A stretch of 64,000 nt of DNA, taken from positions 3,442 to 67,441 of the forward strand of contig CANQQA010000011.1 of assembly GCA_947625885.1 (NCBI GenBank), written 5' to 3'. The notes beneath the pieces are model-generated. The model worked only from the letters and a program-made list of their open reading frames with translations. It had not been told where the DNA came from and made no database searches. Made by a program: the position numbers and the translations under genes. Positions within the stretch are counted from its first letter, which is position 1. Every line of letters starts with the position of its first letter. Shown here one piece after another: positions 1-64,000 of this stretch. Source of the stretch: an uncultured Bacteroidales bacterium. GTDB lineage: Bacteria > Bacteroidota > Bacteroidia > Bacteroidales > UBA11471.

Positions 1-1089
1 CAAACTATCAATGGACGTTATAGTAAATTCAGCCTTTTGCGGTTTAGTTTGTCCGAGATATACCAGCATCTTCTCTGCCTCATCTTCATCAAGTTCAAAA
101 AGCGCACATAAGAACTCTGCTATATCTGCCTTTTTGTTAAGTTTGAAATCTTCACAATCTATTAAATAGCGGTAAAAGGCATCTAACCGCTTGTACAACC
201 TCATTTGAAAATTGTTCTTACCTTTCAGCGTTCCCTTTATCTCGTCTTCCAAGCAATCGTGCAGGTAGATTTCAACTAAATGTTTCCATTTTTCAAAACT
301 TTCATCACCTACGATGTATTGATGTTCGCCGTCTTCTACCTGTTCATTAAAATATAAATAACGACACGAGCTATCGCTTTTATGGGGGATAGGTAAGGAA
401 TAACAATCTTTGTTATTACGTCCTATAAGCGTTATATCGATATTCCCTCGCCGTTGGGTTATTTTAATTTTTTCAAGGTTCTTCATCGTCTGTCTGCAAT
501 TCCTATGCTCCCTATAATAATCCAAAATGTTAGTGCGGTTATTATCTTTCATCGATTTTATTATTAACTTGTGCTTCCGGACTTCATCATAATATAAATG
601 ATACAACAAAAATATAGCATTTCGGCAATACCGTTCTTTACTGCATTTTGCTTGGCATAACACTTTATATGCCGATTTTAATTCAGCCCGGATGTCGCTC
701 TCGCTTTTTCCTGCGGCTTTCGCTTGTTCAATATAAAAAGTTTTGATAGAGTTAGCACAGTTTATTTCTTCGTCGGTTATATATCCTTTAATGTATTTGT
801 TAACCAAGTCATTTATACGTTTAGTTTCCATTCCAGCTAATCGTTTACCTTCCTTTTTCGCCTTTTTACGATTGGTCTTATACTCTTTACGTTCTTTTTT
901 ATCTTGGCATAATTTCCAATTATGGGTAGTATAATTCCTTATATATCGCTTTGCTATAAAAGTTGCTTTGGACGATAAATCTAAGATTGACACCCGAATA
1001 GGTATCTCCTTATCATCAAGTACAACCTCCATAACATTAGCCGGAGCCATTCTCTTTTTAAGTTCTATGTAATTGTATAAGTCTGTCAT
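1..1089 (-). CDS. Hypothetical protein, 5'-complete and 3'-truncated by the window edge (at least 363 aa); element cargo immediately downstream of the integrase
   Basis: I checked the frame codon by codon and it is open for all 363 codons from the ATG at 1087-1089 to position 1. The ORF track omits it because it lacks a stop. It starts 1 nt after the integrase stop. The product is K/E-rich (MTDLYNYIELKKRMAPANVMEVVLDDKEIP...) with no motif I recognise. Confidence 0.6.
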   Translation of the reverse strand, partial: MTDLYNYIELKKRMAPANVMEVVLDDKEIPIRVSILDLSSKATFIAKRYIRNYTTHNWKLCQDKKERKEYKTNRKKAKKEGKRLAGMETKRINDLVNKYIKGYITDEEINCANSIKTFYIEQAKAAGKSESDIRAELKSAYKVLCQAKCSKERYCRNAIFLLYHLYYDEVRKHKLIIKSMKDNNRTNILDYYREHRNCRQTMKNLEKIKITQRRGNIDITLIGRNNKDCYSLPIPHKSDSSCRYLYFNEQVEDGEHQYIVGDESFEKWKHLVEIYLHDCLEDEIKGTLKGKNNFQMRLYKRLDAFYRYLIDCEDFKLNKKADIAEFLCALFELDEDEAEKMLVYLGQTKPQKAEFTITSIDSL

Positions 1090-1090
1090 T

Positions 1091-2413
1091 TTATTCATCT
1101 TCGGGGTTTGTAAAAAGTAATTTATTAAATTTAAGTCGTTGTTTGTCGGAGAATTGACCTTGATAGCCCCGCAATATACGGTTGCCTGTCGTATGACCTA
1201 CTGCCCTGTCTATATAGACATCGCTTATACCGTGATGCGTTAGGGTCGTGATAAAACTATTACGGGCGTATTGTGCCGTAATCTCTTTTATTCCCAGCAC
1301 CTCGCAAGCATAAACAATCGAGGTGCGGATTTGGTCGTTAAAGTCGTGGACGCGGCTATTGATTTGCTTCTCCGATTCTGCGTTGCCTATGATAAACGGG
1401 AATACAAGCTGTCCGTCTTGGTAGTCCGATGCGTACTTGTCAATTAATCGCTTTAATTCGGAAATAATCGGCACACGGATAATCGGCATACTATCTAACC
1501 CGTCCCGCGTGGTTTTGCTTCGCTGGAATGTCAATTCTGGCAATGCGTTTTTGTAATCTTTATTCCATCGCAATTTTGCCGCGTCGATACTATTGCACCC
1601 ATTGAGGCAGTAGAGCAATAACCAATAATCGACCGCTCGTTGCACAACCTCACGTTTATTCTCATCCCAATCTGCCGGCGGCACAAAGTCGCGCAGTTTG
1701 ATTATATCCTCAACGTGCAAATAGTTTTCTTCTCTGCGGCGACCTTTCGGAACAGCAATCTTCGGGACGGTCTGTATAATCTCATCCTCTTTGGCTTGAT
1801 TCAGCACAGCCCGCAAAGCACGAAGGTAAATCGAGCGGGTATCTGCGGAGTGTCCTTGCTCTACCATATATTTATCCCATTCTCGAATAATATTCGCTGT
1901 AATCGCTTTTATCGGCATATCCCTATCTCGAAACTGACGGAACTTTGATAATGCCTGCCGATATTGCTCTTTGGTCTTTTGTGCGACCTTTGACTTGCCC
2001 ACGCTATCCCAATAATTAAAAAGCGTGATTTTGAGCGTGATTGAACGCTTTGAATGCCGTTCTTGCAGAACGTTAAGGCTGAATACACCCTGCTTCTCTA
2101 TCTCTTGGACGGAGCGTACAATATCCTCAAACATTCGAATCAACGAGGCTTTCGGCTCATGATTTCGTCGCATACGCAGCAGCCTGTCATACTCTGCAAG
2201 ATTTACTTTCGTGCCAGAACGAAAGTAGGCACGTTGTCGCTGAAATGTTACCCTCACGGCTATCGGAATATTGCCCTGTTCGAGTGTTGCGTGGCGCACA
2301 TCGAGCGTCAGAGATATAAATACGCCGCTCTTTGTCGTTTCTTCGGCAAGCGTATCAATACCCACCCTATGGGCATCGCTGTTACCGTACACCTGTTTTT
2401 CGTTCCAATTCAT
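1091..2413 (-). CDS. Tyrosine-type site-specific recombinase/integrase (Bacteroides phage-integrase type)
   Basis: The C-terminal catalytic region ...ARNSFITTLTHHGISDVYIDRAVGHTTGNRILRGYQG carries the R...HxxR...Y signature. The N-terminal part is arm-binding-like. I chose the internal ATG at 2411-2413 (MNWNEKQVY...) because the upstream extension to 2572 is hydrophobic junk running into the att region. Confidence 0.85.
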   Translation of the reverse strand: MNWNEKQVYGNSDAHRVGIDTLAEETTKSGVFISLTLDVRHATLEQGNIPIAVRVTFQRQRAYFRSGTKVNLAEYDRLLRMRRNHEPKASLIRMFEDIVRSVQEIEKQGVFSLNVLQERHSKRSITLKITLFNYWDSVGKSKVAQKTKEQYRQALSKFRQFRDRDMPIKAITANIIREWDKYMVEQGHSADTRSIYLRALRAVLNQAKEDEIIQTVPKIAVPKGRRREENYLHVEDIIKLRDFVPPADWDENKREVVQRAVDYWLLLYCLNGCNSIDAAKLRWNKDYKNALPELTFQRSKTTRDGLDSMPIIRVPIISELKRLIDKYASDYQDGQLVFPFIIGNAESEKQINSRVHDFNDQIRTSIVYACEVLGIKEITAQYARNSFITTLTHHGISDVYIDRAVGHTTGNRILRGYQGQFSDKQRLKFNKLLFTNPEDE

Positions 2414-2435
2414 ATCGTCAATCGTTAGTATTTCC

Positions 2436-2474
2436 GTGTTCCGTATTCCAAAAAGCGGAACACAAACGGAACAC
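2436..2474. repeat. GTGTTCCG / CGGAACAC / CGGAACAC motif cluster (one inverted copy plus two direct copies) between the integrase start and the att junction
   Basis: GTGTTCCG lies at 2436-2443, and CGGAACAC at 2456-2463 and 2467-2474. The position is typical of integrase arm-type or operator sites. Confidence 0.45.
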
Positions 2475-2560
2475 GCAATCTGAAACAATACAAAATTACA
2501 AAAAACATTTTGATTCGCAAAATATTTATATACAAATAAGTTACACAAAAATATAGAGCT

Positions 2561-2580
2561 AACGAAAAACAACGAAAAAC
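2561..2580 (+). repeat. Perfect tandem 10-mer (AACGAAAAAC x2) at the element/tRNA-fragment junction
   Basis: Read directly: aacgaaaaac aacgaaaaac. Confidence 0.9.
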
Positions 2581-2588
2581 GCTATAAA

Positions 2589-2635
2589 TCTGCTTTGGGA
2601 GCAGGGGGTCGCGGGTTCGAGTCCCGCCACCCCGA
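2589..2635 (+). pseudogene. 3' fragment of tRNA-Pro(UGG), from the anticodon stem to the discriminator; putative att repeat
   Basis: The anticodon stem is tctgc/gcagg and the loop is tTTGGga (U33, anticodon TGG, G37). The variable loop is gggtc. The T arm is gcggg-ttcgagt-cccgc. The acceptor 3' strand is caccccg followed by A73, which implies the bacterial tRNA-Pro C1:G72 pair. The 26 nt upstream (cgaaaaacaacgaaaaacgctataaa) cannot form a D arm or a 5' acceptor strand. Confidence 0.75.
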
Positions 2636-2861
2636 CGAAATCAAAAAGCGTTGATAATCAATAAAACCTCAAAGATTGTCAGCGCTTTTTTAATGTTATA
2701 TATTTTCATTTTTAGACGCACAAATAATACATTTTAATACCATTTACTACATTTGCACACCAATGCGCGTGCAAGATATGTGCAAGGAAAATGATAACAA
2801 TATCGCTTTATTTAGATACCAGAGGAAACAAAAAAGATACCCCGTTAAAAATTGCCCCTCT

Positions 2862-3860
2862 TTAATGCCTATTTTTTATTTCCGTTTCTAATTCTTTCAG
2901 TTGTTCCATATCTTCACAATCTGCCTCAATGGCTTCTCGTCGTTTGCGCCGAGCATTGAATTCCTCATATACTCTATATGCAAATTCTTCCTTTTGACTT
3001 TTCGCAATTGTCCCCGCATTGGAAAGCAACGGTTGATCGTTCGACAATAATATATTATCAACATTTTCTCGCCAAAAATTCATTGTGAGGTCTTTTCGAC
3101 TCTTAACCCTAAATTCGGCAGTTTCCAAGAATATCACTACTAATCGGTTCAAAGAATCCAATTCGTCGTGTGTCAAATAGTTTTTTGCTATAATTACATC
3201 TTGTTTTCGTACTACCGAACCTTTCCAAGAGGTCAGTCCCATATTCGGTGCATCTACATCGGCTCTATTCATAACGATTTCTGCGGAAGTAAGACCAGTT
3301 ACAGCATATAATAATTTATTTTGTGTTTCGGCATAAAACATCTGCGTTGCTTTGTCCGATTTATCATAATCACTGCTCAGAGCAAACAAATCACGCACCT
3401 TTTGATAAAAACGTTTTTCGGACGCTCTAATTTCGCGTATTCGTTCAAGAAGTTCATCGAAATAGTCCGGGCGTCCGTCAGGATTTTTCAAGCGTTCATC
3501 GTCGATTACAAAACCTTTTCGCAAATATTCGGATAGGTTTCTGTTCGCCCATTGGCGAAATTGAACACCACGAATAGAGCGTACGCGAAAGCCCACTGCC
3601 ATAATCATTTCCAAAGAATAGAATTTGACTTGATACGGTTTGCCGTCGGTGGCAGTTGTTAAGTAATTCTTAATAACTGAATCCGGATTTAATTCATTAT
3701 CTTTTAATATGTTACTTATATGCTGGCTAATATTGGGTATTGAGGTGTCAAAAAGTTCTGCTAACTGCCCTTGATTGAGCCAGACCGAGCCATCGCGCGC
3801 CATTAGTGCAACTCGACTTTTTCCGTCAGCAGATTTGTATAGTATTAATTCTTGTGCCAT
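2862..3860 (-). CDS. RhuM-family (virulence-associated) protein
   Basis: The N-terminus LILYKSADGKSRVALMARDGSVWLNQGQLAELFDTSIPNISQHISNI... and the overall length match my memory of RhuM/PF13310-type proteins. It has an ATG start and lies in AT-rich DNA. Confidence 0.7.
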   Translation of the reverse strand: MAQELILYKSADGKSRVALMARDGSVWLNQGQLAELFDTSIPNISQHISNILKDNELNPDSVIKNYLTTATDGKPYQVKFYSLEMIMAVGFRVRSIRGVQFRQWANRNLSEYLRKGFVIDDERLKNPDGRPDYFDELLERIREIRASEKRFYQKVRDLFALSSDYDKSDKATQMFYAETQNKLLYAVTGLTSAEIVMNRADVDAPNMGLTSWKGSVVRKQDVIIAKNYLTHDELDSLNRLVVIFLETAEFRVKSRKDLTMNFWRENVDNILLSNDQPLLSNAGTIAKSQKEEFAYRVYEEFNARRKRREAIEADCEDMEQLKELETEIKNRH

Positions 3861-4227
3861 ACTTCCTTATTTTAATACTTTTTATTTTCGTTTCACCGAA
3901 ATTACAGAACAGCTGCAACTTTGCGAATTTTATCCAGCCGTTGCATAAACATTACTTCCATACTATATTTCTTGCTACGTTTTTCCACAAATATACTTTC
4001 TTTTTCGATATTAACCAAAAAGCAAATTTTTATAGGAAGAAAGAATCCGGACGAATAACAAGAATATTTCTATAAAGGTTTTACTTTCAACCGATAGAGT
4101 ATCAAGAGGAGCACAAGCGCCTTTTATTTGTCAATTATTATTAGCAACCAAACAGCGACAACAAAACTTTCCTTTTTATCGCGTGTTTATGTGTATATCG
4201 AATTTTCATTTCTAATCATAAACACGT

Positions 4228-5565
4228 ATGAAAAAAGTTTTCTTCATTTTTTCTATTGTCCTTTGCGCGTTCGCCGCACAAGCGCAGCGCAACGGCGAAA
4301 TCGAAATCATCGACATCGACCCCGCAACGGGCGACAGCGTATATCATGCACCGTCGTCGGTCGTGGTGCTGTACGACACGCGCCCGATATTTCCACGTCG
4401 CAACCCCGCCATGCCGGTCGGCAACCCTCCCACCGACTTGTTCCTGCGTATGGAACGGCAGTTTCAAGACCCGCGCGCCCCGCGCTTCATTCTCATCAAC
4501 CGTAAGGGTACGGCGGCGCTCGGCATCGGCGGATATGTAAAAGGCTCGATGTCGGTCGATTTTCGCGGTATGGCAGACAGCAAAGATTTTATTACCTATA
4601 CCATTCCCACGCCCAATAACCCGGCTCAAAACGGACAATTCCAAATGGACGCTTCGACCTCCCGACTCTTTCTCTCTTTGGTCGGAAACAACCGCATCAT
4701 GGGCAATTACACCGTATATCTCGAAAGCAATTTTCGCGGCGGAAACGGCAGCTACACCCTGCAACTGCGACAAGCCTTCATCGACATGCGGAGCGTAAAA
4801 GCCGGTCTGGCATGGAGTACATTCACCGACGTGGCAGCTTGCCCGCCCACCATCGACTTTCAAGGTCCGTGCGGATTGGTGAGCGCACGCAACGTCATGT
4901 TGCAATATCACCCCTCGCTCGGCAGACACTGGAGCATAGCGGTCGCCGTGGAAGCACCGTCGGCGACGATGACCACACGGTCGCAGCAAAGCGAATACAT
5001 CACCCAGCGTATGCCCGATATTCCGCTTTACCTACAATACGGCTGGGACGAAACAAACAGCCACGTACGGGTGTCGGGCATCTTGCGCGGACTCTCCTAC
5101 CGCAACCTGCTCACCGAAAAGAACAAAATGCAACTCGGCTGGGGCGTGCAACTGAGCGGAGTCGCCAACATATCGCACCGGCTTACGATATATGGCGATG
5201 CCGTTTACGGGAACGGCATCGAAGAGTATATCAACGATTTGGGCGGCTACGGGTTCGACCTCGTGCCGGCAGCATCGGCAGGCAGCCTCACCGCCCCCGC
5301 CGTATGGGGCGCCACCGGCGGCGTACAGGTAAACATCTCACCCCGTATGTTTGCATCGGTATCGTACAGCCAATGCCGTATGTACGACGGCGTACTCGCT
5401 CCCGAAACCTACCGGTATGCCCAATACGTCGTGGGGAACCTTTTCTACAACATTACGAAAGACTGCCAGATAGGCATCGAATATCTTTATGGGCGACGCA
5501 TCGATCGCGACGACAGTAGCGGACATGCCAACCGCCTCAACGCCGCCATACAATACAACTTCTAA
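4228..5565 (+). CDS. Putative outer-membrane beta-barrel porin
   Basis: It has the signal peptide MKKVFFIFSIVLCAFAAQAQ, alternating beta-strand-like sequence, and a C-terminal ...AAIQYNF with terminal Phe typical of OMPs. Confidence 0.6.
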   Translation: MKKVFFIFSIVLCAFAAQAQRNGEIEIIDIDPATGDSVYHAPSSVVVLYDTRPIFPRRNPAMPVGNPPTDLFLRMERQFQDPRAPRFILINRKGTAALGIGGYVKGSMSVDFRGMADSKDFITYTIPTPNNPAQNGQFQMDASTSRLFLSLVGNNRIMGNYTVYLESNFRGGNGSYTLQLRQAFIDMRSVKAGLAWSTFTDVAACPPTIDFQGPCGLVSARNVMLQYHPSLGRHWSIAVAVEAPSATMTTRSQQSEYITQRMPDIPLYLQYGWDETNSHVRVSGILRGLSYRNLLTEKNKMQLGWGVQLSGVANISHRLTIYGDAVYGNGIEEYINDLGGYGFDLVPAASAGSLTAPAVWGATGGVQVNISPRMFASVSYSQCRMYDGVLAPETYRYAQYVVGNLFYNITKDCQIGIEYLYGRRIDRDDSSGHANRLNAAIQYNF

Positions 5566-5732
5566 TCTCCGGATAGCGACTGTCCACACCTCTTTTCTAC
5601 GCAAAAATCCGACAGCATAAGCTGCCGGATTTTTTTGTGCGGTTATTTACATATTAAAATCAAGCTGTTAAAAAATCGTAGTGAAAAAATATTTTAATCT
5701 AAAAAATGTTTTCACGAACAATTATTATTTTT

Positions 5733-5740
5733 TATCTTTG
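5733..5740 (+). promoter_or_regulatory. Bacteroidota -7 promoter box (TAtcTTTG)
   Basis: It matches the TAnnTTTG consensus 59 nt upstream of the ATG at 5799. It lies inside the long version of the ORF, which supports the internal start. Confidence 0.45.
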
Positions 5741-5798
5741 CGCCGATTTATCTGAGTTGCCGTATGATTCTGTAAATTCCATATTAATATATTCCGTC

Positions 5799-6686
5799 AT
5801 GCAAAAAATCATCGCGATTCTTCGGGTTCTACGACTGCATCAGTGGGTAAAAAATGCCTTTGTATTTCTGCCGCTGTTTTTCGTCGGCAACTTGTTCGAT
5901 GCCGGCGAGTTTGTCGTAACGCTGTCGGTATTTTTCGCATTTTCATTTGCCGCAAGTGCTATTTACTGCCTCAACGACATCATCGACATCGAAGCCGACC
6001 GCACCCACCCCAAGAAATGCACACGCCCCTTTGCAAGCGGCATTCTGTCGAAAAATACGGGGTGGACTATCATGGTCTGTCTGCTTATGCTGTCGGGGGC
6101 AGTCGAAATTTTGTTCGGCGGAATACATTTTATTCCTGTATTGTCGGTCATTATAGCATACATCATTCTCAACATCGCCTACTGTCTCAAACTGAAAAGA
6201 GTTGCCATTGCCGACGTATTTATCGTATCATTGGGCTTTGTTTTTCGGATTTTGGCAGGCTCCCTCGCCACCCAAACACCGCTGTCGCACTGGATTGTTT
6301 TGATGACATTCCTGCTGGCTCTCTTTCTGGCGTTTGCCAAGCGTCGGGACGACGTGCTGATTTACAATGAATCGGGCGTAAAAGTACGCAAGAATGTTTC
6401 CCGATTCAATCTTGCTTTTCTCGATGCCTCCATTGTCATCGTTGCCACCATGACAATGGTCTGCTATATCATGTACTCGGTCAGTCCGGAAGTGATGCAG
6501 CGGTTGGGTTCCGAGCATCTGTATGTAACAAGCGTTTTCGTATTGCTGGGTATGCTCCGCTATTTGCAGCGGATTCTGGTCGATGGCGCCAGCGGCAGCC
6601 CGACACAGATTCTGTTGAAAGATCGCTTTATACAATTTACCATTGCCGGCTGGATTGCGGCATTTTGTGTCATCATCTATTTATAG
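5799..6686 (+). CDS. UbiA-family prenyltransferase, decaprenyl-phosphate phosphoribosyltransferase-like
   Basis: LRLHQWVKNAFVFLPLFF... and the Asp-rich motif YCLNDIIDIEADRTHPKK (NDxxDxxxD) are present, and the protein is polytopic. Confidence 0.7.
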   Translation: MQKIIAILRVLRLHQWVKNAFVFLPLFFVGNLFDAGEFVVTLSVFFAFSFAASAIYCLNDIIDIEADRTHPKKCTRPFASGILSKNTGWTIMVCLLMLSGAVEILFGGIHFIPVLSVIIAYIILNIAYCLKLKRVAIADVFIVSLGFVFRILAGSLATQTPLSHWIVLMTFLLALFLAFAKRRDDVLIYNESGVKVRKNVSRFNLAFLDASIVIVATMTMVCYIMYSVSPEVMQRLGSEHLYVTSVFVLLGMLRYLQRILVDGASGSPTQILLKDRFIQFTIAGWIAAFCVIIYL

Positions 6687-6689
6687 GCA

Positions 6690-7274
6690 ATGCGTACGAT
6701 AGCGGCGTTCGACTTCGACGGTACCTTGACGGTGCGAGACACATTTCCGGCATTTATCCGTTTCAGCTGCGGCGTTTGCCGCTTCGTCGCGGGATTCGCA
6801 CTTTTCTCCCCGATATTAGTGGCGATGAAAGCCGGGCTCTACCCCAACTGGAAAGCCAAACAGCGGGTTTTCTCCCATTTCTTCAAGGGAATGCCGGTCG
6901 AACACTTCGACACGCAGTGCGAGGCATTTTGCCGCGAACGGCTGCCTCGTATATTGCGCCATTCGCTGTTACGCACGGTGGCGGAGTATGCCGAGCGGCA
7001 GTATGAATTGTGCATTGTCAGCGCTTCGGTCGATCGCTGGATTCGTCCGTGGGCGGAAACCGTCGGATTCTCCCGATTGCTGTGTACGGAAATCGAAGTC
7101 GAAAACGGCATACTGACCGGACGTTTCACCACGCCGAACTGCTACGGCGCAGAAAAAGTAAACCGGCTGAAAACGGCATATCCCGACCGACAGGAATATC
7201 ATCTGATCGCCTACGGCGACAGTCGCGGCGATCGGGAAATGCTGGCTTATGCAGACGAACATTATTTATTGTAA
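6690..7274 (+). CDS. HAD-IB superfamily phosphatase
   Basis: HAD motif I is AAFDFDGTLT and motif IV is YGDSRGDREML. The gene starts 3 nt after the UbiA-family gene. Confidence 0.75.
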   Translation: MRTIAAFDFDGTLTVRDTFPAFIRFSCGVCRFVAGFALFSPILVAMKAGLYPNWKAKQRVFSHFFKGMPVEHFDTQCEAFCRERLPRILRHSLLRTVAEYAERQYELCIVSASVDRWIRPWAETVGFSRLLCTEIEVENGILTGRFTTPNCYGAEKVNRLKTAYPDRQEYHLIAYGDSRGDREMLAYADEHYLL

Positions 7275-7280
7275 ACGAAT

Positions 7281-7640
7281 ATGATAAACATTTTATTGAT
7301 TTTGGCAAGCGTACTGTTGAACAGTGCGGCTCAGATTCTCATGCGGAAAGGCATGATGGTCGTCGGGGAAGTGCATATCTCCAACGCGATGCAGATGCTG
7401 ATACCGATGATTACCAACATTTGGTTATGGTTGTGTATGGTGTGCTATGCCGTCAGTATTTTCCTGTGGATGGCAGTTTTGTCGAAAGTGGAAGTCAGCT
7501 ATGCGTATCCGTTTTTGAGTGTCGGCTACATTGTCGCCGCCGTTGCCGGATATTATTTTTTCGGCGAAAATATCAGTCTGATCCGAGTCATCGGAATCGG
7601 CGTAATTTGTTTAGGAGTATTTTTAATATCGAGGAGTTAA
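7281..7640 (+). CDS. Small 4-TM EamA/SMR-like membrane protein (ArnE/ArnF-like candidate lipid-linked sugar flippase)
   Basis: It is 119 aa and entirely hydrophobic with about four helices: MINILLILASVLLNSAAQILMRKG...VIGIGVICLGVFLISRS. Confidence 0.6.
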   Translation: MINILLILASVLLNSAAQILMRKGMMVVGEVHISNAMQMLIPMITNIWLWLCMVCYAVSIFLWMAVLSKVEVSYAYPFLSVGYIVAAVAGYYFFGENISLIRVIGIGVICLGVFLISRS

Positions 7641-7641
7641 T

Positions 7642-8615
7642 ATGAAATATTACATTATCGGAGGCAACGGCTTCGTCGGTCGATATTTAGCCAAAGAATT
7701 GGCACGGCTGAATCGGGAAGTCGTAGTATGCGACCTTCAACCCTGTTCGCATGAAATGATTCCCGCCGAATGTACCTACCGGCAAGTGGATATACGCAGT
7801 AAGGAAAGCCTTGAATATCTGTTTGAAAATCAAGGGGGGGGGATTTTATCGTTATAAATCTTGCTGCAAATCAGTATCATACGAAGGTTCCTCGTCGCGC
7901 AAAAGAATATTTTTTCAGCGTCAATACGACAGGAACATCTAATTTGCTGGAAGTAATATACGAAAAAGGCTGTCGAAAATTTCTCATGTTTACAACGGAT
8001 ATGACATACGGCAAACCGGAATATCTGCCGGTGGATACCCGCCACCCGCAACGCCCGTTCGGACCTTACGGAGAGAGCAAGAAAGCGGCGGAGGATATAT
8101 GCCGCCGTTACCGCGAAAAAGGTATGAACATCACCATCATGCGACCGCGAATGATCAACGGTCCCGGACGGACTGGCATCTTGATCAAGCTCTTCAAACT
8201 GATCGACCGGAATCTGCCTGTACCCACCATCGGAAACGGGAAGAACCATTACCAGATGGTTTCGGTATTCGATTGCGTATCGGCTGCCATTGCGGCAATA
8301 GACAAAGGCTTTCCGAACAAGGAGTATAATCTGGGCTCGGAATCGTCGCCCGACATTCGCCATTTGTTGCAGGGCGTAATTCGCGATGCCGGCTCCCACT
8401 CCTTCGTACTGCCTACGCCCGGACGGCTCGTCAAATTCATTCTCGGAATATTCGCCTCGCTCGGAATGCCTATCATGTACAAAGAACAGTATATGATTGC
8501 CGACGAAGAATATGTGCTGGACATTTCCGAAACCGTCCGTGATTTGGATTGGCGCCCCCGCTACAACGACGAAGATATGCTGAAAGAAGCCTATCGAATG
8601 TATAAACAAAAATAG
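7642..8615 (+). pseudogene. NAD-dependent epimerase/dehydratase (SDR) interrupted by a frameshift at a G9 homopolymer
   Basis: The N-terminal Rossmann part (IIGGNGFVGRYL) terminates at the TAA at 7855-7857. The other frame is open from 7842 (DFIVINLAANQYH...) and contains the catalytic YGESK (YxxxK). A G10 or G7 tract would give one ORF of about 324 aa. Confidence 0.8.
7834..7842 (+). repeat. Poly-G (G9) homopolymer inside the SDR epimerase gene
   Basis: Counted directly: caa ggggggggg att. Confidence 0.95.
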
Positions 8616-8622
8616 TATCATT

Positions 8623-10074
8623 ATGAAAAAAACTTATCAATTACTCCTTATTTCCTTCTACGTTTGTTTAGTCGTAGGGACATTCTTTATTCGTCCGGCC
8701 GATGATGATTGGTGGAGCGCAGCTTATCCCAGATTTAATTTTTCAATTACAGATTTGTTGCCTTCCGGAGCTTTTTGGAGACCGATAGAAAATACTCTCG
8801 GCGGAATATTGGCTTATATGCCGATTTTATTTCCATATGTAAATCACTTTTTAGTCATCACACTTTTTACACTATCGGCATGGATTTCATGTAAAATCAT
8901 GCGGATTTGTCGTATTAAAGAAACGATTCGGGAAATTGCATTTTTTGTAATTCTGCTTTCTCCGGCAGGTATGGCAACCTTGTTTTCAGTCGATGCCATC
9001 AATCAAGCAGGAGCGACTCTTTTCGGATTGTTATCAATTTATGCTTATCTGAAAAACAACGGCTGGAAACGGTATGTATATTGGATTTTATGTACGACCG
9101 TAGCTGTATTTTTCAAAGAGTCCGGCATTGCATATTTTATAGCGACACCCTTGTTTGCCCTTGCTTTGAGCAAGCCTGATTGGAAATATCTTTTGTCGAT
9201 AAAGAAATATGGAGCCCCGTTCATAATTGGTATTTTAAGCGCCTGCGTTTATCTGTTTTTCCGTATCATACTTAATAATGGAGAAATTTCATCTGTCGAC
9301 GATGATTCCAACTATGCCATGCACTTCTCTATCGTAAACATCATTAAAAATGCCGGACTCCTCACGGGAAGTGTCTTTTCAACAATCGACCCTCTTGCCA
9401 TATTTTGCCCTCCACGCAATCCGCTAATTGCGGCAATAACGCTTCTCGCCGGACTGCCCATTCTGATATTGACAATTAGTGCCCTGATCAAAGAATTGAG
9501 GCACAATGAGAATATTTTGAAATATGTACTATTAATCCTCGCGATTGTTTGCGTTATGTCTCCACATCTGTTGATGGGACATTGCGGTGAAATGCACGCT
9601 TATTCAATACTGCCTTTATGTATTATCTCGGTTGCGCTAATTTTTGATTCTGTCCTCGCTACGGGAAAAATCTATTTTATTTCACTCGCTCTATATTTCA
9701 TCGCCGCTATGGGTATAGACATTCATAAATTTACGACAATGTACCGTTATAGCTTATTAGGTGAAATTTACGCTACACAAATCGACAAACAATCAACCCG
9801 TATTCCCCAGAACGTATTGATTATCGAATCGCAAAATAATAATATCATAGTTTATTCCGTATTTTACTCATCTTCTCCGAAAAGGTCTTTTCAACAGGGA
9901 GAATATTACCGATGGAAGCATCATTATCATTATCCTCAAAAGATTTATTATGAACCTTTGAATGAAGTACCTACCGATATAGAAATCGAAGAATATATAA
10001 AATCTTATCGTCAAAATTCCATTGATTGCGTATGGCTCATTAATGATACCATAGTTAATGTAATTGAACTATAA
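8623..10074 (+). CDS. Polytopic membrane protein, GT-C-fold (ArnT/PMT-like) glycosyltransferase candidate
   Basis: It is 483 aa with about 11-13 hydrophobic segments. An acidic motif follows TM1 (FFIRPADDDWWSAAYP), as in the first loop of GT-C enzymes. GC is clearly lower than in the flanking genes. Confidence 0.5.
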   Translation: MKKTYQLLLISFYVCLVVGTFFIRPADDDWWSAAYPRFNFSITDLLPSGAFWRPIENTLGGILAYMPILFPYVNHFLVITLFTLSAWISCKIMRICRIKETIREIAFFVILLSPAGMATLFSVDAINQAGATLFGLLSIYAYLKNNGWKRYVYWILCTTVAVFFKESGIAYFIATPLFALALSKPDWKYLLSIKKYGAPFIIGILSACVYLFFRIILNNGEISSVDDDSNYAMHFSIVNIIKNAGLLTGSVFSTIDPLAIFCPPRNPLIAAITLLAGLPILILTISALIKELRHNENILKYVLLILAIVCVMSPHLLMGHCGEMHAYSILPLCIISVALIFDSVLATGKIYFISLALYFIAAMGIDIHKFTTMYRYSLLGEIYATQIDKQSTRIPQNVLIIESQNNNIIVYSVFYSSSPKRSFQQGEYYRWKHHYHYPQKIYYEPLNEVPTDIEIEEYIKSYRQNSIDCVWLINDTIVNVIEL

Positions 10075-10097
10075 GATTTTCAGCATATTGGGATTTT

Positions 10098-10136
10098 GAC
10101 GAGCCGCAACAAGGGAAAACCTTGTTGCGGCTCGTC
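10098..10136. terminator. Perfect 17-bp hairpin between convergent genes
   Basis: gacgagccgcaacaagg-gaaaa-ccttgttgcggctcgtc. It has no strong U-tract. Confidence 0.6.
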
Positions 10137-10157
10137 TGATAAATAACGCTTTCACAT

Positions 10158-12842
10158 CTAACACAATCCCGTGCGGCGGGAGGCGAAAATCAGGGCGCGT
10201 ATGGCATTATTGAGTTCCGTTTGTTGCAGCAGGTTTTCGAGGGTCAGGTGCATACGGTAACGCCAATAGTTGCGGGTATCGGCGGGGACGTTGATGCGTT
10301 CTGCGGCAATGTCGGTACGGCGCACGTCGAGCGAAATGGAGAGCCAGTCCTGCAACGGCAATATGGCGAGCATCGCCGGCGATTGCAGGTGTTTCTCGAT
10401 AACGGCGCGGCAAAGATGCGGCGGACAATGTACGGGAGCATCGCCCTCCTGCCCCAGCACGGCATTGTAATAGCGCTGCGTGGCAGCGGGGTTTTCTTCC
10501 CACCAGCCTCGAATGCCCGACATATCGTGCGTGGAGGTGGTGCACACCGACAAGTAGGGATAGCGGGTGGTGTCGCCGAACTCGCAATGCGGCTCCTTAG
10601 GCATACGCTGTATTTCCAAAGAGAGTATCTGCAAACGGTTCATGACTTCGGGCACGCTTTCGGGTATCATGCCCAAGTCTTCGCCACAGACCAGCATACC
10701 GGTCGATGACAGGAGCGGCGGCAGTTTTTTCAAGGCTTCTTCTTTCCAGAAAAGATTGTGGCGGCGATAATAAAAATCGTCGTGCAAGCGGCTGAAAACC
10801 TCCTGCTCCTGCCCGCTCAACGCCGCAAAACTGTACGTGCTGCGTGCCGCGATGCGGGGGTGCCACGCTGCCGGCGCGTAGGGGTCGGCAACAAAGAGTA
10901 CTTCGTCGGTAAGCCGCAGCAATCCGCCTACGATGACCGACGTTTTTTTATCGACGGCATCGCCGAAGCGAGCGACGATTTTCTGCTGGGTATCGACTTC
11001 GGGGCGCAGAGCATACGTATCGCCGCCCTGCGGCAGCAGGTATTTTTCCTCCACCTCCTGCCGGTATTTGCCGAAAAGTTCTGAGAGCATGTATTCCCGA
11101 ATATAGGGAGCCGCGTGCCGGCGTTCGTCGAAAGCGAATCCGCAGGCGGCAAGTTCCCCTGCGGTATAGGGCAGCGCGGCATTGAAATGCCCGAGCAGCC
11201 CCTCCACTGCCGTGTCGGGAATTTCCCAAATGCGGAAAAATCCCAATATATGGTCTATGCGGTAGGCGTCGAAATATTCCGCCATTTTCACGAAGCGCGC
11301 TTTCCACCACGCATATCCGTCTTTTGCCATCTCCGCCCAGTTGTAGGTGGGGAATCCCCAGTTCTGTCCCGTAACGGAAAAATCGTCGGGCGGCGCGCCC
11401 GCCTGCATACCGAAATTGAAAAGTTGCGGATTCGTCCACGCATCGGCGCTGTCGCGGCTCACGCCGATAGGTATGTCGCCTTTCAACGCCACCCCGTGCG
11501 ACAGAGCGTACTTTTTCACCCGCAACAATTGCGTATGCAGGTGATACTGTATGAAATAGTGCAGGGCTATCTGAGGATAGGCTTCGCTCTCTTTCGATGC
11601 CAGCCGTGCGACCTTTGCCGCGTCGTACACGGCATATTCGCCCCACTCCGTAAACACGGGCGTGCCGTTTTTATCGCGCAGGTAACAATAGACGGCGTAA
11701 GGCACGAGCCACGTTTTGTTCTTTTGAAAAAAGTCGAGGAACTCCGGCATTGCCAATACCGCCTCGCCCTGTTCGGCAAAAAGGCGGCGCAGGTAATCGC
11801 TTTTGAGCTTCGTAACGGCTTCGTAATCGACGGCAGACAGCTCATTGAGCCGCTCCGCCTCTTTCTCGAAACGCACCATTTCCATGATGTCGTGCAGACG
11901 TCCCGCCGCCGGCAGATGCAGGTAAGCCGGGTGCAACGCATACACGGAGTTGGCTCGGTAGGGATAGGAATCGAGCCACGTGTGCCGCATCGTCGTGTCG
12001 TTGATAGGCAGCACCTGTATGAATTTCTGTCCCGTAAGCACCGCCCAATCAATCATTTTTTCGAGGTCGAGAAATTCCCCGATGCCCCAACTCGACTGCG
12101 ACTTCAACGAAAATACGGGAATAGCCACACCGGCACCGCGCCACAACGGTCGCACGAGGCGCAGATGCGCCCCTGCAACAATCACCGTCTCGCCCTCTTT
12201 CGGAGGCAACAGCGACAGCCGGCGGTTATCACCCGCCTCCCACGCCACGATACGGCGGGTGGTCTTGTCGATGACGACGAATTTATATTCTATCGGTGTG
12301 CGCAACACGTCGGCAGGTAGCGTAACCGACCACACGGGATATGCCCTGTCGGAGAGCACGACGGCTTGCGCTTCGTTCCATGCCGACTCGGTGAATGTGC
12401 CGACTATCGCCACCGATTCCTGCGGCAGCAGCGCCGGCGCCGTCACCTCGAAACGGACACCGCATTCCCGCAACTCTTCCCGCGTAGAAAGCGGTCGCCC
12501 GAAAAAACGACCGTTCAAGAATGCCGACGAAAGAAAGGGAGCGTCAGGCTCGGTAATCTGCCACGCATCGTATATGCGGTAAGCCTCCACACCCGCGCGG
12601 GGGCGGAACGTATGCCGTCCCTCCTCCTGTCGGGAAATTCTACCGTTCTCCCTCACAAAATAGCGATAGACAAACGGTGCGCCTGCGGGCATCTCCACCG
12701 AAGCAGCCCACTGTCCGTTTTCGGTACAGAGCATGGGAAGCGCACGACTTTCGTCGTTAGCGCCCAACGCCTCCGGTTCGCCCGACAGAAAAAGCTGCTC
12801 GCCCCAGCGGGAATGGTATTCGATAAAGAAAGTCAGTTGCAC
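10158..12842 (-). CDS. malQ: 4-alpha-glucanotransferase (amylomaltase, GH77) with N-terminal starch-binding-like domains
   Basis: It is 894 aa. It has the Bacteroides-type N-terminus MQLTFFIEYHSRWGEQL and GH77-like core motifs (YRIDHILGFFRIWEIP, CGEDLGMIP). The GTG start lies 1 nt after the nrdJ stop. Confidence 0.85.
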   Translation of the reverse strand: MQLTFFIEYHSRWGEQLFLSGEPEALGANDESRALPMLCTENGQWAASVEMPAGAPFVYRYFVRENGRISRQEEGRHTFRPRAGVEAYRIYDAWQITEPDAPFLSSAFLNGRFFGRPLSTREELRECGVRFEVTAPALLPQESVAIVGTFTESAWNEAQAVVLSDRAYPVWSVTLPADVLRTPIEYKFVVIDKTTRRIVAWEAGDNRRLSLLPPKEGETVIVAGAHLRLVRPLWRGAGVAIPVFSLKSQSSWGIGEFLDLEKMIDWAVLTGQKFIQVLPINDTTMRHTWLDSYPYRANSVYALHPAYLHLPAAGRLHDIMEMVRFEKEAERLNELSAVDYEAVTKLKSDYLRRLFAEQGEAVLAMPEFLDFFQKNKTWLVPYAVYCYLRDKNGTPVFTEWGEYAVYDAAKVARLASKESEAYPQIALHYFIQYHLHTQLLRVKKYALSHGVALKGDIPIGVSRDSADAWTNPQLFNFGMQAGAPPDDFSVTGQNWGFPTYNWAEMAKDGYAWWKARFVKMAEYFDAYRIDHILGFFRIWEIPDTAVEGLLGHFNAALPYTAGELAACGFAFDERRHAAPYIREYMLSELFGKYRQEVEEKYLLPQGGDTYALRPEVDTQQKIVARFGDAVDKKTSVIVGGLLRLTDEVLFVADPYAPAAWHPRIAARSTYSFAALSGQEQEVFSRLHDDFYYRRHNLFWKEEALKKLPPLLSSTGMLVCGEDLGMIPESVPEVMNRLQILSLEIQRMPKEPHCEFGDTTRYPYLSVCTTSTHDMSGIRGWWEENPAATQRYYNAVLGQEGDAPVHCPPHLCRAVIEKHLQSPAMLAILPLQDWLSISLDVRRTDIAAERINVPADTRNYWRYRMHLTLENLLQQTELNNAIRALIFASRRTGLC

Positions 12843-12843
12843 A

Positions 12844-15372
12844 TTATCCGCATTTGGAAGTTCCGCACGAAGTGCATATCAGGCAGCCCTCTTGGTAAAT
12901 AAGCGTTTCCTGTCCGCACTTCGGACAGGTCTGTCCGCTGGCTACCGTACCGTTCGGCATATACTTTTTCAAGGCTCTCTCCACGCCGTTTTTCCACGTA
13001 TTGATGGTATGGCTGTCGAGTTCGAGACTCGAAATGAGTTTCAATACCTGATCAATAGGCATACCGTAGCGCAGCACGCCCGAAATCAGCTTGGCATAGT
13101 TCCAGTATTCGGGATTGAATTTTTCGGAAAGTCCTTCGATGGTGGTTTTGTAGCCGCGTTTGTTCCGGAATTGGAAATCGTAGTGTTTGTTGCCGTTTTC
13201 ATCGACGGCTTTGATGATTTTTCCGGAAGTGATATTTTTCGGTATCAGTATGCCGTCTTCGTCGTCGGCAAGACCGGTAAATATTTCGTAAGGCTTACCG
13301 TCTTTCAAACCGACGAAAGCAATCCATTTTTCACGGTTGTTCTGGAAGCGCACCACGTCGGCATCGAGTTCGATAGGACGTTTCAAAACGAGAGGCTGCA
13401 CGGGAGCCGCTTTCGGAGCGTCTTTCGAGGCGGCAATCAGCACGCCCGAACGGGAGCCTTCGCGGTATACCGTACACCCTTTGCAGCCGCTGCGCCATGC
13501 CTCGACATACAACTTGCCCACCAACTCTTCCGTTACGTCGGCAGGGAGATTTATCGTTACGCTGATGGAGTGATCGACCCACTTCTGCACACGTCCCTGC
13601 ATACGCACTTTCTGTATCCAGTCGATGTCGTTGGCGGTAGCCTTGTAATAGGGCGACTTGGCAACGATGCGGTCTATATCTTCCTGCGTATAGTTGGTAC
13701 GGACTTCATAACCGTGCGTCTCCATCCACGTAATGAATTTATGGTGATAAACCAGATATTCCTCGAAAGCGTCGCCCGACTCATCGACGTAGTCAATATG
13801 CACGTCGGCATCGTTGGGATTGACTTTGCGGCGACGACGGTACACCGGCATAAATACCGGCTCGATACCCGATGTGGTCTGCGTCATCAGACTCGTCGTG
13901 CCGGTGGGTGCGATGGTCAGACAGGCGATATTGCGGCGACCCGATTTCACCATGTCGGCGTATAATTCGGGGTCGGCTTCCCGCAGGCGGTTGATGAAGG
14001 GGTTGTTTTTCTCGCGCTCGGCATCGAATACTTCGAAAGCGCCGCGCTCTTTTGCCATTTCCACCGACGAGCGGTAAGCCGCCAGCGCCAATGCGCGATG
14101 CACGGTTTCCGAAAATGCGGTGGCTTTCTCCGTTCCGTAACGCAGTCCCATGGCGGCAATCATATCGCCTTCGGCGGTGGTGCCCACGCCGGTGCGGCGA
14201 CCTTGCAGCGTCTTGTGGCGAATCTTTTCCCACAAATGTATTTCAGTGTGTTTTATCTCTTCCGATTCGGGGTCGGAATGGATTTTTTCCAGAATCTTGT
14301 CGATTTTCTCCATTTCGAGGTCGATGATGTCGTCCATGATGCGCTGCGCCAAAATGATATGGCGGCGGAACAGGTCGAAATCGAAACGGGCGTTCGGCGT
14401 AAAAGGATCGACCACATAAGAATAGAGATTTATCGCCAGCAAACGGCAGCTGTCGTAAGGACAAAGGGGTATTTCGCCGCACGGGTTGGTGGAAATGGTG
14501 CGGAAGCCCAAATCGGCGTAGCAATCGGGTATGGACTCGCGTATAATCGTATCCCAGAACAGGACACCGGGCTCTGCCGACTTCCACGCATTGTGCACGA
14601 TTTTTTTCCATATCGCCTGCGCATCGACCTCTTTGGTTACCAGCGGGTGATCGCTATCCACCGGAAACTGCTGCACATAGGGCTTGCCGTCGATAGCCGC
14701 CTGCATGAAATCGTCGGTGATGCGCACCGACACGTTAGCGCCCGTAACCTTGCCTTCGGTCATTTTGGCGTCGATGAAAGACTCGGAATCGGGGTGCTTT
14801 ATCGACACGCTGAGCATCAATGCGCCGCGCCGTCCGTCTTGCGCCACCTCGCGGGTAGAGTTGGAATAGCGTTCCATAAAGGGCACCAAACCCGTCGAAG
14901 TCAAAGCGGAGTTTTTCACGGGCGAGCCTTTCGGGCGCATGTGGGACAAGTCGTGCCCCACGCCGCCGCGCCGCTTCATCAGCTGCACCTGCTCCTCGTC
15001 GATTTTCATCACGCCGCCGTAGGAATCGGCATCACCGTCCATACCTATGACAAAACAGTTCGACAACGAGCCTATCTGGAAGTCGTTGCCGATGCCGCTC
15101 ATCGGTCCGCCCTGCGGCACGATGTAACGGAAATCGCGAAAGACCTCCATCAACTCTTCCACCGAAAGCGGATTGGGATATTTGTTTTCGATACGTGCTA
15201 TCTCCTTGGCGAGACGCAAGTGCATATCTTCGGGATTCTGTTCGTAAATATTTCCGAAAGAATCTTTCAATGCGTATTTATTGACCCACACACGTGCAGC
15301 CAATTCATCGCCTTTGAAGTATTCCAAAGATGAATGGAATGCTTCATCATAAGTATACGTTTTCGTTTCCAC
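12844..15372 (-). CDS. nrdJ: Adenosylcobalamin-dependent (class II) ribonucleotide reductase
   Basis: It is 842 aa: METKTYTYDEAFHSSLEYFKGDELAARVWVNKYALKD..., NPCGEIPL, and a C-terminal Cys-rich tail CPKCGQETLIYQEGCLICTSCG. The start codon is GTG. Confidence 0.85.
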   Translation of the reverse strand: METKTYTYDEAFHSSLEYFKGDELAARVWVNKYALKDSFGNIYEQNPEDMHLRLAKEIARIENKYPNPLSVEELMEVFRDFRYIVPQGGPMSGIGNDFQIGSLSNCFVIGMDGDADSYGGVMKIDEEQVQLMKRRGGVGHDLSHMRPKGSPVKNSALTSTGLVPFMERYSNSTREVAQDGRRGALMLSVSIKHPDSESFIDAKMTEGKVTGANVSVRITDDFMQAAIDGKPYVQQFPVDSDHPLVTKEVDAQAIWKKIVHNAWKSAEPGVLFWDTIIRESIPDCYADLGFRTISTNPCGEIPLCPYDSCRLLAINLYSYVVDPFTPNARFDFDLFRRHIILAQRIMDDIIDLEMEKIDKILEKIHSDPESEEIKHTEIHLWEKIRHKTLQGRRTGVGTTAEGDMIAAMGLRYGTEKATAFSETVHRALALAAYRSSVEMAKERGAFEVFDAEREKNNPFINRLREADPELYADMVKSGRRNIACLTIAPTGTTSLMTQTTSGIEPVFMPVYRRRRKVNPNDADVHIDYVDESGDAFEEYLVYHHKFITWMETHGYEVRTNYTQEDIDRIVAKSPYYKATANDIDWIQKVRMQGRVQKWVDHSISVTINLPADVTEELVGKLYVEAWRSGCKGCTVYREGSRSGVLIAASKDAPKAAPVQPLVLKRPIELDADVVRFQNNREKWIAFVGLKDGKPYEIFTGLADDEDGILIPKNITSGKIIKAVDENGNKHYDFQFRNKRGYKTTIEGLSEKFNPEYWNYAKLISGVLRYGMPIDQVLKLISSLELDSHTINTWKNGVERALKKYMPNGTVASGQTCPKCGQETLIYQEGCLICTSCGTSKCG

Positions 15373-15458
15373 GATGTTTGTGTTTGTTTAATTCGTTTTT
15401 TCAGTTTTGGTATAGATTCAAGGCTTTTTTAGAAGTAGAATTTTGATTTTGCAAGTTT

Positions 15459-15594
15459 ACGAAAAAGTTTCTATCCTGTCAAGAGTTATACAAAATATTT
15501 TTTCAACATTTCGTAAAGTTTTCCATTTTATCAAATAATAATATTGATTATCAATTGATTGAAAAATATTAATGGCGAAAAAGTTTTCCATTTA
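15459..15594. repeat. Three dispersed copies of a CG(A/T)AAAGTTTyCyAT motif in the nrdJ/nitroreductase divergent intergenic region
   Basis: The copies are cgaaaaagtttctat (15460-15474), cgtaaagttttccattt (15512-15528) and cgaaaaagttttccattt (15576-15593). Confidence 0.6.
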
Positions 15595-15707
15595 TGAAAA
15601 TAGAGGCATCATTTTTTCGGCAATACCTTACCAAATAAGAAGATTTCTTCACATACCCTCTCCAATAAATTCTTTCTCTTTTTTCTTTATCATATTAAAA
15701 TAAACCG

Positions 15708-15715
15708 TATATTTG
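15708..15715 (+). promoter_or_regulatory. -7 promoter box (TAtaTTTG)
   Basis: It matches TAnnTTTG 22 nt upstream of the ATG at 15737. Confidence 0.45.
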
Positions 15716-15736
15716 TTCAACTAATTTCATTCGACT

Positions 15737-16483
15737 ATGGATTTGAATTTTCTGAAAAATCGTCGCACCATACGGAAGTATAGCGACAAAGATATTCCCG
15801 ATTCGCTGCTGAACGAACTTTTGGAAGCGGCTTTCCGTGTCTCCACCACCGGCAATATGCAGGTGTATAGTGTCGTTGTTACCCGCGACGCCGAGAACAA
15901 GAAAAAACTCGCGCCGGCGCACTTCAACCAGCCGACGGTAACGGAGGCACCGGTCGTATTGACATTCTGCGCCGACTTCAACCGCTTCGTCAAATGGTGC
16001 GAACAACGCCGCGCCGTGCCCGGCTACGACAACTTCCAGTCGTTCTTTACCGCCTGCATCGACGCCCTGCTGGCTGCCCAGCAATTCTGTACGGCTGCCG
16101 AAGCCGCCGGATTGGGCATTTGCTATTTAGGTACGACCACTTACAACGCCGACCAAATAATCGAGGCGTTGAACCTTCCCCGACTGGTAGTGCCCGTAAC
16201 CACGATTACAGTTGGCTACCCGGCAGTGGTGCCCGAACAGCCGGAGCGTCTGCCCCTCGAAGCTATCGTCCACCGCGAAAGTTATCGCGACTACACGGCT
16301 GCCGACATCGACCGTCTGTACGCCGAGAAAGAGAATCTTCCCGTCAATAAAGGATTCGTCGCCGAAAACCACAAGGAAACGCTGGCACAAGTATTTACGG
16401 ATATTCGCTATCCGAAAGCCAACAACGAACATTTTTCCGATGTATTCCTGCACGTCATCGAAGAACAGGGCTTCCACTTTTAA
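15737..16483 (+). CDS. Nitroreductase-family NAD(P)H oxidoreductase
   Basis: LKNRRTIRKYSDKDIPDSLLNELLEAAFRVSTTGNMQ is a typical nitroreductase N-terminus. Confidence 0.75.
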   Translation: MDLNFLKNRRTIRKYSDKDIPDSLLNELLEAAFRVSTTGNMQVYSVVVTRDAENKKKLAPAHFNQPTVTEAPVVLTFCADFNRFVKWCEQRRAVPGYDNFQSFFTACIDALLAAQQFCTAAEAAGLGICYLGTTTYNADQIIEALNLPRLVVPVTTITVGYPAVVPEQPERLPLEAIVHRESYRDYTAADIDRLYAEKENLPVNKGFVAENHKETLAQVFTDIRYPKANNEHFSDVFLHVIEEQGFHF

Positions 16484-16507
16484 GCGCGGCTTTGCGTCAT
16501 AAAACAA

Positions 16508-16538
16508 GCGGGGCGGGATTATGAAAATCCCGCCCCGC
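16508..16538. terminator. Bidirectional hairpin terminator
   Basis: gcggggcggga-ttatgaaaa-tcccgccccgc lies between the convergent nitroreductase gene and dnaA. Confidence 0.65.
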
Positions 16539-16569
16539 ACATTTCCGAGCCGTTTTTTTGAATCCTGTC

Positions 16570-17967
16570 CTACATCTTCAACGTCTGCTCTATTTCTTCC
16601 ACCTGCGCCCGCAGTTTTTTATCTATTTCCACCTGATCGGCTATCGTCTTGCAGGCATAATGCACGGTTGCATGGTCTTTCCCGCCCAACCGCAATCCGA
16701 TATACGATAACGGGTGGTCGGTGTATTTCTTGGAGAGATACATGGAAATCTGCCGCGCCAACGCAATTTCGCGCTTCCGCGTTTTCGATTGCAGCAAGCT
16801 CACTTCCATATTATAATAAGCGCACACCTTCTGTTGTATCAGCTCTATGGTAATCTGCTGTTTGCGCATCTGGACAATCGACGCCAGCACGCATTCCGCC
16901 ATATCTACCGAAATCTCCTTTTTGAGAATAACCGAACGGGCTATCAACGAAGATACGATGCCCTCCAATTCCCGCACATTGGAAACATTTCGCGCAATGG
17001 AGTCGATTACATCGTCGGAGATGACGATGCCGTCTTTTTTCAATTTACTGCGTAAGATGCTTTTCCGCAGTTCGTAGTCGGGACGTTCCACTTCTGCCGA
17101 AAGCCCCCATTTGAATCGCGTAAGCAGGCGTTCCTCCATGCCTTCGAGCGACACCGGCGGACGGTCGGAAGTCAATACCAACTGTTTCCCCGTTTGATGC
17201 AAATGATTGAAAATATGGAAGAATGTATTTTGCGTAGCCGTTTTTCCCGCCAAATCCTGTATGTCATCAATAAGCAATACATCAATACTTTGGTAGAAAT
17301 TGATGAAGTCGTTTACAGTGTTGTTGCGCACGGCATTGGTGAATTGCACCTGAAAGAGATGCGACGAGAGGTAAAGCACGCGCGCCTGAGGATTCAGGGC
17401 TTTCGCCTTTGCCCCGATAGCCTGTATCAAATGGGTCTTACCCACACCCGACTCGCCGTAAAGGAACAGCGGATTGAAAGCGGTTTTTCCGGGCTGTTGG
17501 GCGACGCTTTCGCCGGCTGAACGAGCCAACAGGTTGCTGCTTCCGGCAAGATAATTGTCGAAACTGTAACACGGATTGAGCTGCGAATCGAGTTCTTTAT
17601 ATACAGGCTGTTTGAAAGGATCTGCCACCCGAGTGGGTTCCGTTACGCCTTTGGTGGATTTTTGAGTTTCGGTAGTGGAGCGGAAAGAGACGGTCTCGTT
17701 TGTCTCCGGTTCTTTGACGACAGACGTATGGTAGGACAAGCGAATGTCTTGTCCGAAAACACGCATCAAAGTACGTTGAAGAATATCGGCGAAATGTTCG
17801 TCAAGGTACTCGCAAAAGAATCGAGACGGGACCTGTATTGTCAATTCATTATCGGAGTATCGAAGAGCACGAGTCGGTTCAAACCAAGTTTCGTATTGCT
17901 TTTCCGATATATTATCTCTGATAATGGATAGACAGCGGTCCCATAATGAGACGTAGTCTAACTCCAT
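16570..17967 (-). CDS. dnaA: Chromosomal replication initiator protein DnaA
   Basis: It is 465 aa, with Walker A GESGVGKTHL, Walker B LLIDDIQ, and a C-terminal DNA-binding domain (...GGKDHATVHYACKTI). Confidence 0.95.
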   Translation of the reverse strand: MELDYVSLWDRCLSIIRDNISEKQYETWFEPTRALRYSDNELTIQVPSRFFCEYLDEHFADILQRTLMRVFGQDIRLSYHTSVVKEPETNETVSFRSTTETQKSTKGVTEPTRVADPFKQPVYKELDSQLNPCYSFDNYLAGSSNLLARSAGESVAQQPGKTAFNPLFLYGESGVGKTHLIQAIGAKAKALNPQARVLYLSSHLFQVQFTNAVRNNTVNDFINFYQSIDVLLIDDIQDLAGKTATQNTFFHIFNHLHQTGKQLVLTSDRPPVSLEGMEERLLTRFKWGLSAEVERPDYELRKSILRSKLKKDGIVISDDVIDSIARNVSNVRELEGIVSSLIARSVILKKEISVDMAECVLASIVQMRKQQITIELIQQKVCAYYNMEVSLLQSKTRKREIALARQISMYLSKKYTDHPLSYIGLRLGGKDHATVHYACKTIADQVEIDKKLRAQVEEIEQTLKM

Positions 17968-18218
17968 TTTACAGTTGTATCAAAAATTCTATTCCAAAAA
18001 TGCTCTACAAAATTCCAAATTCTTTTTGGAAAAACAAAATCGTTTTTTTCTTGTTTTTTTCGATTTCATTACAAAAAGCTGGCTTTTAGCCCATTATATT
18101 TTATGTTTTTTCACATATCAAATTGTAAAAATATTTTTATCACATCGCTAATAATCAGATATTTATATATGACTACAAGTTTATTTTCATATTTTATCGA
18201 CTTTTTTCAATTGAAAAA

Positions 18219-18245
18219 AGCCTCCCTAAATAGGGGGCTTTTTTT
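18219..18245. terminator. Rho-independent terminator (A-tract / hairpin / T-tract)
   Basis: aaaaaagcctccct-aaat-agggggcttttttt lies downstream of the minus-strand gene ending at 18307. Confidence 0.6.
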
Positions 18246-18306
18246 CGTGCGAGTCAAAAAAAGCAGACATCGCCAATATTTAGAATGTATATAAATAATA
18301 AATCTG

Positions 18307-19203
18307 TTATTTCTTACCTCCGAAGACCGAGAAATGAACATAACGTTTCGGGTGCAGCCGCAAATCGAGGAGCAGGGAATCCGCATCGAGTACGGTAGTA
18401 TTCAAGGAATTATAAAGCGTCTTGTCCGTAAGCAGAGCGCCCACCGTATTGTCCGGCGATTGCAGCCGAGCCATAAGCGTATTGACAGAGAGTACCACCT
18501 CGTCGATATGTTTTATGGTACTTCTGATACCGACCTCTTTGAGTTCGGTCGTCAGGTGATTTACATTGCCTGTAATCTGTTTTACATCGCTTACGATAGC
18601 CGGCACATCGTCTGCCATCAAACCGGAAAGGTTGGCGGAGGCTTGTTTCAGATCCGCCGATACTTTGGTAATGTTGGAAAGCGAAGTTTGCAACTCCTGC
18701 GATTGAACAATGGCATTCAGACCGGTCAAAATGCTGTCTATCTTGGGCATCAATTCCGTAATCGAAGGCAACAAATCTTTCTGCACCTCTCCCATCAAAC
18801 CGTTGTCGATTTCACCTTCCAGAAAATCGCCCGGGTGATGCAGCTCCGATACATACTGGTTCAGAACGAGGTTAAGGGTAACCGTACCCAGCAAATCCGA
18901 AGTCAAAAGCACCTTACTGCCTTCGGGCACTTTCAGTTTTTTGTCCAGACTCACTTCCACCACGACCCCGTGCGAATTGGCGTAATCATACTGTATGTCG
19001 CGCACAAGTCCCACTTTGAATCCATCGACGTTGATAGGTGTCGATATGGTAAGACCTGTTACATTTTCATAACGGATATAATAGTAATTCGACGGGTGCA
19101 TCAGATTGACACCTTTCAGAAACTCTATGCCCGCATAGAGTATTACAGCGCTTATAATCACTGAAATAGCGATTTTCACTTCTTTTGTAAAATACTTTTT
19201 CAT
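18307..19203 (-). CDS. MlaD/MCE-family protein
   Basis: It has an N-terminal TM anchor, an MCE-like beta domain (...LTISTPINVDGFKVGLVRDIQY...) and a helical C-terminal half. Confidence 0.6.
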   Translation of the reverse strand: MKKYFTKEVKIAISVIISAVILYAGIEFLKGVNLMHPSNYYYIRYENVTGLTISTPINVDGFKVGLVRDIQYDYANSHGVVVEVSLDKKLKVPEGSKVLLTSDLLGTVTLNLVLNQYVSELHHPGDFLEGEIDNGLMGEVQKDLLPSITELMPKIDSILTGLNAIVQSQELQTSLSNITKVSADLKQASANLSGLMADDVPAIVSDVKQITGNVNHLTTELKEVGIRSTIKHIDEVVLSVNTLMARLQSPDNTVGALLTDKTLYNSLNTTVLDADSLLLDLRLHPKRYVHFSVFGGKK

Positions 19204-19219
19204 ATCGTATTGATTTATT

Positions 19220-20281
19220 TCATTTCACTTTGACGCCGTTTTTGAAAGCAACGATGAACGCATCTTTGAACAATCGTTTCACTTTCGGCAATTCGGCAAG
19301 CATATCTTCGCGACGGGGCGATTCGCCGTAGGTATATTTGTACATATTGTTTTCTTCGTAATACGACACGGGCGACAATCCCTTAAATTCGGGAGCCTTG
19401 CCCGTGAGTTTCTTTTTCGACGCCATGAGCTGTATCTTATATACGACACCGGCGGAAGCCTGTGCAGTAGTCCCATTGTCGGCAACCGTCGTCGAATGCC
19501 CCGACTGCCTTTTACGCAGCGTCTCGTCTTTGTAGCTCACGAAGGCTTTGTATATCGACTCCGCCAGTTTGTCGCGGGAGGCATCTTTTGCCAAATAAGC
19601 CGCATCGGCAGGATTGGTAACATACCCCACCTCCACGAGTATGCGAGGCATAGTTGCTTGTCGGAGTACCAGAAAATTGGCTTGGCGAACACTCCGGTCG
19701 GGGCGGTGCGCCAATACGCGAAACTGCTCTTGCACCAGCGAGGCGAAGTGTATGCTTTGCTCCATATATTTATCCTGCACGAAATCGAGTATGATGCCCG
19801 ACTCCGGCGAATTGGGGTCGTAACCTTGATAAGAGGTCGAATAATCGTCTTCCAGATAGATAACCGAGTTTTCCCGTTTGGCAATCTCCCGATTTTCCGC
19901 CTGTCCCCTGTCAGGCGTAAACACGTAAGTCTCCGTGCCGTTTGCCGACGTATTGCCGGCAGCGTTGGTATGTATTGAAATGAAAAGGTCGGCTTTGGCT
20001 TTGTTGGCGATGTTCGCACGCTCTTTCAAGGTAACGAACACATCTTTCGAGCGGGTATATATCACACGGGCATCGGAACAATTCTGTCGTATCTTTTTCC
20101 CCAATTTCAAAGCGACTGCCAAATTTATGTCTTTCTCTTTCTGACGATTGGCTATCGCGCCCGGATCTTCACCTCCATGTCCGGCATCAATCACGACCAC
20201 GAACTTGTCTTTTGTCTGCCCCGCTGCCGACCACGAGAGAGCAAACAAACAGACTATCAATATATATATCCTTTTTTTCAT
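19220..20281 (-). CDS. N-acetylmuramoyl-L-alanine amidase (Amidase_3) with C-terminal SPOR-like domain
   Basis: VVIDAGHGGEDPGAI and FISIHTNA are present. I chose the internal start MKKRIYILIVCLFALSWSAAGQ (signal peptide), because a candidate promoter box lies inside the longer ORF. Confidence 0.8.
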   Translation of the reverse strand: MKKRIYILIVCLFALSWSAAGQTKDKFVVVIDAGHGGEDPGAIANRQKEKDINLAVALKLGKKIRQNCSDARVIYTRSKDVFVTLKERANIANKAKADLFISIHTNAAGNTSANGTETYVFTPDRGQAENREIAKRENSVIYLEDDYSTSYQGYDPNSPESGIILDFVQDKYMEQSIHFASLVQEQFRVLAHRPDRSVRQANFLVLRQATMPRILVEVGYVTNPADAAYLAKDASRDKLAESIYKAFVSYKDETLRKRQSGHSTTVADNGTTAQASAGVVYKIQLMASKKKLTGKAPEFKGLSPVSYYEENNMYKYTYGESPRREDMLAELPKVKRLFKDAFIVAFKNGVKVK

Positions 20282-20331
20282 GGCTCGTTTTTGTCTTTTG
20301 CCCGAAAATAGCCCTATAAATAATTGATGCG

Positions 20332-20339
20332 CAAAGATA
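20332..20339 (-). promoter_or_regulatory. -7 promoter box (reverse complement TAtcTTTG)
   Basis: CAAAgaTA on the + strand lies 51 nt upstream of the ATG at 20281. Confidence 0.4.
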
Positions 20340-20462
20340 CGAAAAAATGAAATAACAAAATTTTTTACCGACAAAAAGAATATCTATTTCGACGAAACGA
20401 CGACAAAAAGTCGATATGTCTCTTTTTTACTTTTTTTATTTCTTTCGTCTTGCGAAATGCAC

Positions 20463-20470
20463 TATCTTTG
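20463..20470 (+). promoter_or_regulatory. -7 promoter box (TAtcTTTG)
   Basis: It lies 18 nt upstream of the ATG at 20488 and inside the longer ORF version. Confidence 0.4.
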
Positions 20471-20487
20471 AAAGAAATTTTTCCTCG

Positions 20488-21768
20488 ATGAAAAAACTTT
20501 GGTTCGCTTACTTCCTGTTATTTCCGTTACTGTCTGTCGCCCAGACAATAAGCGTCGATGGCGCTTATTGTTACCAGCCTGAGAATGCAGGCGATCTGAC
20601 AGCAATATACGTCGTTCCGACCGGCGAGGCGGCAACTTTACACTACTTTTCGTCATCGACAGCGGAGATACGCTGGTATCGCTTCGGCAGCGGCGGCACC
20701 TCGTCGCGGGTCGAGGTCGTCGGTGTACAGAGCGGCAACATCGCCACGCTGCCCAATGCCGACAAAGATTGCGGGTACATGGCAGAACAAGAGGGCGTCG
20801 GCTCCATATGCGTATGGCTCGCCTCGTATCGGAGCATTACCGCCTGCACGGTAGCCGACCGGCAAGAGAATGTATGTGAAAGCGTACTTTTACAGGGAGA
20901 AGGTTTTGCCATACCTTATTATACGACAAACGGACGACGGGGATTTATTCCGCGCCAAGTACGCTATACGACCGCCGTATGGGACGAATCGGCACAAGCG
21001 ATACGCGAAAACGAAACCGTTACGGTTCCGGCATCGGTCGTGTCGGACACGGAAATGGAAATCCCCGCCCCTTACGGATATTCCACCATCGCCGTAATCG
21101 ACGCCATACCCGAAGCATGGGGCGCACCGGCAACGGAAATTTCCGCCGGCGAATACGACTCGCCTGCCATACTGATGAAAGCTGTCGTAGAACAACAGCA
21201 GCGCGACGCCGCCAACGAATCGGGCGAAATGCCGTCGGAGGGCTTCGGCGGCTCGGCTCCGGTGAACATGACTTTCACCGCTTACGTGAACGGGAATAAT
21301 TACTACGCATGGGAATTTGCGAGCGACGAAGAATTTACGACAGTCGATGTCATTTACCCCGAACAGCATCTGGAATACGCTTTTAAGGAAGAGGGGACGA
21401 CCTACGTGCGCCTGCACGCTTACAACGACTTTTGCGAGCGCGACACCATGTTCACCGTATCGGTCGGAGAATCGAAACTGGAAGCACCGAATGCCTTTTC
21501 GCCTTACGGCAGCCCGGGTGTAAACGACGAATGGAAAGTGGCGTATAAGTCGATTGTCGATTTCAAGTGCTGGATATTCAACCGTTGGGGCGAAGAGATA
21601 TTCCGCTTTGAAGACCCTGCTTTGGGCTGGGACGGTCGCTATCGCGGTAAACTGGTACCATCCGGCGTCTATTATTATGTCATCGAAGCCCACGGCGCCG
21701 ACGGACAGAAATACAAACTGAAAGGACACATCAACATTCTCCGTCCGAAGAATATCGACAAGGAATGA
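20488..21768 (+). CDS. Secreted protein with gliding-motility-associated C-terminal domain (T9SS type-B sorting domain)
   Basis: It has the signal peptide MKKLWFAYFLLFPLLSVAQ and a C-terminus PNAFSPYGSPGVNDEWKV...IFNRWGEEIFRF...GWDGRYRGKLVPSGVYYYVIEA... Confidence 0.7.
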   Translation: MKKLWFAYFLLFPLLSVAQTISVDGAYCYQPENAGDLTAIYVVPTGEAATLHYFSSSTAEIRWYRFGSGGTSSRVEVVGVQSGNIATLPNADKDCGYMAEQEGVGSICVWLASYRSITACTVADRQENVCESVLLQGEGFAIPYYTTNGRRGFIPRQVRYTTAVWDESAQAIRENETVTVPASVVSDTEMEIPAPYGYSTIAVIDAIPEAWGAPATEISAGEYDSPAILMKAVVEQQQRDAANESGEMPSEGFGGSAPVNMTFTAYVNGNNYYAWEFASDEEFTTVDVIYPEQHLEYAFKEEGTTYVRLHAYNDFCERDTMFTVSVGESKLEAPNAFSPYGSPGVNDEWKVAYKSIVDFKCWIFNRWGEEIFRFEDPALGWDGRYRGKLVPSGVYYYVIEAHGADGQKYKLKGHINILRPKNIDKE

Positions 21769-21771
21769 TTT

Positions 21772-24615
21772 ATGGAGGAGAACGAAGATAAAATAGAAAT
21801 CTGGGGCGCGCGGGTGCACAACCTCAAAAACATCGACGTGGCGATACCGCGCTACCGGCTCGTCGTCATTACCGGACTGAGCGGCAGCGGCAAATCGTCG
21901 CTGGCATTCGACACCATTTACGCCGAAGCGCAGCGGCGCTACATCGAAACTTTCTCTGCTTATGCCCGCAACTTCTTGGGCAATATGGAACGCCCCGACG
22001 TCGATAAAATAACGGGATTAAGTCCTGTCATCTCCATCGAACAGAAGACGACCAACAAAAATCCCCGCTCGACCGTCGGCACGACGACCGAAATCTACGA
22101 CTTTCTGCGGCTGCTCTACGCCCGTGCGGGAGAAGCCTACTCCTACCTTTCGGGTGAAAAGATGGTGAAATACACCGAAGAACAAATTTTGGAACTCATA
22201 CAGGAGCGCTACCGCAACCGCAAGACCTACATTTTGGCGCCGTTGGTACGCAACCGCAAGGGACATTACAAAGAATTGTTCGAGCAGGTGCGGCGCAAAG
22301 GTTACCTGTCGGTGCGGGTCGATGGCGAGATACGGGAGATACTGCCGGGCATGAAACTCGACCGCTACAAAAACCATTCGGTCGAGGTGCTGATAGACAA
22401 ACTCGTCGTCTCCGAAAAAGACGAGCGCCGCCTCAAAGAGAGCGTTCGGGTAGCTATGAAACAGGGCGACGGACTGCTGATGGTACTCGACGTCGAAAGC
22501 GGCGAGCTGCGCCATTACAGCCGCACGCTGATGGACCCTGCCACGGGCTTATCGTACAGCGAGCCGGCACCGCACAATTTCTCGTTCAATTCGCCGCAGG
22601 GCGCCTGCCCCTGCTGCAAAGGCATCGGATATATAAACATCATCGACCGCGAAAAAATCATTCCCGATGCCTCGCTGTCGATTTATCAAGGCGGCATACT
22701 GCCGCTCGGAAAATATCGGAACGTCTTGCTGTTCTGGCAGATAGAAGCCATTTGCGAAAAATACGGCGCCACCCTCAAAACACCGATAAAAGACCTGCCG
22801 GAGGAGGCGCTCAACGACATTCTGAACGGAACGGACGAACGGCTGAACATCAAAAACCTTTCCTTAGGCAATTCCAACTATTTCCTCACGTTCGAGGGGT
22901 TGGTGAAATACATCGAAATGCAGCAGCAAGCCGACGCTTCGGCAACGGCACAAAAATGGGCGGGACAGTTCGTTACCACCGTGCAATGTCCCGAATGCCA
23001 CGGCGCACGCCTCAACAAGGAGGCGCTGCACTATCGCATCGACGGGAAAAACATTGCCGAAGTTTCCGATATGGATATTTCGGAATTGTGCGTATGGCTC
23101 CATGACATAGAAAACCGGCTGCCGCAAAAGCAGGCTGCCATTGCCAAAGAAATCGTAAAAGAAATACGCTCGCGCGTACAGTTTCTGTCCGATGTCGGGC
23201 TGGAATACCTCTGCCTGTCGCGGGCATCGGCTACGCTGTCGGGAGGCGAGAGCCAGCGCATACGGCTGGCTACGCAGATAGGCTCGCAGCTTGTCAATGT
23301 GCTTTACATTCTCGACGAACCGAGCATCGGACTGCACCAGCGCGACAACATGCGCCTTATCGACTCGCTGAAACAGCTGCGCGACACGGGCAACTCGGTC
23401 ATCGTGGTCGAGCACGATAAGGAAATGATGCTCGAAGCCGACTACGTTGTCGATTTGGGACCGCGTGCCGGACGGCTCGGCGGCGAAGTGGTGTTTGCCG
23501 GCACGCCGCAGCAGATGCTGGCGGCGGGCACTCTTACGGCGGCTTATCTCAACGGCGAAAAAGAAATCGCCGTCCCCTCCTCGCGGCGTCGGGGAAACGG
23601 CAAGAAAATCGTACTGAAAGGGGCGCGGGGAAACAATTTGAAAAACCTGACGGTAGAATTTCCGTTGGGAAAATTCATCTGCATCACCGGCGTTTCGGGA
23701 AGCGGCAAATCGTCGCTCATCAACGCGACGCTGCAACCCATACTCAGCCAGAAATTCTACCGCTCGCTGACCGACCCGCTGCCCTACGACGCTATCGAAG
23801 GACTGGAACATATCGACAAGGTAGTGAACGTCGACCAGTCGCCGCTGGGACGCACACCCCGCTCCAATCCCGCCACCTACACGGGTCTGTTTGCCGATAT
23901 ACGCAACCTGTTCGTCGACCTTCCGGAGGCAAAGATACGGGGCTACAAAGCCGGACGTTTTTCGTTCAATGTCGCCGGCGGACGCTGCGAAGCCTGCGGC
24001 GGAAACGGCTACAAGACTATCGAAATGAATTTTCTGCCCGATGTATTGGTACCGTGCGAGGCTTGCCGCGGGAAACGCTACAACCGCGAAACACTCGAAG
24101 TGCGCTTCAAGGGAAAATCGATTGCCGACGTCCTCGATATGACTATCAACCAAGCCGTCGAATTTTTTGCCGGCATACCCTCCATACTTGCCAAAGTAAA
24201 AACATTGCAGGAAATCGGATTGGGTTACGTGAAGCTAGGACAGCCCTCGACCACCCTGTCGGGCGGCGAGAGCCAACGCGTAAAACTGGCGACGGAATTG
24301 TCGAAGCGCGATACGGGCAAGACCCTCTACATTCTCGACGAACCGACCACCGGTCTGCATTTCGAGGACATTCGCGTATTGCTGGGAGTACTTAACAAAT
24401 TGGTCGATAAAGGGAATACCGTGCTGGTCATCGAACATAACCTCGACGTCATAAAAATGGCAGACCACATTATAGATATGGGACCCGAAGGCGGTCGCAA
24501 CGGAGGCAGCATACTGATTACCGGAACGCCCGAAGAGGTTGCCGCTCACCCCGAAATCGGTTACACGGCGCGTTTCCTGCGACAGGAATTGGGATTGCCG
24601 CCTCTTGAAAAATAA
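21772..24615 (+). CDS. uvrA: Excinuclease ABC subunit A
   Basis: It is 947 aa with two ABC modules (GLSGSGKSSLAF and GVSGSGKSSLIN), zinc-finger Cys pairs, and LSGGESQR twice. Confidence 0.95.
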   Translation: MEENEDKIEIWGARVHNLKNIDVAIPRYRLVVITGLSGSGKSSLAFDTIYAEAQRRYIETFSAYARNFLGNMERPDVDKITGLSPVISIEQKTTNKNPRSTVGTTTEIYDFLRLLYARAGEAYSYLSGEKMVKYTEEQILELIQERYRNRKTYILAPLVRNRKGHYKELFEQVRRKGYLSVRVDGEIREILPGMKLDRYKNHSVEVLIDKLVVSEKDERRLKESVRVAMKQGDGLLMVLDVESGELRHYSRTLMDPATGLSYSEPAPHNFSFNSPQGACPCCKGIGYINIIDREKIIPDASLSIYQGGILPLGKYRNVLLFWQIEAICEKYGATLKTPIKDLPEEALNDILNGTDERLNIKNLSLGNSNYFLTFEGLVKYIEMQQQADASATAQKWAGQFVTTVQCPECHGARLNKEALHYRIDGKNIAEVSDMDISELCVWLHDIENRLPQKQAAIAKEIVKEIRSRVQFLSDVGLEYLCLSRASATLSGGESQRIRLATQIGSQLVNVLYILDEPSIGLHQRDNMRLIDSLKQLRDTGNSVIVVEHDKEMMLEADYVVDLGPRAGRLGGEVVFAGTPQQMLAAGTLTAAYLNGEKEIAVPSSRRRGNGKKIVLKGARGNNLKNLTVEFPLGKFICITGVSGSGKSSLINATLQPILSQKFYRSLTDPLPYDAIEGLEHIDKVVNVDQSPLGRTPRSNPATYTGLFADIRNLFVDLPEAKIRGYKAGRFSFNVAGGRCEACGGNGYKTIEMNFLPDVLVPCEACRGKRYNRETLEVRFKGKSIADVLDMTINQAVEFFAGIPSILAKVKTLQEIGLGYVKLGQPSTTLSGGESQRVKLATELSKRDTGKTLYILDEPTTGLHFEDIRVLLGVLNKLVDKGNTVLVIEHNLDVIKMADHIIDMGPEGGRNGGSILITGTPEEVAAHPEIGYTARFLRQELGLPPLEK

Positions 24616-24638
24616 TCGGAAGCCCCTCCCGCTTCCGA
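24616..24638. terminator. Hairpin between convergent uvrA and crp/fnr-family genes
   Basis: tcggaagc-ccctccc-gcttccga. Confidence 0.5.
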
Positions 24639-24646
24639 AAGCGATA

Positions 24647-25348
24647 CTATCCGAAACGGCTTATCTTTCGTAATTTCGCTTCATCGACAAGCTGGATTTT
24701 ACGACCATCGACCACGACGATTTTTTCGGCGGCGAAGCACGACAACGTGCGTATGGCATTGCTGGTCGTCATGTTGGAGAGATTGGCAAGGTCTTCGCGC
24801 GCCATATAGATGCTCAGCGTGATGCCGTCTTCCTCCAAACCGTAATTGTCTTTCAACATAAGCAGCGACTCGGCAAGGCGACCACGAATGTGTTTCTGCG
24901 TGAGATTCACCGTGCGGGTGTCCGACATACCCAAGTCGGTAGCCAACTCTTTGATAAAGAAACAGGCGAGGCGATTGTTTTTCTTGATAAGCTCATCGAC
25001 GACAGGCATCGGCAGAAATCCGATAGTCGCATTTTCAAATGCCGAAGCGGCGGTAATGTAATCTTCGCCGGCAAAATAAGCCCGATAGCCGAAATATTGC
25101 ACAGGACGTATCAATCGCATAATCTGACTGCGCCCGCCGATGCCTGCCTTGAATATTTTCACCTTCCCTTTGATAAGACACATCAACAACTCGGCTTTCT
25201 CGCCTTCGTTGTAAATCATCTCGTTTTTCTTGAAAGTCTGTATATGGAAGTTTTCCGTAATGATACGCTTTTCGTTGCTGTCGAGAAGCGGCAGCATCTC
25301 GCCCAAAGCCTCCTGCGTCAGCGCTTCTATCGAAAGTTTCTTTACCAT
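24647..25348 (-). CDS. Crp/Fnr-family transcriptional regulator
   Basis: It has a cNMP-binding-like N-terminal domain and a C-terminal HTH (...REDLANLSNMTTSNAIRTLSCFAAEKIV). I chose the internal start MVKKLSIEAL. Confidence 0.8.
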   Translation of the reverse strand: MVKKLSIEALTQEALGEMLPLLDSNEKRIITENFHIQTFKKNEMIYNEGEKAELLMCLIKGKVKIFKAGIGGRSQIMRLIRPVQYFGYRAYFAGEDYITAASAFENATIGFLPMPVVDELIKKNNRLACFFIKELATDLGMSDTRTVNLTQKHIRGRLAESLLMLKDNYGLEEDGITLSIYMAREDLANLSNMTTSNAIRTLSCFAAEKIVVVDGRKIQLVDEAKLRKISRFG

Positions 25349-25354
25349 AACCGT

Positions 25355-25377
25355 GTTATATAACAATGTTATATAAC
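25355..25377. promoter_or_regulatory. Two tandem copies of the 10-bp perfect palindrome GTTATATAAC, 3 bp apart; candidate operator
   Basis: gttatataac lies at 25355-25364 and 25368-25377, between the -7 box and the start codon of the Crp/Fnr gene. Confidence 0.5.
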
Positions 25378-25378
25378 G

Positions 25379-25386
25379 CAAAATTA
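25379..25386 (-). promoter_or_regulatory. -7 promoter box (reverse complement TAatTTTG)
   Basis: CAAAatTA on the + strand lies 31 nt upstream of the ATG at 25348. Confidence 0.4.
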
Positions 25387-25499
25387 AGAAAATTCCATTA
25401 AACTGCAAAGGAATGGCGAAAAAAGATGATTTCGGCATGAAGCGTTTTATTTTTACAGAAAATATTTATTATATTTGTAGCAAGAAAAACATCTCGATT

Positions 25500-25949
25500 A
25501 TGAATGAAGCGCACGAAACCCAAGTCGCATCTATCGCCGGCGCCTTTTGCGAAGCAATAGAACAGGTAAAAAACAACGATACGCTCTCGTTGTCGGATAT
25601 GTTTGTCATTTTCAAAAACGAAGAGCAGCTGCTGTCGCTTTACGACGACAACGAAATGCTGCTGACTCAAATCGGACTGGAAGAGTACGACGAAGCCGAC
25701 GACACCGACAATATCCGCATCATCGCCTTGTTGCGACAGGCATTGGATATGCCGGAGGTTGCCGACGCGTTCCGTTCGCTCAATGCCGTAGCGCCGGTTT
25801 CCGTACTGCTCATGAACGACGAAAAAGAAATAGTCTGTGAACTCAAAACGTTCGATGACGAAAAAATATTCCTCGAAGACGATTTTCTGAAAAAGGCGGG
25901 GAAAGAACTGGACGATTTCTTCGACCAACTCATGGCGGACATAAAATAA
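25500..25949 (+). CDS. Hypothetical acidic cytoplasmic protein
   Basis: It is a 149-aa D/E-rich ORF with no recognised motif. A TAtaTTTG box at 25470-25477 favours the ATG at 25500 over the ATG at 25413. Confidence 0.5.
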   Translation: MNEAHETQVASIAGAFCEAIEQVKNNDTLSLSDMFVIFKNEEQLLSLYDDNEMLLTQIGLEEYDEADDTDNIRIIALLRQALDMPEVADAFRSLNAVAPVSVLLMNDEKEIVCELKTFDDEKIFLEDDFLKKAGKELDDFFDQLMADIK

Positions 25950-25964
25950 AGCAATAGTCATAAA

Positions 25965-26606
25965 ATGAAGAACGCCGTGAAAAATATCGCCATATTGGTT
26001 TTCGGGATACTTGTTTTGTTCGTTTCTTCTTGCGAAAAGGAGAAACAAGAGGTTTCATTTTCCATCACTCCGAACGATGTCGATACGACAAGCGGCAACA
26101 CTTTTATGGCAAGATTTTTATCGGCAAAATACTGTTCCTCTTTTTACCCTATCGTTTCAGACAGTTTTCCGGTCGGGAACAATATCGACAGCGTATTGAC
26201 ATTCGGGACAATAAAAATAAAATCCATCGAATCAATCGCCGGCATCGACTCCTCTGAAATCTTAGGCATAAAATTGGGGAAACAACAAAATATTCAAATA
26301 TCTATAAACGATATTTTTTCTGCCAGCTCGCCTTTTTATTCCGGATATACAGGCAGCACCAACCTGTATCTGTTACAGATAAAAGACAGTATCGGACAAA
26401 TAATCGACGTCGTCGATATACCTTTTGCCGTTACAAAAAATGTCGGCAAAATAAAAACGGATTATCACCGCACCATTTCAGCCGATACCAACTATTACTA
26501 CGGTTTTGCCGTTTACGGAACGGAAATTTTTAACGAATCTGCCGCCGGCGACCCGGAAGGTTATATCGCCGTCAGCCTGCCGGACAATACGCAAACGACG
26601 CCATAA
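25965..26606 (+). CDS. Hypothetical lipoprotein
   Basis: The lipobox is ...LVLFVSSC-EKEKQ. The DNA is low in GC and I recognise no family. Confidence 0.55.
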   Translation: MKNAVKNIAILVFGILVLFVSSCEKEKQEVSFSITPNDVDTTSGNTFMARFLSAKYCSSFYPIVSDSFPVGNNIDSVLTFGTIKIKSIESIAGIDSSEILGIKLGKQQNIQISINDIFSASSPFYSGYTGSTNLYLLQIKDSIGQIIDVVDIPFAVTKNVGKIKTDYHRTISADTNYYYGFAVYGTEIFNESAAGDPEGYIAVSLPDNTQTTP

Positions 26607-26620
26607 ATAAACACAGTAAA

Positions 26621-26656
26621 AAAGGCGGGGCTACCTCTTGTAACTCCGCCTTTTTT
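26621..26656. terminator. Bidirectional rho-independent terminator
   Basis: aaaaaaggcgggg-(loop)-ctccgcctttttt lies between convergent genes. Confidence 0.6.
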
Positions 26657-26682
26657 ATGCCGGATTTTGCGATGAAACCGCC

Positions 26683-27432
26683 CTATTTGTTCCAAATATC
26701 CCAAGCGGCATACGCCTGCAACAAGAGCATTTCTATACCGTTTTTCGTTTCGGCGCCGCGCGCTTTGCACTTCTCCATAAAGAGTGTCGTTTCCGGATTG
26801 TACACCAAATCATATACGAGATGTTTCGGCGTAACAAGTTCGTAAGGTATTGCCGGACAGCTTTCTATATCGGGGTACATACCTACGGGCGAGGCATTGA
26901 CGATGACCGTGTATTCCTGCATGATTTCGGGTGTAAGGTCTTCGTAACAAATGGCTTTCTCCTTACGCGTGCGCGATACCCACTGCGGTTCCACGCCCAG
27001 CGACAGCAGTCCGTACCATACGGCTTTGGAGGCGCCGCCCGTGCCGAGTATCAGCCCTTTGCGGTGATGCGATTTCAGACAGGGACGTATGGAATCGGTA
27101 AATCCGATGACATCGGAGTTGAATCCTTTCAAAGTCAACTTGCCGCCTTTGCGTATGAATTTGACGACATTCACGGCACCGATGAGACGGGCGGTTTCGT
27201 CCATTTCATCGAGAAAAGGGATAATCGTCTCCTTGTAAGGAATCGTTACGTTCAATCCGCGCAGTCGTGGCGTTTCGTTCACGACAAGGCGAATATCCTC
27301 AATACGGTCGAGTTCGAAATTGCGGTATTCCGCCGCGATTTTTTCATTCTTGAATTTTTCGTTGAAAAAATTCCGAGAGAAAGAGTGGGCGAGCCTGTAC
27401 CCCACCAATCCGTACACATCGGGAGTTTCCAT
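26683..27432 (-). CDS. aroE: Shikimate 5-dehydrogenase
   Basis: YGLVGYRLAHSFSRNFFNEKF, LNVTIPYKE and GTGGASKAV are typical AroE motifs. Confidence 0.85.
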   Translation of the reverse strand: METPDVYGLVGYRLAHSFSRNFFNEKFKNEKIAAEYRNFELDRIEDIRLVVNETPRLRGLNVTIPYKETIIPFLDEMDETARLIGAVNVVKFIRKGGKLTLKGFNSDVIGFTDSIRPCLKSHHRKGLILGTGGASKAVWYGLLSLGVEPQWVSRTRKEKAICYEDLTPEIMQEYTVIVNASPVGMYPDIESCPAIPYELVTPKHLVYDLVYNPETTLFMEKCKARGAETKNGIEMLLLQAYAAWDIWNK

Positions 27433-27437
27433 GTTTC

Positions 27438-28415
27438 TTATCCTTTATATTTAGCTTTCTTGATGATTTCGGTTTCATCGGTCTGCCACAATCGGGCAAG
27501 GTCGGTATGCGTCGCTCCGGCATACGCCGACACGATGCACCAACCGATGTAGCGACCTGCCTGCCCGGGCGACTGCGGCGAAAACGGCGCAGTAAACGGG
27601 GCGGGCGACAAATAACGTTCTATCGTCAGCGGCGATGCGGCATACAGCGTTTTTTCGCGCAAAAGCGCATTCCACATCTCCGATTCGTTTTCACGGCACC
27701 ACGCCAACTGCTCCGGCGTGTAGCCCAACAATTTTTCCGGCGGAACGTCCGGCAGGAGCTGTTGCAGCGAATATACGATTTTACCTTCGTAAATCATTTC
27801 CCGCAGCAGCGTCGTATGTTCGACAGGCGGCAGCGGGTGGCGCGTATAAAGTATAACTTGTAACACATCGGGAACGATATACTCCTGTTTTTTGCCTTCG
27901 AGCCGGTAGCGGGGATATATGGAGGCATACGGCGGATAGCCGCTGCCTAAATAATGGTCGAGCGAAACCGAAAGCATATCGCCGGCATTCACAATCTGCT
28001 GCCGCAAGCCCGACACATGAGTGTAAAAACGGGCAGGCAAAGTATCGTCGGGCAACAAAAGCCGGTAACGGGCGAGCGCCGCCGAGAGTTCCGTCTCTAC
28101 ATCGGACAAATCAGGAAAAATCGAATCGATAGCTCCGCACAGCAGCTGCATATCGGCAGCGGAAAGACGGTCGGCAAGCCGCGATTTGTTGCAGTCGCTA
28201 TCGGGAAGTTCCAGAATCGCTGCGGTATATAACAGGTGAAAGTCGCCGTACTGTCGGGAAAAAACGCTGTCGACAAGAGCATCGGTATCGGACAGATACG
28301 AACACAGCGCCTTGTCGTAGCGATGTATCGCCACCCCACTCCCTTCGTCGGTCGAAACACGACAAGAAAACAAACCCGCCAAAGAGAGCATCAAGACAAT
28401 GCGCAGAGCTGCCAT
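27438..28415 (-). CDS. gldB: Gliding-motility lipoprotein GldB-like
   Basis: The lipobox is LSLAGLFSC. The C-terminal part GYTPEQLAWCRENESEMW...SPAPF...PGQAGRYIGWCIV...KKAKYKG closely resembles my recollection of Flavobacterium GldB. Confidence 0.6.
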   Translation of the reverse strand: MAALRIVLMLSLAGLFSCRVSTDEGSGVAIHRYDKALCSYLSDTDALVDSVFSRQYGDFHLLYTAAILELPDSDCNKSRLADRLSAADMQLLCGAIDSIFPDLSDVETELSAALARYRLLLPDDTLPARFYTHVSGLRQQIVNAGDMLSVSLDHYLGSGYPPYASIYPRYRLEGKKQEYIVPDVLQVILYTRHPLPPVEHTTLLREMIYEGKIVYSLQQLLPDVPPEKLLGYTPEQLAWCRENESEMWNALLREKTLYAASPLTIERYLSPAPFTAPFSPQSPGQAGRYIGWCIVSAYAGATHTDLARLWQTDETEIIKKAKYKG

Positions 28416-28434
28416 AATTTCTTTTAGAGAGTTA

Positions 28435-28442
28435 CAAATATA
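28435..28442 (-). promoter_or_regulatory. -7 promoter box (reverse complement TAtaTTTG) for gldB-aroE
   Basis: CAAAtaTA on the + strand lies 20 nt upstream of the ATG at 28415. Confidence 0.4.
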
Positions 28443-28490
28443 GGGAAATATTTTATAAATGAAAAAGAAAGAGAGATTATCGAATGTCAA

Positions 28491-29618
28491 TTAAAAAAAA
28501 TTCTTGTAAAAATCGTTGATAACGGCAGCGACAGAACGTATTTCCTCGTCGGTCATCACCGGCGATATAGGCAGCGACAAAACCTCGTTTGCCAGCTGTT
28601 CGGTCAGCGGCAGCGACAGCCGGTTATAACGCGCATAACAAACCTGTTTGTGCGGTGGCACAGGATAGTGTATCTGCACGGGTATTCCCTGCTTCGAGAG
28701 TGCCGCTATCAAGACTTCGCGCTGCGGAACGCGGACAACGTACTGATGATAAATGTGCTGCCCCTCTTCGCCTCTGTCGGGCAGTCCGACGGCAGGAGCG
28801 GTTATCGACCGGTCATAGAGTGCCGCCAACTCGCGACGGCGGGCATTGTCGGCATCGAGATAACGTAGTTTTACCGACAGAAAAGCCGCCTGCAATTCGT
28901 CCATACGGCTGTTGAATCCCTGATATTTGTTGTAATACCGCCGCTCCGAACCGTAGTTTGCCAACGCTCGCGCCGCCTCTGCCAGCGTATCGTCGTCGGT
29001 GGCAATGGCTCCGGCATCGCCCAACGCGCCCAAATTTTTGGAGGGATAGAAACTGATACCCGCCGCGTGTCCCAAACCGCCCGCTTTCACAGAGCCGGAA
29101 AATCCGCGACACGGAGCAGCAGCCCCCAATGCCTGCGCGGCATCTTCGACCACAAGCAAGTCGTGCCGGCGGGCGATGTCGGCAATACACTCGTCCCAAC
29201 AGCAGCGACCGTAAAAATGTACGGGCAACAGCGCTTTGGTGCGCGGCGTCAAATGCTCTTCTATTCTGGAGGTATCGAGGTTGTGCGTTACGGGCGACGG
29301 CTCTACGAATACGGGAGTCAGCCGGTTGTCGGTTACCGCCAAAACGGTGGCGATATAGGTATTCGCCGGCACGATGACTTCATCGCCTTCGTGCAGACGC
29401 CCCATTTCGATATATGCCCGCAAGATAATACGCAGCGCGTCCAAGCCGTTACCGCAGGCAACCACCTGCCGACGCCCCAGATAGTGCGCCAACTCTTTTT
29501 CAAATACAGCGACACGCTCACCCAACAGATACCAGCCCGAGTCAATGACTTCGGCTGCCACCCGCTTCAACTCGTCGGCATAGCGGGCGTTTATCTGTTG
29601 TATATCCTGAAATTTCAT
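28491..29618 (-). CDS. DegT/DnrJ/EryC1-family PLP aminotransferase (dTDP-3-amino-3,6-dideoxyhexose transaminase, FdtB/QdtB-like)
   Basis: The family is typical in length and sequence, with the SFYPSKNLGALGDAG active-site Lys region. It overlaps the upstream ketoisomerase gene by 4 nt. Confidence 0.8.
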   Translation of the reverse strand: MKFQDIQQINARYADELKRVAAEVIDSGWYLLGERVAVFEKELAHYLGRRQVVACGNGLDALRIILRAYIEMGRLHEGDEVIVPANTYIATVLAVTDNRLTPVFVEPSPVTHNLDTSRIEEHLTPRTKALLPVHFYGRCCWDECIADIARRHDLLVVEDAAQALGAAAPCRGFSGSVKAGGLGHAAGISFYPSKNLGALGDAGAIATDDDTLAEAARALANYGSERRYYNKYQGFNSRMDELQAAFLSVKLRYLDADNARRRELAALYDRSITAPAVGLPDRGEEGQHIYHQYVVRVPQREVLIAALSKQGIPVQIHYPVPPHKQVCYARYNRLSLPLTEQLANEVLSLPISPVMTDEEIRSVAAVINDFYKNFF

Positions 29619-30034
29619 AGCCGGTCGATGTATTTCAGATAGTCGTCGTAATCGCGAATATAATCGGTTTCATCGTAAAAATCCGATGCCAAGACCAAAC
29701 AAATGGAACCCGACGAGAACGCCTGTTCCGCCGACCAAATACCGGGCAGCACGTGCAACCCGTAATAGGGTCGGTTAAGCGTTACCACCCGTTTTTCCCT
29801 GCCGTCATCGAGAAGTACATCGAATGCACCGCCGGCAGCCACAATCAATTGATGACACGCTTTGTGGGCGTGGGCACCGCGCGACTCGCCGCCCGGTATG
29901 TCGTAGAGATAGAAAACGCGCTTGATATCGAACGGAAGCTCCCCGCTTCCGTGCAACGGCGTGATATTTCCGCCGCGGTCGTATATGCGGGGAAGTTCCA
30001 GCAATCGACAATCGTGTACCGAAGGGCGTTTCAT
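29615..30034 (-). CDS. dTDP-4-keto-6-deoxyglucose 3,4-ketoisomerase (FdtA/QdtA, WxcM-like cupin)
   Basis: RGGNITPLHG..LPFDIKRVFYLYDIPGGESRGAHAHK...LVLASDFYDETDYIRDY. Confidence 0.8.
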   Translation of the reverse strand: MKRPSVHDCRLLELPRIYDRGGNITPLHGSGELPFDIKRVFYLYDIPGGESRGAHAHKACHQLIVAAGGAFDVLLDDGREKRVVTLNRPYYGLHVLPGIWSAEQAFSSGSICLVLASDFYDETDYIRDYDDYLKYIDRL

Positions 30035-30435
30035 GGCAGAAGTTTTTGATATTCAGTAAAATCGTAAATATAATCGGACTCGTCGAATGCCCCCGACGAC
30101 AGCACCAGCGCCAACGAATTGGTGGAAAAATCGGTAAGCTGCCGCCACGTCATAGCCGGCACATAAATACCGTAGTAGGAACGATTTAAGAAATAGCGCT
30201 CCGTTTCTCCCGCCTTGTTGCGTACCTGCAACTCGAAACTGCCGGAAAGAGCCACGATAAACTCCTGCTGGATACGATAAGCATGACCGCCACGGTACTG
30301 TCCGCCCGGTACGTCGTAAATCCAATAAGCCCGCTTGATATCGAACGGAATATGCTTTTCGCCTTCAATAAAAGAGAGGTTGCCCCGCCGATCTTCAATC
30401 TTCGGCAAATCTATTTTTATAACGCCGCTCGCCAT
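30031..30435 (-). CDS. Second FdtA/QdtA-like cupin paralog (HAY instead of HAH)
   Basis: RRGNLSFIEGEKHIPFDIKRAYWIYDVPGGQYRGGHAYR...LVLSSGAFDESDYIYDF. I chose the internal ATG at 30433-30435, because the longer form would overlap rmlA by 26 nt. Confidence 0.75.
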   Translation of the reverse strand: MASGVIKIDLPKIEDRRGNLSFIEGEKHIPFDIKRAYWIYDVPGGQYRGGHAYRIQQEFIVALSGSFELQVRNKAGETERYFLNRSYYGIYVPAMTWRQLTDFSTNSLALVLSSGAFDESDYIYDFTEYQKLLP

Positions 30436-30457
30436 ATCAAATGCCGACTTTTGTCGA

Positions 30458-31336
30458 TTATTTCGCGTCTTTTGCCAAAGCAATGAGGTATTGACCGTAC
30501 TGGTTTTTTTTCATCGGCTCTGCCTGAGCCAAAAGTTGTTCAGCAGTTATCCAGCCTTGGTTGTAGGCTATTTCTTCGAGGCAGGCAACTTTCCAACCCT
30601 GCCGATGCTCTATCGTTTCGATAAAAGCAGACGCCTCGAACAGGGAATCGTGCGTGCCCGTGTCGAGCCACGCAAAACCGCGTCCCATCAGCTGCACTTT
30701 CAATTCGCCTGATGCAAGAAACGCTTGATTGACAGAGGTTATTTCCAATTCCCCACGCGCCGACGGCTTGATGTTTTTCGCTACATTCAGCACTTTGTTG
30801 GGATAAAAATAGAGACCCACTACGGCATAATTGCTTTTGGGATTCTGCGGCTTTTCCTCGATAGAAGTAACATTGCCGTCGGCATCGAAAGCCGCTACGC
30901 CGTAACGCTCGGGATCATTTACCCGATAGCCGAAAACCGTCGCCAAGCCTTTCTCGGCATTCTGTACAGCGGCAGACAGCATCGACGAAAAACTTTGTCC
31001 GTAAAAAATGTTGTCGCCCAATACCAGACAAGCGGTATCGCTGCCGACAAACTCTTCACCGATGATGAATGCCTGTGCCAAACCGTCGGGCGAAGGCTGC
31101 TCGGCATACTCGAAACGAACGCCGAATTGCGAGCCGTCGCCCAGCAGGCGGCGAAATCCGGGCAAATCGAACGGCGTGGATATAATCAGTATATCGCGAA
31201 TGCCCGCCAACATCAAGACCGATACGGGATAGTAAATCATCGGTTTGTCGTAAATAGGCAGCATCTGCTTGCTGACACCTCTCGTTATGGGATAAAGACG
31301 GGTGCCGGAGCCGCCCGCCAACACGATTCCTTTCAT
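30458..31336 (-). CDS. rmlA: Glucose-1-phosphate thymidylyltransferase
   Basis: [37 protein letters not shown] is a canonical RmlA N-terminus. Confidence 0.95.
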
Positions 31337-31347
31337 TTTTCAGTACA

Positions 31348-32547
31348 TTAACGGTTTGAATACATCTGTTCGTAATATTTCTGATAATCGCCGCTGGCGA
31401 CTTCATCGACCCAATCCTGATGTTCGAGATACCAGCGAATGGTTTTTTCGATGCCCACCTCGAACGGAGTTTCAGGATACCAGCCCAACTCGCGCGCCGT
31501 CTTCGACGGGTCGATGGCATAACGCATATCGTGCCCCAGCCGGTCGCCCACGTAGGTAATCAAGTCGTAGTTTATGTTTTCGAGCGGCGTTTTCAACACG
31601 GCTTGATAACGAGGCTCCTCGCGCATAAGCCGCGCAATGGTGTCGATAGTGAGCTTGACGATGTTGATGTTCTGCTCCTCGTTGAAACCGCCGATGTTGT
31701 ACACCTCTCCGACCCGACCGCCGTTCAGCACCATGTCGATAGCTTTGGCATGGTCTTCGACGTAGAGCCAGTCGCGCACGTTCTCGCCTTTGCCGTACAC
31801 GGGAAGTTTCTTTCCTTCGAGAATGTTCTTTATAATAAGCGGTATCAGTTTTTCGGGAAAATGGTAAGGTCCGTAATTGTTGGAGCAGCGGGTGATGTTC
31901 ACCGGCATTTTATACGTTTCGTGATATGCCCGCACGATAAGGTCGGCGCCTGTCTTCGACGAAGAATAGGGCGAACGGGGGTCGAGCGGGGTTTCCTCTG
32001 TAAAGAATTTTTTGCCGTAGGTCTGAATACGGGTACGTCCCTTTACGACCCGACGCACGTTTTCGTCTTCGATATGCAGCGGCTGCGGCGTATCATAATC
32101 TTTTGTCAAAGAGCCATACACTTCGTCGGTCGATACCTGCAAATACTTTTTTCCGGGCAGATAGGTCGGATAACCGGCAGCGTCTTTACCGGTTGTCCAT
32201 GCCCGCTTGGCGCATTCGAGCATGTTTTGCGTGCCCAGAATGTTGGTTTCCAAAAAGAGCTGAGGGTTGGTGATACTGCGATCGACATGCGATTCCGCAG
32301 CAAAATTGACAACGAAATCAATGGCACGACGAGCAAAAATATTCGATACCAGCTCGGCATTGGCTATATCGCCCCGTACAAACTCCACCCGTTTGTCATG
32401 CAACTCCTCTTTTATTGTGCCCAAATTGCCCGCATACGTCAGTTTGTCGAGTATGACGATAAATATGTCGTCGTACTTTTTCAACATATACTTGACGAAA
32501 TTGGAGCCTATAAATCCGGCTGCGCCGGTTACCAAATATGTCTTCAT
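31348..32547 (-). CDS. rmlB: dTDP-glucose 4,6-dehydratase (long Bacteroidota form)
   Basis: YLVTGAAGFIGSNF, the catalytic YSSSK, and DHAKAI are present. Confidence 0.9.
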   Translation of the reverse strand: MKTYLVTGAAGFIGSNFVKYMLKKYDDIFIVILDKLTYAGNLGTIKEELHDKRVEFVRGDIANAELVSNIFARRAIDFVVNFAAESHVDRSITNPQLFLETNILGTQNMLECAKRAWTTGKDAAGYPTYLPGKKYLQVSTDEVYGSLTKDYDTPQPLHIEDENVRRVVKGRTRIQTYGKKFFTEETPLDPRSPYSSSKTGADLIVRAYHETYKMPVNITRCSNNYGPYHFPEKLIPLIIKNILEGKKLPVYGKGENVRDWLYVEDHAKAIDMVLNGGRVGEVYNIGGFNEEQNINIVKLTIDTIARLMREEPRYQAVLKTPLENINYDLITYVGDRLGHDMRYAIDPSKTARELGWYPETPFEVGIEKTIRWYLEHQDWVDEVASGDYQKYYEQMYSNR

Positions 32548-32765
32548 ATCTTAAATTTATAAATCGGGTGCAAGATACATATTTTTTATTAAATAGAGAC
32601 AACCCCGCTGCCGAAATTCTTTTTGAAATATGCAGCAAAAACTTTTTACCCGTTTTATTTTTCCGTATTTCTCTTATTTTCAGAGAATAGAAAAATCCTT
32701 TCCTTTTTCCACGAAAAGAGTTTCTTTTTTTCTCATTTTTTATTGGTCGATAACAAAATATTAAC

Positions 32766-32773
32766 TACTTTTG
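32766..32773 (+). promoter_or_regulatory. -7 promoter box (TActTTTG) for the rseC-rnf operon
   Basis: It lies 35 nt upstream of the ATG at 32808. Confidence 0.45.
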
Positions 32774-32807
32774 TCCTACTATATATAGCTTATCCGAAAA
32801 GCAGGAA

Positions 32808-33257
32808 ATGAGCAGAAAAGATACGCATGTAAAACACGAAGGCATCATCGACCGCATCGAAGGTGCGACCGTTTATGTACGGATTACGCAACACTCGGCG
32901 TGCAGCGGGTGTCATGTGCAATCCATGTGTACCGTCTCCGACCGTTCCGAAAAAATCATCGAAACGACATATCATGCTGCCGCGGATTTGCGTAGCGGAC
33001 AACACGTGTGGATAATAGGCAGCGAAGCCATGAGCAGCGAAGCGTTGCGGTTGGCATTCCTCTACCCTTTTATCGTATTGTGCTGCGCGTTAGGCATAGC
33101 GACCTTGTGCACCGACAACGAAATAACCGCCGGTGTCGTATCGCTCTGCTCGCTCGTACCCTATTATTTCGTCTTGTACCTGTTTCGGCGAAAAATACGC
33201 AAAGATTTGGTATTTACAGTAGAACCTCTAACAGAAGAAACCCAAAACCTATCATAA
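32808..33257 (+). CDS. RseC/SoxR-reducing-system family protein (Rnf-associated)
   Basis: HEGIIDRIEGATVYVRITQHSACSGCHVQSMC is followed by two TM helices, and the gene sits directly upstream of rnfB. Confidence 0.7.
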   Translation: MSRKDTHVKHEGIIDRIEGATVYVRITQHSACSGCHVQSMCTVSDRSEKIIETTYHAAADLRSGQHVWIIGSEAMSSEALRLAFLYPFIVLCCALGIATLCTDNEITAGVVSLCSLVPYYFVLYLFRRKIRKDLVFTVEPLTEETQNLS

Positions 33258-33268
33258 ATTAAAAAGAA

Positions 33269-34174
33269 ATGAATTTAGTATGGATTGCCACCCTTTCATT
33301 GGGGTGTATCGGTGCGATAAGTGCTGTCATATTGTACTTCGTCGCTCAAAAATTCAAAGTCTATGAAGACCCGCGCAACGAAGAAGTGGTGAAAGTGCTT
33401 CCGGGTGCCAACTGCGGCGGTTGCGGCTATCCGGGCTGCGGCGGCTTCGCTGCTGCGTGCGTGAAAGCCACCTCGCTCGAAGGCATGCTCTGCCCCGTAG
33501 GCGGTGCGCCTGTCATGGCTAAAATTGCCGGCATACTCGGCATGGAGGTTGCCGAAGCGGCGCCGAAAGTTGCCGTGGTACGCTGCAACGGCACTTGCGC
33601 CAACCGCAAGAAAGTAAACACCTACAACGGTGCCTCGAACTGCGCTATCGAAGCGGCTCTGTACAGCGGTGAAACGGGCTGTTCGTTCGGTTGTCTCGGA
33701 AACGGCGACTGCGAAAGAGCCTGCCAATTCGGAGCCATTCACGTCAATCCCGAAACGGGTTTGCCCGAAGTCGATGAAGAGTTGTGTACCGGTTGCGGTG
33801 CTTGCGTAAAAGCCTGCCCGAAAATGATTATCGAGTTGCGGAACAAAGGTCCGAAATCGCGCCGTATGTTCGTATGCTGCGTCAATAAAGACAAAGGCGC
33901 CGTAGCCCGCAAGGCTTGCACGGCAGCCTGCATCGGTTGCGGAAAATGCGCCAAAGAGTGTCCGTTCGAGGCTATTACGGTGGAAAACAATCTGGCTTAC
34001 ATCGACTTCCAAAAATGCAAGTTGTGCCGCAAATGCGAAGCCGTATGTCCGACCGGCGCCATTCATTCGGTAAACTTCCCGCCGCGCAAGCCGGCAGAAC
34101 CGAAACCCGAAGCTCCGGCACAGCCGGCAGCACCTCAATCGGGAACCGCCGCAGCTCCGACAGCTCAGGCATAA
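33269..34174 (+). CDS. rnfB: Rnf electron-transport complex subunit B
   Basis: It has an N-terminal TM segment and multiple CxxCxxCxxxCP ferredoxin motifs. Confidence 0.85.
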   Translation: MNLVWIATLSLGCIGAISAVILYFVAQKFKVYEDPRNEEVVKVLPGANCGGCGYPGCGGFAAACVKATSLEGMLCPVGGAPVMAKIAGILGMEVAEAAPKVAVVRCNGTCANRKKVNTYNGASNCAIEAALYSGETGCSFGCLGNGDCERACQFGAIHVNPETGLPEVDEELCTGCGACVKACPKMIIELRNKGPKSRRMFVCCVNKDKGAVARKACTAACIGCGKCAKECPFEAITVENNLAYIDFQKCKLCRKCEAVCPTGAIHSVNFPPRKPAEPKPEAPAQPAAPQSGTAAAPTAQA

Positions 34175-34207
34175 TTCAATAGTAATCAACAGTAAAAACA
34201 AACAGAT

Positions 34208-35542
34208 ATGTTAAAAACATTTCGGATAGGCGGTGTTCACCCGCCTGAGAACAAACTATCTGCCGGACAAGCCATAAAGACAGCCGAATTGCCCAAGCAA
34301 GCCGTTATCATGCTTTCGCAGCATATCGGCGCACCCGCGCAAGCCGTCGTCGCCAAAGGCGATAAAGTGAAAGTGGGCACCCTGTTGGCACAAGCCGGCG
34401 GATTTGTTTCGGCAAACATCCACTCGTCGGTATCGGGCACGGTCGCCAAAATCGACACGGCAGTCGATGTCGCAGGATTTCAGCGTCCGGCAATCTACAT
34501 CGACGTCGAAGGCGACGAATGGGAAGAGAGCATCGACCGCAACGAAACGCTGGTAAAAGAGTGCAACCTCGATTCCAAAGCCATTGTCGAGCGCATTAAA
34601 GAAGCAGGTATCGTCGGCTTGGGCGGTGCAACTTTCCCCGCTCACGTAAAACTCACGCCTCCTCCCGGGGCAACTGCTACGATTCTCATTATCAATGCCG
34701 TAGAGTGCGAACCCTATCTCACTGCCGACCATCAGCTCATGCTGGAAAAAGGAGCGGAAATACTCGTCGGTACGGAACTTCTGCGCAAAGCCATCAACGT
34801 AGAGCGTGCCGTCATCGGTATCGAAAACAACAAACCCGATGCCATTGCGCACATGAAAGAGTTGGCGGCAGCATATCCTACCATTGAAATCTGCCCGCTG
34901 AAAGTGAAATATCCGCAAGGAGGCGAAAAACAGCTCATCGACGCCGTGATACGCCGTCAGGTTCCGAGCGGAGGTCTTCCTATCGCCACCGGCGCCGTCG
35001 TGCAAAACGTCGGTACGGCATTTGCCGTGTACGAAGCCGTGCAGAAAAACAAACCGCTGTTCGAACGCATCGTTACCGTTACCGGCAAATCGCTTGCCCA
35101 CCCGTCGAACCTGAAAGTGCGTGTAGGTACGCCTCTCAGCCAACTCATCGACGCATGCGGCGGTCTGCCCGAAGACACCGAGAAAGTCATTTCCGGCGGT
35201 CCGATGATGGGCAAAGCCGTCGTATCGACCGATACACCCACTACGAAAGGGTGCTCCGGCGTGCTGATTATACGCGACTTGGAATCGCGACGCAAAGAAA
35301 TGACGGCGTGCATACGCTGCGCCAAATGTATCGCAGCCTGCCCGATGGGGCTTGCTCCCAATACACTCATGAATGCAACCGAGCACAAAGATTGGGAGCG
35401 CGTCGAAAAAGAACATGTTATGGACTGTATCGAATGCGGCTCTTGCAGCTTCACCTGTCCCGCACACCGTCCTCTGCTCGACTATGTGCGCATGGGCAAA
35501 GCCCGTGTGGGCGCTATCATTCGCAGCCGTAATGCCAAATAA
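34208..35542 (+). CDS. rnfC: Rnf complex subunit C
   Basis: GIVGLGGATFPAHVK and two 4Fe-4S motifs (CIRCAKCIAACP, CIECGSCSFTCP) are present. Confidence 0.9.
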   Translation: MLKTFRIGGVHPPENKLSAGQAIKTAELPKQAVIMLSQHIGAPAQAVVAKGDKVKVGTLLAQAGGFVSANIHSSVSGTVAKIDTAVDVAGFQRPAIYIDVEGDEWEESIDRNETLVKECNLDSKAIVERIKEAGIVGLGGATFPAHVKLTPPPGATATILIINAVECEPYLTADHQLMLEKGAEILVGTELLRKAINVERAVIGIENNKPDAIAHMKELAAAYPTIEICPLKVKYPQGGEKQLIDAVIRRQVPSGGLPIATGAVVQNVGTAFAVYEAVQKNKPLFERIVTVTGKSLAHPSNLKVRVGTPLSQLIDACGGLPEDTEKVISGGPMMGKAVVSTDTPTTKGCSGVLIIRDLESRRKEMTACIRCAKCIAACPMGLAPNTLMNATEHKDWERVEKEHVMDCIECGSCSFTCPAHRPLLDYVRMGKARVGAIIRSRNAK

Positions 35543-35563
35543 TAATCTCTGAAAACTATCACT

Positions 35564-36520
35564 ATGAGTCAAAATTTTATTGTATCGCCTTCACCGCACG
35601 TACATAGCGGCAATTCGGTATCGAAGTGTATGTACGGCGTGTTGATAGCCCTGATACCGGCATTTCTCGTGTCGCTTTACTGCTTCGGCATCGGAGCCTT
35701 GGTGGTAACGCTCACGTCGGTATTGGCGTGTGTACTTTTTGAATACCTTATTCAGAAATACCTCTTGAAAGTAAAACCGTCGATATGCGACGGTTCCGCG
35801 ATTCTTACCGGCGTACTGCTGGCATTCAACGTACCTTCGAACCTGCCGATATGGATTATCATTATCGGTGCGCTCGTTGCCATAGGTATCGGTAAAATGA
35901 CTTTCGGCGGATTGGGAAACAACATTTTCAACCCCGCCCTCGTAGGTCGCGTATTCCTGTTGATTTCGTTCCCCGTGCAAATGACTACGTGGCCTGTTCC
36001 CGACCCGTTGAGTATGAATTACCTCGATGCCGAAACGGCTGCCACGCCGTTGGGACTGATGAAACAGGGTCTGCCCGTCGAAGCCATGACCACCGATATG
36101 CTGCTGGGTAACATCGGCGGAAGTCTCGGCGAAATCAGTGCCATAGCCTTGTTGATAGGATTCGCCTACATGTTGATACGCAGAATCATCACGTGGCATA
36201 TTCCCGTTTCCATTCTGGTTACGGCTTTCGTATTCTCGTTCCTCGTCAATGGATTCGATGCCGAAGGCGCCCTTCAACAACTGTTGCTCGGCGGCATGAT
36301 GCTCGGCGCCATTTTCATGGCGACCGACTATGTAACGTCGCCCATGACTCCGCGCGGCATGATTATCTACGGCATAGGCATCGGCTTGCTGACTATCATC
36401 ATTCGCCGCTACGGCGCATATCCCGAAGGCATGTCGTTCGCGATTCTCATCATGAACGCCGCAACGCCTCTTATCAACAAATATGTGAAACCTAAACGAT
36501 TCGGGGAGGTGAAAAAATAA
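35564..36520 (+). CDS. rnfD: Rnf complex subunit D
   Basis: It is a polytopic NqrB/RnfD-like protein with an FMN-attachment-type motif around ...MATDYVTSP. Confidence 0.85.
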   Translation: MSQNFIVSPSPHVHSGNSVSKCMYGVLIALIPAFLVSLYCFGIGALVVTLTSVLACVLFEYLIQKYLLKVKPSICDGSAILTGVLLAFNVPSNLPIWIIIIGALVAIGIGKMTFGGLGNNIFNPALVGRVFLLISFPVQMTTWPVPDPLSMNYLDAETAATPLGLMKQGLPVEAMTTDMLLGNIGGSLGEISAIALLIGFAYMLIRRIITWHIPVSILVTAFVFSFLVNGFDAEGALQQLLLGGMMLGAIFMATDYVTSPMTPRGMIIYGIGIGLLTIIIRRYGAYPEGMSFAILIMNAATPLINKYVKPKRFGEVKK

Positions 36521-37146
36521 TGGCTAAACAATCATCATTCGGAAATATGCTCATCGTGCTTACGGTCATCACCGTACTGGTGGGCGCATTGTTGGGCTAC
36601 GTATACGGCATCACCGCCGAGCCTATCGCACAGGCGAAGAAACTGAAACAGGAAAATGCCGTGAAAGACGTAACGCCCGCATTCGACAACTCTCCCATCG
36701 ACGAACAATATACCGTTACGGTCAATGGTATGGAGTTGAAAGTTTTCCCCGCTACGAAAGAGGGTGAAAAAGTAGGCGCCGCCGTAGAGAGCAAGACGAA
36801 AAACGGCTTCGGCGGAGAAGTGGTCATCATGGTCGGATTCGAAGCCGACGGCACGATACGCAACTACCGCGTACTCTCCCACGCCGAAACGCCCGGTCTC
36901 GGTTCCAAAATGGAAGAATGGTTCCGCACCGAAAGAGGCTCGCAAAGCGTTTTGGGCAAACACCCTGCAAAAGATAATCTGACGGTAAAGAAAGACGGCG
37001 GAAGCGTCGATGCCATCACGGCTGCCACAATCAGTTCGCGGGCATTCCTCGACGTCATAGCCAATGCCTATACCGCTTATACGAACAATAACTGCGACGG
37101 CGCTACCGGCGCTACGCAACAGGAAAAGGAGGCAGACCATGAATAA
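36520..37146 (+). CDS. rnfG: Rnf complex subunit G
   Basis: It has an FMN-binding domain with ...SVDAITAATISSRA. Its start overlaps the rnfD stop. Confidence 0.85.
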   Translation: MAKQSSFGNMLIVLTVITVLVGALLGYVYGITAEPIAQAKKLKQENAVKDVTPAFDNSPIDEQYTVTVNGMELKVFPATKEGEKVGAAVESKTKNGFGGEVVIMVGFEADGTIRNYRVLSHAETPGLGSKMEEWFRTERGSQSVLGKHPAKDNLTVKKDGGSVDAITAATISSRAFLDVIANAYTAYTNNNCDGATGATQQEKEADHE

Positions 37147-37723
37147 GTTGAAAATCATTCTGAACGGTATCATCACCGAAAACCCGACATTCGTATTGCT
37201 GTTGGGTATGTGCCCCACGCTGGGTACGACTTCTTCGGCTATCAACGGTCTGGGCATGGGACTGGCAACGATGTTCGTGCTCATCTGCTCCAACGCCGTG
37301 ATAGCCCTTATCAAAAACCTGATTCCCGACAAAGTGCGCATACCGTCGTTCATCGTCGTCATCGCCGCATTCGTAACCATATTGCAAATGTGCATGGAAG
37401 CCTACGTGCCGGCTTTGTACGAAAGTCTCGGTCTGTTCATTCCCCTCATCGTGGTGAACTGCATCGTGCTGGGTCGTGCCGAATCGTTCGCTGCCAAACA
37501 CAACGCATTCGACTCGATGCTCGACGGCGTGGGCTGCGGACTCGGATTCACGATAGCCCTCACCCTGCTGGGCAGCGTGCGCGAACTGTTGGGCACCGGC
37601 AAGATATTCAATACCGCCATTTTCCCCGAACACTTCGGTGCATTGGTATTCGTGCTGGCTCCGGGTGCATTCATCGCGCTGGGCTACCTTATCGTCATTG
37701 TCAATAAACTTAAAACCAAATAA
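37139..37723 (+). CDS. rnfE: Rnf complex subunit E
   Basis: [29 protein letters not shown]. The internal ATG overlaps the rnfG end by 8 nt. Confidence 0.85.
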
Positions 37724-37728
37724 GCGAT

Positions 37729-38310
37729 ATGATTACCTACATTTCCATATTTATCACCGCCATATTCGTCAATAACATCGTTTTGGCGCAATTCTTGGGT
37801 ATCTGTCCTTTCTTGGGAGTATCCAAAAAAGTAAGCACGGCTACCGGCATGGGTGCCGCCGTCGCTTTCGTCATGACAATCGCCACGATATGCACCTATC
37901 TGTTGCAGAAATACCTGCTCGATGCGTTCGGCATCGGATTCATGCAGACGATAGTGTTCATTCTCGTCATCGCCGCCCTTGTGCAGATGGTGGAAATCAT
38001 ACTCAAAAAAGTATCTCCTCCCCTCTATCAGGCACTCGGCGTATTCCTCCCGCTCATCACCACGAACTGCGCCATTCTGGGTGTAGCCATTCTGGTAATC
38101 CAAAAAGAATATACGCTGCTCGAATCGGTGGTATTCGCCATTTCCACCGCTCTCGGCTTCATGCTCGCCATGGTCATCTTCGCCGGTATCCGCGAACAGT
38201 TGAGCACGACCCGCATACCGAAAGCCCTGCAAGGAATGCCTATCGCCCTTATCGTAGCCGGTCTGCTGGCTCTCGCCTTCATGGGCTTCGCCGGCATAAA
38301 AGTGGGATAA
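37729..38310 (+). CDS. rnfA: Rnf complex subunit A
   Basis: [28 protein letters not shown]. Confidence 0.9.
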
Positions 38311-38335
38311 CGAACACGACGCGATTACACAAAAA

Positions 38336-38366
38336 AGGTTGCGAAATTCATTCGCAACCTTTTTTG
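38336..38366 (+). terminator. Rho-independent terminator of the rnf operon
   Basis: aggttgcgaa-attca-ttcgcaacct followed by tttttg. Confidence 0.75.
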
Positions 38367-38394
38367 TTGGTGGTTTAGCTTATATGCAAAAAAA

Positions 38395-38417
38395 ATCCCG
38401 AAATAGTCTTTCGGGAT
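38395..38417 (-). terminator. Terminator hairpin downstream of tRNA-Asp
   Basis: atcccgaaa-tagtc-tttcgggat, with a T-run on the minus strand. Confidence 0.6.
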
Positions 38418-38422
38418 TTTTG

Positions 38423-38496
38423 CGGTGCGGACGGGACTCGAACCCGCGACCCCATGCGTGACAGGCATGTATTCTAACCAGCTGAACTACCGCACC
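38423..38496 (-). tRNA. tRNA-Asp (anticodon GTC)
   Basis: The reverse complement folds as GGTGCGG-TA-GTTC-AGCTGGTTA-GAAT-A-CATGC-CTGTCAC-GCATG-GGGTC-GCGGG-TTCGAGT-CCCGT-CCGCACC-G (74 nt). CCA is not encoded. Confidence 0.95.
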
Positions 38497-38632
38497 TCAG
38501 GGTCTGCAACTCCTCGCGCTGCTTCGGAATTGCGGCACAAAAGTAATTGTTTTTTTCACATTCTGCAAACGGACGGCAAAAATTTTCTGAAATTATTTTC
38601 GGACAATCTTGCCCGATTCTCAAAAATATCCC

Positions 38633-38640
38633 TACCTTTG
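38633..38640 (+). promoter_or_regulatory. -7 promoter box (TAccTTTG) driving the riboswitch leader
   Basis: It matches the TAnnTTTG consensus immediately upstream of the riboswitch. Confidence 0.5.
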
Positions 38641-38644
38641 TCGC

Positions 38645-38812
38645 CGTATTGGTTTGAAGTACCCGTTCGGGGTATGGAAATTAAAAGGGAATCGGGTGAA
38701 AATCCCGAACAGTCCCGCTGCTGTGAGTTCTATCTCTGCGCAAGCCATCTATTGCCACTGATTATTTCGGGAAGGCTGCTTGCCGCAAGAACAAGTCAGA
38801 AGACCTGCCATA
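38645..38812 (+). promoter_or_regulatory. Cobalamin (B12) riboswitch
   Basis: The conserved core is aaaagggaatcgggtgaaaatcccgaacagtcccgctgctgtgag. The B12 box is attgccactg, and the 3' element is agtcagaagacctgcc. It lies in the 5' leader of a TonB-dependent receptor gene. Confidence 0.85.
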
Positions 38813-38922
38813 CAAAACCTCATTCAACAGCCTTCGAGGAAAGCGCTTTTGAGCATCGACGCGACAAATCAAGGATTTACTTTTCGCCGACAAATCAAGG
38901 TTTTCCCCGAAGCCCTGTATGA

Positions 38923-40959
38923 ATGTTTACATCAAAAACATTCGACATGAAAAAGGCGGCAGTCATCTGTCTGTTGATTACGGGAAACATTCTGTCGTGC
39001 ACGGGTTTACGTGCACAAGGGAAACTCGACTCGCTCCAACATCTGCACGAAGTGGGCATTTCTGCGCGCCGCCAAGTCGAAATCATCGCGCCGCAACAGC
39101 TCGACGGGAAAGAGTTGGAACGGCTCAACAGCCATTCCGTCGCCGATGCCATACGCTATTTTTCCGGTGTGCAACTGAAAGATTACGGCGGCATCGGCGG
39201 ATTGAAAACGGTGAATATACGCGGCATGGGCACCAATCATACGGGTGTCTTCTACGACGGCATACAGCTGGGAAACGCCCAGAACGGGCAAATCGACTTA
39301 GGAAAATTCTCGCTCGACAATATGGAGGAAATCGCCCTCTACAACGGGCAGAAAAGTGAAATACTGCAACCGGCGCGCGACTACGGCACATCGGGGTCGG
39401 TGTATCTGAAAAGCCGTCGCCCGAAATTCAAGGAAGACGAAAAATACCATTTGCAGGCAACGATGAAATGCGGGTCGTTCGGACTTGCCAATCCGTCGAT
39501 ACTCTGGGAGCAAAAAATAACCCGTCGCACGAGCAGCCTGTTCAACGCCGAATATACTTATGCCACAGGTAAATACAAATTCCGCTACCGTCGCACGCAA
39601 CCCGACGGCTCGGTGGCTTACGACACGACGGCGACGCGGGAAAACGGCGATATAAAGGCGTTGCGGCTCGAAGGGGGATTCTTCGGCACCGCCGAACGGG
39701 GCGAGTGGAACGCCAAACTCTATTACTACGACTCCGAGCGGGGCATTCCGGGTCCTATATTAAATAATGTATGGCGACACGGCGAACGGCAATGGGATCG
39801 CGATTTTTTTGCACAAGGGCATTACCGGAGCAACTTCGGGAAACGGTACCGCCTGCTCATCAACGGCAAATACGCCTACGACTACACGGAATATCTCCGC
39901 GACGACTATCGGGAGTTATACATACACAACCATTACCGCCAGCACGAGTGTTACCTGTCTGCAGCCCAGCAGATAACGCTCTTTTCGTGGTGGGACGTTT
40001 CGCTATCGACCGATTTTCAATGGAACACCCTGAATGCCGATTTGCGGGACTTCCCCTTCCCCACCCGTTACACCGAAATGGCGGCAATCGCCACGACGAT
40101 GCAATGGGAACGGGTGCAGATACAGGGCAGCCTGCTGGGAACATTCATACAGGAGAGTGTGCGGAACAAACAAAAAGCGTCGGCGGCTTCGCCAAACAAA
40201 AACGAGCTGTCGCCGGCGGCTTTCGTATCGTTCCGACCGTTGGAACATCACGATTTGCAACTGCGGGCATTCTGTAAAAAATCGTTCCGTATGCCCACTT
40301 TCAACGACCTCTACTACACCGACATCGGCAACAAATACCTGAAACCGGAATACACCGTGCAATACGACGGCGGATTTCTTTTCCGGAAAAACCGGACGCA
40401 CGGAGCTTTCCGCCATTTCGAGCTGCAAGGCGACGGCTATTACAACGTGGTTACCAACAAAATCGTAGCCTATCCTACGGGACAGCAGTTCCGCTGGACG
40501 ATGCTCAATCTGGGGCGCGTGGAAATACGCGGCTGCGACCTCGCGGCGCAAGCGGGCGTGCTGTGGGGCAAAGTGGGTCTGAACGCACGGGTGTGCTATA
40601 CCTTCCAGCGGGCACAGGATTGCACCGACCCTGCCGACCGCTATTACAAAGACCAAATTCCCTACATACCGCGTCATAGCGGCTCGGCGCTGCTGAGCGC
40701 CGAATGGGAAGGGTGGAATTTCAATTACAGTTTCATCTACACGGGCGAACGGTACAGCTCGTCGGAAAACAGCCGCCTCACCCGCCTGCAACCGTGGTAC
40801 ACGAGCGATTTTTCGGCAAACTACTCTTTTTCGGTGAAAAAAGTGAAATGCCGCGCCACCGGCGAGATAAACAACCTTTTCAACCAGCATTACGACGTGG
40901 TGGCCAACTACCCCATGCCGGGCATCAACTTCAAGGTCATCTTACGCATCGAGATATGA
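38923..40959 (+). CDS. btuB: TonB-dependent outer-membrane receptor, BtuB-like (corrinoid)
   Basis: It has a plug domain (...SVADAIRYFSGVQLKDYGGIGGLKTVNIRGMG), a beta-barrel and a terminal aromatic-type end, and it follows a B12 riboswitch. The true start may be the ATG at 38947 (MKKAAVICLL...). Confidence 0.8.
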   Translation: MFTSKTFDMKKAAVICLLITGNILSCTGLRAQGKLDSLQHLHEVGISARRQVEIIAPQQLDGKELERLNSHSVADAIRYFSGVQLKDYGGIGGLKTVNIRGMGTNHTGVFYDGIQLGNAQNGQIDLGKFSLDNMEEIALYNGQKSEILQPARDYGTSGSVYLKSRRPKFKEDEKYHLQATMKCGSFGLANPSILWEQKITRRTSSLFNAEYTYATGKYKFRYRRTQPDGSVAYDTTATRENGDIKALRLEGGFFGTAERGEWNAKLYYYDSERGIPGPILNNVWRHGERQWDRDFFAQGHYRSNFGKRYRLLINGKYAYDYTEYLRDDYRELYIHNHYRQHECYLSAAQQITLFSWWDVSLSTDFQWNTLNADLRDFPFPTRYTEMAAIATTMQWERVQIQGSLLGTFIQESVRNKQKASAASPNKNELSPAAFVSFRPLEHHDLQLRAFCKKSFRMPTFNDLYYTDIGNKYLKPEYTVQYDGGFLFRKNRTHGAFRHFELQGDGYYNVVTNKIVAYPTGQQFRWTMLNLGRVEIRGCDLAAQAGVLWGKVGLNARVCYTFQRAQDCTDPADRYYKDQIPYIPRHSGSALLSAEWEGWNFNYSFIYTGERYSSSENSRLTRLQPWYTSDFSANYSFSVKKVKCRATGEINNLFNQHYDVVANYPMPGINFKVILRIEI

Positions 40960-42113
40960 AACGGATATTCTTTCCACTTCTACTGCTTTGTCTGTCGGCA
41001 ATAAGCTGCCGGCACGATGAATTGATACTCTACTCCGACACCTACGAAACGACCACTCCGCAATACACCTCCGTCGCCGGCTTCTACCTGCTCAATGAAG
41101 GAAACATGGGAACGAACAGTTCGACCCTCGACTATTTCGACGCAACGACCGGTGAATATCATAAAAATATTTATGCCGAAACCAATCCTACGGTCATCAA
41201 GGAGTTGGGCGACGTAGGCAACGACCTGCAAATTTACGGCAGCCGGCTCTATGCCGTCATCAACTGTTCGCACAAAGTGGAAGTGATGCGCGCCGCCGAT
41301 GCCTCGTATATCGGGAAAATAGACCTGCCGAACTGCCGGTACATCAGATTCCATGAGGGATATGCCTACGTCAGCTCCTATGTGGCACCCGTTCGGATAG
41401 ACCCGCACGCGCCGAAAGGGTGCGTATTCAAAATAGACACGGCGACCCTGCAAGTGGTCGATACCGTTACCGTCGGCTACCAGCCCGAAGAAATGGAAAT
41501 ACGTTTCGGAAAACTTTACGTCGCCAATTCCGGCGGCTACCGCGTACCCGACTACGACAACACGGTGTCGGTAATCGACCTCGCCACGTTTCGGGAAATA
41601 AAGAAAATCGAGGTGGCGATAAACCTGCACCGCATCAAAGGCGACCGCTACGGCTATCTGTACGTCAGCTCTCGGGGCGACTATTACGACACCCATTCCA
41701 AACTGTACGTCATCGACGCCCGCACCGACAGGCTCGTCGATTCGCTCGACATAGCAGTGAGCAATATGTGCATCGACGGCGATTCGGCATACGTGTACAG
41801 CACCGAGTGGAACTGGACAACGGCACAAAACACCGTTACCTACGGCATCATCGACCTGAAAGAGCGCCGCATCGTCAATCGCAGCTTCATCACCGACGGC
41901 ACCGATGCCGAAATCAAAATTCCCTACGGCATCGCCGTCAATCCCATAACCAAAGAAATCTACGTTACCGATGCGAAAAACTATGTCGTATCGGGCACCC
42001 TGTATTGCTTTTCCCCCGAAGGAAAATGTCTTTGGAAAGTGCCGGCAGGAAACATTCCCGCCCACTTCGCCTTCAAAGGCGAATACCGGATAGAACATAC
42101 CTACACCAACTAA
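40956..42113 (+). CDS. Surface lipoprotein, beta-propeller (YncE/DUF5074-like); BtuG-like by position
   Basis: Its ATG overlaps the btuB stop (ATGA). The lipobox is LLLLCLSAISC followed by RHDE, which resembles a lipoprotein export signal. FYLLNEGNMGTNSSTLDYFD... and repeated propeller-like blades are present. Confidence 0.65.
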   Translation: MKRIFFPLLLLCLSAISCRHDELILYSDTYETTTPQYTSVAGFYLLNEGNMGTNSSTLDYFDATTGEYHKNIYAETNPTVIKELGDVGNDLQIYGSRLYAVINCSHKVEVMRAADASYIGKIDLPNCRYIRFHEGYAYVSSYVAPVRIDPHAPKGCVFKIDTATLQVVDTVTVGYQPEEMEIRFGKLYVANSGGYRVPDYDNTVSVIDLATFREIKKIEVAINLHRIKGDRYGYLYVSSRGDYYDTHSKLYVIDARTDRLVDSLDIAVSNMCIDGDSAYVYSTEWNWTTAQNTVTYGIIDLKERRIVNRSFITDGTDAEIKIPYGIAVNPITKEIYVTDAKNYVVSGTLYCFSPEGKCLWKVPAGNIPAHFAFKGEYRIEHTYTN

Positions 42114-42125
42114 AAAAAATTGGAT

Positions 42126-43313
42126 ATGAAAAAAGCCATTCTATCGTTTCTCTGCCTCATGGGCAGCGGCACGTTCTTTTCTCCGGCAACGGCGCAATCG
42201 CCGTACATCGCAAAAGTAGTCGAATTCAGACCCGCACCCGGACAATTCGTCAACGAACTGCCCGAATACGAAAGCGGAGATACGGAAGAGACCATGCGAG
42301 CCAAAGCCGAAGAATACATCGCCCACAATAATAAAAACATGATTTCGCTCGGCGGGTACGGCGGATATGTCGTCGTGGCATTCGACCACACCATCGTCGA
42401 TGTACCCGGCGTATGCGATTTCAAAATATCGGGCAACGCCTTTTATGCCGATGCCAATCCCCGTCCCGATGCCCCGCTCGGAGGGAGCTGCGAACCGGGT
42501 ATCGTCATGGTGGCTTACGACCGTAACCGCAACGGACAGCCCGACGATGACGAATGGTACGAAATAGCCGGCAGCGAATACGAGAAAAAAGAGACGCTGA
42601 AAAACTATTCCATCACCTATCACCGCCCCGCGCCCGACCACGTGGCAACCCCTCACCCCGACAACAAATTTCTGAACGACACCACCTACATACGTTGGAA
42701 CGACAATCGCGGAATAACGAGCTATATGCCGCGCAACACGTTCCACGCGCAAAGCTATTATCCGGAATGGATAAAAGACGACTCCCTGATGTTCACCGGA
42801 ACGCGGCTTGCCGACAACGGCATCGACGAGTCGGGCAACGGCACTTATTTCGTGTTGTATGCCTACGGATTCGGGTACGCCGACAATCGCCCCAACGCCG
42901 ATACGCTGTCGCATATCGACATCGGCTGGGCGGTCGATAGCGAGGGCAACCCCGCACATCTGCCCGGCGCCGACTTCATAAAGGTATATACGGGTGTCAA
43001 TCAATACAACGGCTGGCTGGGCGAATGTTCCACCGAAATATTGGGCATGGAAGATTTGCACATCGATGCCGTGATGTCCGACATTCACGAAAACAAACAG
43101 CACGTTTGCAATCTCTATCCCAATCCCGTAAAAACACACCTCATCGTAGAATCGAATGAAGCGTGCCTTATCGAAATACTGTCACTTGCCGGAAACCGGA
43201 TTTTGCAGAAAAAAATCGAAGTCGGAACCAACCGCATCGACATGAGCGGCTGCCCCGTCGGCATATACTTAGCGAAAATCGGAAACAAATCATATAAGAT
43301 CATTAAAAACTAA
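42126..43313 (+). CDS. Secreted protein of unknown function with T9SS type-A C-terminal sorting domain
   Basis: It has the signal peptide ...FFSPATAQ and the conserved N-terminus SPYIAKVVEFRPAPGQFVNE. The C-terminus is NLYPNPVKTHLIVES...IEILSLAGNRIL...GIYLAKIGNKSYKIIKN. Confidence 0.65.
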   Translation: MKKAILSFLCLMGSGTFFSPATAQSPYIAKVVEFRPAPGQFVNELPEYESGDTEETMRAKAEEYIAHNNKNMISLGGYGGYVVVAFDHTIVDVPGVCDFKISGNAFYADANPRPDAPLGGSCEPGIVMVAYDRNRNGQPDDDEWYEIAGSEYEKKETLKNYSITYHRPAPDHVATPHPDNKFLNDTTYIRWNDNRGITSYMPRNTFHAQSYYPEWIKDDSLMFTGTRLADNGIDESGNGTYFVLYAYGFGYADNRPNADTLSHIDIGWAVDSEGNPAHLPGADFIKVYTGVNQYNGWLGECSTEILGMEDLHIDAVMSDIHENKQHVCNLYPNPVKTHLIVESNEACLIEILSLAGNRILQKKIEVGTNRIDMSGCPVGIYLAKIGNKSYKIIKN

Positions 43314-43325
43314 CCATTCTCCGTT

Positions 43326-46300
43326 ATGAAAAAGTTATTCATCTTTTTAGGGATTCTCCTGCTGGCAGCAGGAAATTCGGCAGCACAAATGCGGGTGCAA
43401 GGCATTCCGTATTTCAATCCGAAAATGAAAACGTTCTCGGCAGAACAACCCCAAACGATAGCGGCAACCGGTGAAGATTTCACCTTCGACGACATCGACT
43501 TCTGGATAGGCGAAGGCGAAAACCGCGCGGCTCTTGTCGTACAATGGACTGACGACCGCGAAACGACAGCCCTTGCATGGGGTTACCGCTGGGACGGCGA
43601 ATCATACGGCGACGATATGGTGAAAGCCATTGCCGAAGCCGACCCTCGTTTTTACGTCCTTTTCGGAGGACCTACGGGTTACGGTCTTACCATCGGCGGC
43701 ATGGGCTACGACCTCGACAACGACGGCGACATCGCCCTGTATTTGGATAACGAAGAATATCCCCTTCCCAACGGGTACTACATCACCGGAAACATGAATT
43801 ACGATTACGATTCATGGTCGGCACGCGACGCCGACGACTTGTGGGGAAGCGGCTGGTATCAGGCTTTTTGGTCTTACTGGGTAAAAGACGATGCGTCATC
43901 GGAATTTTCATTTGCCCAAGTAGGTGCATCGACACGCAAATTGAAAGACGGCTCGTGGGACGGCTGGAATTTCGAGCCGGGCATGACGTTATATCCGTGG
44001 AAACCGTTTGCTCCCGCACCGGAGCCTGCCACGTCGTACAACGAAGGTATATTGTTCCTCGACAAGGAAAATACACTCTCGTTCCTCACAAAAAAAGGAA
44101 ATTTTGAATACGACGTATTCCGCTCTATCAACGGCGAAGCCATAGACGGACGCATACAAACCCTGTTCAATTTCGGAGGCTATACTTATATCCTCACCGA
44201 CAAACGATTGATAACCGCTACCGAAAAAGGATTGGAAAAGAGCGATCAGACGGAAACGCAAGGCTTCACCTCCATTGCCGGCATATCGCCCGATAAACTC
44301 TATCTTTACGGCAACAAGGGCGTGGGCATATACGACCTCGAAAACAAAAAAATTTCAGGCACGTTCACGTTGAACAGCGACGCACCGGTAAGGCAAATCG
44401 TCGTTGCAAAAGGCAGCGCCTACATTCTGCAAAACAACCGATTGAGCATCGTCGATACCAAAAGCGACCGTTTGATTACATCGTTCAATGCTTCTTACGA
44501 AACATTGATACAGGATTGTAACGGGTGCATCTGGGGAATTTACGGGTCGTCCCTCGACTGCATCGCCGGCGAACAAACCGGCAAAACGGTCGCTTTTTCT
44601 TCTATGTCGCACTACACGGGCAAGGGACAAATCGTCGCCCACGCCAAGAAAAACTACTTCTGGTGGATTTCGGGACAGCAGATTATCCGCTTCGATACCG
44701 ATAATGCCGCAACAGCCGGCTACCCGTTCTTCTCTTGCGAAGAAGAAGGCATCGTACCGGTAAACCTCTGCCTCTACTATAAAAAAGAGGCATTGGCTAT
44801 CCTTGCCGAAGATACGCTCAACCGCAAAGCCGTCGTGTATCTGCTCGATGTCGAAAGCGGCGACCTGCTCGACCGTTACGAATCGGAAGCACCGGCAATA
44901 CTGGGCATCACAGCCGATATAGCGCCCAAATTGAGCGTCGAAGGCAGCCTGACACTCGAAACGAACAGCGATCGCACCACACTCCCGTTCACGGCTGCAG
45001 ACGACGATAATGCCGCCATACTCTTCAACCTCACGGCAACGACAAGTGAAAATGCTCCGTTCAGGATTGAACTCGGAGACAGCCTGACCGTTACGCCGAT
45101 AGCCGACAAAGACGGCAGCGGAAGCATTACCCTGCAACTCGTGTCCAACGGACGGAAAGTCGAAAAACAGATCGGCATCCGGGTGAAACGCTCACTTCAA
45201 AATTTCGCATTTACCGCCGATACGGTATCACTGAACCCCTGCGACACCCTTGCTCTCCGATTTACTTTCCTGCCGGAAAACGCCACCGACAAGCATATTT
45301 CCTTACGTTCCTCCAACAGTTATTCCGGAGTTGAAATAACCGAAGACGAACGCATCGTGGGTTTGAGAAACGGCAGCTACAAACTATACGCCACCGCCGA
45401 TGACAATCCGGAATTGAAAGATACGTTAATCGTCGAGGTATCGGCAGTAGCGCTGGATTCCGTCGTCTGTCCGCGCGACACCATCACCGTACTGGCAGGC
45501 GCCAAAGATACGTTCCTACTCCGATACTACCCGCAAAATGCGACAAGCAAATCGACCACATATAAAATCGCCGATACAGATATTGCGACAGTTACAACAA
45601 ATACATTCTCTTCGTGGGACAGTTACAGCCGCGCCGTCATAACAGGAAAAAAGGCAGACACGACTCTGCTGCAAGCCGTCGTAAAAGAAACAAAAGACAC
45701 ACTGCGTATTCCTGTCGTCGTACTGGCAAATCCGGTAACGGGTATGACGATAGACCACGATACGGTAGATTTAATCGTACCGAAAACACAACGCCTCGAA
45801 GTATCGGTAACGCCGAACAACGCCGCCAACAAATCGGCGATATGGACAACCTCCGATGAAAGTGTCGCCACCCTATCGACAAAATCGGCATCGTCATACT
45901 GCACGGTAACAGCGAAAAGCGCAGGTACGGCAATCATCAGAGCAACTTCGGTCGATGGCGGATTCGTCGATTCCTGCCTTGTGCGTGTAACCTACATTCC
46001 GCTCGACAGTTTTACCATAGCTATTCCCGACCAACCCGAACTGTATGAAAAAGGTACCAGCATCTATTCTTTCACCAAAACATTCTACCCCGAAGACGCC
46101 AGCGACAAAACGCTGAGGTGGCATTCGTCGGACGATAATGTCGCCACGGTAAGTACAACCGGTACTATCAAAATACAAGGAAAAGGCAACGCGGTAATCA
46201 CCGCCATATCGAATGCCAATCCTGCCTTGCGCGACAGCCTGATAATTGCAGCCGTCGATACGATATACCCGACCGCCTGCATACTCGACAAGCACGAATC

Positions 46301-47273
46301 GTACCTGCAACCCGGACGTACAGAATATATGTCTTACACGCTCGAACCCGGCAGCGTAAACTGGCGAAAACAAACATTCCTCTACGAATCGGCAGCCGAC
46401 AGCATCGCCACCGTAAGCACCTACGGATATGTAAAAGGAGAAGCCATCGGCGATGTGTGGGTACGCATCACCTGTATGCCGATAGGTCTGGTCGATTCGT
46501 GTCTCTACCACATCGCTCCGTTAATTACCGAAATCGGCATACAAGCCGATACCACCCGCCTTGTCGTAGGCGATACCTTGCAGTTGCAAGCTAAAGTCTA
46601 TCCCGAAAGGGGCAACCCCGTTGTTACGTGGCTGAGCCACGACAAAGCAACCGCCGCCGTCGATGACAACGGCAGTGTCGTCGCCCTGAAAGCCGGCACG
46701 GTCGAAATATCGGCAACGGCAACCGACGGCTCGGGTATTATCGGCAAAATAGAGCTAACCATTGAAAACCAACAGGCACAAGAATTGCACCTCTCTGCCG
46801 AAGCAGATTCGTTGAAAGTCGGAGAAAAAATGCCGCTCTTGCTCGAAACGCTTCCGGCAAACACGACCAACAAACGGGTATGGTGGAGCAGCAGCAATCC
46901 CGATATCGCCCTCGTGAGCAGCACGGGTACGGTCGAAGGGTTGGCGGAAGGCACGGTTACCATCACCGCCATCAACCGCGACAATATGCTCGCCCGCGAT
47001 GAGATGGCTATACGCATCATCGCCGTCGAAACCGACCCTGATGTCGATGCTTTGACAAGCAGCGACAAATCCGACAGGAAAATCTACATCGCCCAAAACA
47101 CGCTGCATATCGAAAATGCCGCAGGCGAAACGGTGATGCTGTACAACAGCAACGGAATCGTCCTGTTGTCGGCAATCTGCCATACGACGCACGAGACATT
47201 CGGTTTGAACGTCCCTGCCGGGCTGTATATCGTCAAAGTCGGAAACTTCCGAAGCAAACTTTCCATCAAATAA
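43326..47273 (+). CDS. 1315-aa surface protein: N-terminal globular domain, propeller-like region, about 7 Big_2 (Ig-like) repeats and a T9SS C-terminal sorting domain
   Basis: The signal peptide is MKKLFIFLGILLLAAGNSAAQ. Seven repeats have the pattern L..(V/I)...D.(V/L).L..G....L....P.NA(T/S)(D/N)K...W.SS(D/N)..(V/I)A(T/L)V(S/T) between about 45190 and 47030. The C-terminus is ...TVMLYNSNGIVL...AGLYIVKVGNFRSKLSIK. Confidence 0.7.
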   Translation: MKKLFIFLGILLLAAGNSAAQMRVQGIPYFNPKMKTFSAEQPQTIAATGEDFTFDDIDFWIGEGENRAALVVQWTDDRETTALAWGYRWDGESYGDDMVKAIAEADPRFYVLFGGPTGYGLTIGGMGYDLDNDGDIALYLDNEEYPLPNGYYITGNMNYDYDSWSARDADDLWGSGWYQAFWSYWVKDDASSEFSFAQVGASTRKLKDGSWDGWNFEPGMTLYPWKPFAPAPEPATSYNEGILFLDKENTLSFLTKKGNFEYDVFRSINGEAIDGRIQTLFNFGGYTYILTDKRLITATEKGLEKSDQTETQGFTSIAGISPDKLYLYGNKGVGIYDLENKKISGTFTLNSDAPVRQIVVAKGSAYILQNNRLSIVDTKSDRLITSFNASYETLIQDCNGCIWGIYGSSLDCIAGEQTGKTVAFSSMSHYTGKGQIVAHAKKNYFWWISGQQIIRFDTDNAATAGYPFFSCEEEGIVPVNLCLYYKKEALAILAEDTLNRKAVVYLLDVESGDLLDRYESEAPAILGITADIAPKLSVEGSLTLETNSDRTTLPFTAADDDNAAILFNLTATTSENAPFRIELGDSLTVTPIADKDGSGSITLQLVSNGRKVEKQIGIRVKRSLQNFAFTADTVSLNPCDTLALRFTFLPENATDKHISLRSSNSYSGVEITEDERIVGLRNGSYKLYATADDNPELKDTLIVEVSAVALDSVVCPRDTITVLAGAKDTFLLRYYPQNATSKSTTYKIADTDIATVTTNTFSSWDSYSRAVITGKKADTTLLQAVVKETKDTLRIPVVVLANPVTGMTIDHDTVDLIVPKTQRLEVSVTPNNAANKSAIWTTSDESVATLSTKSASSYCTVTAKSAGTAIIRATSVDGGFVDSCLVRVTYIPLDSFTIAIPDQPELYEKGTSIYSFTKTFYPEDASDKTLRWHSSDDNVATVSTTGTIKIQGKGNAVITAISNANPALRDSLIIAAVDTIYPTACILDKHESYLQPGRTEYMSYTLEPGSVNWRKQTFLYESAADSIATVSTYGYVKGEAIGDVWVRITCMPIGLVDSCLYHIAPLITEIGIQADTTRLVVGDTLQLQAKVYPERGNPVVTWLSHDKATAAVDDNGSVVALKAGTVEISATATDGSGIIGKIELTIENQQAQELHLSAEADSLKVGEKMPLLLETLPANTTNKRVWWSSSNPDIALVSSTGTVEGLAEGTVTITAINRDNMLARDEMAIRIIAVETDPDVDALTSSDKSDRKIYIAQNTLHIENAAGETVMLYNSNGIVLLSAICHTTHETFGLNVPAGLYIVKVGNFRSKLSIK

Positions 47274-47284
47274 GTCTTTCTTGC

Positions 47285-47323
47285 GGGGAGAGTGTGCATG
47301 AGCACATTCTCTCCCCGATTTTT
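47285..47323 (+). terminator. Strong hairpin plus T-run between the 1315-aa gene and the next ORF (intra-locus terminator or attenuator)
   Basis: ggggagagtgtgc-atga-gcaca(tt)ctctcccc followed by gattttt. Confidence 0.6.
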
Positions 47324-47337
47324 CAAAAAACGGAGCT

Positions 47338-49038
47338 ATGAAAAAAATCTTTCCTCTCCTCCTCTGCGGCATCTGTCTGTACAGCGGAAATGCCCGCTCC
47401 CAAAACACGGACGACACACCGACCGATAGCCGGAACGACTATACGACCGGCGTTTTCGTACTGAACGAAGACTGGTTCGGACACCAGAACAGTACAATCA
47501 ACTATTTCACCGATTCCTGCACATGGGTATATCGCGTCTTTCAAAAAGAGAATCCGGGACACGAATTGGGGTGTACTTCCCAGTTCGGAACCATCTATGA
47601 CGGACGTATGTACATCGTATCGAAACAGGAGAAAGACGGCGGCGCGACAATTACCGGCAGCCGGCTGGCAGTGTGCGACGCCCGAACGATGAAACTGGAA
47701 AAAGAGTTCGCCGACATCGCACCCGAAAACGGAAACAGCGCATCGGCAGACGGGCGCACCTTTCTCGGTATCGACCGGCACACCGGCTACCTCGGTACGA
47801 GTAACGGCATCTACCTGTTCGATATCGACAAGATGAGCATCGGCGCGATGATAGAAAACACGGGAAACGCCAGCGGCAGCCTCTACGACGACCAGATAGG
47901 CATGATGACACGTGTCGGGAGGTACGCTTTCGCCGTGCATCAGGCAAAAGGCTTGCTGGTTATCGACACGGAAACGCATACACTGGAAACCATCATCGAA
48001 GGAAAATACAACTCTGTCATTCCCGCCCGTGACGGAAACCTGTGGCTCAGCAGCAACGACAACCTCGTATGCCTCGACCCCTACACGCTGAAAACCGAAC
48101 AGCACCCCGTTCCCGTGTCACTGCCGGAATCGTGGTATGCGTGGACAGCCGACCCGTTTTGTGCCTCCTATCAGGAGAACAAAATCTATTGGGCTTATTC
48201 CCAAACAAACGATTGGTGGGGACAGGACGTCATCTATTGTTACGACATCGACAACGAATCGCGTTCCGAAATTTTCGATTTCGGAACGTACGACGATGGA
48301 AGTTGGACGTTATATCATGCCGGATTCCGCATACACCCTGTAACCGACGATATATATGCCATGATATATCGCTCGAACACAAGCCGGAAATACCGTATGC
48401 TTCGCCTTTCAAAAAACGGCGGAGAAACGTGGGAAGTCGCCGGCGAATACGACTTGGAAAGCAATTACTGGTTTCCGGCGTTGGTCATTTTTCCCGACAC
48501 TGCCGCACCGGTCGTCTCCGATGAATTTCCCGACAAAATCGCCTTCGACTCCGAACAGCATCGTTTCTCGCTCTACTTGGGCGACAAAGTGTCCGACGAC
48601 GACAATCTTGCCTGCACAATCGTGAAATCGGTGATTACGACAAATAAAGCCGTGCTCGATGCCCGCATCGAAAACGATTCGCTCATCGCAGAGCCGGTCG
48701 GTAACGGCACCGCGACCCTGACAGTCGTATTCAACTCCAACGGCAAAACCGTAGAGAAAGAAATACTCGTAACGGTTTCGGGACTTTCAAGCAACCGAGA
48801 AACTGCCATGTCCGAAAAAACATACCGCATCTACCCCAACCCCGCCCAACGGTATTTTACGATAAATACGGAAGAAAGCGTGACGGTCGACATTTTCAGC
48901 CTTGACGGGCAGCGGCTGCTCTCCTCGCCGGCGGAAAAAGGAGAGCCGGTATCGGTGGAAACACTGTCGGCTGGGCTGTACATGGTGCGCATCTCCACAC
49001 CGTCGGGCAGCGGATATGCCCCGCTTCTCAAACAATGA
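47338..49038 (+). CDS. Secreted DUF5074-like beta-propeller protein with Ig-like domain and T9SS type-A C-terminal sorting domain
   Basis: It has a signal peptide, then GVFVLNEDWFGHQNSTINYF..., a paralogous motif to the two lipoproteins. The C-terminus is YRIYPNPAQRYFTINTEESVTVDIFSLDGQRLL...GLYMVRISTPSG. Confidence 0.65.
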   Translation: MKKIFPLLLCGICLYSGNARSQNTDDTPTDSRNDYTTGVFVLNEDWFGHQNSTINYFTDSCTWVYRVFQKENPGHELGCTSQFGTIYDGRMYIVSKQEKDGGATITGSRLAVCDARTMKLEKEFADIAPENGNSASADGRTFLGIDRHTGYLGTSNGIYLFDIDKMSIGAMIENTGNASGSLYDDQIGMMTRVGRYAFAVHQAKGLLVIDTETHTLETIIEGKYNSVIPARDGNLWLSSNDNLVCLDPYTLKTEQHPVPVSLPESWYAWTADPFCASYQENKIYWAYSQTNDWWGQDVIYCYDIDNESRSEIFDFGTYDDGSWTLYHAGFRIHPVTDDIYAMIYRSNTSRKYRMLRLSKNGGETWEVAGEYDLESNYWFPALVIFPDTAAPVVSDEFPDKIAFDSEQHRFSLYLGDKVSDDDNLACTIVKSVITTNKAVLDARIENDSLIAEPVGNGTATLTVVFNSNGKTVEKEILVTVSGLSSNRETAMSEKTYRIYPNPAQRYFTINTEESVTVDIFSLDGQRLLSSPAEKGEPVSVETLSAGLYMVRISTPSGSGYAPLLKQ

Positions 49039-49078
49039 AACGACTGCAAAGACAAAAAGCTCGCAACTGAAAAAATCG

Positions 49079-49086
49079 TATCTTTG
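49079..49086 (+). promoter_or_regulatory. -7 promoter box (TAtcTTTG) for the second propeller lipoprotein
   Basis: It lies 58 nt upstream of the ATG at 49144. Confidence 0.4.
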
Positions 49087-49143
49087 CACCCGTTTTGTAT
49101 TAAAAAATAAACGTTCCCATAAACACCTAAAAACTATCTACGT

Positions 49144-50217
49144 ATGAAAAAAAGTCTTTTATGCACATGGTTATGCGCGGCAGCTCTCTTGAGCGGCTGC
49201 AACAACGAAGACGAAAAACTGCTTCTGCCGGACACTCAAACGACGACACCCGGCAACGGTTCGTTCTATCTGCTCAACGAAGGCAACTACGGTCAAAACA
49301 ATGCGACACTCGACTTCTTCGACGCCGAAGACGGAACGTATTATACCAATATCTATCCGTCGCGTAATCCCGAAGTCGCCATGGAGCTGGGCGGTACGGG
49401 CACGGATCTGAAAATCTACGAAAACCGCCTGTATGCCGTAATGAACGGTTCGCACAAGGTCGAAATCATGACCGCCGACAGCGCCAAACACATTGCCGGC
49501 GTCGATGTGCCCAACTGCCGTTACATCTGCTTCGAGGGCGGCTACGCGTATGTAAGTTCATACACTGCGCAAGTTTATAAAATAGACATTGCCGCCGCCA
49601 AAGTGGTCGATAGCGTAAGCGTAGGTCGCGAGCCGGAAGAAATGGCTGTCGTCGGCGGAAAACTCTACGTCGCCAATTCCGGCGGCTACAGCTACCTTTC
49701 GGGAGAATACGACAGCACGGTATCGGTAATCGATCTCGCCACGTTTACGGAATCGAAAAAAATAGAGGTGGCTATCAACCTGCATCACCTCAAAGCCGAC
49801 GGCAAAGGCAATCTCTATGTTACCTCGCGCGGAAATTATGGAGATATTCCGTCGAATCTCTACGTCATCGACCTTGCTACCGAAACGGTGAAAGCGCTGA
49901 ACATCGCCGCCTCCGACATCGGTATGGACGACGACATCGCCTACGTCTACTCATCGGAATGGAGCGATGTAACAGGCAAAACTACCTACACGAGCCACAC
50001 CATCGACTTGAACAGCCAAGCCGTGAGCGAAGGGCATTTCATTCCCGAAGGCGTAGCGCCGTACAGCCTAACGGTGAATCCGATAACGAAAAAGTTGGTG
50101 GTAACCGATGCCGGCGACTATACAACGTCGGGAAAGGTATATTTCATCACGCCCGACGGGGAAATAGAAAATACGGTATTTGCCGGAGTGAGTCCGGGAC
50201 ACGTCGCATTCAAATAA
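49144..50217 (+). CDS. Surface lipoprotein, beta-propeller (YncE/DUF5074-like); paralog of 40956-42113
   Basis: The lipobox is AALLSGC followed by NNEDEK, an acidic export-signal-like stretch. SFYLLNEGNYGQNNATLDFFD..., KLYVANSGGY and TVSVIDLATF...KKIEVAINLH are shared with the first paralog. Confidence 0.65.
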   Translation: MKKSLLCTWLCAAALLSGCNNEDEKLLLPDTQTTTPGNGSFYLLNEGNYGQNNATLDFFDAEDGTYYTNIYPSRNPEVAMELGGTGTDLKIYENRLYAVMNGSHKVEIMTADSAKHIAGVDVPNCRYICFEGGYAYVSSYTAQVYKIDIAAAKVVDSVSVGREPEEMAVVGGKLYVANSGGYSYLSGEYDSTVSVIDLATFTESKKIEVAINLHHLKADGKGNLYVTSRGNYGDIPSNLYVIDLATETVKALNIAASDIGMDDDIAYVYSSEWSDVTGKTTYTSHTIDLNSQAVSEGHFIPEGVAPYSLTVNPITKKLVVTDAGDYTTSGKVYFITPDGEIENTVFAGVSPGHVAFK

Positions 50218-50232
50218 CAGGATAAAAGCAAG

Positions 50233-50277
50233 CGGAAAGGAAAGCATTTTTCGGCATCGGAAAAACTTTTCTTTCCG
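50233..50277. terminator. Long hairpin between convergent genes
   Basis: cggaaaggaaag-(21-nt loop)-cttttctttccg. Confidence 0.5.
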
Positions 50278-50309
50278 ACTTTTTCCGAACGAAAACGATG
50301 CGCTCTGCG

Positions 50310-50708
50310 TTAGAGAAAAGAGGTTTCGCCGAGCTGTCGCAACCCGATGCGCATATAATCCCGCACCATATCGCGGGGACGCAATATGCGGTCGTCCCAC
50401 ACCACGACGTCGATGTCGAGCGGAACAAGTCCGAGCGTCTTGCATTCGGGCGTGCGACCGAAATCGGTTTCCATGCCTTTGAAAAAGCGTTCCAGCGTTT
50501 CGCATTCGGCATCGGTCGAAAACAGGGCTACGGCATTGCAATAATCGGGTGCCCCCGCACAACTGCCCTCCGCAGGCGTCGTGTATATCGACGAAGCACG
50601 GAAATCGGAGAACCGTGCCGCCAATATGGCGCACGCTCTTGCCACCGTCGCTTCCCGGTCGGCGGCATTGGAGCCGATGCCCACGATAACCCGATGCAAA
50701 ACCGCCAT
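50310..50708 (-). CDS. folK: 2-amino-4-hydroxy-6-hydroxymethyldihydropteridine diphosphokinase (HPPK)
   Basis: VIVGIGSN...REATVARA...SSIYTTPAEG...GRTPE...LDIDVV. I chose the internal start MAVLHRV. Confidence 0.75.
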   Translation of the reverse strand: MAVLHRVIVGIGSNAADREATVARACAILAARFSDFRASSIYTTPAEGSCAGAPDYCNAVALFSTDAECETLERFFKGMETDFGRTPECKTLGLVPLDIDVVVWDDRILRPRDMVRDYMRIGLRQLGETSFL

Positions 50709-50814
50709 ATCGAAAAAAGTTTGTTTTTCGTTGCAAAAATAAACTTTTCCCGACAAACGGCAGAAAGGTTTTTCAAAACGATTGAAATCTTTTTGCGGAT
50801 AACGATAAAAGCGC

Positions 50815-50822
50815 TACCTTTG
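50815..50822 (+). promoter_or_regulatory. -7 promoter box (TAccTTTG)
   Basis: It lies 91 nt upstream of the ATG at 50913. Confidence 0.4.
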
Positions 50823-50912
50823 CGCCGAAAAAAATCAAGGTAAAAAAGAAATTCCCGCCTACCTGTTTTTTCGGACGGGAGAAAACAAACCATTTTTCAA
50901 AACAAAACAGAG

Positions 50913-52592
50913 ATGAATTGGATTGAAAATTTACTGTACGAAACCGATTCCGTTGCTCATACCGTTTTGCTTTTCGCTCTCGTCATCGCGTTGGGAGTCT
51001 ATTTGGGAAAGCAAAAAATATTCGGCATTTCATTGGGAGTAACCTTCGTGCTGTTCGTGGGACTGTCCGTTGCTCACTTCGGATTCACCGCCGAAAAGAA
51101 CATTCTGAATTTCACCAAAGATTTCGGACTTATTCTCTTCGTCTATTCCATCGGGCTGCAAGTGGGACCGGGCTTTTTCTCCTCGTTCAAAAAAGGAGGC
51201 ATGAGGCTCAACATGCTTGCCGCCGGAGTCGTGCTGCTGAATATCGTTGTCGTTTGCACGATTTACGCCATCGCGCACGACCGCGTGTCGATGCCCGAAC
51301 TGGTGGGTATTCTCTCCGGTGCAGTAACCAATACGCCCGGACTCGGTGCCGCACAGCAAACCTTGTCGCAGCTGCAATACGACGGAAAGATTGCCGAAGT
51401 GCCCGAAATCGCGTCGGGTTATGCTGCTGCCTATCCGTTAGGCGTCATCGGCATCATTCTGGCGATAATCATTATCCGTTTTGTATTCCGTATCAACAAC
51501 GATACCGAAGCCAAACAGATAGAAGACGAAAACGAAGCCAGCACGCTGGCTCCCCATATCGTAACCTACAAAGTGGAAAACCAACTGATTGTAGGTCGAA
51601 CGCTCGAAAAACTGGCGGCTCTCATCGACCGCAACTTCGTGGTATCGCGCGTGCAGAAAAACGGTGAAGTAATCATTCCCGACGACAATACCGTCATCGG
51701 ACAGGGCGATTTGCTGCTGACCGTGCTTTCGGAGCAGGACGAAGATGCACTGAAAGCCTTTATCGGTCCTATCGTCGAAATGGACTGGGAGGCAATACCC
51801 TCGCCGGTGTTGTCGCGCCGCATCGTCGTTACCAAGTCGGAATACAACGGTCGCACCATCGGCTCGCTGCGGCTGCGCATGGGTTACCGGTTGAACGCCA
51901 CCCGACTGAACCGCGCCGGTGTCGATTTGCTCGTTACGCCGAACCTCGTGCTTCAAATCGGCGACCGCCTCACGGTCGTTGGAAAACTGGAAGACATCAA
52001 CCGGCTGGCATCGCGATTGGGCAACTCCATGAAACGGTTGAACGAACCGAACATGATTACGATTTTCATCGGCATATTCTTGGGCATTTTGTTAGGCAGT
52101 ATGCCCCTCTCCATACCGGGTATGACGTCGTCGATGAAACTCGGACTCGCCGGAGGTCCGTTGGTGGTAGCCATACTGATAGGACGCTTCGGGCATAAAA
52201 TGAAACTGGTAACATACACCTCGACCAGCGCCAGCCTGATGCTGCGCGAAATAGGTATCTGCCTCTTTCTCGCCAGTATCGGCATAGAGGCAGGCGGCAA
52301 TTTCGCCGCGACGGTATTCACAGGCGACGGATTGCTGTGGGTATTCTGGGGATTCCTCATCACCCTTGTTCCGATGCTGGTTATCGGCATCATCGCACGG
52401 TGGCGCTACAAGCTCAACTACTTCACTATCATGGGGCTGTTGTCGGGCAGTATGACCGACCCTCCCGCACTGGCATACGCCAACAAAGTTTCGGGCAACG
52501 ATGCGCCGGCAGTCGCCTACTCCACCGTATATCCATTGACCATGTTTCTACGGGTGCTCACCGCCCAGTTGCTGATTCTGTGCTTTGTATAA
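50913..52592 (+). CDS. YidE/YbjL (AAE-family) putative transporter with two central TrkA-C/RCK_C domains
   Basis: It is 559 aa with two homologous membrane halves flanking two soluble repeats (...GRTLEKL...[13 protein letters not shown]... and ...GRTIGSLRL...[12 protein letters not shown]...). Confidence 0.7.
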
Positions 52593-52602
52593 CAAGACCG
52601 AA

Positions 52603-52635
52603 AGCGAGCCGCCTGCAAAGCGGTTCGCTTTTTCT
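52603..52635 (+). terminator. Rho-independent terminator
   Basis: gcgagccgc-ctgcaaa-gcggttcgc followed by tttttcttt. Confidence 0.7.
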
Positions 52636-52718
52636 TTCGTTCGGCGGTAAAAATCGTTTTTTCGTCGATAAAAACAGGGTTTATTTATAAATCGGTTGCC
52701 GGCTAACATATTCTTTCT

Positions 52719-52726
52719 TACCTTTG
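52719..52726 (+). promoter_or_regulatory. -7 promoter box (TAccTTTG) for the efflux operon
   Basis: It lies 49 nt upstream of the ATG at 52775. Confidence 0.45.
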
Positions 52727-52774
52727 TAGCCGATAAAGGAACGCGTCTTTTCTGTTCCTAAAAACAGACTATTC

Positions 52775-54130
52775 ATGAAACGAATCTTTTTCTTCGCAGC
52801 AGCCGCCTCTCTGCTATCCGCCGCCGGCTACGGGCAAACGGAGCCGAAAGCATGGACACTGAACGAGTGCCTGCAATATGCCTACGAGCAAAACATCGAC
52901 TTGAAGAAAAGCCGCCTTTCGCTCGAAAACAGCGTCATAGACCGCCGCAATGCCAAAGCGCAGCTCTTTCCCTCGCTGACTGCCGGCGTGAGTTACCAGT
53001 TCACCAACTCGCCATTTATCGAAACCGGCATCAGCGACCTCGACAATTACATCGTTACCGGCAACAGCGGAAGCAACAAAAACCAATTTACCGGCAGCTA
53101 CAACCTGCGAGGCTCTTTGACGCTGTTCAACGGCGGGAAAAAACTCACCCGCATAAAGACCGAAAAAGTCAATGAACAGAAACAGGAAAGCCTGCTCGAA
53201 GAGACATTCGACGACATCGAGTCGGCTATCGTATCGGGCTATCTGCAAATACTTTATGCACAAGAGGCAGTGCGCATCAACGAAAACACCGTAGAGGTAT
53301 CGAAGGCGCAATGCGAGCGGGGCGAGAAACTGCGGGCTGCCGGCTCCCTGTCGGAAAGCGATTACGCCCAGCTGGTCGCCCAGTACAGCAACGACCGATA
53401 CCAGCTCGTCGTATCGCAAAACACGCTGGAACAAAACCGGCTTACCCTGAAACAGATTTTAGAGTTGGGCATCGACGAAAGCATCGAAATCGTCGTGCCC
53501 GAAATCGACGACAGCGACGTGCTGGCGCCATTGGCTTCCAAAAACGAAATCTATCAAACGGCTCTCGCCTGCCGACCGGGCATCAAAAGCAGCGAACTCG
53601 ACATTGCCGCCGCACAACTCGCACTGCGCAGCGCAAAAGCCGACTACTACCCGTCGCTGTCGCTGTCGGCTGGGGTGAGTACGGGACACCTCTCTATTTC
53701 CGACGATGCTACCGGCAAGCAGCTGAAAAACAAACTCAACGAATCGGTGGGCCTCTCGCTTTCCATTCCGCTGTACAGCAACCGAAATACCCGTTCAGCT
53801 GTATCGAAAGCCCGCATCTCTCTTACGACTTCGGAACTCGAATTGCAGAATACGAAAAAAAATCTGTTGAGCGAAATCGAAAACCTCTACCTCGAAACAC
53901 AGGCGGCGCAAGAGCAATACGTGTCGGCGCAGGAGCAGGTGAAGGCAACCCGCAGCAGCTACGAACTGATGCAGCGCAAATTCGATTCGGGCATGGCGAA
54001 TACGCTCGAACTTCTGACGGAAAAGAACAACCTGCTTGCCGCCGAACAACAAGTGCTGCAAGCCAAATACATGGCGATACTCAACCGCCTGCTGCTGGAC
54101 ATTTACCAAAACAAACCCGTAACTCTTTAA
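52775..54130 (+). CDS. TolC-family outer-membrane efflux protein
   Basis: It has a signal peptide, the typical LNECLQYAYEQNIDLKKSRL start, and two coiled repeat halves. Confidence 0.85.
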   Translation: MKRIFFFAAAASLLSAAGYGQTEPKAWTLNECLQYAYEQNIDLKKSRLSLENSVIDRRNAKAQLFPSLTAGVSYQFTNSPFIETGISDLDNYIVTGNSGSNKNQFTGSYNLRGSLTLFNGGKKLTRIKTEKVNEQKQESLLEETFDDIESAIVSGYLQILYAQEAVRINENTVEVSKAQCERGEKLRAAGSLSESDYAQLVAQYSNDRYQLVVSQNTLEQNRLTLKQILELGIDESIEIVVPEIDDSDVLAPLASKNEIYQTALACRPGIKSSELDIAAAQLALRSAKADYYPSLSLSAGVSTGHLSISDDATGKQLKNKLNESVGLSLSIPLYSNRNTRSAVSKARISLTTSELELQNTKKNLLSEIENLYLETQAAQEQYVSAQEQVKATRSSYELMQRKFDSGMANTLELLTEKNNLLAAEQQVLQAKYMAILNRLLLDIYQNKPVTL

Positions 54131-54150
54131 CGAAATAATATTCCATCTAT

Positions 54151-55356
54151 ATGAAAAAAAGCATTGTCATCGGCGTCTGTGTGGCTGTCGCGGCAGCTGC
54201 CGGCTGTTACTTTTATTTCTTCGAAAAGGGAGAAAAGCACAAGATTTCGTATGCGACCGTTACCGTAGGGCGGAGCGACATTTCCAACTCGGTAACCGCC
54301 ACCGGAACCATCGAACCGGTTACCGAAGTGCAGGTAGGCACGCAGGTATCGGGCATCATCGACAAAATATATGTCGATTACAATTCCGTCGTGAAAAAAG
54401 GGCAGCTGATTGCCGAAATGGATAAAGTTACCCTGCAAAGCGAACTTGCCTCCGCACAAGCTGCTTACGACGGAAATCTGGCGGAATACGAATACCAGAA
54501 GAAAAACTTCGAGCGCAACAAAGGTCTGCACGCCCAATCGCTCATCAGCGACATGGAATACGAACAGTCGGAATACAATTACAAGAAAGCGAAAAGCGCT
54601 TTCGACAGCAGCAAAGCCGCACTCGCCAAGGCGCAGCGCAACCTCTCCTACGCCACCATTACATCGCCTATCGACGGCGTGGTAATCAGCCGCGACGTAG
54701 AGGAGGGACAGACAGTGGCATCGGGATTCGAGACGCCTACCCTTTTCAACATTGCCGCCGACCTGACGCAGATGCAGGTGGTTGCCGATGTCGATGAAGC
54801 CGACATCGGCGGCGTGGAGGAAGGACAGCGGGTAAGTTTCACCGTCGATGCCTACCCCAACGACGTATTCGAGGGAAAAGTAACGCAGATACGTCTCGGA
54901 AGCACCGCCAGCACCGGCGCCACGACATCGGAAAGCGTCGTTACCTACGAGGTAGTGATTATGGCGCAAAATCCCGATTTGAAACTGAAACCGCGACTGA
55001 CCGCCAACATCGCCATTTACATACTCGACAAACAAAACGTATTGAGCGTTTCATCGCGCGCCCTGCGTTTTTCGCCGACGGTTCCCCTCATCGGTAAAGA
55101 CGACATCGTCGTCGACTGCGAGGGCAGCAGCAAACTGTGGACACGCGACGGGAACACCTTCACCGCCCACCCCGTACAAACCGGCATCAGCAACGGCATC
55201 ATGACCGAAATTTTGGGCGGCATCGACGAAGGCACGGTCGTTGTCGAAGAAGCGATAATGGGGGCTGCGGCAGAGGAAGAAGCCAACGCATCGGAAATAG
55301 AGCGGAGTCCTTTCATGCCCGGTCCGCCCAATCGGAATAATAACAAGAAGAAATAA
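54151..55356 (+). CDS. Efflux periplasmic adaptor (HlyD/MacA-like membrane fusion protein)
   Basis: It has lipoyl/barrel motifs (VQVGTQVSGIIDKIYVDYNSVVKKGQLIAEMD; ITSPIDGVVISRDVEEGQTV) and a coiled-coil hairpin. Confidence 0.85.
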   Translation: MKKSIVIGVCVAVAAAAGCYFYFFEKGEKHKISYATVTVGRSDISNSVTATGTIEPVTEVQVGTQVSGIIDKIYVDYNSVVKKGQLIAEMDKVTLQSELASAQAAYDGNLAEYEYQKKNFERNKGLHAQSLISDMEYEQSEYNYKKAKSAFDSSKAALAKAQRNLSYATITSPIDGVVISRDVEEGQTVASGFETPTLFNIAADLTQMQVVADVDEADIGGVEEGQRVSFTVDAYPNDVFEGKVTQIRLGSTASTGATTSESVVTYEVVIMAQNPDLKLKPRLTANIAIYILDKQNVLSVSSRALRFSPTVPLIGKDDIVVDCEGSSKLWTRDGNTFTAHPVQTGISNGIMTEILGGIDEGTVVVEEAIMGAAAEEEANASEIERSPFMPGPPNRNNNKKK

Positions 55357-55367
55357 CGTCGGCTAAG

Positions 55368-56114
55368 ATGGAAAAGAAAGTCATCGAATTGCAGAACATT
55401 CGTCGGGACTTCCGCGTCGGCGATGAAACGGTGCATGCCCTGCGCGGCGTATCGTTCACCATCACCGAAGGCGAATTCGTAACCATCATGGGCACATCGG
55501 GGTCGGGCAAATCGACCCTGCTCAATACGTTAGGCTGTCTCGACACGCCGACCTCTGGCGAATACCTGCTCGACGGCATCGCCGTGCGCACCATGAGCAA
55601 ACCGGCAAGAGCCGTATTGCGCAACCGTAAAATCGGTTTCGTATTCCAGAATTACAATCTTCTGCCCAAAACGACCGCCGTCGAAAACGTCGAACTCCCG
55701 TTGATGTACAACTCCTCCGTCAGTGCTTCGGAGCGGCGCCGCCGCGCCATAGAGGCGCTGCAATCGGTAGGGCTCGGCGACCGGCTGAACCATAAGTCTA
55801 ACCAAATGTCGGGCGGACAGATGCAGCGCGTGGCGATAGCCCGCGCGTTGGTGAACAATCCCGCTGTAATCCTCGCCGACGAAGCGACGGGAAACCTCGA
55901 TACGCGAACGTCGTTCGAGATACTTGTCCTCTTTCAGGAACTGCACCGGAAAGGACGCACCATCATCTTCGTAACGCACAACCCCGAACTGTCGCAATAC
56001 AGCAGCCGCACCATACGTCTGCGCGACGGACAGGTAATCGAAGACAGCACAAACCCGAATATTCTGTCGGCAGAAAAAGCCTTAGCCGCTCTGCCGAAAA
56101 ACGATGAAGAATAA
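55368..56114 (+). CDS. ABC transporter ATP-binding protein (MacB/LolD-like)
   Basis: Walker A is [10 protein letters not shown], the signature is [15 protein letters not shown], and Walker B is [11 protein letters not shown]. Confidence 0.9.
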
Positions 56115-56119
56115 TCGCC

Positions 56120-57340
56120 ATGAACGCTACCAACCTTTTCAAAATAGCCTTTCGGGCACTCGCCAACAACAAGTTGCGCGCTTTTCTCACCATGCTGGGC
56201 ATCATCATCGGCGTGGCATCGGTCATCACCATGCTGGCTATCGGACAAGGCTCGAAAAAAAGTATTCAAGCCCAAATATCGGAAATGGGCTCGAACATGA
56301 TTATGATACACCCGGGCGGCGACCGGCGCGGCGGCGTGCGGCGCGACCCGTCGGAGATGCAGACGCTGAAACTGGAAAATTACGAAACGTTGCGGAACGA
56401 GACCAATTTTCTGGCAGCCATTTCGCCGAACGTCAGCACTTCGGGACAATTCATCTGCGGCAACAACAACTACCCCGCCACCATCAACGGCGTGGGGTTG
56501 GGATATTTGGATATACGGCAGTTGAAAGTGGAAGACGGAACGATGTTCACCGAAAGCGACATACAAAGCTCCGCCAAAGTGTGCGTCATCGGGAAAACCA
56601 TCGTCGACAATCTCTTTCCCGACGGCAGCAACCCCATCGGCAAAGTGATACGGTTCAACAAAATACCGTTCCGCGTCATCGGCGTGCTGAAATCGAAAGG
56701 ATACAACTCGATGGGACAAGATCAGGACGCCGTCGTGCTTGCCCCCTACACCACCGTCATGAAACGGCTGCTCGCCATAACCTACCTGCAAAGCATCTTC
56801 GCTTCGGCGCTCTCGGAAGATATGACGGAGTATGCCACCGACGAAATCGGCAAAATTCTCCGCCGCGAACACAAGCTGAAAGAGGGCGATGACGACAATT
56901 TCACCATACGCACCCAACAAGAAATAAGCACCATGCTCAACACCACGACCTCCCTGATGACCACGCTGCTTGCCTGCATCGCCGGTATATCGCTTATTGT
57001 CGGAGGAATAGGCATCATGAACATCATGTACGTAAGCGTTACCGAACGCACACGGGAAATCGGACTGCGCATGAGCGTAGGCGCACGCGGCATCGACATA
57101 CTCGCCCAATTCCTTATCGAGGCGGTGCTTATCAGCATCACGGGAGGCGTCATCGGTGTCGTCTTGGGCTGCGGGGCAAGCTGGGCGGTAAAGAGCATCG
57201 CCCACTGGCCGGTATTCATACAGGTGTGGAGCGTAGTACTGTCGTTTGCCGTCTGCACGGTTACCGGCGTATTTTTCGGCTGGTACCCCGCCAAAAAAGC
57301 TGCCGACCTCGACCCTATCGAAGCCTTGCGATACGAATAA
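56120..57340 (+). CDS. ABC transporter permease (MacB/FtsX-like)
   Basis: It has an N-terminal TM segment, a large periplasmic domain and a C-terminal FtsX 3-TM bundle (...RTREIGLRMSVGARGIDILAQFLIEA...). Confidence 0.85.
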   Translation: MNATNLFKIAFRALANNKLRAFLTMLGIIIGVASVITMLAIGQGSKKSIQAQISEMGSNMIMIHPGGDRRGGVRRDPSEMQTLKLENYETLRNETNFLAAISPNVSTSGQFICGNNNYPATINGVGLGYLDIRQLKVEDGTMFTESDIQSSAKVCVIGKTIVDNLFPDGSNPIGKVIRFNKIPFRVIGVLKSKGYNSMGQDQDAVVLAPYTTVMKRLLAITYLQSIFASALSEDMTEYATDEIGKILRREHKLKEGDDDNFTIRTQQEISTMLNTTTSLMTTLLACIAGISLIVGGIGIMNIMYVSVTERTREIGLRMSVGARGIDILAQFLIEAVLISITGGVIGVVLGCGASWAVKSIAHWPVFIQVWSVVLSFAVCTVTGVFFGWYPAKKAADLDPIEALRYE

Positions 57341-57351
57341 AAAACGAATCC

Positions 57352-58404
57352 ATGAAAGCGGAAAGCCGACACAAAACCGTAAGCATCGCCATTCACATCA
57401 TCGGGTGGGGATTCGTATTCGGCTTGCCGCTGCTCTTTACCGACCACACGGCAAACGGCTACTTGCAACATTACCTGCGATTTTCCACCATACCGCTCGC
57501 CCTGCTTACGGTATTTTACATCAACTATTTCTTTTTGGTCGAGAAATTTCTGTTCGACAAGAAATCGCTTTCCCGTTTTTGGATTTTCAACCTCGTAATG
57601 GTCGTTTGCGTTTCATTCGCCTTGATGGCGATACGCCACGGACAACATCTGCCGCCGCACCCCGAAGAGAGTTTCCTGCAAGCGGCATTCGGTTTCTTTT
57701 TCAGAGACATGGTACCGCTTATCTTAGCCGTAGGCATGAGCGTGGCACTGAAAGTAACCAACCGCTGGGTCGCCATAGAAAAAGAACTCGAAACGCTGGA
57801 GAAAGAGCGCATGGAGGCGGAACTGAAAACGTTGAAAAGCCAAATCAATCCGCATTTCCTTTTCAATACGCTCAACAACATCTATTCGCTGACAGCCATT
57901 TCACCCGACAAGGCGCAGCAGGCGATTCTGGAACTGAGCAAACTCATGCGTTACGTGCTGTATGAAAACACGCCCCGCTACGTGCCGTTAGGCAAAGAGA
58001 TAGATTTTATCCACAATTACGTGGAATTGATGCGGCTGCGGCTTACTGCCGACACGGAAGTCGTCGTGGAGCTGCCCACAGGCAAAGAGCGCGACATCGA
58101 GGTGGCTCCTCTCCTTTTCATCGCTTTGATAGAAAACGCATTCAAACACGGTGTAAGCAACACACACCCCTCTTTCGTACACATAAAGCTGCGCGCAACC
58201 GCCGCACACGACATCGAATGCCGCATCGAAAACAGCTGCTTTCCCAAAGACGAAAGCGACAAAAGCGGCTCCGGCATCGGGCTCGACAACCTGCGCAAGC
58301 GGCTCGACATACTCTATGCCGGACGCTACGACTACACCGTCGAGCAAAACAATACGCGCTATTGCGCCACCTTGACACTGCACCCGCAAAAACAACTGCC
58401 ATGA
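57352..58404 (+). CDS. Sensor histidine kinase, LytS/YehU type
   Basis: It has several N-terminal TM segments, the His_kinase motif LKSQINPHFLFNTLNNI, and an HATPase region (LIENAFKHG..., GIGLDNLRKRL). Confidence 0.85.
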   Translation: MKAESRHKTVSIAIHIIGWGFVFGLPLLFTDHTANGYLQHYLRFSTIPLALLTVFYINYFFLVEKFLFDKKSLSRFWIFNLVMVVCVSFALMAIRHGQHLPPHPEESFLQAAFGFFFRDMVPLILAVGMSVALKVTNRWVAIEKELETLEKERMEAELKTLKSQINPHFLFNTLNNIYSLTAISPDKAQQAILELSKLMRYVLYENTPRYVPLGKEIDFIHNYVELMRLRLTADTEVVVELPTGKERDIEVAPLLFIALIENAFKHGVSNTHPSFVHIKLRATAAHDIECRIENSCFPKDESDKSGSGIGLDNLRKRLDILYAGRYDYTVEQNNTRYCATLTLHPQKQLP

Positions 58405-59126
58405 AATTACGCTGCGCCATCATCGACGACGAACCGCTGGCTGTAAGCCTGCTCGAAAGCTACGTTGACAAAACGCCGTTTCTGCAACTCATCGGCTCAT
58501 ACACCAACGCTGTGAAAGCGATGGAAGGGTTTGCCGACGACTGCCCCGACCTGCTCTTTCTCGACATACAGATGCCGGAGCTTAACGGCTTGGAGTTTTC
58601 GCGCATCGTCGGCGAGCGGTGTCGGGTCGTATTTACGACGGCTTTTGAACAATATGCGGTGGACAGTTATCGGGTGAACGCCCTCGACTACCTGTTGAAA
58701 CCGATTGCCTATCCCGAATTTCTGCAAGCCTGCGAAAAGGCTCGGCAATGGTTTGCCCACACGGCTCCCCAACCGTCGGAAAGCGGTACGCCGACTTCCA
58801 TTCTCGTGAAGACCGACTACAAACTCGTGCAGGTGGAGCTGGCAAAAATCATCTACATCGAAGGACTGAAAGATTATGTAAAGATATACATCGACGACGA
58901 GCCGCGCCCGCTGCTTTCGCTGATGAGTCTGAAATCGCTCGAAGAACAACTGCCGGCACAACAATTCGTGCGGGTGCATCGCTCGTTCATCGTGCGGACG
59001 GACAAAATCAAAGTCATCGAGCGAAACCGCATCGTCTTCGGCAAAGAGTATATTCCTATCTCCGATTCATACAAGGCGGCACTCATGGAACAGCTCGCCC
59101 GACACGCCATTGTCGGGAAAGGATAA
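58401..59126 (+). CDS. LytTR-family response regulator
   Basis: The receiver domain is MKLRCAIIDDEPLAV...LFLDIQMPELNG and the LytTR domain is ...IIYIEGLKDYVKIY...FVRVHRSFIV. The ATG overlaps the kinase stop (ATGA). Confidence 0.9.
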   Translation: MKLRCAIIDDEPLAVSLLESYVDKTPFLQLIGSYTNAVKAMEGFADDCPDLLFLDIQMPELNGLEFSRIVGERCRVVFTTAFEQYAVDSYRVNALDYLLKPIAYPEFLQACEKARQWFAHTAPQPSESGTPTSILVKTDYKLVQVELAKIIYIEGLKDYVKIYIDDEPRPLLSLMSLKSLEEQLPAQQFVRVHRSFIVRTDKIKVIERNRIVFGKEYIPISDSYKAALMEQLARHAIVGKG

Positions 59127-59129
59127 AAA

Positions 59130-59156
59130 AGCGGGGACGAACGATTCGCCCCCGCT
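59130..59156. terminator. Hairpin between the convergent response regulator and gdhA
   Basis: agcgggg-acgaacgattcgc-ccccgct. Confidence 0.55.
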
Positions 59157-59179
59157 TCTGCATTCGGATATGGCTCGGA

Positions 59180-60514
59180 TTATATAACGCCCTGCGCCAG
59201 CATGGCTCGGGCAACTTTCATGAATCCGGCAATATTGGCGCCTTTCATGTAGTTGATATATCCGTCGGGTTCCGTACCGTATTTCACGCACTGCGCGTGT
59301 ATGTCGCGCATGATGCCGTGCAGGCGTTTATCCACTTCGGCAGCGTCCCAGCTGATGTGCATGGCGTTCTGCGTCATTTCAAGTCCCGACGTAGCTACGC
59401 CGCCGGCATTGACAGCCTTACCGGGTCCGTACATGATACGGTTTTCGATAAAGAGGTCGATAGCTTCGGGACGGCAGCCCATGTTCGATATTTCACCGAC
59501 GCATATCACGCCGTTGTCGATAAGGCGGCGGGCATCGTCGGCATCGAGTTCGTTTTGCGTAGCGCAAGGAAGGGCGATATCCACCTTCTGTTCCCACGGA
59601 CGACGGTCGGGGAAGAATTGCACGCCGTATTTCTCGGCATAGGGTTCTACAATATCATTGCCCGAAGCCCGCAATTCGAGCATGTAATCAATTTTTTCGC
59701 CGCTGATGCCGTCGGGGTCGTAAACGTATCCGTCGGGACCGGAAATGGTAACGACCTTGCCGCCCAGCTCCACAGCCTTGGTTGCGGCACCCCATGCCAC
59801 GTTACCGAATCCGCTGATAGCAATGGTCTTGTCCTTGATGTCGATACCTTTCGTCGCCAACATCTGCTGAACGAAATAGAGTCCGCCGAAACCTGTGGCT
59901 TCGGGACGTATGAGCGAACCTCCAAATTCGAGACCTTTGCCGGTGAACGTTCCTGTATTTTCCCGTGCCAGCTTTTTATACATTCCATACATATAGCCTA
60001 CTTCGCGACCGCCTACGCCTATGTCGCCGGCAGGCACGTCGGTATCGGGTCCGAGATGACGCCACAGCTCCAACATGAAGGCTTGGCAGAAACGCATGAT
60101 TTCGGCATCGGATTTACCGCGCGGACTGAAATCGGAACCTCCTTTGCCGCCGCCCATAGGCAAGGTTGTCAGGGCATTTTTGAATGTCTGTTCAAAACCG
60201 AGAAATTTGAGAATGGAAAGGTTTACCGACGCATGGAACCGTATGCCGCCTTTGTACGGACCAATGGCATTGTTGAATTGAATGCGGTAGCCGAGATTTA
60301 CCTGTACTTCGCCTTTGTCATCGACCCAAGGCACTTTGAAAGTAAAAATACGGTCGGGCTCGACCATACGTTCAATGAGTTTGGCTTTTTCAAATTCGGG
60401 GTGTTGATTATAGATTTCTTCAATAGAAAGCAATACCTCGTGTACGGCTTGCAGATATTCCGACTCGCCCGGGTGCTTCGCCGACAGATTGTTCATGATT
60501 GTCTGGATATTCAT
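59180..60514 (-). CDS. gdhA: NADP-specific glutamate dehydrogenase
   Basis: It is 444 aa, with GPYKGGIRFH, LPMGGGKGGSDF and SGFGNVAWGAA. Confidence 0.95.
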   Translation of the reverse strand: MNIQTIMNNLSAKHPGESEYLQAVHEVLLSIEEIYNQHPEFEKAKLIERMVEPDRIFTFKVPWVDDKGEVQVNLGYRIQFNNAIGPYKGGIRFHASVNLSILKFLGFEQTFKNALTTLPMGGGKGGSDFSPRGKSDAEIMRFCQAFMLELWRHLGPDTDVPAGDIGVGGREVGYMYGMYKKLARENTGTFTGKGLEFGGSLIRPEATGFGGLYFVQQMLATKGIDIKDKTIAISGFGNVAWGAATKAVELGGKVVTISGPDGYVYDPDGISGEKIDYMLELRASGNDIVEPYAEKYGVQFFPDRRPWEQKVDIALPCATQNELDADDARRLIDNGVICVGEISNMGCRPEAIDLFIENRIMYGPGKAVNAGGVATSGLEMTQNAMHISWDAAEVDKRLHGIMRDIHAQCVKYGTEPDGYINYMKGANIAGFMKVARAMLAQGVI

Positions 60515-60548
60515 AACGTCAAGATTTAAGGGTTATTTTTTAATACTA

Positions 60549-60556
60549 CAAATATA
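60549..60556 (-). promoter_or_regulatory. -7 promoter box (reverse complement TAtaTTTG) for gdhA
   Basis: CAAAtaTA on the + strand lies 35 nt upstream of the ATG at 60514. Confidence 0.45.
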
Positions 60557-60726
60557 CACATTGTTTGGAAATCCGCAAGTGTTTTTCTGACAATTTGCCA
60601 TTTTATTTTTATCGGATATATAGTTGTCTATTACTTTCTCTCTTTTACAAGGCGAAATATTCATCTTTTACTGGCAAAAAGTCAATCAAGTAATGAAAAC
60701 ACACCGTTACATAAAGACACAAAAAA

Positions 60727-60749
60727 AGCATCGGAAAAATTCCGATGCT
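60727..60749. terminator. Rho-independent terminator (A-run / hairpin / T-run)
   Basis: aaaaaaagcatcgga-aaaat-tccgatgcttttt. Confidence 0.7.
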
Positions 60750-60774
60750 TTTTATTTTATCTGTGAATCCGTTT

Positions 60775-61608
60775 TTATTTAACGCGAACTACGAGGTAAC
60801 GCGATACGCTCCAGAATTCAGCAGGATTGGTAATGGCAATTTCGGTATAAACTTTACCCTCTTTTACCACCGTATAAGAACTTGCGGGGTGAGCCGTCAA
60901 AATGGTCGGTTTTTTCTTTACATTCAAAGGAATAGAAGTAAGATTGCGCAAATCGACTTCCGTGAACAATGCGTTGTTTACTTCGCCTTGCAGAGCACGA
61001 CCTTTGATTACAATGCCATTGGCTTTGAGATCTTTGGATTTAGAAACCGTGTAATATACGGTATTGAGCACTCTGTCTTGTGCGCTGATAACATCTTGTT
61101 GTTCGGCAGATTCTGCGGAAAGAGCAGAAACTTTGTCGTTCAAGGAAGCAACAGAAGCATCGAGTTCTTTGATTTGAGCATCACGTTGTGCAAGTTCTTG
61201 TTGCAATTGGGTGATCATAGCCACTTTCTCTTCGTTTTCGGCTTTGAGGCGATCGATTGTTTTTCTCAATTGTGAAATGGTATAACCGCGAGATTTATAT
61301 TTCTTTTCCAAATCGGCAAGTTTAGCTTGATTCTCTTTGAGAATGTCCACGATTTGAGCGATATCGGCTTTGAGACGTTCACCGTCTTCTTGGCTCAAAC
61401 CGGCTTCGGTCTGTTCAACCTGCAAGAAACCGGCTTCGATTTCGTCCATCATTTGGAGCAATTCGTCAAATTCAGAGCTAATGCGTGCATTTTCCTGCGC
61501 AATAGAGTCGTTTTGGAATTGCAAACGTGCAATCTGATCTTTGTAACCCTGGCAAGATACCAAAAGAAGCATCGAAAGGGCTGTCATGCTTAACACTACT
61601 TTTTTCAT
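60775..61608 (-). CDS. Coiled-coil lipoprotein of unknown function
   Basis: The lipobox is MLLLVSC-QG. It has a long heptad-like Q/E/L-rich region and a beta-rich C-terminal part. Confidence 0.6.
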   Translation of the reverse strand: MKKVVLSMTALSMLLLVSCQGYKDQIARLQFQNDSIAQENARISSEFDELLQMMDEIEAGFLQVEQTEAGLSQEDGERLKADIAQIVDILKENQAKLADLEKKYKSRGYTISQLRKTIDRLKAENEEKVAMITQLQQELAQRDAQIKELDASVASLNDKVSALSAESAEQQDVISAQDRVLNTVYYTVSKSKDLKANGIVIKGRALQGEVNNALFTEVDLRNLTSIPLNVKKKPTILTAHPASSYTVVKEGKVYTEIAITNPAEFWSVSRYLVVRVK

Positions 61609-62354
61609 AATCTTTTGTTTTTAAAAGTTGTTTCTATTTTTTGTTGTTTTTCTTTTATGTTTTTTCGAGGTTTTCCCTCCGCGAGCGAAGTTCCCTCTAC
61701 TATAATTACACACTCACCGCGCGGCTCCTTTTCGGCATATCGGGCAAGAAGTTCGGTAAAAGTACCGCAAAGGGTCTCTTCATGAATCTTTGAGATTTCA
61801 CGACTTACCGACACCTGTCTGTCCGCACCGAAGACCGCTGCCATTTGTTCCAACGTCTTGACCAACCGGAAAGGCGCTTCATAAAATATCATGGTGCGCC
61901 GCTCGGTGGCAAGCTCGTTCAGTCGGGTGGCACGACCTTTTTTCTGAGGCAGAAAGCCTTCGAAAACGAAACGGTCGCACGGCAGACCCGAATCGACAAG
62001 CGCCGGAACGAATGCCGTAGCTCCCGGCAGACACTCGACTTCGACTCCCGCCCGCCGGCAAGCTCTCACCAAGAGAAATCCCGGGTCGGAAATAGCCGGC
62101 GTACCTGCGTCGGAAATCAATGCAATCGTCTCGCCGGCAGCGAGCCGCTCGACCACCGCATCGACGGTTTGGTGTTCATTAAATTTGTGGTGCGACTGCA
62201 TACGGGTTCTGATGCCGTAATGTTTCAGCAGGATCCCGCTGGTACGGGTATCTTCCGCCAATATGCAATCGACTTCCTGCAATACGCGGACGGCTCTCAT
62301 CGTCATGTCTTCGAGATTGCCGACAGGCGTGGGTACGATATAAAGTTTCGACAT
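61605..62354 (-). CDS. rsmI: 16S rRNA (cytidine1402-2'-O)-methyltransferase
   Basis: MSKLYIVPTPVGNLEDMTMRAVRVLQEVDCILAEDTRTSGILL...SDAGTPAISDPG. Confidence 0.9.
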   Translation of the reverse strand: MSKLYIVPTPVGNLEDMTMRAVRVLQEVDCILAEDTRTSGILLKHYGIRTRMQSHHKFNEHQTVDAVVERLAAGETIALISDAGTPAISDPGFLLVRACRRAGVEVECLPGATAFVPALVDSGLPCDRFVFEGFLPQKKGRATRLNELATERRTMIFYEAPFRLVKTLEQMAAVFGADRQVSVSREISKIHEETLCGTFTELLARYAEKEPRGECVIIVEGTSLAEGKPRKNIKEKQQKIETTFKNKRL

Positions 62355-62359
62355 GGCTG

Positions 62360-63145
62360 TTACTCAAAACGCTGCTGTATCAACATGCACAGCAGACCGA
62401 CTGTCTCCGACTCAAAGTCCCACGCAAAACGGGTATGCAGATACGTCAACGACTCTTCGTATGACGTTATATGATTGAGTGCGTCTATAACGGACGCCAT
62501 CAACTCCCCGTCTCCATCGAAAAGTTCTCTCCGAAAGAGAAAACGGTCGTTGATGCTCATCATAGTCTCTAATTCTTTTCCCTGTACCGGTTGTCCATTT
62601 TCCGATGTTGAAGTTTCATCTTCTTTATCGGGAACACTGTCCGAAGATTCTTCCGGAACCGAATCTTCTACCGTCGGAATTTCTGCCTCTGACGATGAAG
62701 AAACGACGGATTCTTCGTCTTTCTTATTTTCTGCGGCAGGGGCATCGAACGTTTTTTTCGTCGGAATAATTCCGTCAAAAAGACAAAATTCATCTTCGGA
62801 AGTATCCCATGAAAAGGAAGAAGTCTCTTGCGCCAAATCTTTCTTTTCTTCGGGCTTTAACGTCTCTTCTTTTCCATTCTCATCGTTTGATGTGTCATTT
62901 GCGACAGCACTTGCCGACACGGGAATGTTTGTTTCAATAGCTTTCTCAGGCATTACGGCTGCCGCTGCAACCGCCTTTTTATCCGTAATGAACGCCCTCA
63001 TCTGTTCGCATAAAGCCTCTCCTTTTTCGAGAGTTATTTTGTATAAAATTTCCGGCGTTTCCGTGGAGTTTTTTGTGATAAGGTCAACCAACTCTTGCAA
63101 TTCCGAAAGCGTCGTTTTTATGCGTTCTATGCAAACATCGGACAT
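62360..63145 (-). CDS. Hypothetical protein with an acidic, S/E/T-rich, low-complexity centre
   Basis: It is a 261-aa ORF with an ATG start and a candidate -7 box upstream. I recognise no motif. Confidence 0.5.
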   Translation of the reverse strand: MSDVCIERIKTTLSELQELVDLITKNSTETPEILYKITLEKGEALCEQMRAFITDKKAVAAAAVMPEKAIETNIPVSASAVANDTSNDENGKEETLKPEEKKDLAQETSSFSWDTSEDEFCLFDGIIPTKKTFDAPAAENKKDEESVVSSSSEAEIPTVEDSVPEESSDSVPDKEDETSTSENGQPVQGKELETMMSINDRFLFRRELFDGDGELMASVIDALNHITSYEESLTYLHTRFAWDFESETVGLLCMLIQQRFE

Positions 63146-63165
63146 TTTACAGTGCCTTTTAGCGA

Positions 63166-63173
63166 CAAAAGTA
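63166..63173 (-). promoter_or_regulatory. -7 promoter box (reverse complement TActTTTG)
   Basis: CAAAagTA on the + strand lies 21 nt upstream of the ATG at 63145. Confidence 0.35.
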
Positions 63174-63372
63174 TATAAAAAATTTATATTTCACACAAAA
63201 CGGAGATTTTTTTTTTATCGGAAGCGCCTTTTTTTATTTTTTTTAAGTTTCTTTTCCTTTGTAGATTTATCCGACTATCTTTCTTTTTACACGCCTATTT
63301 CATTAATTATCATGGCGCAAGAATAGTATATATTATATATTTTCACCATCACATTTTTTATAAAAAACTATG

Positions 63373-63404
63373 AAAAGAGGAACTTAAAAATAAGCTCCTC
63401 TTTT
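63373..63404 (-). terminator. Hairpin downstream of the lipocalin-like gene
   Basis: aaaagagga-(loop)-tcctctttt. Confidence 0.45.
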
Positions 63405-63428
63405 CGTTATTTTTCAGAAAAAGAAATA

Positions 63429-63866
63429 TTACCACCATTTGCTTAACGAATATTGATATTTGTCGCCTTCGGGACTGACGTACTGCAATTCCATTTTCGT
63501 ACCGGGACTCTTCAATATCCGCAACGTCGATACTCCTACCGGAAGATGTGTTGCTGGAAGCGGCGAATATATCTGTGAACCTTGCGGATTGTTATCATCG
63601 CTGTATGTGAATGTCAATACAACGTTATCGCCATCTTCTGCCCATGTGCCACGACTTGCCCCCTGTCCCTGCATCAGAATGATATCGGACTGGAACGACC
63701 AGAATATATTGCCGTTATATGTGGTATCGGGTTCTTCATTTATGGTGATTTGCGTCAATTTCCATTGTCCGAACCAATGCCCTATATTGCCGTTATGGTG
63801 TATGCAACTTGTCATATAAAACAAGCATACCGACACTATCAAAAAAATCAACTTCTTTTTTTTCAT
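63429..63866 (-). CDS. Small lipoprotein, lipocalin-like
   Basis: The lipobox is LFYMTSC, followed by GHWFGQWKLTQITINEEPD, as in lipocalin-like domain lipoproteins of Bacteroidales. Confidence 0.55.
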   Translation of the reverse strand: MKKKKLIFLIVSVCLFYMTSCIHHNGNIGHWFGQWKLTQITINEEPDTTYNGNIFWSFQSDIILMQGQGASRGTWAEDGDNVVLTFTYSDDNNPQGSQIYSPLPATHLPVGVSTLRILKSPGTKMELQYVSPEGDKYQYSLSKWW

Positions 63867-64000
63867 TTTTTCCCGATATTAATTGTTCCGGAATAAGAAA
63901 TCGTCAATAATCCGCCGACATTTGTCCCATACATCGTTCCCGAATCGAACGCAAATTCGCCTTTTACCGACAAACCGGCAAGTTTCGGAATACGCCACGT
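63863..64000 (-). CDS. 3' end of an ORF entering from the right window edge (hypothetical)
   Basis: A 45-codon open frame (...GEFAFDSGTMYGTNVGGLLTISYSGTINIGKK) ends in a TGA that overlaps the ATG of the next gene (ATGA). Confidence 0.4.
   Translation of the reverse strand, partial: TWRIPKLAGLSVKGEFAFDSGTMYGTNVGGLLTISYSGTINIGKK

Follow-up and report, generated by a model that had tools for sequence, protein, structure and literature searches.

The DNA analyzed here, a 64-kb stretch from a rabbit-gut Bacteroidales bacterium (hereafter the window), contains a compact cassette of five co-directional open reading frames on the forward strand. We consider it probable that this cassette, extending from a promoter at about position 5733 to a terminator at about position 10138, encodes a pentofuranose side-chain system that belongs with those of Citrobacter youngae O1/O2 ('three-component plus epimerase'), a kind first reported from Citrobacter in 2024. 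Its epimerase gene carries a poly-G tract whose length differs among metagenome samples, and this polymorphism is a new observation. The general logic proposed in the initial annotation, in which PRPP and polyprenyl phosphate are joined and the product is dephosphorylated, epimerized, flipped and used by a GT-C transferase, is well supported by the family, fold and linkage data. The accompanying statement that such a pathway is uncharacterized in Bacteroidota also remains valid within the literature that could be searched.

The genes are separated by 3, 6, 1 and 7 nt, in that order, and the two protein motifs quoted earlier, NDIIDIEADRTHPKK and RPADDDWW, were both found in the window. The tight same-strand cluster described in the initial annotation is thus real with respect to its reading frames and gaps, but neither the start at 5733 nor an intact epimerase gene could be retained. 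No start codon occurs at 5733, which coincides with a –7 promoter motif. A motif search for TAnnTTTG gave a single match within positions 5561–5810, namely the Bacteroides-type –7 element TATCTTTG at 5733–5740 on the forward strand, which may act as the cassette promoter. In contigs of other metagenomes the match starts at 5732, and the motif is also the left end of the conserved stretch; the upstream porin gene has a terminator hairpin at its end (5603–5634). The GT-C and malQ genes converge on a GC-rich hairpin (GACGAGCCGCAACAAGG-GAAAA-CCTTGTTGCGGCTCGTC, 10100–10138) that probably terminates transcription in both directions and forms the cassette's right end; conservation across other metagenomes falls off at about 10159. 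The cassette sits alone between the porin gene and malQ, and no polysaccharide locus adjoins it in the window. Several of its genes, including the SDR/GT-C junction, are covered by metatranscriptome contigs, which is weak evidence of transcription.

The second gene (6690–7274) encodes a HAD-IB phosphatase of 194 aa (Pfam PF12710, 2.5e-36; TIGR01490, 116 bits, above the cut-off) with intact catalytic motifs: DFDGT (residues 8–12), SAS (111) and GDSRGD (176). It is predicted to remove the 5-phosphate, the substrate presumably being polyprenyl-P-ribose-5-P. Orthologous HAD domains, 47–49% identical to it, are fused to members of the GT-C family found at the end of the cassette. BLAST gave no similarity between it and the HAD part of a Rhizobium HAD-UbiA fusion, and it may therefore be an independent recruitment. 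The third gene (7281–7640) encodes a four-helix SMR/EamA-type protein of 119 aa that resembles ArnE/ArnF (Pfam EamA, 2.3e-8, and Multi_Drug_Res, 1.6e-7; NCBIfam ArnF, 62.5 bits, below the cut-off of 99, and ArnE, 39.7 bits), and this is the predicted flippase for polyprenyl-P-pentofuranose.

The fifth gene (8623–10074) encodes a polytopic membrane protein of 483 aa that had no sequence match in Pfam, NCBIfam or PDB, and a profile search placed it in a family of 847 cluster representatives. Its AF2 model was confident (pLDDT 94.6, pTM 0.94), and the top nine Foldseek matches were all GT-C enzymes, the rest having a probability below 0.2. These matches included ALG9 (E = 6e-4), ArnT (5f15, TM 0.52/0.48), AglB, STT3, Pmt4, DPY19, Pmt2 and EmbB, so that the GT-C similarity suggested earlier was borne out at the level of the fold. 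Across 80 sequences of about 25% identity, residues D28, D29, P54 and Y210 never vary, and D28-D29 lie just past TM1. Profile comparison with a Rhizobium candidate GT-C or a GtrII-type protein gave no similarity. From the modeled fold, we predict that the protein is a periplasmic pentofuranosyltransferase, which would represent a new transferase family in this kind of system.

Chance does not account for this arrangement, as the gene order UbiA-HAD-SMR-SDR-polytopic protein recurs in other loci (L005, L009, L011–L013 and L024). The 119-aa protein is 66–75% identical in L005 and L009, and L014 and L015 carry the same cassette in permuted form. The terminal polytopic proteins of related cassettes are members of the 483-aa family, DUF6044, an unassigned 550-aa protein or GtrII, and across relatives the last gene has been exchanged among at least five families. 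A version with GtrA and without an SDR is found in L001 and in Prevotella oral taxon 299. Relatives adjoin polysaccharide loci. Seven genome loci with a protein related to the 483-aa one were found, of which one is a partial match only; in five of the seven, the flanks of up to 8 kb per side that were retrieved contain no UbiA cassette, which counts against the proposal.

The longest reading frame of the first gene opens at 5706, and its most likely start is the ATG at 5799, because this exact 295-aa protein is present in the public collection and orthologues begin there (5799–6686). By its sequence, this protein is a polyprenyl-phosphate 5-phosphoribosyltransferase (PPPRS/DPPRS type) of the UbiA superfamily. 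It matched Rv3806c (PDB 8j8j) with E = 7e-41, and 13 of the 16 functionally important residues of Rv3806c are identical, the other three being conservatively changed (Q135N, Y157F and E195D). The contacts to PRPP, Mg and phosphoribose are kept (R22, K28, Y70, N73, D77, K87, R90, Y138, K143 and K208), and the Rv3806c structure paper states that other UbiA enzymes do not share its phosphoribose contacts. The NCBIfam scores lie slightly under the equivalog cut-offs (NF008977, 213.8 bits against 234; NF008978, 200.3 bits against 207), which counts against the assignment. Such a narrow miss, together with membership in Pfam UbiA, is what an ordinary prenyltransferase for quinone, heme O or ether-lipid synthesis might also display, in which case the cluster would make a membrane lipid or a cofactor. 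However, the protein scored 168–214 bits on three decaprenyl-phosphate phosphoribosyltransferase models (200–214 on the NCBIfam equivalogs) and at most 32 bits on the UbiA, CyoE, MenA-type and ChlG models, in agreement with the grouping anticipated in the initial annotation. Together with the retained Rv3806c-specific residues and with HAD, SMR flippase, sugar epimerase and GT-C neighbors that fit a lipid-linked sugar alone, these scores make a prenyltransferase highly improbable.

The fourth gene (7642–8615) encodes a GalE-like extended SDR, 324 aa long at a tract length of G10 and frameshifted (OFF) in the window. The protein matched PF01370 (Pfam, 3.6e-38), contains GxxGxxG (residues 7–13) and YxxxK (143–147), and has UDP-glucose 4-epimerases as its best PDB matches (3ehe, E = 3e-19). 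The best 120 of its 745 homologues are 64–98% identical, and every context examined adjoins UbiA, HAD and SMR genes. The initial annotation had framed the cassette as a decaprenyl-phospho-arabinose (DPA)-like, arabinofuranose pathway. This framing is not supported: no DprE1- or DprE2-like gene occurs anywhere in the 64-kb window, and the cassette is therefore not DPA-like; moreover, its phosphatase is of the HAD rather than the PAP2 type and its flippase is SMR-like rather than GtrA. The related proposal that a single SDR replaces DprE1/E2 is right about the absence of DprE1, but it leaves no open puzzle, since in C. youngae O2 a single GalE-like SDR (ORF13) acts on undecaprenyl-P-ribofuranose and yields xylofuranose, the C3 epimer (PMC11127046). 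A route to polyprenyl-P-D-arabinofuranose, with one SDR performing the C2 epimerization of DprE1 and DprE2, would share its first two steps (PPPRS, then phosphatase) with the cassette; oxidation and re-reduction of C2 are conceivable for a GalE-type SDR that binds NAD tightly, and no sequence feature dictates the regiochemistry. We nevertheless regard this route as unlikely, given the missing DprE genes and the finding of Kelly et al. that all Araf systems surveyed have DprE1/E2 homologues, whereas Xylf systems have a single SDR (PMC11127046). Furthermore, Bacteroidota that do carry DprE1/E2-like genes have a visibly different cluster: that on the Chondrinema litorale plasmid is of the true DprE1/E2 type, with a short 243-aa SDR and GT39-type GT-C enzymes.

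In the window, the SDR frame from ATG 7642 ends at a TAA (7855–7857) after 71 aa, and the remainder continues in another frame to 8615. The gene contains a poly-G tract at 7834–7842 (G9), the sole run of G or C of at least 8 nt in the 64 kb; G7 or G10 would yield an SDR of 323 or 324 aa. Tract lengths of 7, 9, 10 and 11, read from assembled contigs, were found across 11 metagenome samples with flanks that were identical or about 98% identical. ON (324 aa) and OFF (71/72 aa plus 209–227 aa) products occurred on at least three SNP backgrounds; of 105 related SDR clusters, 104 lack the tract. The pattern suggests that the epimerase is phase-variable: the tract would slip between lengths, so that cells would stochastically have the enzyme (G7 and G10) or lack it (G9 and G11), and the switching may alter the phenotype. 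It could be argued that the frameshift is a homopolymer sequencing or assembly error, or the mark of a decaying pseudogene, and that the system simply adds ribofuranose with three components. Homopolymers are prone to error, several assemblies break at the tract, the tract was inspected in contigs rather than reads, and cassette versions lacking the SDR occur. However, independent runs of the same sample agree (G9 three times in S1 and G10 twice in S4, at depths of 9 to 53), and neither error nor decay sits well with four lengths between otherwise identical flanks, with both products on several backgrounds, or with a G/C run that is unique in the window and lineage-specific. 3' of the tract, the reading frame is free of other lesions and shares 98% identity with intact alleles. 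We thus consider a non-switching gene improbable.

In the pathway that we propose, the UbiA-family enzyme would transfer ribose-5-phosphate from PRPP to polyprenyl phosphate, presumably undecaprenyl-P, on the cytoplasmic face, and the HAD-IB phosphatase would strip the 5-phosphate to give polyprenyl-P-ribofuranose. When its frame is open, the GalE-like SDR would epimerize the lipid-linked ribofuranose with bound NAD; by analogy with the sole characterized single-SDR case, the product would be the C3 epimer xylofuranose, the alternative being the C2 epimer arabinofuranose. The SMR-like protein, presumably dimeric, would flip the lipid-linked sugar so that it faces the periplasm, where the GT-C protein may transfer the pentofuranose onto a predicted surface glycan via the invariant D28/D29 loop past TM1. 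Pentofuranose is not among the Bacteroidota gut glycans in a 2025 review, which counts against the pathway.

Each proposed step has a published precedent in the three-component pentofuranose side-chain system of C. youngae O1/O2 (Kelly et al., PNAS 2024; PMC11127046), which comprises ORF15 (PPPRS-PRP), ORF14 (flippase), ORF12 (GT-C/GT136) and ORF13 (SDR epimerase), and in which Xylf results if the SDR is present and Ribf if it is absent. The parts list and the predicted reaction order are the same in the cassette: a UbiA-type PPPRS with an N-D-xx-D-xxx-D loop, a HAD phosphatase, a four-helix EmrE/ArnE-like transporter and a single GalE-like SDR, ORF13 being likened by description. Both GT-C proteins have an acidic residue just past TM1 and a small C-terminal extramembrane domain; D31/E34 of ORF12, which are essential (PMC11127046), occupy a place equivalent to D28/D29. 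In contrast to C. youngae, the cassette encodes its HAD-IB enzyme in a gene of its own, without BLAST similarity to the fused HAD of one Proteobacterial example, and the GT-C protein is 483 aa long without a large CBM; sequence comparison detected no relation between its family and the single Fig. S12 candidate of Kelly et al. that was compared. The cassette also differs in standing outside any O-antigen locus, in the hypervariable poly-G tract of its epimerase and in its Bacteroidales host.

The actinobacterial DPA pathway (Rv3806c, Rv3807c, DprE1/DprE2, Rv3789 and Emb/Aft GT-C enzymes) likewise uses a PRPP-derived lipid-linked pentofuranose and GT-C enzymes outside the cytoplasm, and its Rv3806c is homologous to the cassette UbiA protein, with a conserved active site. 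It has, however, a DprE1 FAD oxidase and a DprE2-type short SDR, both absent from the cassette, a PAP2 phosphatase instead of a HAD, a GtrA-like transporter instead of an SMR protein, and Emb/Aft families unrelated in sequence to the cassette GT-C. The Pseudomonas aeruginosa pilin D-arabinofuranosylation system (PsPA7_6246-6249 and TfpW) also combines a PPPRS homologue with a GT-C protein in a Gram-negative bacterium, but has DprE1/E2 homologues and a non-HAD phosphatase, as described by Kelly et al. (PMC11127046). Gtr O-antigen glucosylation (GtrA, GtrB and Gtr GT-C) and ArnC/ArnEF/ArnT share the modular design, in which constant donor-synthesis and flippase genes are followed by a variable acceptor-specific GT-C gene; among bacterial structures, ArnT is the one that the 483-aa protein matches best, and the 119-aa protein finds its best named matches in ArnE/F. 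Their donor is made by a GT2 synthase from a nucleotide sugar, whereas that of the cassette would be made by a UbiA-type enzyme from PRPP.

The known surface variation in Bacteroidales relies mainly on invertible promoters, and for phase variation through homopolymers our literature search on this point turned up no report from this order. Homopolymer-controlled contingency genes are found among the LOS genes of Campylobacter and Haemophilus. Poly-G also controls the Neisseria glycosylation gene pgtA (PMC2193922). As in pgtA-type genes, an intragenic poly-G tract that differs in length between otherwise identical genomes sets the frame of a glycan-modifying enzyme; unlike in those genes, what is switched here is an epimerase predicted to act on the lipid-linked donor rather than a transferase, and the host belongs to Bacteroidales.

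Five genes lie in close succession on the + strand, as the initial annotation had described: a UbiA-family gene, a HAD gene (6690–7274), a gene for a 119-aa membrane protein (7281–7640), an SDR gene (7642–8615, interrupted at a run of nine guanines) and a gene for a 483-aa polytopic protein (8623–10074). The gaps are 3, 6, 1 and 7 nt, and the motifs quoted earlier were found. The longest ORF of the UbiA-family gene spans 5706–6686, and its start had been placed at 5733. Because orthologues begin at ATG 5799, and because an identical 295-aa protein is present in a public collection, ATG 5799 (295 aa) is probably the start. A motif search instead identified coordinate 5733 as a putative Bacteroides-type –7 promoter motif, TATCTTTG, located downstream of a terminator hairpin (5603–5634) that closes the preceding porin gene. 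A second hairpin (10100–10138) lies between the last cassette gene and the convergent malQ. The G+C content of the cassette is 0.38–0.51, compared with 0.54–0.57 in adjacent housekeeping genes. The similarity of other metagenomes to the window begins at 5732 and falls at about 10159, and the cassette, bounded by these two positions, thus behaves as a unit. An invertible promoter was also considered and rejected, because the upstream region, searched for such an arrangement, showed no inverted repeats beyond short and weak ones, apart from the terminator hairpin.

The cassette was 96–97% identical in metagenomes further removed from the window ('organism A', bioreactor sample), and identity dropped below the 90% threshold exactly at 5732 and 10159; at the malQ end, homology was still recognizable with greater divergence. 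The high identity inside and the sharp drop at both edges suggest that related genomes recently exchanged the cassette at the same locus. A phage origin was unsupported, since scanning IMG/VR with the SDR brought up no relative.

The window sequence was found in rabbit gut metagenomes, and the genes flanking the cassette are chromosomal housekeeping genes encoding a DcaP-like porin, MalQ, NrdJ, DnaA, UvrA, a T9SS CHU_C protein and GldB. DnaA shared 76% identity with that of a 'Porphyromonadaceae' MAG and 62% with that of Coprobacter; these relatives, together with the T9SS and GldB genes, indicate that the host is an uncultured Bacteroidales bacterium. As dnaA itself lies within the window (16570–17967, – strand), the window is close to the chromosome's origin of replication. 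Next to the porin gene and the cassette, on their upstream side, a – strand stretch (1091–3860; G+C 0.35–0.44) encodes an integrase-like protein (493 aa), in which a phage-integrase SAM-like domain is present, and a 332-aa protein of the RhuM family, and may be a mobile-element remnant.

We compared the UbiA-family protein with three NCBIfam decaprenyl-phosphate phosphoribosyltransferase models and obtained scores of 213.8, 200.3 and 168 bits, of which the first two were slightly under the equivalog cut-offs (234 and 207) and the third was far below (474). Scores on the NCBIfam models for 4-hydroxybenzoate, heme O, chlorophyll and other prenyltransferases were at most 32 bits. The protein also matched the structure of Mycobacterium tuberculosis Rv3806c (8j8j) over its full length (E = 7e-41). 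We transferred the Mg, pyrophosphate, ribose and 5-phosphate contacts of Rv3806c (PMC10994848) onto this alignment, and found that R22, K28, Y70, N73, D74, D77, D81, K87, R90, Y138, K143, R192 and K208 were identical, and that Q135, Y157 and E195 were conservatively replaced by N, F and D, respectively; the Y157F replacement is also present in some mycobacteria. The N-D-xx-D-xxx-D loop is formed by N90, D91, D94 and D98, which correspond to N73, D74, D77 and D81 of Rv3806c. The phosphoribose contacts of Rv3806c are absent from ordinary UbiA enzymes (PMC10994848). These model scores, the Rv3806c match and the retained contact residues uphold the proposed assignment to the phosphoribosyltransferase type. 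An annotated decaprenyl-phosphate phosphoribosyltransferase on Lactococcus dairy plasmids (NZ_PP589792.1 and NZ_CP068515.2) was 32% identical to the window enzyme, and may take part in pentofuranose modification of the cell-wall polysaccharide.

The second protein belongs to the HAD-IB phosphatases and retains the DFDGT, SAS and GDSRGD motifs intact; it is a putative phosphoribose 5-phosphatase, and its gene stands in close linkage with pathway genes or is fused to them. BLAST detected no similarity between this protein and the HAD domain of a Rhizobium HAD-UbiA fusion. The 119-aa protein is of the four-helix SMR/EamA type (PF00892, PF00893), with ArnF (62.5 bits) and ArnE (39.7 bits) as the best named matches. 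As a small four-helix transporter kept across cassettes, it is a predicted flippase. A poly-T run in the HAD gene was T9 or T10 in two human-gut Bacteroides sp. loci (L011, position 6283, and L013) that were otherwise near-identical (8 mismatches in 4.6 kb), and the gene was split in L013; this run could be a second homopolymer switch of the pathway, or an assembly error.

With its frame repaired, the SDR is an extended, GalE-like enzyme with the TGxxGxxG/GxxGxxG and YxxxK motifs, encoded inside the cluster. Its closest solved relatives are UDP-glucose 4-epimerases, and it was 30% identical (E = 3e-41) to the nearest cluster SDR at hand, that of Rhizobium (348 aa). We searched the whole window with the DprE1- and DprE2-like proteins of Chondrinema by tblastn, and no match was obtained at E 1e-3 or better; likewise, in place of a PAP2-type phosphatase (Rv3807c) and GtrA-like Rv3789, the cluster has the HAD and SMR-type proteins. 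The decaprenyl-phospho-arabinose (DPA) framing of the initial annotation is accordingly not the best fit.

The 483-aa protein had no match in sequence searches of Pfam, NCBIfam and the PDB. A word-indexed search returned 7 homologues, and an exhaustive profile search returned 847 cluster representatives. In an alignment of 80 sequences (approximately 25% identity), D28, D29, P54 and Y210 were invariant, and P25, W52, R53, H75, D124, Q128, K165, E166, R214 and D256 were near-invariant. A first model, built from an 8-sequence alignment, had a pLDDT of 72 and weak fold matches; the AlphaFold (AF2) model built with the 80-sequence alignment reached a pLDDT of 94.6 and a pTM of 0.94. The top nine PDB matches of this model in Foldseek were all GT-C proteins, namely ALG9, ArnT, AglB, STT3, Pmt4, DPY19, Pmt2, EmbB and STT3A (TM 0.52/0.48 for ArnT), and all remaining matches had a probability <0.2 and a TM near 0.1. 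GT-C enzymes carry their catalytic acid in the loop following TM1, and the invariant DD of the 483-aa protein is located in the loop immediately after TM1. The predicted fold and the position of the DD pair thus favor the earlier proposal that this protein is a GT-C enzyme.

Membership of the 483-aa protein in CAZy GT136 is doubtful on sequence comparison, since the sole proxy for ORF12 (MH325883.1), the 658-aa candidate GT-C of Rhizobium CCGE531 (Fig. S12), had no similarity to the family in profile–profile comparison (hhalign probability 0.2). No similarity was found to a GtrII-type protein (profile–profile) or to Prevotella DUF6080 (BLAST). Among the proteins found by the profile search, P0203 and P0242 (672 and 680 aa) are fusions of an N-terminal HAD domain to a domain of the 483-aa family, and P0221 (1058 aa) comprises HAD, Acyl_transf_3 and 483-aa-family domains; the fused HAD domains are 47–49% identical to the window HAD. 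By domain architecture, such fusions are a Rosetta-stone link between the HAD and the GT-C family. The HAD domain at the fusion N-terminus implies that the GT-C N-terminus is cytoplasmic and that the DD loop would lie outside, and the triple fusion P0221 hints that the same glycan is also O-acylated in a coupled step.

A three-component pathway for pentofuranose side chains was described in Citrobacter youngae O1 and O2 (Kelly et al. 2024, PMC11127046). In this system, ORF15, a HAD-UbiA fusion, converts PRPP into undecaprenyl-P-ribofuranose; ORF14, a four-helix EmrE/ArnE-like protein, is the presumed flippase; and ORF12, the GT-C founding GT136, in which D31 and E34 next to TM1 are essential, decorates the O antigen in the periplasm and accepts both donors (PMC11127046). 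The O2 strain additionally has ORF13, a single GalE-like SDR that converts the donor into its C3 epimer, xylofuranose, and the loss of orf13 distinguishes O1 (Ribf) from O2 (Xylf) (PMC11127046). In the accompanying survey, Araf glycans were associated with homologues of DprE1/E2 and Xylf with those of ORF13; systems with SMR transporters, as well as one with a separate phosphatase, were also noted (PMC11127046). The single SDR noted by the initial annotation is indeed present, but what had been posed there as an open puzzle has a published answer in ORF13. Judged by its predicted products, the cassette has exactly the C. youngae parts list, with its HAD protein as the candidate phosphatase, and is not DPA-like; the shared features include the GT-C fold with an acidic residue after TM1 (D28/D29, invariant in the 80 sequences; AF2 and Foldseek).

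The logic proposed earlier, from PRPP through a lipid-linked pentofuranose to transfer by a GT-C enzyme, appears right, with all of its chemistry inferred. In the mechanism with the strongest support, PRPP and polyprenyl-P would give polyprenyl-P-ribose-5-P, which the HAD enzyme would dephosphorylate; the SDR, when expressed, would epimerize the donor to xylofuranose, by precedent, or to arabinofuranose; the SMR protein would flip the donor; and the GT-C enzyme would move the sugar onto a surface glycan. Xylofuranose is our best guess for the SDR product, by analogy.

The SDR gene is encoded where it had been reported, but it is not intact as had been implied. Read from ATG 7642, the frame meets nine guanines (G9) at 7834–7842 and ends at TAA 7855–7857 after 71 codons, with a remainder of 250-odd codons in another frame; G7 and G10 would give proteins of 323 and 324 aa, respectively. 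No other run of 8 or more G or C occurs in the 64 kb. The only other long homopolymer within the window is a T10 run at 63207–63216. We read tract lengths from assembled contigs of public runs placed on the SDR gene, and found G7, G9, G10 and G11 across 11 samples, with G7 and G10 in frame (ON) and G9 and G11 out of frame (OFF). Among samples with flanks identical to the window, the tract was G9 in S1 (three runs) and S2 (depth 53), G10 in S4 (two runs) and G11 in S3 and S5. In a lineage of approximately 98% identity, it was G10 in S7, S8 and S21, G10 and G7 in S9, and G7 and G9 in S10. S19 had an A-to-G change at 7833 with the tract length unchanged. The SDR cluster at 90% identity contains 324-aa full-length, 71/72-aa N-terminal and 209–227-aa C-terminal proteins. 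The GGG loop was found in 1 of 105 related SDR clusters, i.e. in the window lineage only, and orthologues have PLAPED or PISADD at this position.

As in SSR contingency genes, the length of an intragenic homopolymer differs among otherwise identical genomes and toggles the frame. Sequencing or assembly error and gene decay are the competing explanations. The two samples with two tract lengths each have contigs that also differ by SNPs. We argue for recurrent slippage over error or decay, because replicates agree, because ON and OFF alleles each recur in three or more backgrounds (told apart by A17/V17 and S35/P35), because the rest of the ORF is undamaged and because the window has no second tract of this kind. 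The tract is probably a homopolymer switch in the epimerase. What the switch does to the glycan can be read in two ways. The OFF state could leave a ribofuranose donor for the transferase, so that the sugar alternates; this reading is attractive, though unproven, given that the Citrobacter ORF12 takes either donor. In the other reading, polarity on the GT-C gene may lower or eliminate the modification in the OFF state. The reading as a whole, in which the epimerase alone is phase-variable and switches between Ribf (OFF) and Xylf or Araf (ON), a new GT-C family transfers the sugar, and the decoration is widespread in gut Bacteroidales, is a tentative one that we consider rather unlikely to hold in every part.

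We further analyzed the relatives of the cassette. The gene series UbiA-HAD-SMR-SDR, with a polytopic protein encoded next, was observed in L005 (a 56%-identical relative), in L009 (an unverified 'Bacteriophage sp.' faecal scaffold), in L011–13 from human-gut Bacteroides sp., where it closes a GT2/GT4 polysaccharide locus, and in L024 (a Bacteroides MAG); in L014/15 (Chitinivibrionia), the order is permuted and a methyltransferase is added. The last gene varies among cassettes, encoding a member of the 483-aa family, DUF6044, a 550-aa protein of no assigned family or GtrII. The gut contig L001 has no SDR, and GtrA replaces SMR; the GT-C of this cassette belongs to the 483-aa family (28% identity). 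Prevotella oral taxon 299 similarly has an SDR-less cassette with GtrA for SMR, together with DUF6080. Linkage of the 483-aa family to the cassette is not absolute: within the flanks of up to 8 kb retrieved on each side, the UbiA cassette was absent from 5 of 7 genome loci with a relative (Prevotella, two Segatella copri, Leyella stercorea and a Bacteroidales MAG; one of the seven matches was partial). The Leyella copy adjoins a Wzy-type polysaccharide locus.

Some of these loci have further features. In L001 (6822–10773), a serine resolvase gene lies directly upstream of GT-C (479 aa)-UbiA-HAD-GtrA, and this cassette may be inversion-controlled. L009 (MT837543.1, labeled 'UNVERIFIED: Bacteriophage sp.', 6.6 kb, no annotation) consists mostly of UbiA-HAD-SMR-SDR and a DUF6044 protein, and its label may be wrong because no phage genes were seen in it. 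A Chondrinema litorale plasmid (Cytophagales; NZ_CP111066.1, 7058–12923) carries a canonical DPA-type cluster with a phosphoribosyltransferase (DPPRS) 45% identical to that of the window, a DprE1-like FAD oxidoreductase, a 243-aa DprE2-like SDR, an acyltransferase and GT39-family GT-C proteins; both pentofuranose donor routes therefore occur in Bacteroidota.

Surface glycans of gut Bacteroidales influence phage susceptibility, immune recognition and colonization. The literature that we found reports no pentofuranose in them, and our searches for such a pathway or glycan in Bacteroidota returned nothing, as the initial annotation had supposed for the pathway. Because the best 120 of 745 SDR relatives are 64–98% identical across named taxa (Bacteroides, Bacteroidales, Fibromonadaceae and Chitinivibrionia), a widespread, unrecognized modification is predicted. 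If this holds, the UbiA-HAD-SMR-SDR cassette would give many gut Bacteroidales a decoration absent from solved Bacteroidota glycans, and the 847 cluster representatives of the GT-C family, which is assigned to neither Pfam nor CAZy, would constitute a new family of glycosyltransferases. If the switch is real, the control point is unusual, as donor identity would be altered and the transferase itself would not be toggled; it would exemplify homopolymer phase variation in Bacteroidales, an order in which invertible promoters are the more familiar mechanism. A further use of the enzymes could be in glycoengineering of furanose side chains.

The cassette, the first Bacteroidota example examined, would extend the 2024 three-component pathway to a new phylum and add to it a separate HAD-IB phosphatase, a new GT-C sequence family and HAD–GT-C fusions. 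If sugar alternation is true, the fixed serotype difference between O1 and O2 becomes a reversible antigenic switch within one lineage. In contrast to actinobacterial and Pseudomonas DPA systems, the cassette is without DprE1/DprE2-like, PAP2-type and GtrA-like parts. Compared with C. youngae and the Proteobacterial systems, its HAD is a separate gene without BLAST similarity to the one fused HAD compared (Rhizobium), and its GT-C is without profile similarity to the Rhizobium candidate. With Gtr systems, it has in common a set of conserved donor genes combined with a swappable GT-C.

Follow-up and report, generated by a model that had tools for sequence, protein, structure and literature searches.

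A cobalamin riboswitch-headed Btu locus of Bacteroidales with putative T9SS-exported corrinoid-capture proteins

Six same-strand (+) genes, headed by a cobalamin riboswitch with a TAccTTTG promoter box, likely constitute a riboswitch-controlled corrinoid uptake operon of gut-type Bacteroidales, in which a BtuB–BtuG core is accompanied by T9SS-exported capture proteins. The gene order is btuB, btuG, p3, p4, p5 and p6, the last being a second btuG paralog. The capture proteins appear to be assembled from B12-binding modules known in B. thetaiotaomicron from surface-displayed lipoproteins, namely BtuH in p3 and a BtuK1-like propeller in p5. T9SS tails replace the Bacteroides lipid anchors on extra B12-capture proteins, an export route found in no paper searched. 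What is observed is the riboswitch, the homologies, the conserved ligand contacts, the matches to sorting domains and the cross-species linkage of riboswitch and genes. That the proteins bind corrinoids, are exported and anchored via T9SS, hand over their ligand and are expressed in response to B12 is inferred, as none of them has been studied experimentally. An earlier note, made from the sequence alone, had inferred a T9SS-anchored corrinoid-scavenging layer feeding BtuB, and all of its proposed checks that were run came out in favour of that interpretation. The features are as follows, with positions in the window, i.e., the whole 64-kb stretch of DNA analysed.

38632–38826, +: cobalamin riboswitch aptamer RF00174 (cmscan, full model 1–189)
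38633–38640, +: TACCTTTG, Bacteroidota −7 promoter box (TAnnTTTG), read directly at the riboswitch 5′ edge
38923–40959, +: btuB (p1), predicted BtuB1-type TonB-dependent corrinoid transporter, Plug and beta-barrel (Pfam)
40956–42113, +: btuG (p2), predicted surface lipoprotein lid, DUF5074 seven-bladed propeller (PF16819 match)
42126–43313, +: p3, BtuH-type domain plus T9SS type-A sorting domain
42189–43067, +: p3 BtuH-type B12-binding domain, aa 22–314 (8BLW_B H-domain and 7BIZ matches)
43113–43310, +: p3 T9SS type-A sorting domain, aa 330–395 (TIGR04183, PF18962)
43326–47273, +: p4, multidomain, 1315 aa: signal peptide (SAA/QM), p4N, propeller, Ig-like spacer with Big_2 repeats (five stretches, Pfam), tail
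43413–44000, +: p4N, transcobalamin-beta/DUF4430-like, aa 30–225 (AF2 model and Foldseek)
44055–44714, +: p4 divergent DUF5074 propeller, aa 244–463 (Pfam, 8e-18)
47046–47270, +: p4 sorting-domain-like tail, aa 1241–1315 (sub-cut-off profile matches, hhalign)
47285–47314, +: 13-bp GC-rich hairpin followed by GATTTTTC, intrinsic-terminator-like, between p4 and p5 (terminator scan)
47338–49038, +: p5, BtuK-like propeller, Ig-like spacer, T9SS type-A sorting domain
47446–48495, +: p5 DUF5074 propeller, BtuK-like, aa 37–386 (PF16819, 1.3e-107, full profile)
48829–49035, +: p5 T9SS type-A sorting domain, aa 498–566 (TIGR04183, PF18962)
49079–49086, +: TATCTTTG, promoter-type box (TAtcTTTG), 65 nt upstream of the p6 start
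49144–50217, +: p6, second BtuG-type propeller lipoprotein, without partner transporter (PF16819 match)
about 50233–50278: terminator-like hairpin after p6 (terminator scan)

Riboswitch and BtuB–BtuG core

The cobalamin riboswitch that the earlier note had recognised, and for which it had proposed a cmscan run, is highly significant, scoring 91.4 bits against an RF00174 gathering score of 31.5 (E 2.4e-21) and 185.5 bits with a custom covariance model, with the B12 box GCCACTG at 38754–38760. It is the only RF00174 match in the window. The promoter box assigned to it also holds, since 61 of 86 riboswitch matches of related loci have a TAnnTTTG box at model position 1, as against 0 of 86 control stretches. 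The receptor is, to judge from its match to 8BLW_A (“Vitamin B12 transporter BtuB1”) over residues 15–667 (phmmer E 5.4e-129), a BtuB1 ortholog, and the BtuB-like assignment is thus upheld across the full length of the protein. Its likely true start, per public gene calls, is 38947 (MKKAAV..., 670 aa). The stop of btuB and the start of btuG overlap as ATGA (40956–40959), and the overlapping DUF5074 propeller lipoprotein was rightly taken for a BtuG, matching the BtuG1 G-domain (8PTD/8BLW_B) with E 2e-46 and carrying a lipobox ...AISC followed by RHDE. Two BtuG2 residues, Glu55 and Asn107, are kept in btuG, while Gln93 is replaced by Asn and Phe58 by Met.

The coordinates agree with the set of open reading frames and the spacing first described, with gaps of 12, 12 and 64 nt ahead of p3, p4 and p5, respectively, and a 105-nt gap precedes p6. 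This last gene (lipobox LSGC, then NNEDE) encodes the second propeller lipoprotein that was said to close the locus, 53% identical to p2 over 369 aa (E 7e-119), and has no riboswitch of its own. The ORF at 50298–50843 is not genuine, that region being occupied by folK (HPPK) on the minus strand. Among the ORFs of the 64-kb window that were scanned, none is of the FecCD or BtuF type, and the sole ABC ATPase belongs to an OEP–HlyD–MacB efflux set. The lack of btuFCD at the locus therefore stands as previously stated, but not as an oddity: by comparison with B. thetaiotaomicron, whose operons 1 and 3 are also without btuFCD (PMC12751083), this absence is ordinary.

Putative capture proteins p3, p4 and p5

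The signal peptides of all three proteins are of the ordinary Sec kind, and Gln is predicted to be residue +1 in each; that of p3 is of the SPI type (ATA/QS) without a lipobox, and that of p5 reads ARS/QN. The p3 protein matches the BtuH domain of 8BLW_B (E 5.9e-71) and BtuH2, 7BIZ (E 6e-41). When the BtuH2 ligand and metal residues are taken from the literature (PMC13616437), 12 of 12 B12- and metal-site residues are kept, 11 being identical and Tyr475 being replaced by Phe; Q40, F41, N104, F106, E123, F206, H207, Y241, D253, W297, S302 and E304 of p3 correspond to BtuH2 positions 333, 334, 399, 401, 406, 475, 476, 510, 522, 577, 582 and 584, respectively. The p3 sorting domain exceeds both curated cut-offs (TIGR04183, 34.6 bits vs. 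23; PF18962, 36.3 vs. 27), and the BtuH-plus-CTD architecture is common, as most of the best 120 of 6093 matches are about 395 aa long and have PF18962.

The p5 sorting domain is likewise above the cut-offs (TIGR04183, 48.2 bits vs. 23; PF18962, 41.3 vs. 27), and p5 matches CNCbl-bound BtuK1 (9S6C) with E 1.5e-11. With the BtuK1 B12-site residues taken from the same source (PMC13616437), the B12 loop NE(G/D)WFGH is kept in p5 (E44, W46, H49), as are T80, Q82 and K96. Propeller homology by itself is no proof of B12 binding, because BtuK2, in which the B12 loop is truncated, does not bind B12 (PMC13616437). On these matches, which bear out the structural homology expected by the earlier note, p3 (8BLW_B, 7BIZ) and p5 (9S6C) are homologs of proven B12 binders rather than generic surface proteins, although their own binding is inferred.

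The tail of p4 falls under all curated cut-offs (TIGR04183, 18.3 vs. 23; PF18962, 15.0 vs. 27; DUF6383, 23.5 vs. 23.7). A profile-to-profile comparison with canonical sorting domains gave hhalign 99.1% (E 1.5e-18), in a test that is partly circular. Three type-A T9SS sorting domains had been claimed for the locus; those of p3 and p5 are confirmed by both models, whereas that of p4 is only probable. The WFGH loop is missing from the p4 propeller. The earlier account of p4 also overlooked its N-terminal domain, p4N, which has no sequence match in Pfam or the PDB. Its AF2 model (pLDDT 83.6) has DUF4430 3U7Z and the TC/IF/haptocorrin beta-domains as its Foldseek top matches (probability 0.96–1.0), with TM-scores of about 0.62–0.69 when target-normalised and 0.33–0.37 when query-normalised, marginal E-values (3.5e-3 to 0.08) and coverage of about half of the domain. 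The PF14478 cut-off is passed by shorter p4N homologs, not by p4N itself. On this modelling, p4N is an approximately 200-aa domain, so far unnamed in Btu systems, that resembles the transcobalamin beta-domain/DUF4430 fold and for which there are no B12-binding data. A B12 riboswitch lies directly upstream in all 7 assessable loci that were chosen by p4N similarity alone; such loci include Planctomycetota-type and Desulfobacca genomes, with PEP-CTERM proteins outside Bacteroidota.

Relatives, proposed mechanism and alternative explanations

Among 80 species-level loci, a riboswitch lies upstream on the same strand in 68, TBDT–BtuG–BtuH is present in 65, at least one sorting-tail (CTD) Btu accessory gene in 48, and a riboswitch together with at least one such gene in 42. 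The sorting tails of other loci were called by an iterated home-made HMM; TIGR04183 matches 85 of the 107 called tails, leaving 22 unconfirmed by that model. A Barnesiella MAG has a second riboswitch directly ahead of its p4N and BtuK-CTD genes, and a Dysgonomonas BtuJ (DUF4465) homolog also has a sorting domain. The linkage that the earlier note had put up for checking, i.e., homologs regularly found behind B12 riboswitches and btuB, is thus present, and as far as sequence comparison can tell, the T9SS-tailed Btu arrangement is real and widespread. No locus of the window's own species came out of the genome scan, in which the best match, 69% identical, is an uncultured Porphyromonadaceae genome.

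In the mechanism that we propose, low cellular cobamide would lead the riboswitch to permit expression from the TAccTTTG promoter. The cargo would cross the inner membrane via Sec and the outer membrane via T9SS, and the sorting domain would then be removed, after which the protein would either be released or become linked to the anionic LPS of cell and vesicle surfaces. The modules would bind corrinoids while long Ig-type stalks (the Big_2 repeats in p4) keep them away from the surface, and would hand the corrinoid to BtuG–BtuB, with BtuFCD, encoded elsewhere, completing import.

Riboswitch control of p5 and p6 is not assured, because a strong terminator-like hairpin follows p4, p5 has no promoter box, and p6 has a box of its own without a riboswitch. 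It is quite possible that the riboswitch-controlled unit comprises btuB-btuG-p3-p4 only, with p5 and p6 as separate units that may not respond to B12. The hairpin is the strongest + strand match of the terminator scan in the locus (−25.5 kcal/mol), and a hairpin plus T-run of different sequence occupies the same position in L004, from a different species; only two TAnnTTTG matches exist on the + strand between 38300 and 50400, TATCTTTG being one of them and neither lying directly ahead of p5. However, since p5 lacks a box, it probably depends on read-through, and in relatives the BtuK-like sorting-tail genes either continue the same-strand series or are preceded by a riboswitch of their own. 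Furthermore, in B. thetaiotaomicron, B12 regulates operon 4 although that operon has no riboswitch, and an internal promoter is present in operon 1 (PMC12751083). We regard as doubtful the proposal that the binders are real but are released after T9SS export, as soluble or vesicle-borne “corrinophores” like BtuJ-loaded B. thetaiotaomicron vesicles; it departs from our preferred explanation in the last step only. T9SS cargo may be A-LPS-anchored or secreted in soluble form, and in L093 and L094 DUF4430-CTD genes lie under riboswitch control without a transporter in their vicinity. The vesicles with which B. thetaiotaomicron delivers B12 are enriched in its Btu accessory lipoproteins (PMC12751083). 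The long Big_2/Ig stalks of p4 suggest surface display instead, but the anchored and released fates cannot be told apart by sequence.

That the tails are not working T9SS signals, either in an organism without T9SS or as mere Ig-like beta-sandwiches, so that the proteins are periplasmic or take another route, seems improbable to us. No T9SS core gene was found in the 64-kb window (the sole candidate, a GldB-like lipoprotein, is just below the cut-off), the p4 tail is sub-threshold, and a Bacteroides nordii locus (L027) has such tails as well, although Bacteroides is usually regarded as T9SS-negative. However, the p3 and p5 tails pass both models, lie at the very end of the protein and finish in the customary ...G.Y......K(I/L)(I/V)K, most related tails match TIGR04183, and homologs from Barnesiella, Tannerellaceae, Muribaculaceae and Dysgonomonas are annotated by NCBI as “T9SS type A sorting domain-containing protein”. 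We give very little credence to the idea that the downstream proteins are general adhesins, or binders of another tetrapyrrole such as heme, beside btuBG by accident. Big_2 repeats and beta-propellers are indeed common in adhesins, and B. thetaiotaomicron BtuL, like BtuK2, does not bind B12; yet the complete B12 site of p3, the B12 loop of p5, a gene order conserved behind B12 riboswitches across dozens of species and the linkage of p4N to riboswitches across phyla all speak for the corrinoid reading.

Comparison with known systems

Among the closest known systems is operon 1 of B. thetaiotaomicron (BT1486–BT1491), which encodes BtuK1, BtuK2, BtuH1, BtuB1, BtuGH and BtuJ1, along with the “extracellular cobamide relay” described for this species (PMC10404256, PMC8941943, PMC12751083, PMC13616437). 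Shared with the present locus are the cobalamin riboswitch, the BtuB1-type transporter, the BtuG propeller lid and accessory proteins composed of the BtuH domain and of BtuK-type propellers with Ig-like stalks; btuFCD is missing from both. The B. thetaiotaomicron accessory proteins are all lipoproteins (SPII and lipoprotein export signal), whereas p3, p4 and p5 have SPI and a T9SS CTD, the p4 tail being a probable one. The window has neither BtuJ nor a BtuG–BtuH fusion, and it additionally carries p4N, a DUF4430-like module, and a stand-alone BtuG paralog besides p2.

The proteins resemble the type-A CTD cargo (TIGR04183/PF18962) of Porphyromonas gingivalis, Tannerella forsythia and Flavobacterium johnsoniae in having a Sec signal at the N-terminus and, at the C-terminus, a sorting domain about 70 aa long, and p3 and p5 also share its PNP and G.Y...K(I/L)(I/V)K motifs. 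Known T9SS cargo consists mainly of proteases, adhesins, glycanases, S-layer proteins and motility proteins. T9SS goes unmentioned in the Btu literature searched, full-text searches pairing T9SS with B12 terms yielded nothing relevant, and no described T9SS cargo that binds a vitamin or sits under a riboswitch was found in the literature search, consistent with the earlier note, which was aware of no described B12-regulated set of T9SS cargo.

The p4N model superposes on the beta-grasp B12-binding domains of transcobalamin, intrinsic factor and haptocorrin and on bacterial DUF4430 (PF14478; SLBB superfamily, PMC1796856), and, as in that comparison, the domain is predicted to be extracellular and is linked to B12 riboswitches. 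Because of insertions, it is about twice as long as those domains. Its proteins are tagged with a T9SS CTD, PEP-CTERM, a dockerin-like module or a lipoprotein signal, whereas Gram-positive anchors and an ECF/CbiO context were described in 2007.

Layout and transcription units of the cobalamin riboswitch locus

The locus, the features of which are listed here, is headed by a cobalamin riboswitch that the earlier note had recognized from the sequence alone. The Rfam covariance model RF00174 confirms it (91.4 bits vs. a gathering score of 31.5, E 2.4e-21, model positions 1-189), i.e., a full aptamer above the gathering threshold together with a B12 box. The open reading frames (ORFs) likewise lie as mapped in that note, from the stop–start overlap and the three short gaps to the closing lipoprotein gene.

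Features of the riboswitch-led locus
38423-38496, minus strand: tRNA gene, upstream of the riboswitch and on the opposite strand
38632-38826, plus strand: cobalamin riboswitch (RF00174)
38633-38640, plus strand: promoter-type box TACCTTTG, at the 5′ edge of the riboswitch
38754-38760, plus strand: B12 box GCCACTG, read in the sequence
38923-40959, plus strand: p1, ORF of a TonB-dependent transporter (TBDT); the public gene calls start at 38947, giving 670 aa
40956-42113, plus strand: p2, lipoprotein gene whose start shares ATGA with the stop of p1
42126-43313, plus strand: p3, after a gap of 12 nt
43326-47273, plus strand: p4, after a gap of 12 nt
47338-49038, plus strand: p5, after a gap of 64 nt
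49144-50217, plus strand: p6, lipoprotein gene after a gap of 105 nt

The riboswitch lies 97-121 nt upstream of btuB (p1). Folding of the leader to define the expression platform gave an unremarkable minimum free energy (z −1.98). Between the aptamer and the btuB start, the leader contains two copies of a 12-nt direct repeat, GACAAATCAAGG, at 38863-38874 and 38889-38900. A longer version of p2 starting at 40704 was ruled out, as the extension has no signal peptide and the gene callers choose 40956. At the other end, folK on the minus strand is the first real gene to follow, and thus the locus ends at 50217; an ORF at 50298-50843 was discarded as a gene, its site being occupied by folK. The earlier note had also pointed to the absence of btuFCD. 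No FecCD-type or BtuF-type gene was found among the window ORFs scanned, the sole ABC ATPase among which is part of an OEP-HlyD-MacB (MacAB-type) efflux set; such an absence is ordinary, since operons 1 and 3 of the Bacteroides thetaiotaomicron Btu system also lack btuFCD (PMC12751083).

Only two TAnnTTTG boxes are present on the plus strand between 38300 and 50400, one before the riboswitch and the other 65 nt before p6. Among the plus-strand terminator-like sites of the locus, the strongest lies between p4 and p5 (47285-47314) and consists of a 13-bp hairpin followed by a T-run; a hairpin with a T-run of different sequence occupies the same p4/p5 position in a related locus (L004) from a 69%-identical species. 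A scan for sigma-70 promoters, which are the wrong promoter type for Bacteroidota, was uninformative (8 sites vs. 11.1 expected). The two boxes and the hairpin lead us to propose a graded control that weakens from btuB-btuG-p3-p4 over p5 to p6. Control of btuB-btuG-p3-p4 by the riboswitch is well grounded, though its dependence on the ligand is inferred without expression data; control of p5 is inferred, likewise without such data, to depend on read-through, and that of p6 is doubtful. Internal promoters, and B12 control without a riboswitch, also occur in the Btu operons of B. thetaiotaomicron (PMC12751083).

Two other regions of the window are recorded here for completeness. A run of same-strand ORFs (32808-38310, plus strand) stops shortly before the tRNA gene and the riboswitch. 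Each of the two genes that close it (about 37139-37723 and 37729-38310) encodes an Rnf-Nqr domain, because of which the run may be an Rnf-type electron-transport operon; this reading is based on those two genes only, the other ORFs being unscanned. At the left end of the window (1091-3860, minus strand), a Phage_int_SAM_5 integrase-type gene adjoins a RhuM-family gene, a pair that may mark the edge of a mobile element.

Predicted corrinoid-binding modules and their export signals

The Btu relay of B. thetaiotaomicron, in which BtuB-BtuG operates with BtuH, BtuK and BtuJ, is described as lipoprotein-based throughout (PMC13616437, PMC12751083, PMC8941943, PMC10404256). The system in the window works alike, with BtuB-BtuG and BtuH/BtuK modules, whereas it differs in its predicted export and anchoring route and in an extra module, p4N, the ~200-aa N-terminal domain of p4.

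The assignment of p1 and p2 as a BtuB/BtuG-like uptake pair, already made in the earlier note, is upheld by matches to BtuB1 and BtuG1. Along its full length, p1 matches BtuB1 of B. thetaiotaomicron (8BLW_A; E 5.4e-129), and it carries the Pfam Plug and barrel domains; with a proven BtuB as its nearest relative and its position behind a B12 riboswitch, it meets the criteria for a putative BtuB. p2 is a DUF5074 propeller (PF16819) matching the G-domain of BtuG1 (E 2e-46), and its lipobox Cys is followed by acidic residues, as is that of p6. Being a predicted propeller lipoprotein directly downstream of btuB, it meets the criterion for BtuG. Among the BtuG2 contacts, Glu55 and Asn107 are kept in p2, Gln93 is replaced by Asn and Phe58 by Met, and Ser131 is uncertain; the alignment to 8BMY is fragmentary. 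p6 is a paralog of p2 (53% identical).

Comparison of the downstream proteins with BtuG and BtuH structures, which the earlier note had proposed, identified a BtuH domain in p3: residues 22-314 match the BtuH domain of BtuG1 (8BLW_B, E 6e-71) and BtuH2 (7BIZ, E 6e-41). The corrin-contact and two-metal-site residues of BtuH2 were taken from PMC13616437, and the 7BIZ chain was set on the numbering of that paper by adding 100 to the chain index, an offset that twelve residue identities fix. p3 keeps all 12 listed residues, 11 of them identical (Gln333, Phe334, Asn399, Phe401, Glu406, His476, Tyr510, Asp522, Trp577, Ser582 and Glu584), the sole change being Tyr475 to Phe. p3 is thus no generic surface protein: it meets the criterion for a predicted BtuH B12-binding domain, from which corrinoid binding is inferred.

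p5 contains a full-length DUF5074 propeller (1.3e-107), and its nearest solved relative is BtuK1 with cyanocobalamin (9S6C, E 1.5e-11 over 349 aa). The B12-contact loop of BtuK1 appears in p5 as NEDWFGH, where E44, W46 and H49 correspond to Glu23, Trp25 and His28, and T80, Q82 and K96 preserve the Thr, Gln and Lys contacts. The non-binding BtuK2 has this loop truncated (PMC13616437). p5 satisfies the propeller and B12-loop criterion for BtuK, its corrinoid binding again being inferred. In p4 (1315 aa), the N-domain of about 200 aa is followed by a divergent DUF5074 propeller, which lacks the WFGH loop, and then by an Ig-like spacer, by Big_2 repeats and by a C-terminal tail.

In each of p3, p4 and p5, the signal peptide read from the sequence is of the SPI type and lacks a lipobox, and the predicted +1 residue is Gln. 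The earlier note had assigned type-A C-terminal sorting domains (CTDs) of the type IX secretion system (T9SS) to the three proteins, and this holds above curated cut-offs for two of them. The tails of p3 (TIGR04183 34.6 bits, PF18962 36.3 bits) and p5 (48.2 and 41.3 bits) exceed both cut-offs and, combined with the N-terminal Sec signals, meet the criterion for type-A CTD cargo, their export being inferred. The p4 tail, however, falls below all of them (TIGR04183 18.3, <23; PF18962 15.0, <27; DUF6383 23.5, <23.7); its PNP motif is missing and the G.Y...K.S.K ending is present. A profile of p4-type tails aligned with canonical CTDs at 99.1% in hhalign, a comparison that is partly circular because one home-made HMM picked both sets.

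p3 has ATA|QS as its predicted SPI site, with a T9SS CTD in place of a lipobox Cys, so that the BtuH lipoprotein criterion (an SPII lipobox with a lipoprotein export signal) is not met and p3 is a BtuH-domain protein rather than a BtuH lipoprotein. p5 does not meet the BtuK criterion of an N-terminal PKD domain with a lipoprotein anchor: its propeller begins at residue 37, directly after the SPI signal, and an Ig-like spacer and the CTD are C-terminal. Judged by these predicted features, p3 and p5 are members of the domain families but stand outside the BtuH and BtuK lipoprotein families. No T9SS core gene was found in the 64-kb window, and the only window gene linked to gliding or T9SS biology encodes a GldB-like lipoprotein (27438-28415, minus strand; TIGR03514 176.8 bits, just under the cut-off of 190).

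Related loci in other genomes

A search with p3 gave 6093 matches, the best 120 of which are mostly ~395 aa long with PF18962; NCBI labels these proteins, found in Barnesiella, Tannerellaceae, Muribaculaceae, Azobacteroides and Dysgonomonas, only as 'T9SS type A sorting domain-containing protein'. Scanning one genome per species placed a BtuH-domain gene in at least 586 species. The best 80 loci were mapped with the riboswitch covariance model and domain searches.

Gene content of the best 80 loci
Riboswitch within 6 kb upstream, same strand: 68/80 (contig ends cut most of the rest)
TBDT-BtuG-BtuH order: 65/80
BtuH itself with a sorting tail: 18/80
BtuK-like protein with a sorting tail: 41/80
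p4N protein with a sorting tail: 26/80
BtuJ with a sorting tail: 4/80
At least one sorting-tail Btu accessory gene: 48/80
Riboswitch and a sorting-tail Btu accessory gene: 42/80

The tails were called with the home-made HMM (n=107), which was iterated and may over-call; TIGR04183 confirmed 85 of the 107, and PF18962 and DUF6383 matched 48 and 24, respectively. These counts bear out the expectation that homologs are regularly found behind B12 riboswitches. In a Barnesiella MAG (L001, JBKTZU010000009), the order is riboswitch, TBDT, BtuG and BtuH-CTD, then a second riboswitch ahead of two p4N proteins (p4N-LRR and p4N-BtuK-CTD), with a third riboswitch after these. Dysgonomonas sp. 520 has a BtuJ (DUF4465) homolog with a sorting domain as well. 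Cultivable relatives that share the layout include Dysgonomonas sp. 520 (L003), Massilibacteroides vaginae (L014) and Maribellus maritimus (L015). The three riboswitches of the Barnesiella locus lie on one strand within 13 kb (L001:6500-19300). The p4N-LRR protein directly behind the second is a p4N-Ig-LRR_5 protein of 1623 aa; the repeats of B. thetaiotaomicron BtuL are likewise of the LRR_5 type.

Loci from Flavobacterium, Chitinophaga and Pedobacter in the set have lipoprotein forms only. In six loci (L016, L022, L023, L054, L061 and L072, from Dysgonomonas, Pedobacter, Chitinophaga, Chitinophagaceae and Flavobacterium), the BtuH, BtuK and BtuJ homologs are lipoproteins without sorting tails, often with two or three tandem BtuH copies; the choice of anchor is therefore lineage-specific. 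As far as is known, Flavobacterium, Chitinophaga and Pedobacter possess the T9SS, in which case having this system is not enough to set the anchor type. A locus of Bacteroides nordii JCM 12987 (L027:10947-16962) has Btu accessory tails that are CTD-like, with PF18962 at 26.3 bits, just under the cut-off. To our knowledge, Bacteroides is usually regarded as lacking a T9SS.

Full-text searches combining T9SS with B12, BtuB, cobalamin riboswitch or cargo, together with searches for DUF5074, DUF4465 and DUF4430, found no description of T9SS-sorted B12 binders (paywalled papers excluded), and neither 'T9SS' nor 'type IX' is mentioned in the Btu or DUF4465 papers examined; the earlier note, likewise, knew of no B12-regulated set of T9SS cargo. 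The locus represents a variant of a known uptake system that is widespread and apparently undescribed, and the T9SS-linked corrinoid-scavenging layer inferred in that note has good support from homology and comparative genomics, with binding, T9SS export, anchoring vs. release and B12-dependent expression being inferred.

The p4N domain and a wider reading

p4N alone has no Pfam match, and a PDB profile search with the p4N alignment gave nothing useful. Its AlphaFold2 model has a mean pLDDT of 83.6, and the best PDB folds found by Foldseek are the DUF4430 protein 3U7Z and the beta-domains of transcobalamin, intrinsic factor and haptocorrin (probability 0.96-1.0 and target-normalised TM-score 0.62-0.69, with E values of only 3.5e-3 to 0.08). 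Shorter p4N homologs with two repeats (P0197, P0201 and P0224) match DUF4430 (PF14478) at 36-48 bits vs. a cut-off of 23.8. For domains of the DUF4430/transcobalamin-beta type, a role as extracellular B12 binders of bacteria was predicted in 2007 (PMC1796856). The family comprises 1157 clusters at 50% identity (E <= 1e-3; 733 at E <= 1e-10). Homologs collected by p4N similarity alone include LRR_5 fusions and T9SS-CTD proteins of ~390 aa, and those outside Bacteroidota are short proteins of PEP-CTERM or dockerin-like type, with Phycisphaerae, Pirellulales and Desulfobacca as the named sources. Eight loci were selected by p4N similarity alone; one is cut off upstream, and in each of the seven assessable loci RF00174 immediately precedes the gene on the same strand, which makes p4N a strong candidate for one more corrinoid-binding module, possibly a new one and extending beyond the phylum, although there are no binding data.

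A broader reading, which we advance tentatively and with a conviction just short of an even balance, is that T9SS-positive Bacteroidales generally possess a riboswitch-controlled, T9SS-exported corrinoid-capture layer reusing BtuH, BtuK and BtuJ modules, plus an unrecognised transcobalamin-beta-like corrinoid-binding family, p4N (about 1150 clusters at 50% identity), tied to B12 riboswitches in at least three phyla and bearing each phylum's own surface-sorting tag (T9SS CTD, PEP-CTERM or dockerin-like). B12 and other corrinoids are contested gut nutrients, and the current Bacteroidota capture model is based on the lipoproteins of one T9SS-negative genus; the same modules carrying T9SS tails at 48 of the 80 species-level loci point to another arrangement, one that involves prominent Bacteroidales families of the gut, rumen and mouth (Muribaculaceae, Barnesiellaceae, Tannerellaceae, Prevotellaceae, Paludibacteraceae and Dysgonomonadaceae). 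If this reading is true, vitamin scavenging would be a regulated physiological role of the T9SS, which would gain a part in nutrient acquisition under direct metabolite (riboswitch) control; B12-dependent fitness defects would be expected in T9SS mutants, and hundreds of proteins known only by their sorting-domain label would receive a function.

Two further arrangements were observed among the p4N-type loci. In Desulfobacca acetoxidans (L087:2100-8700; CP002629, 898412-913167), three tandem pairs, in which a c-di-GMP-I riboswitch comes after a cobalamin riboswitch (2571/2923, 4803/5155 and 8259/8600, with a fourth c-di-GMP-I match at 2169), each precede unannotated secreted-protein genes, one of which encodes a p4N-domain PEP-CTERM protein. 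Two Bacteroidales metagenome scaffolds (L093:5715-8340 and L094:5714-8343) carry a stand-alone unit with no transporter nearby, in the order B12 riboswitch, a protein with two DUF4430 domains and a T9SS CTD (387-393 aa), a second CTD protein (~330 aa) and a Cys_rich_CWC peptide; the 387-aa DUF4430-CTD protein of this type occurs on dozens of contigs.
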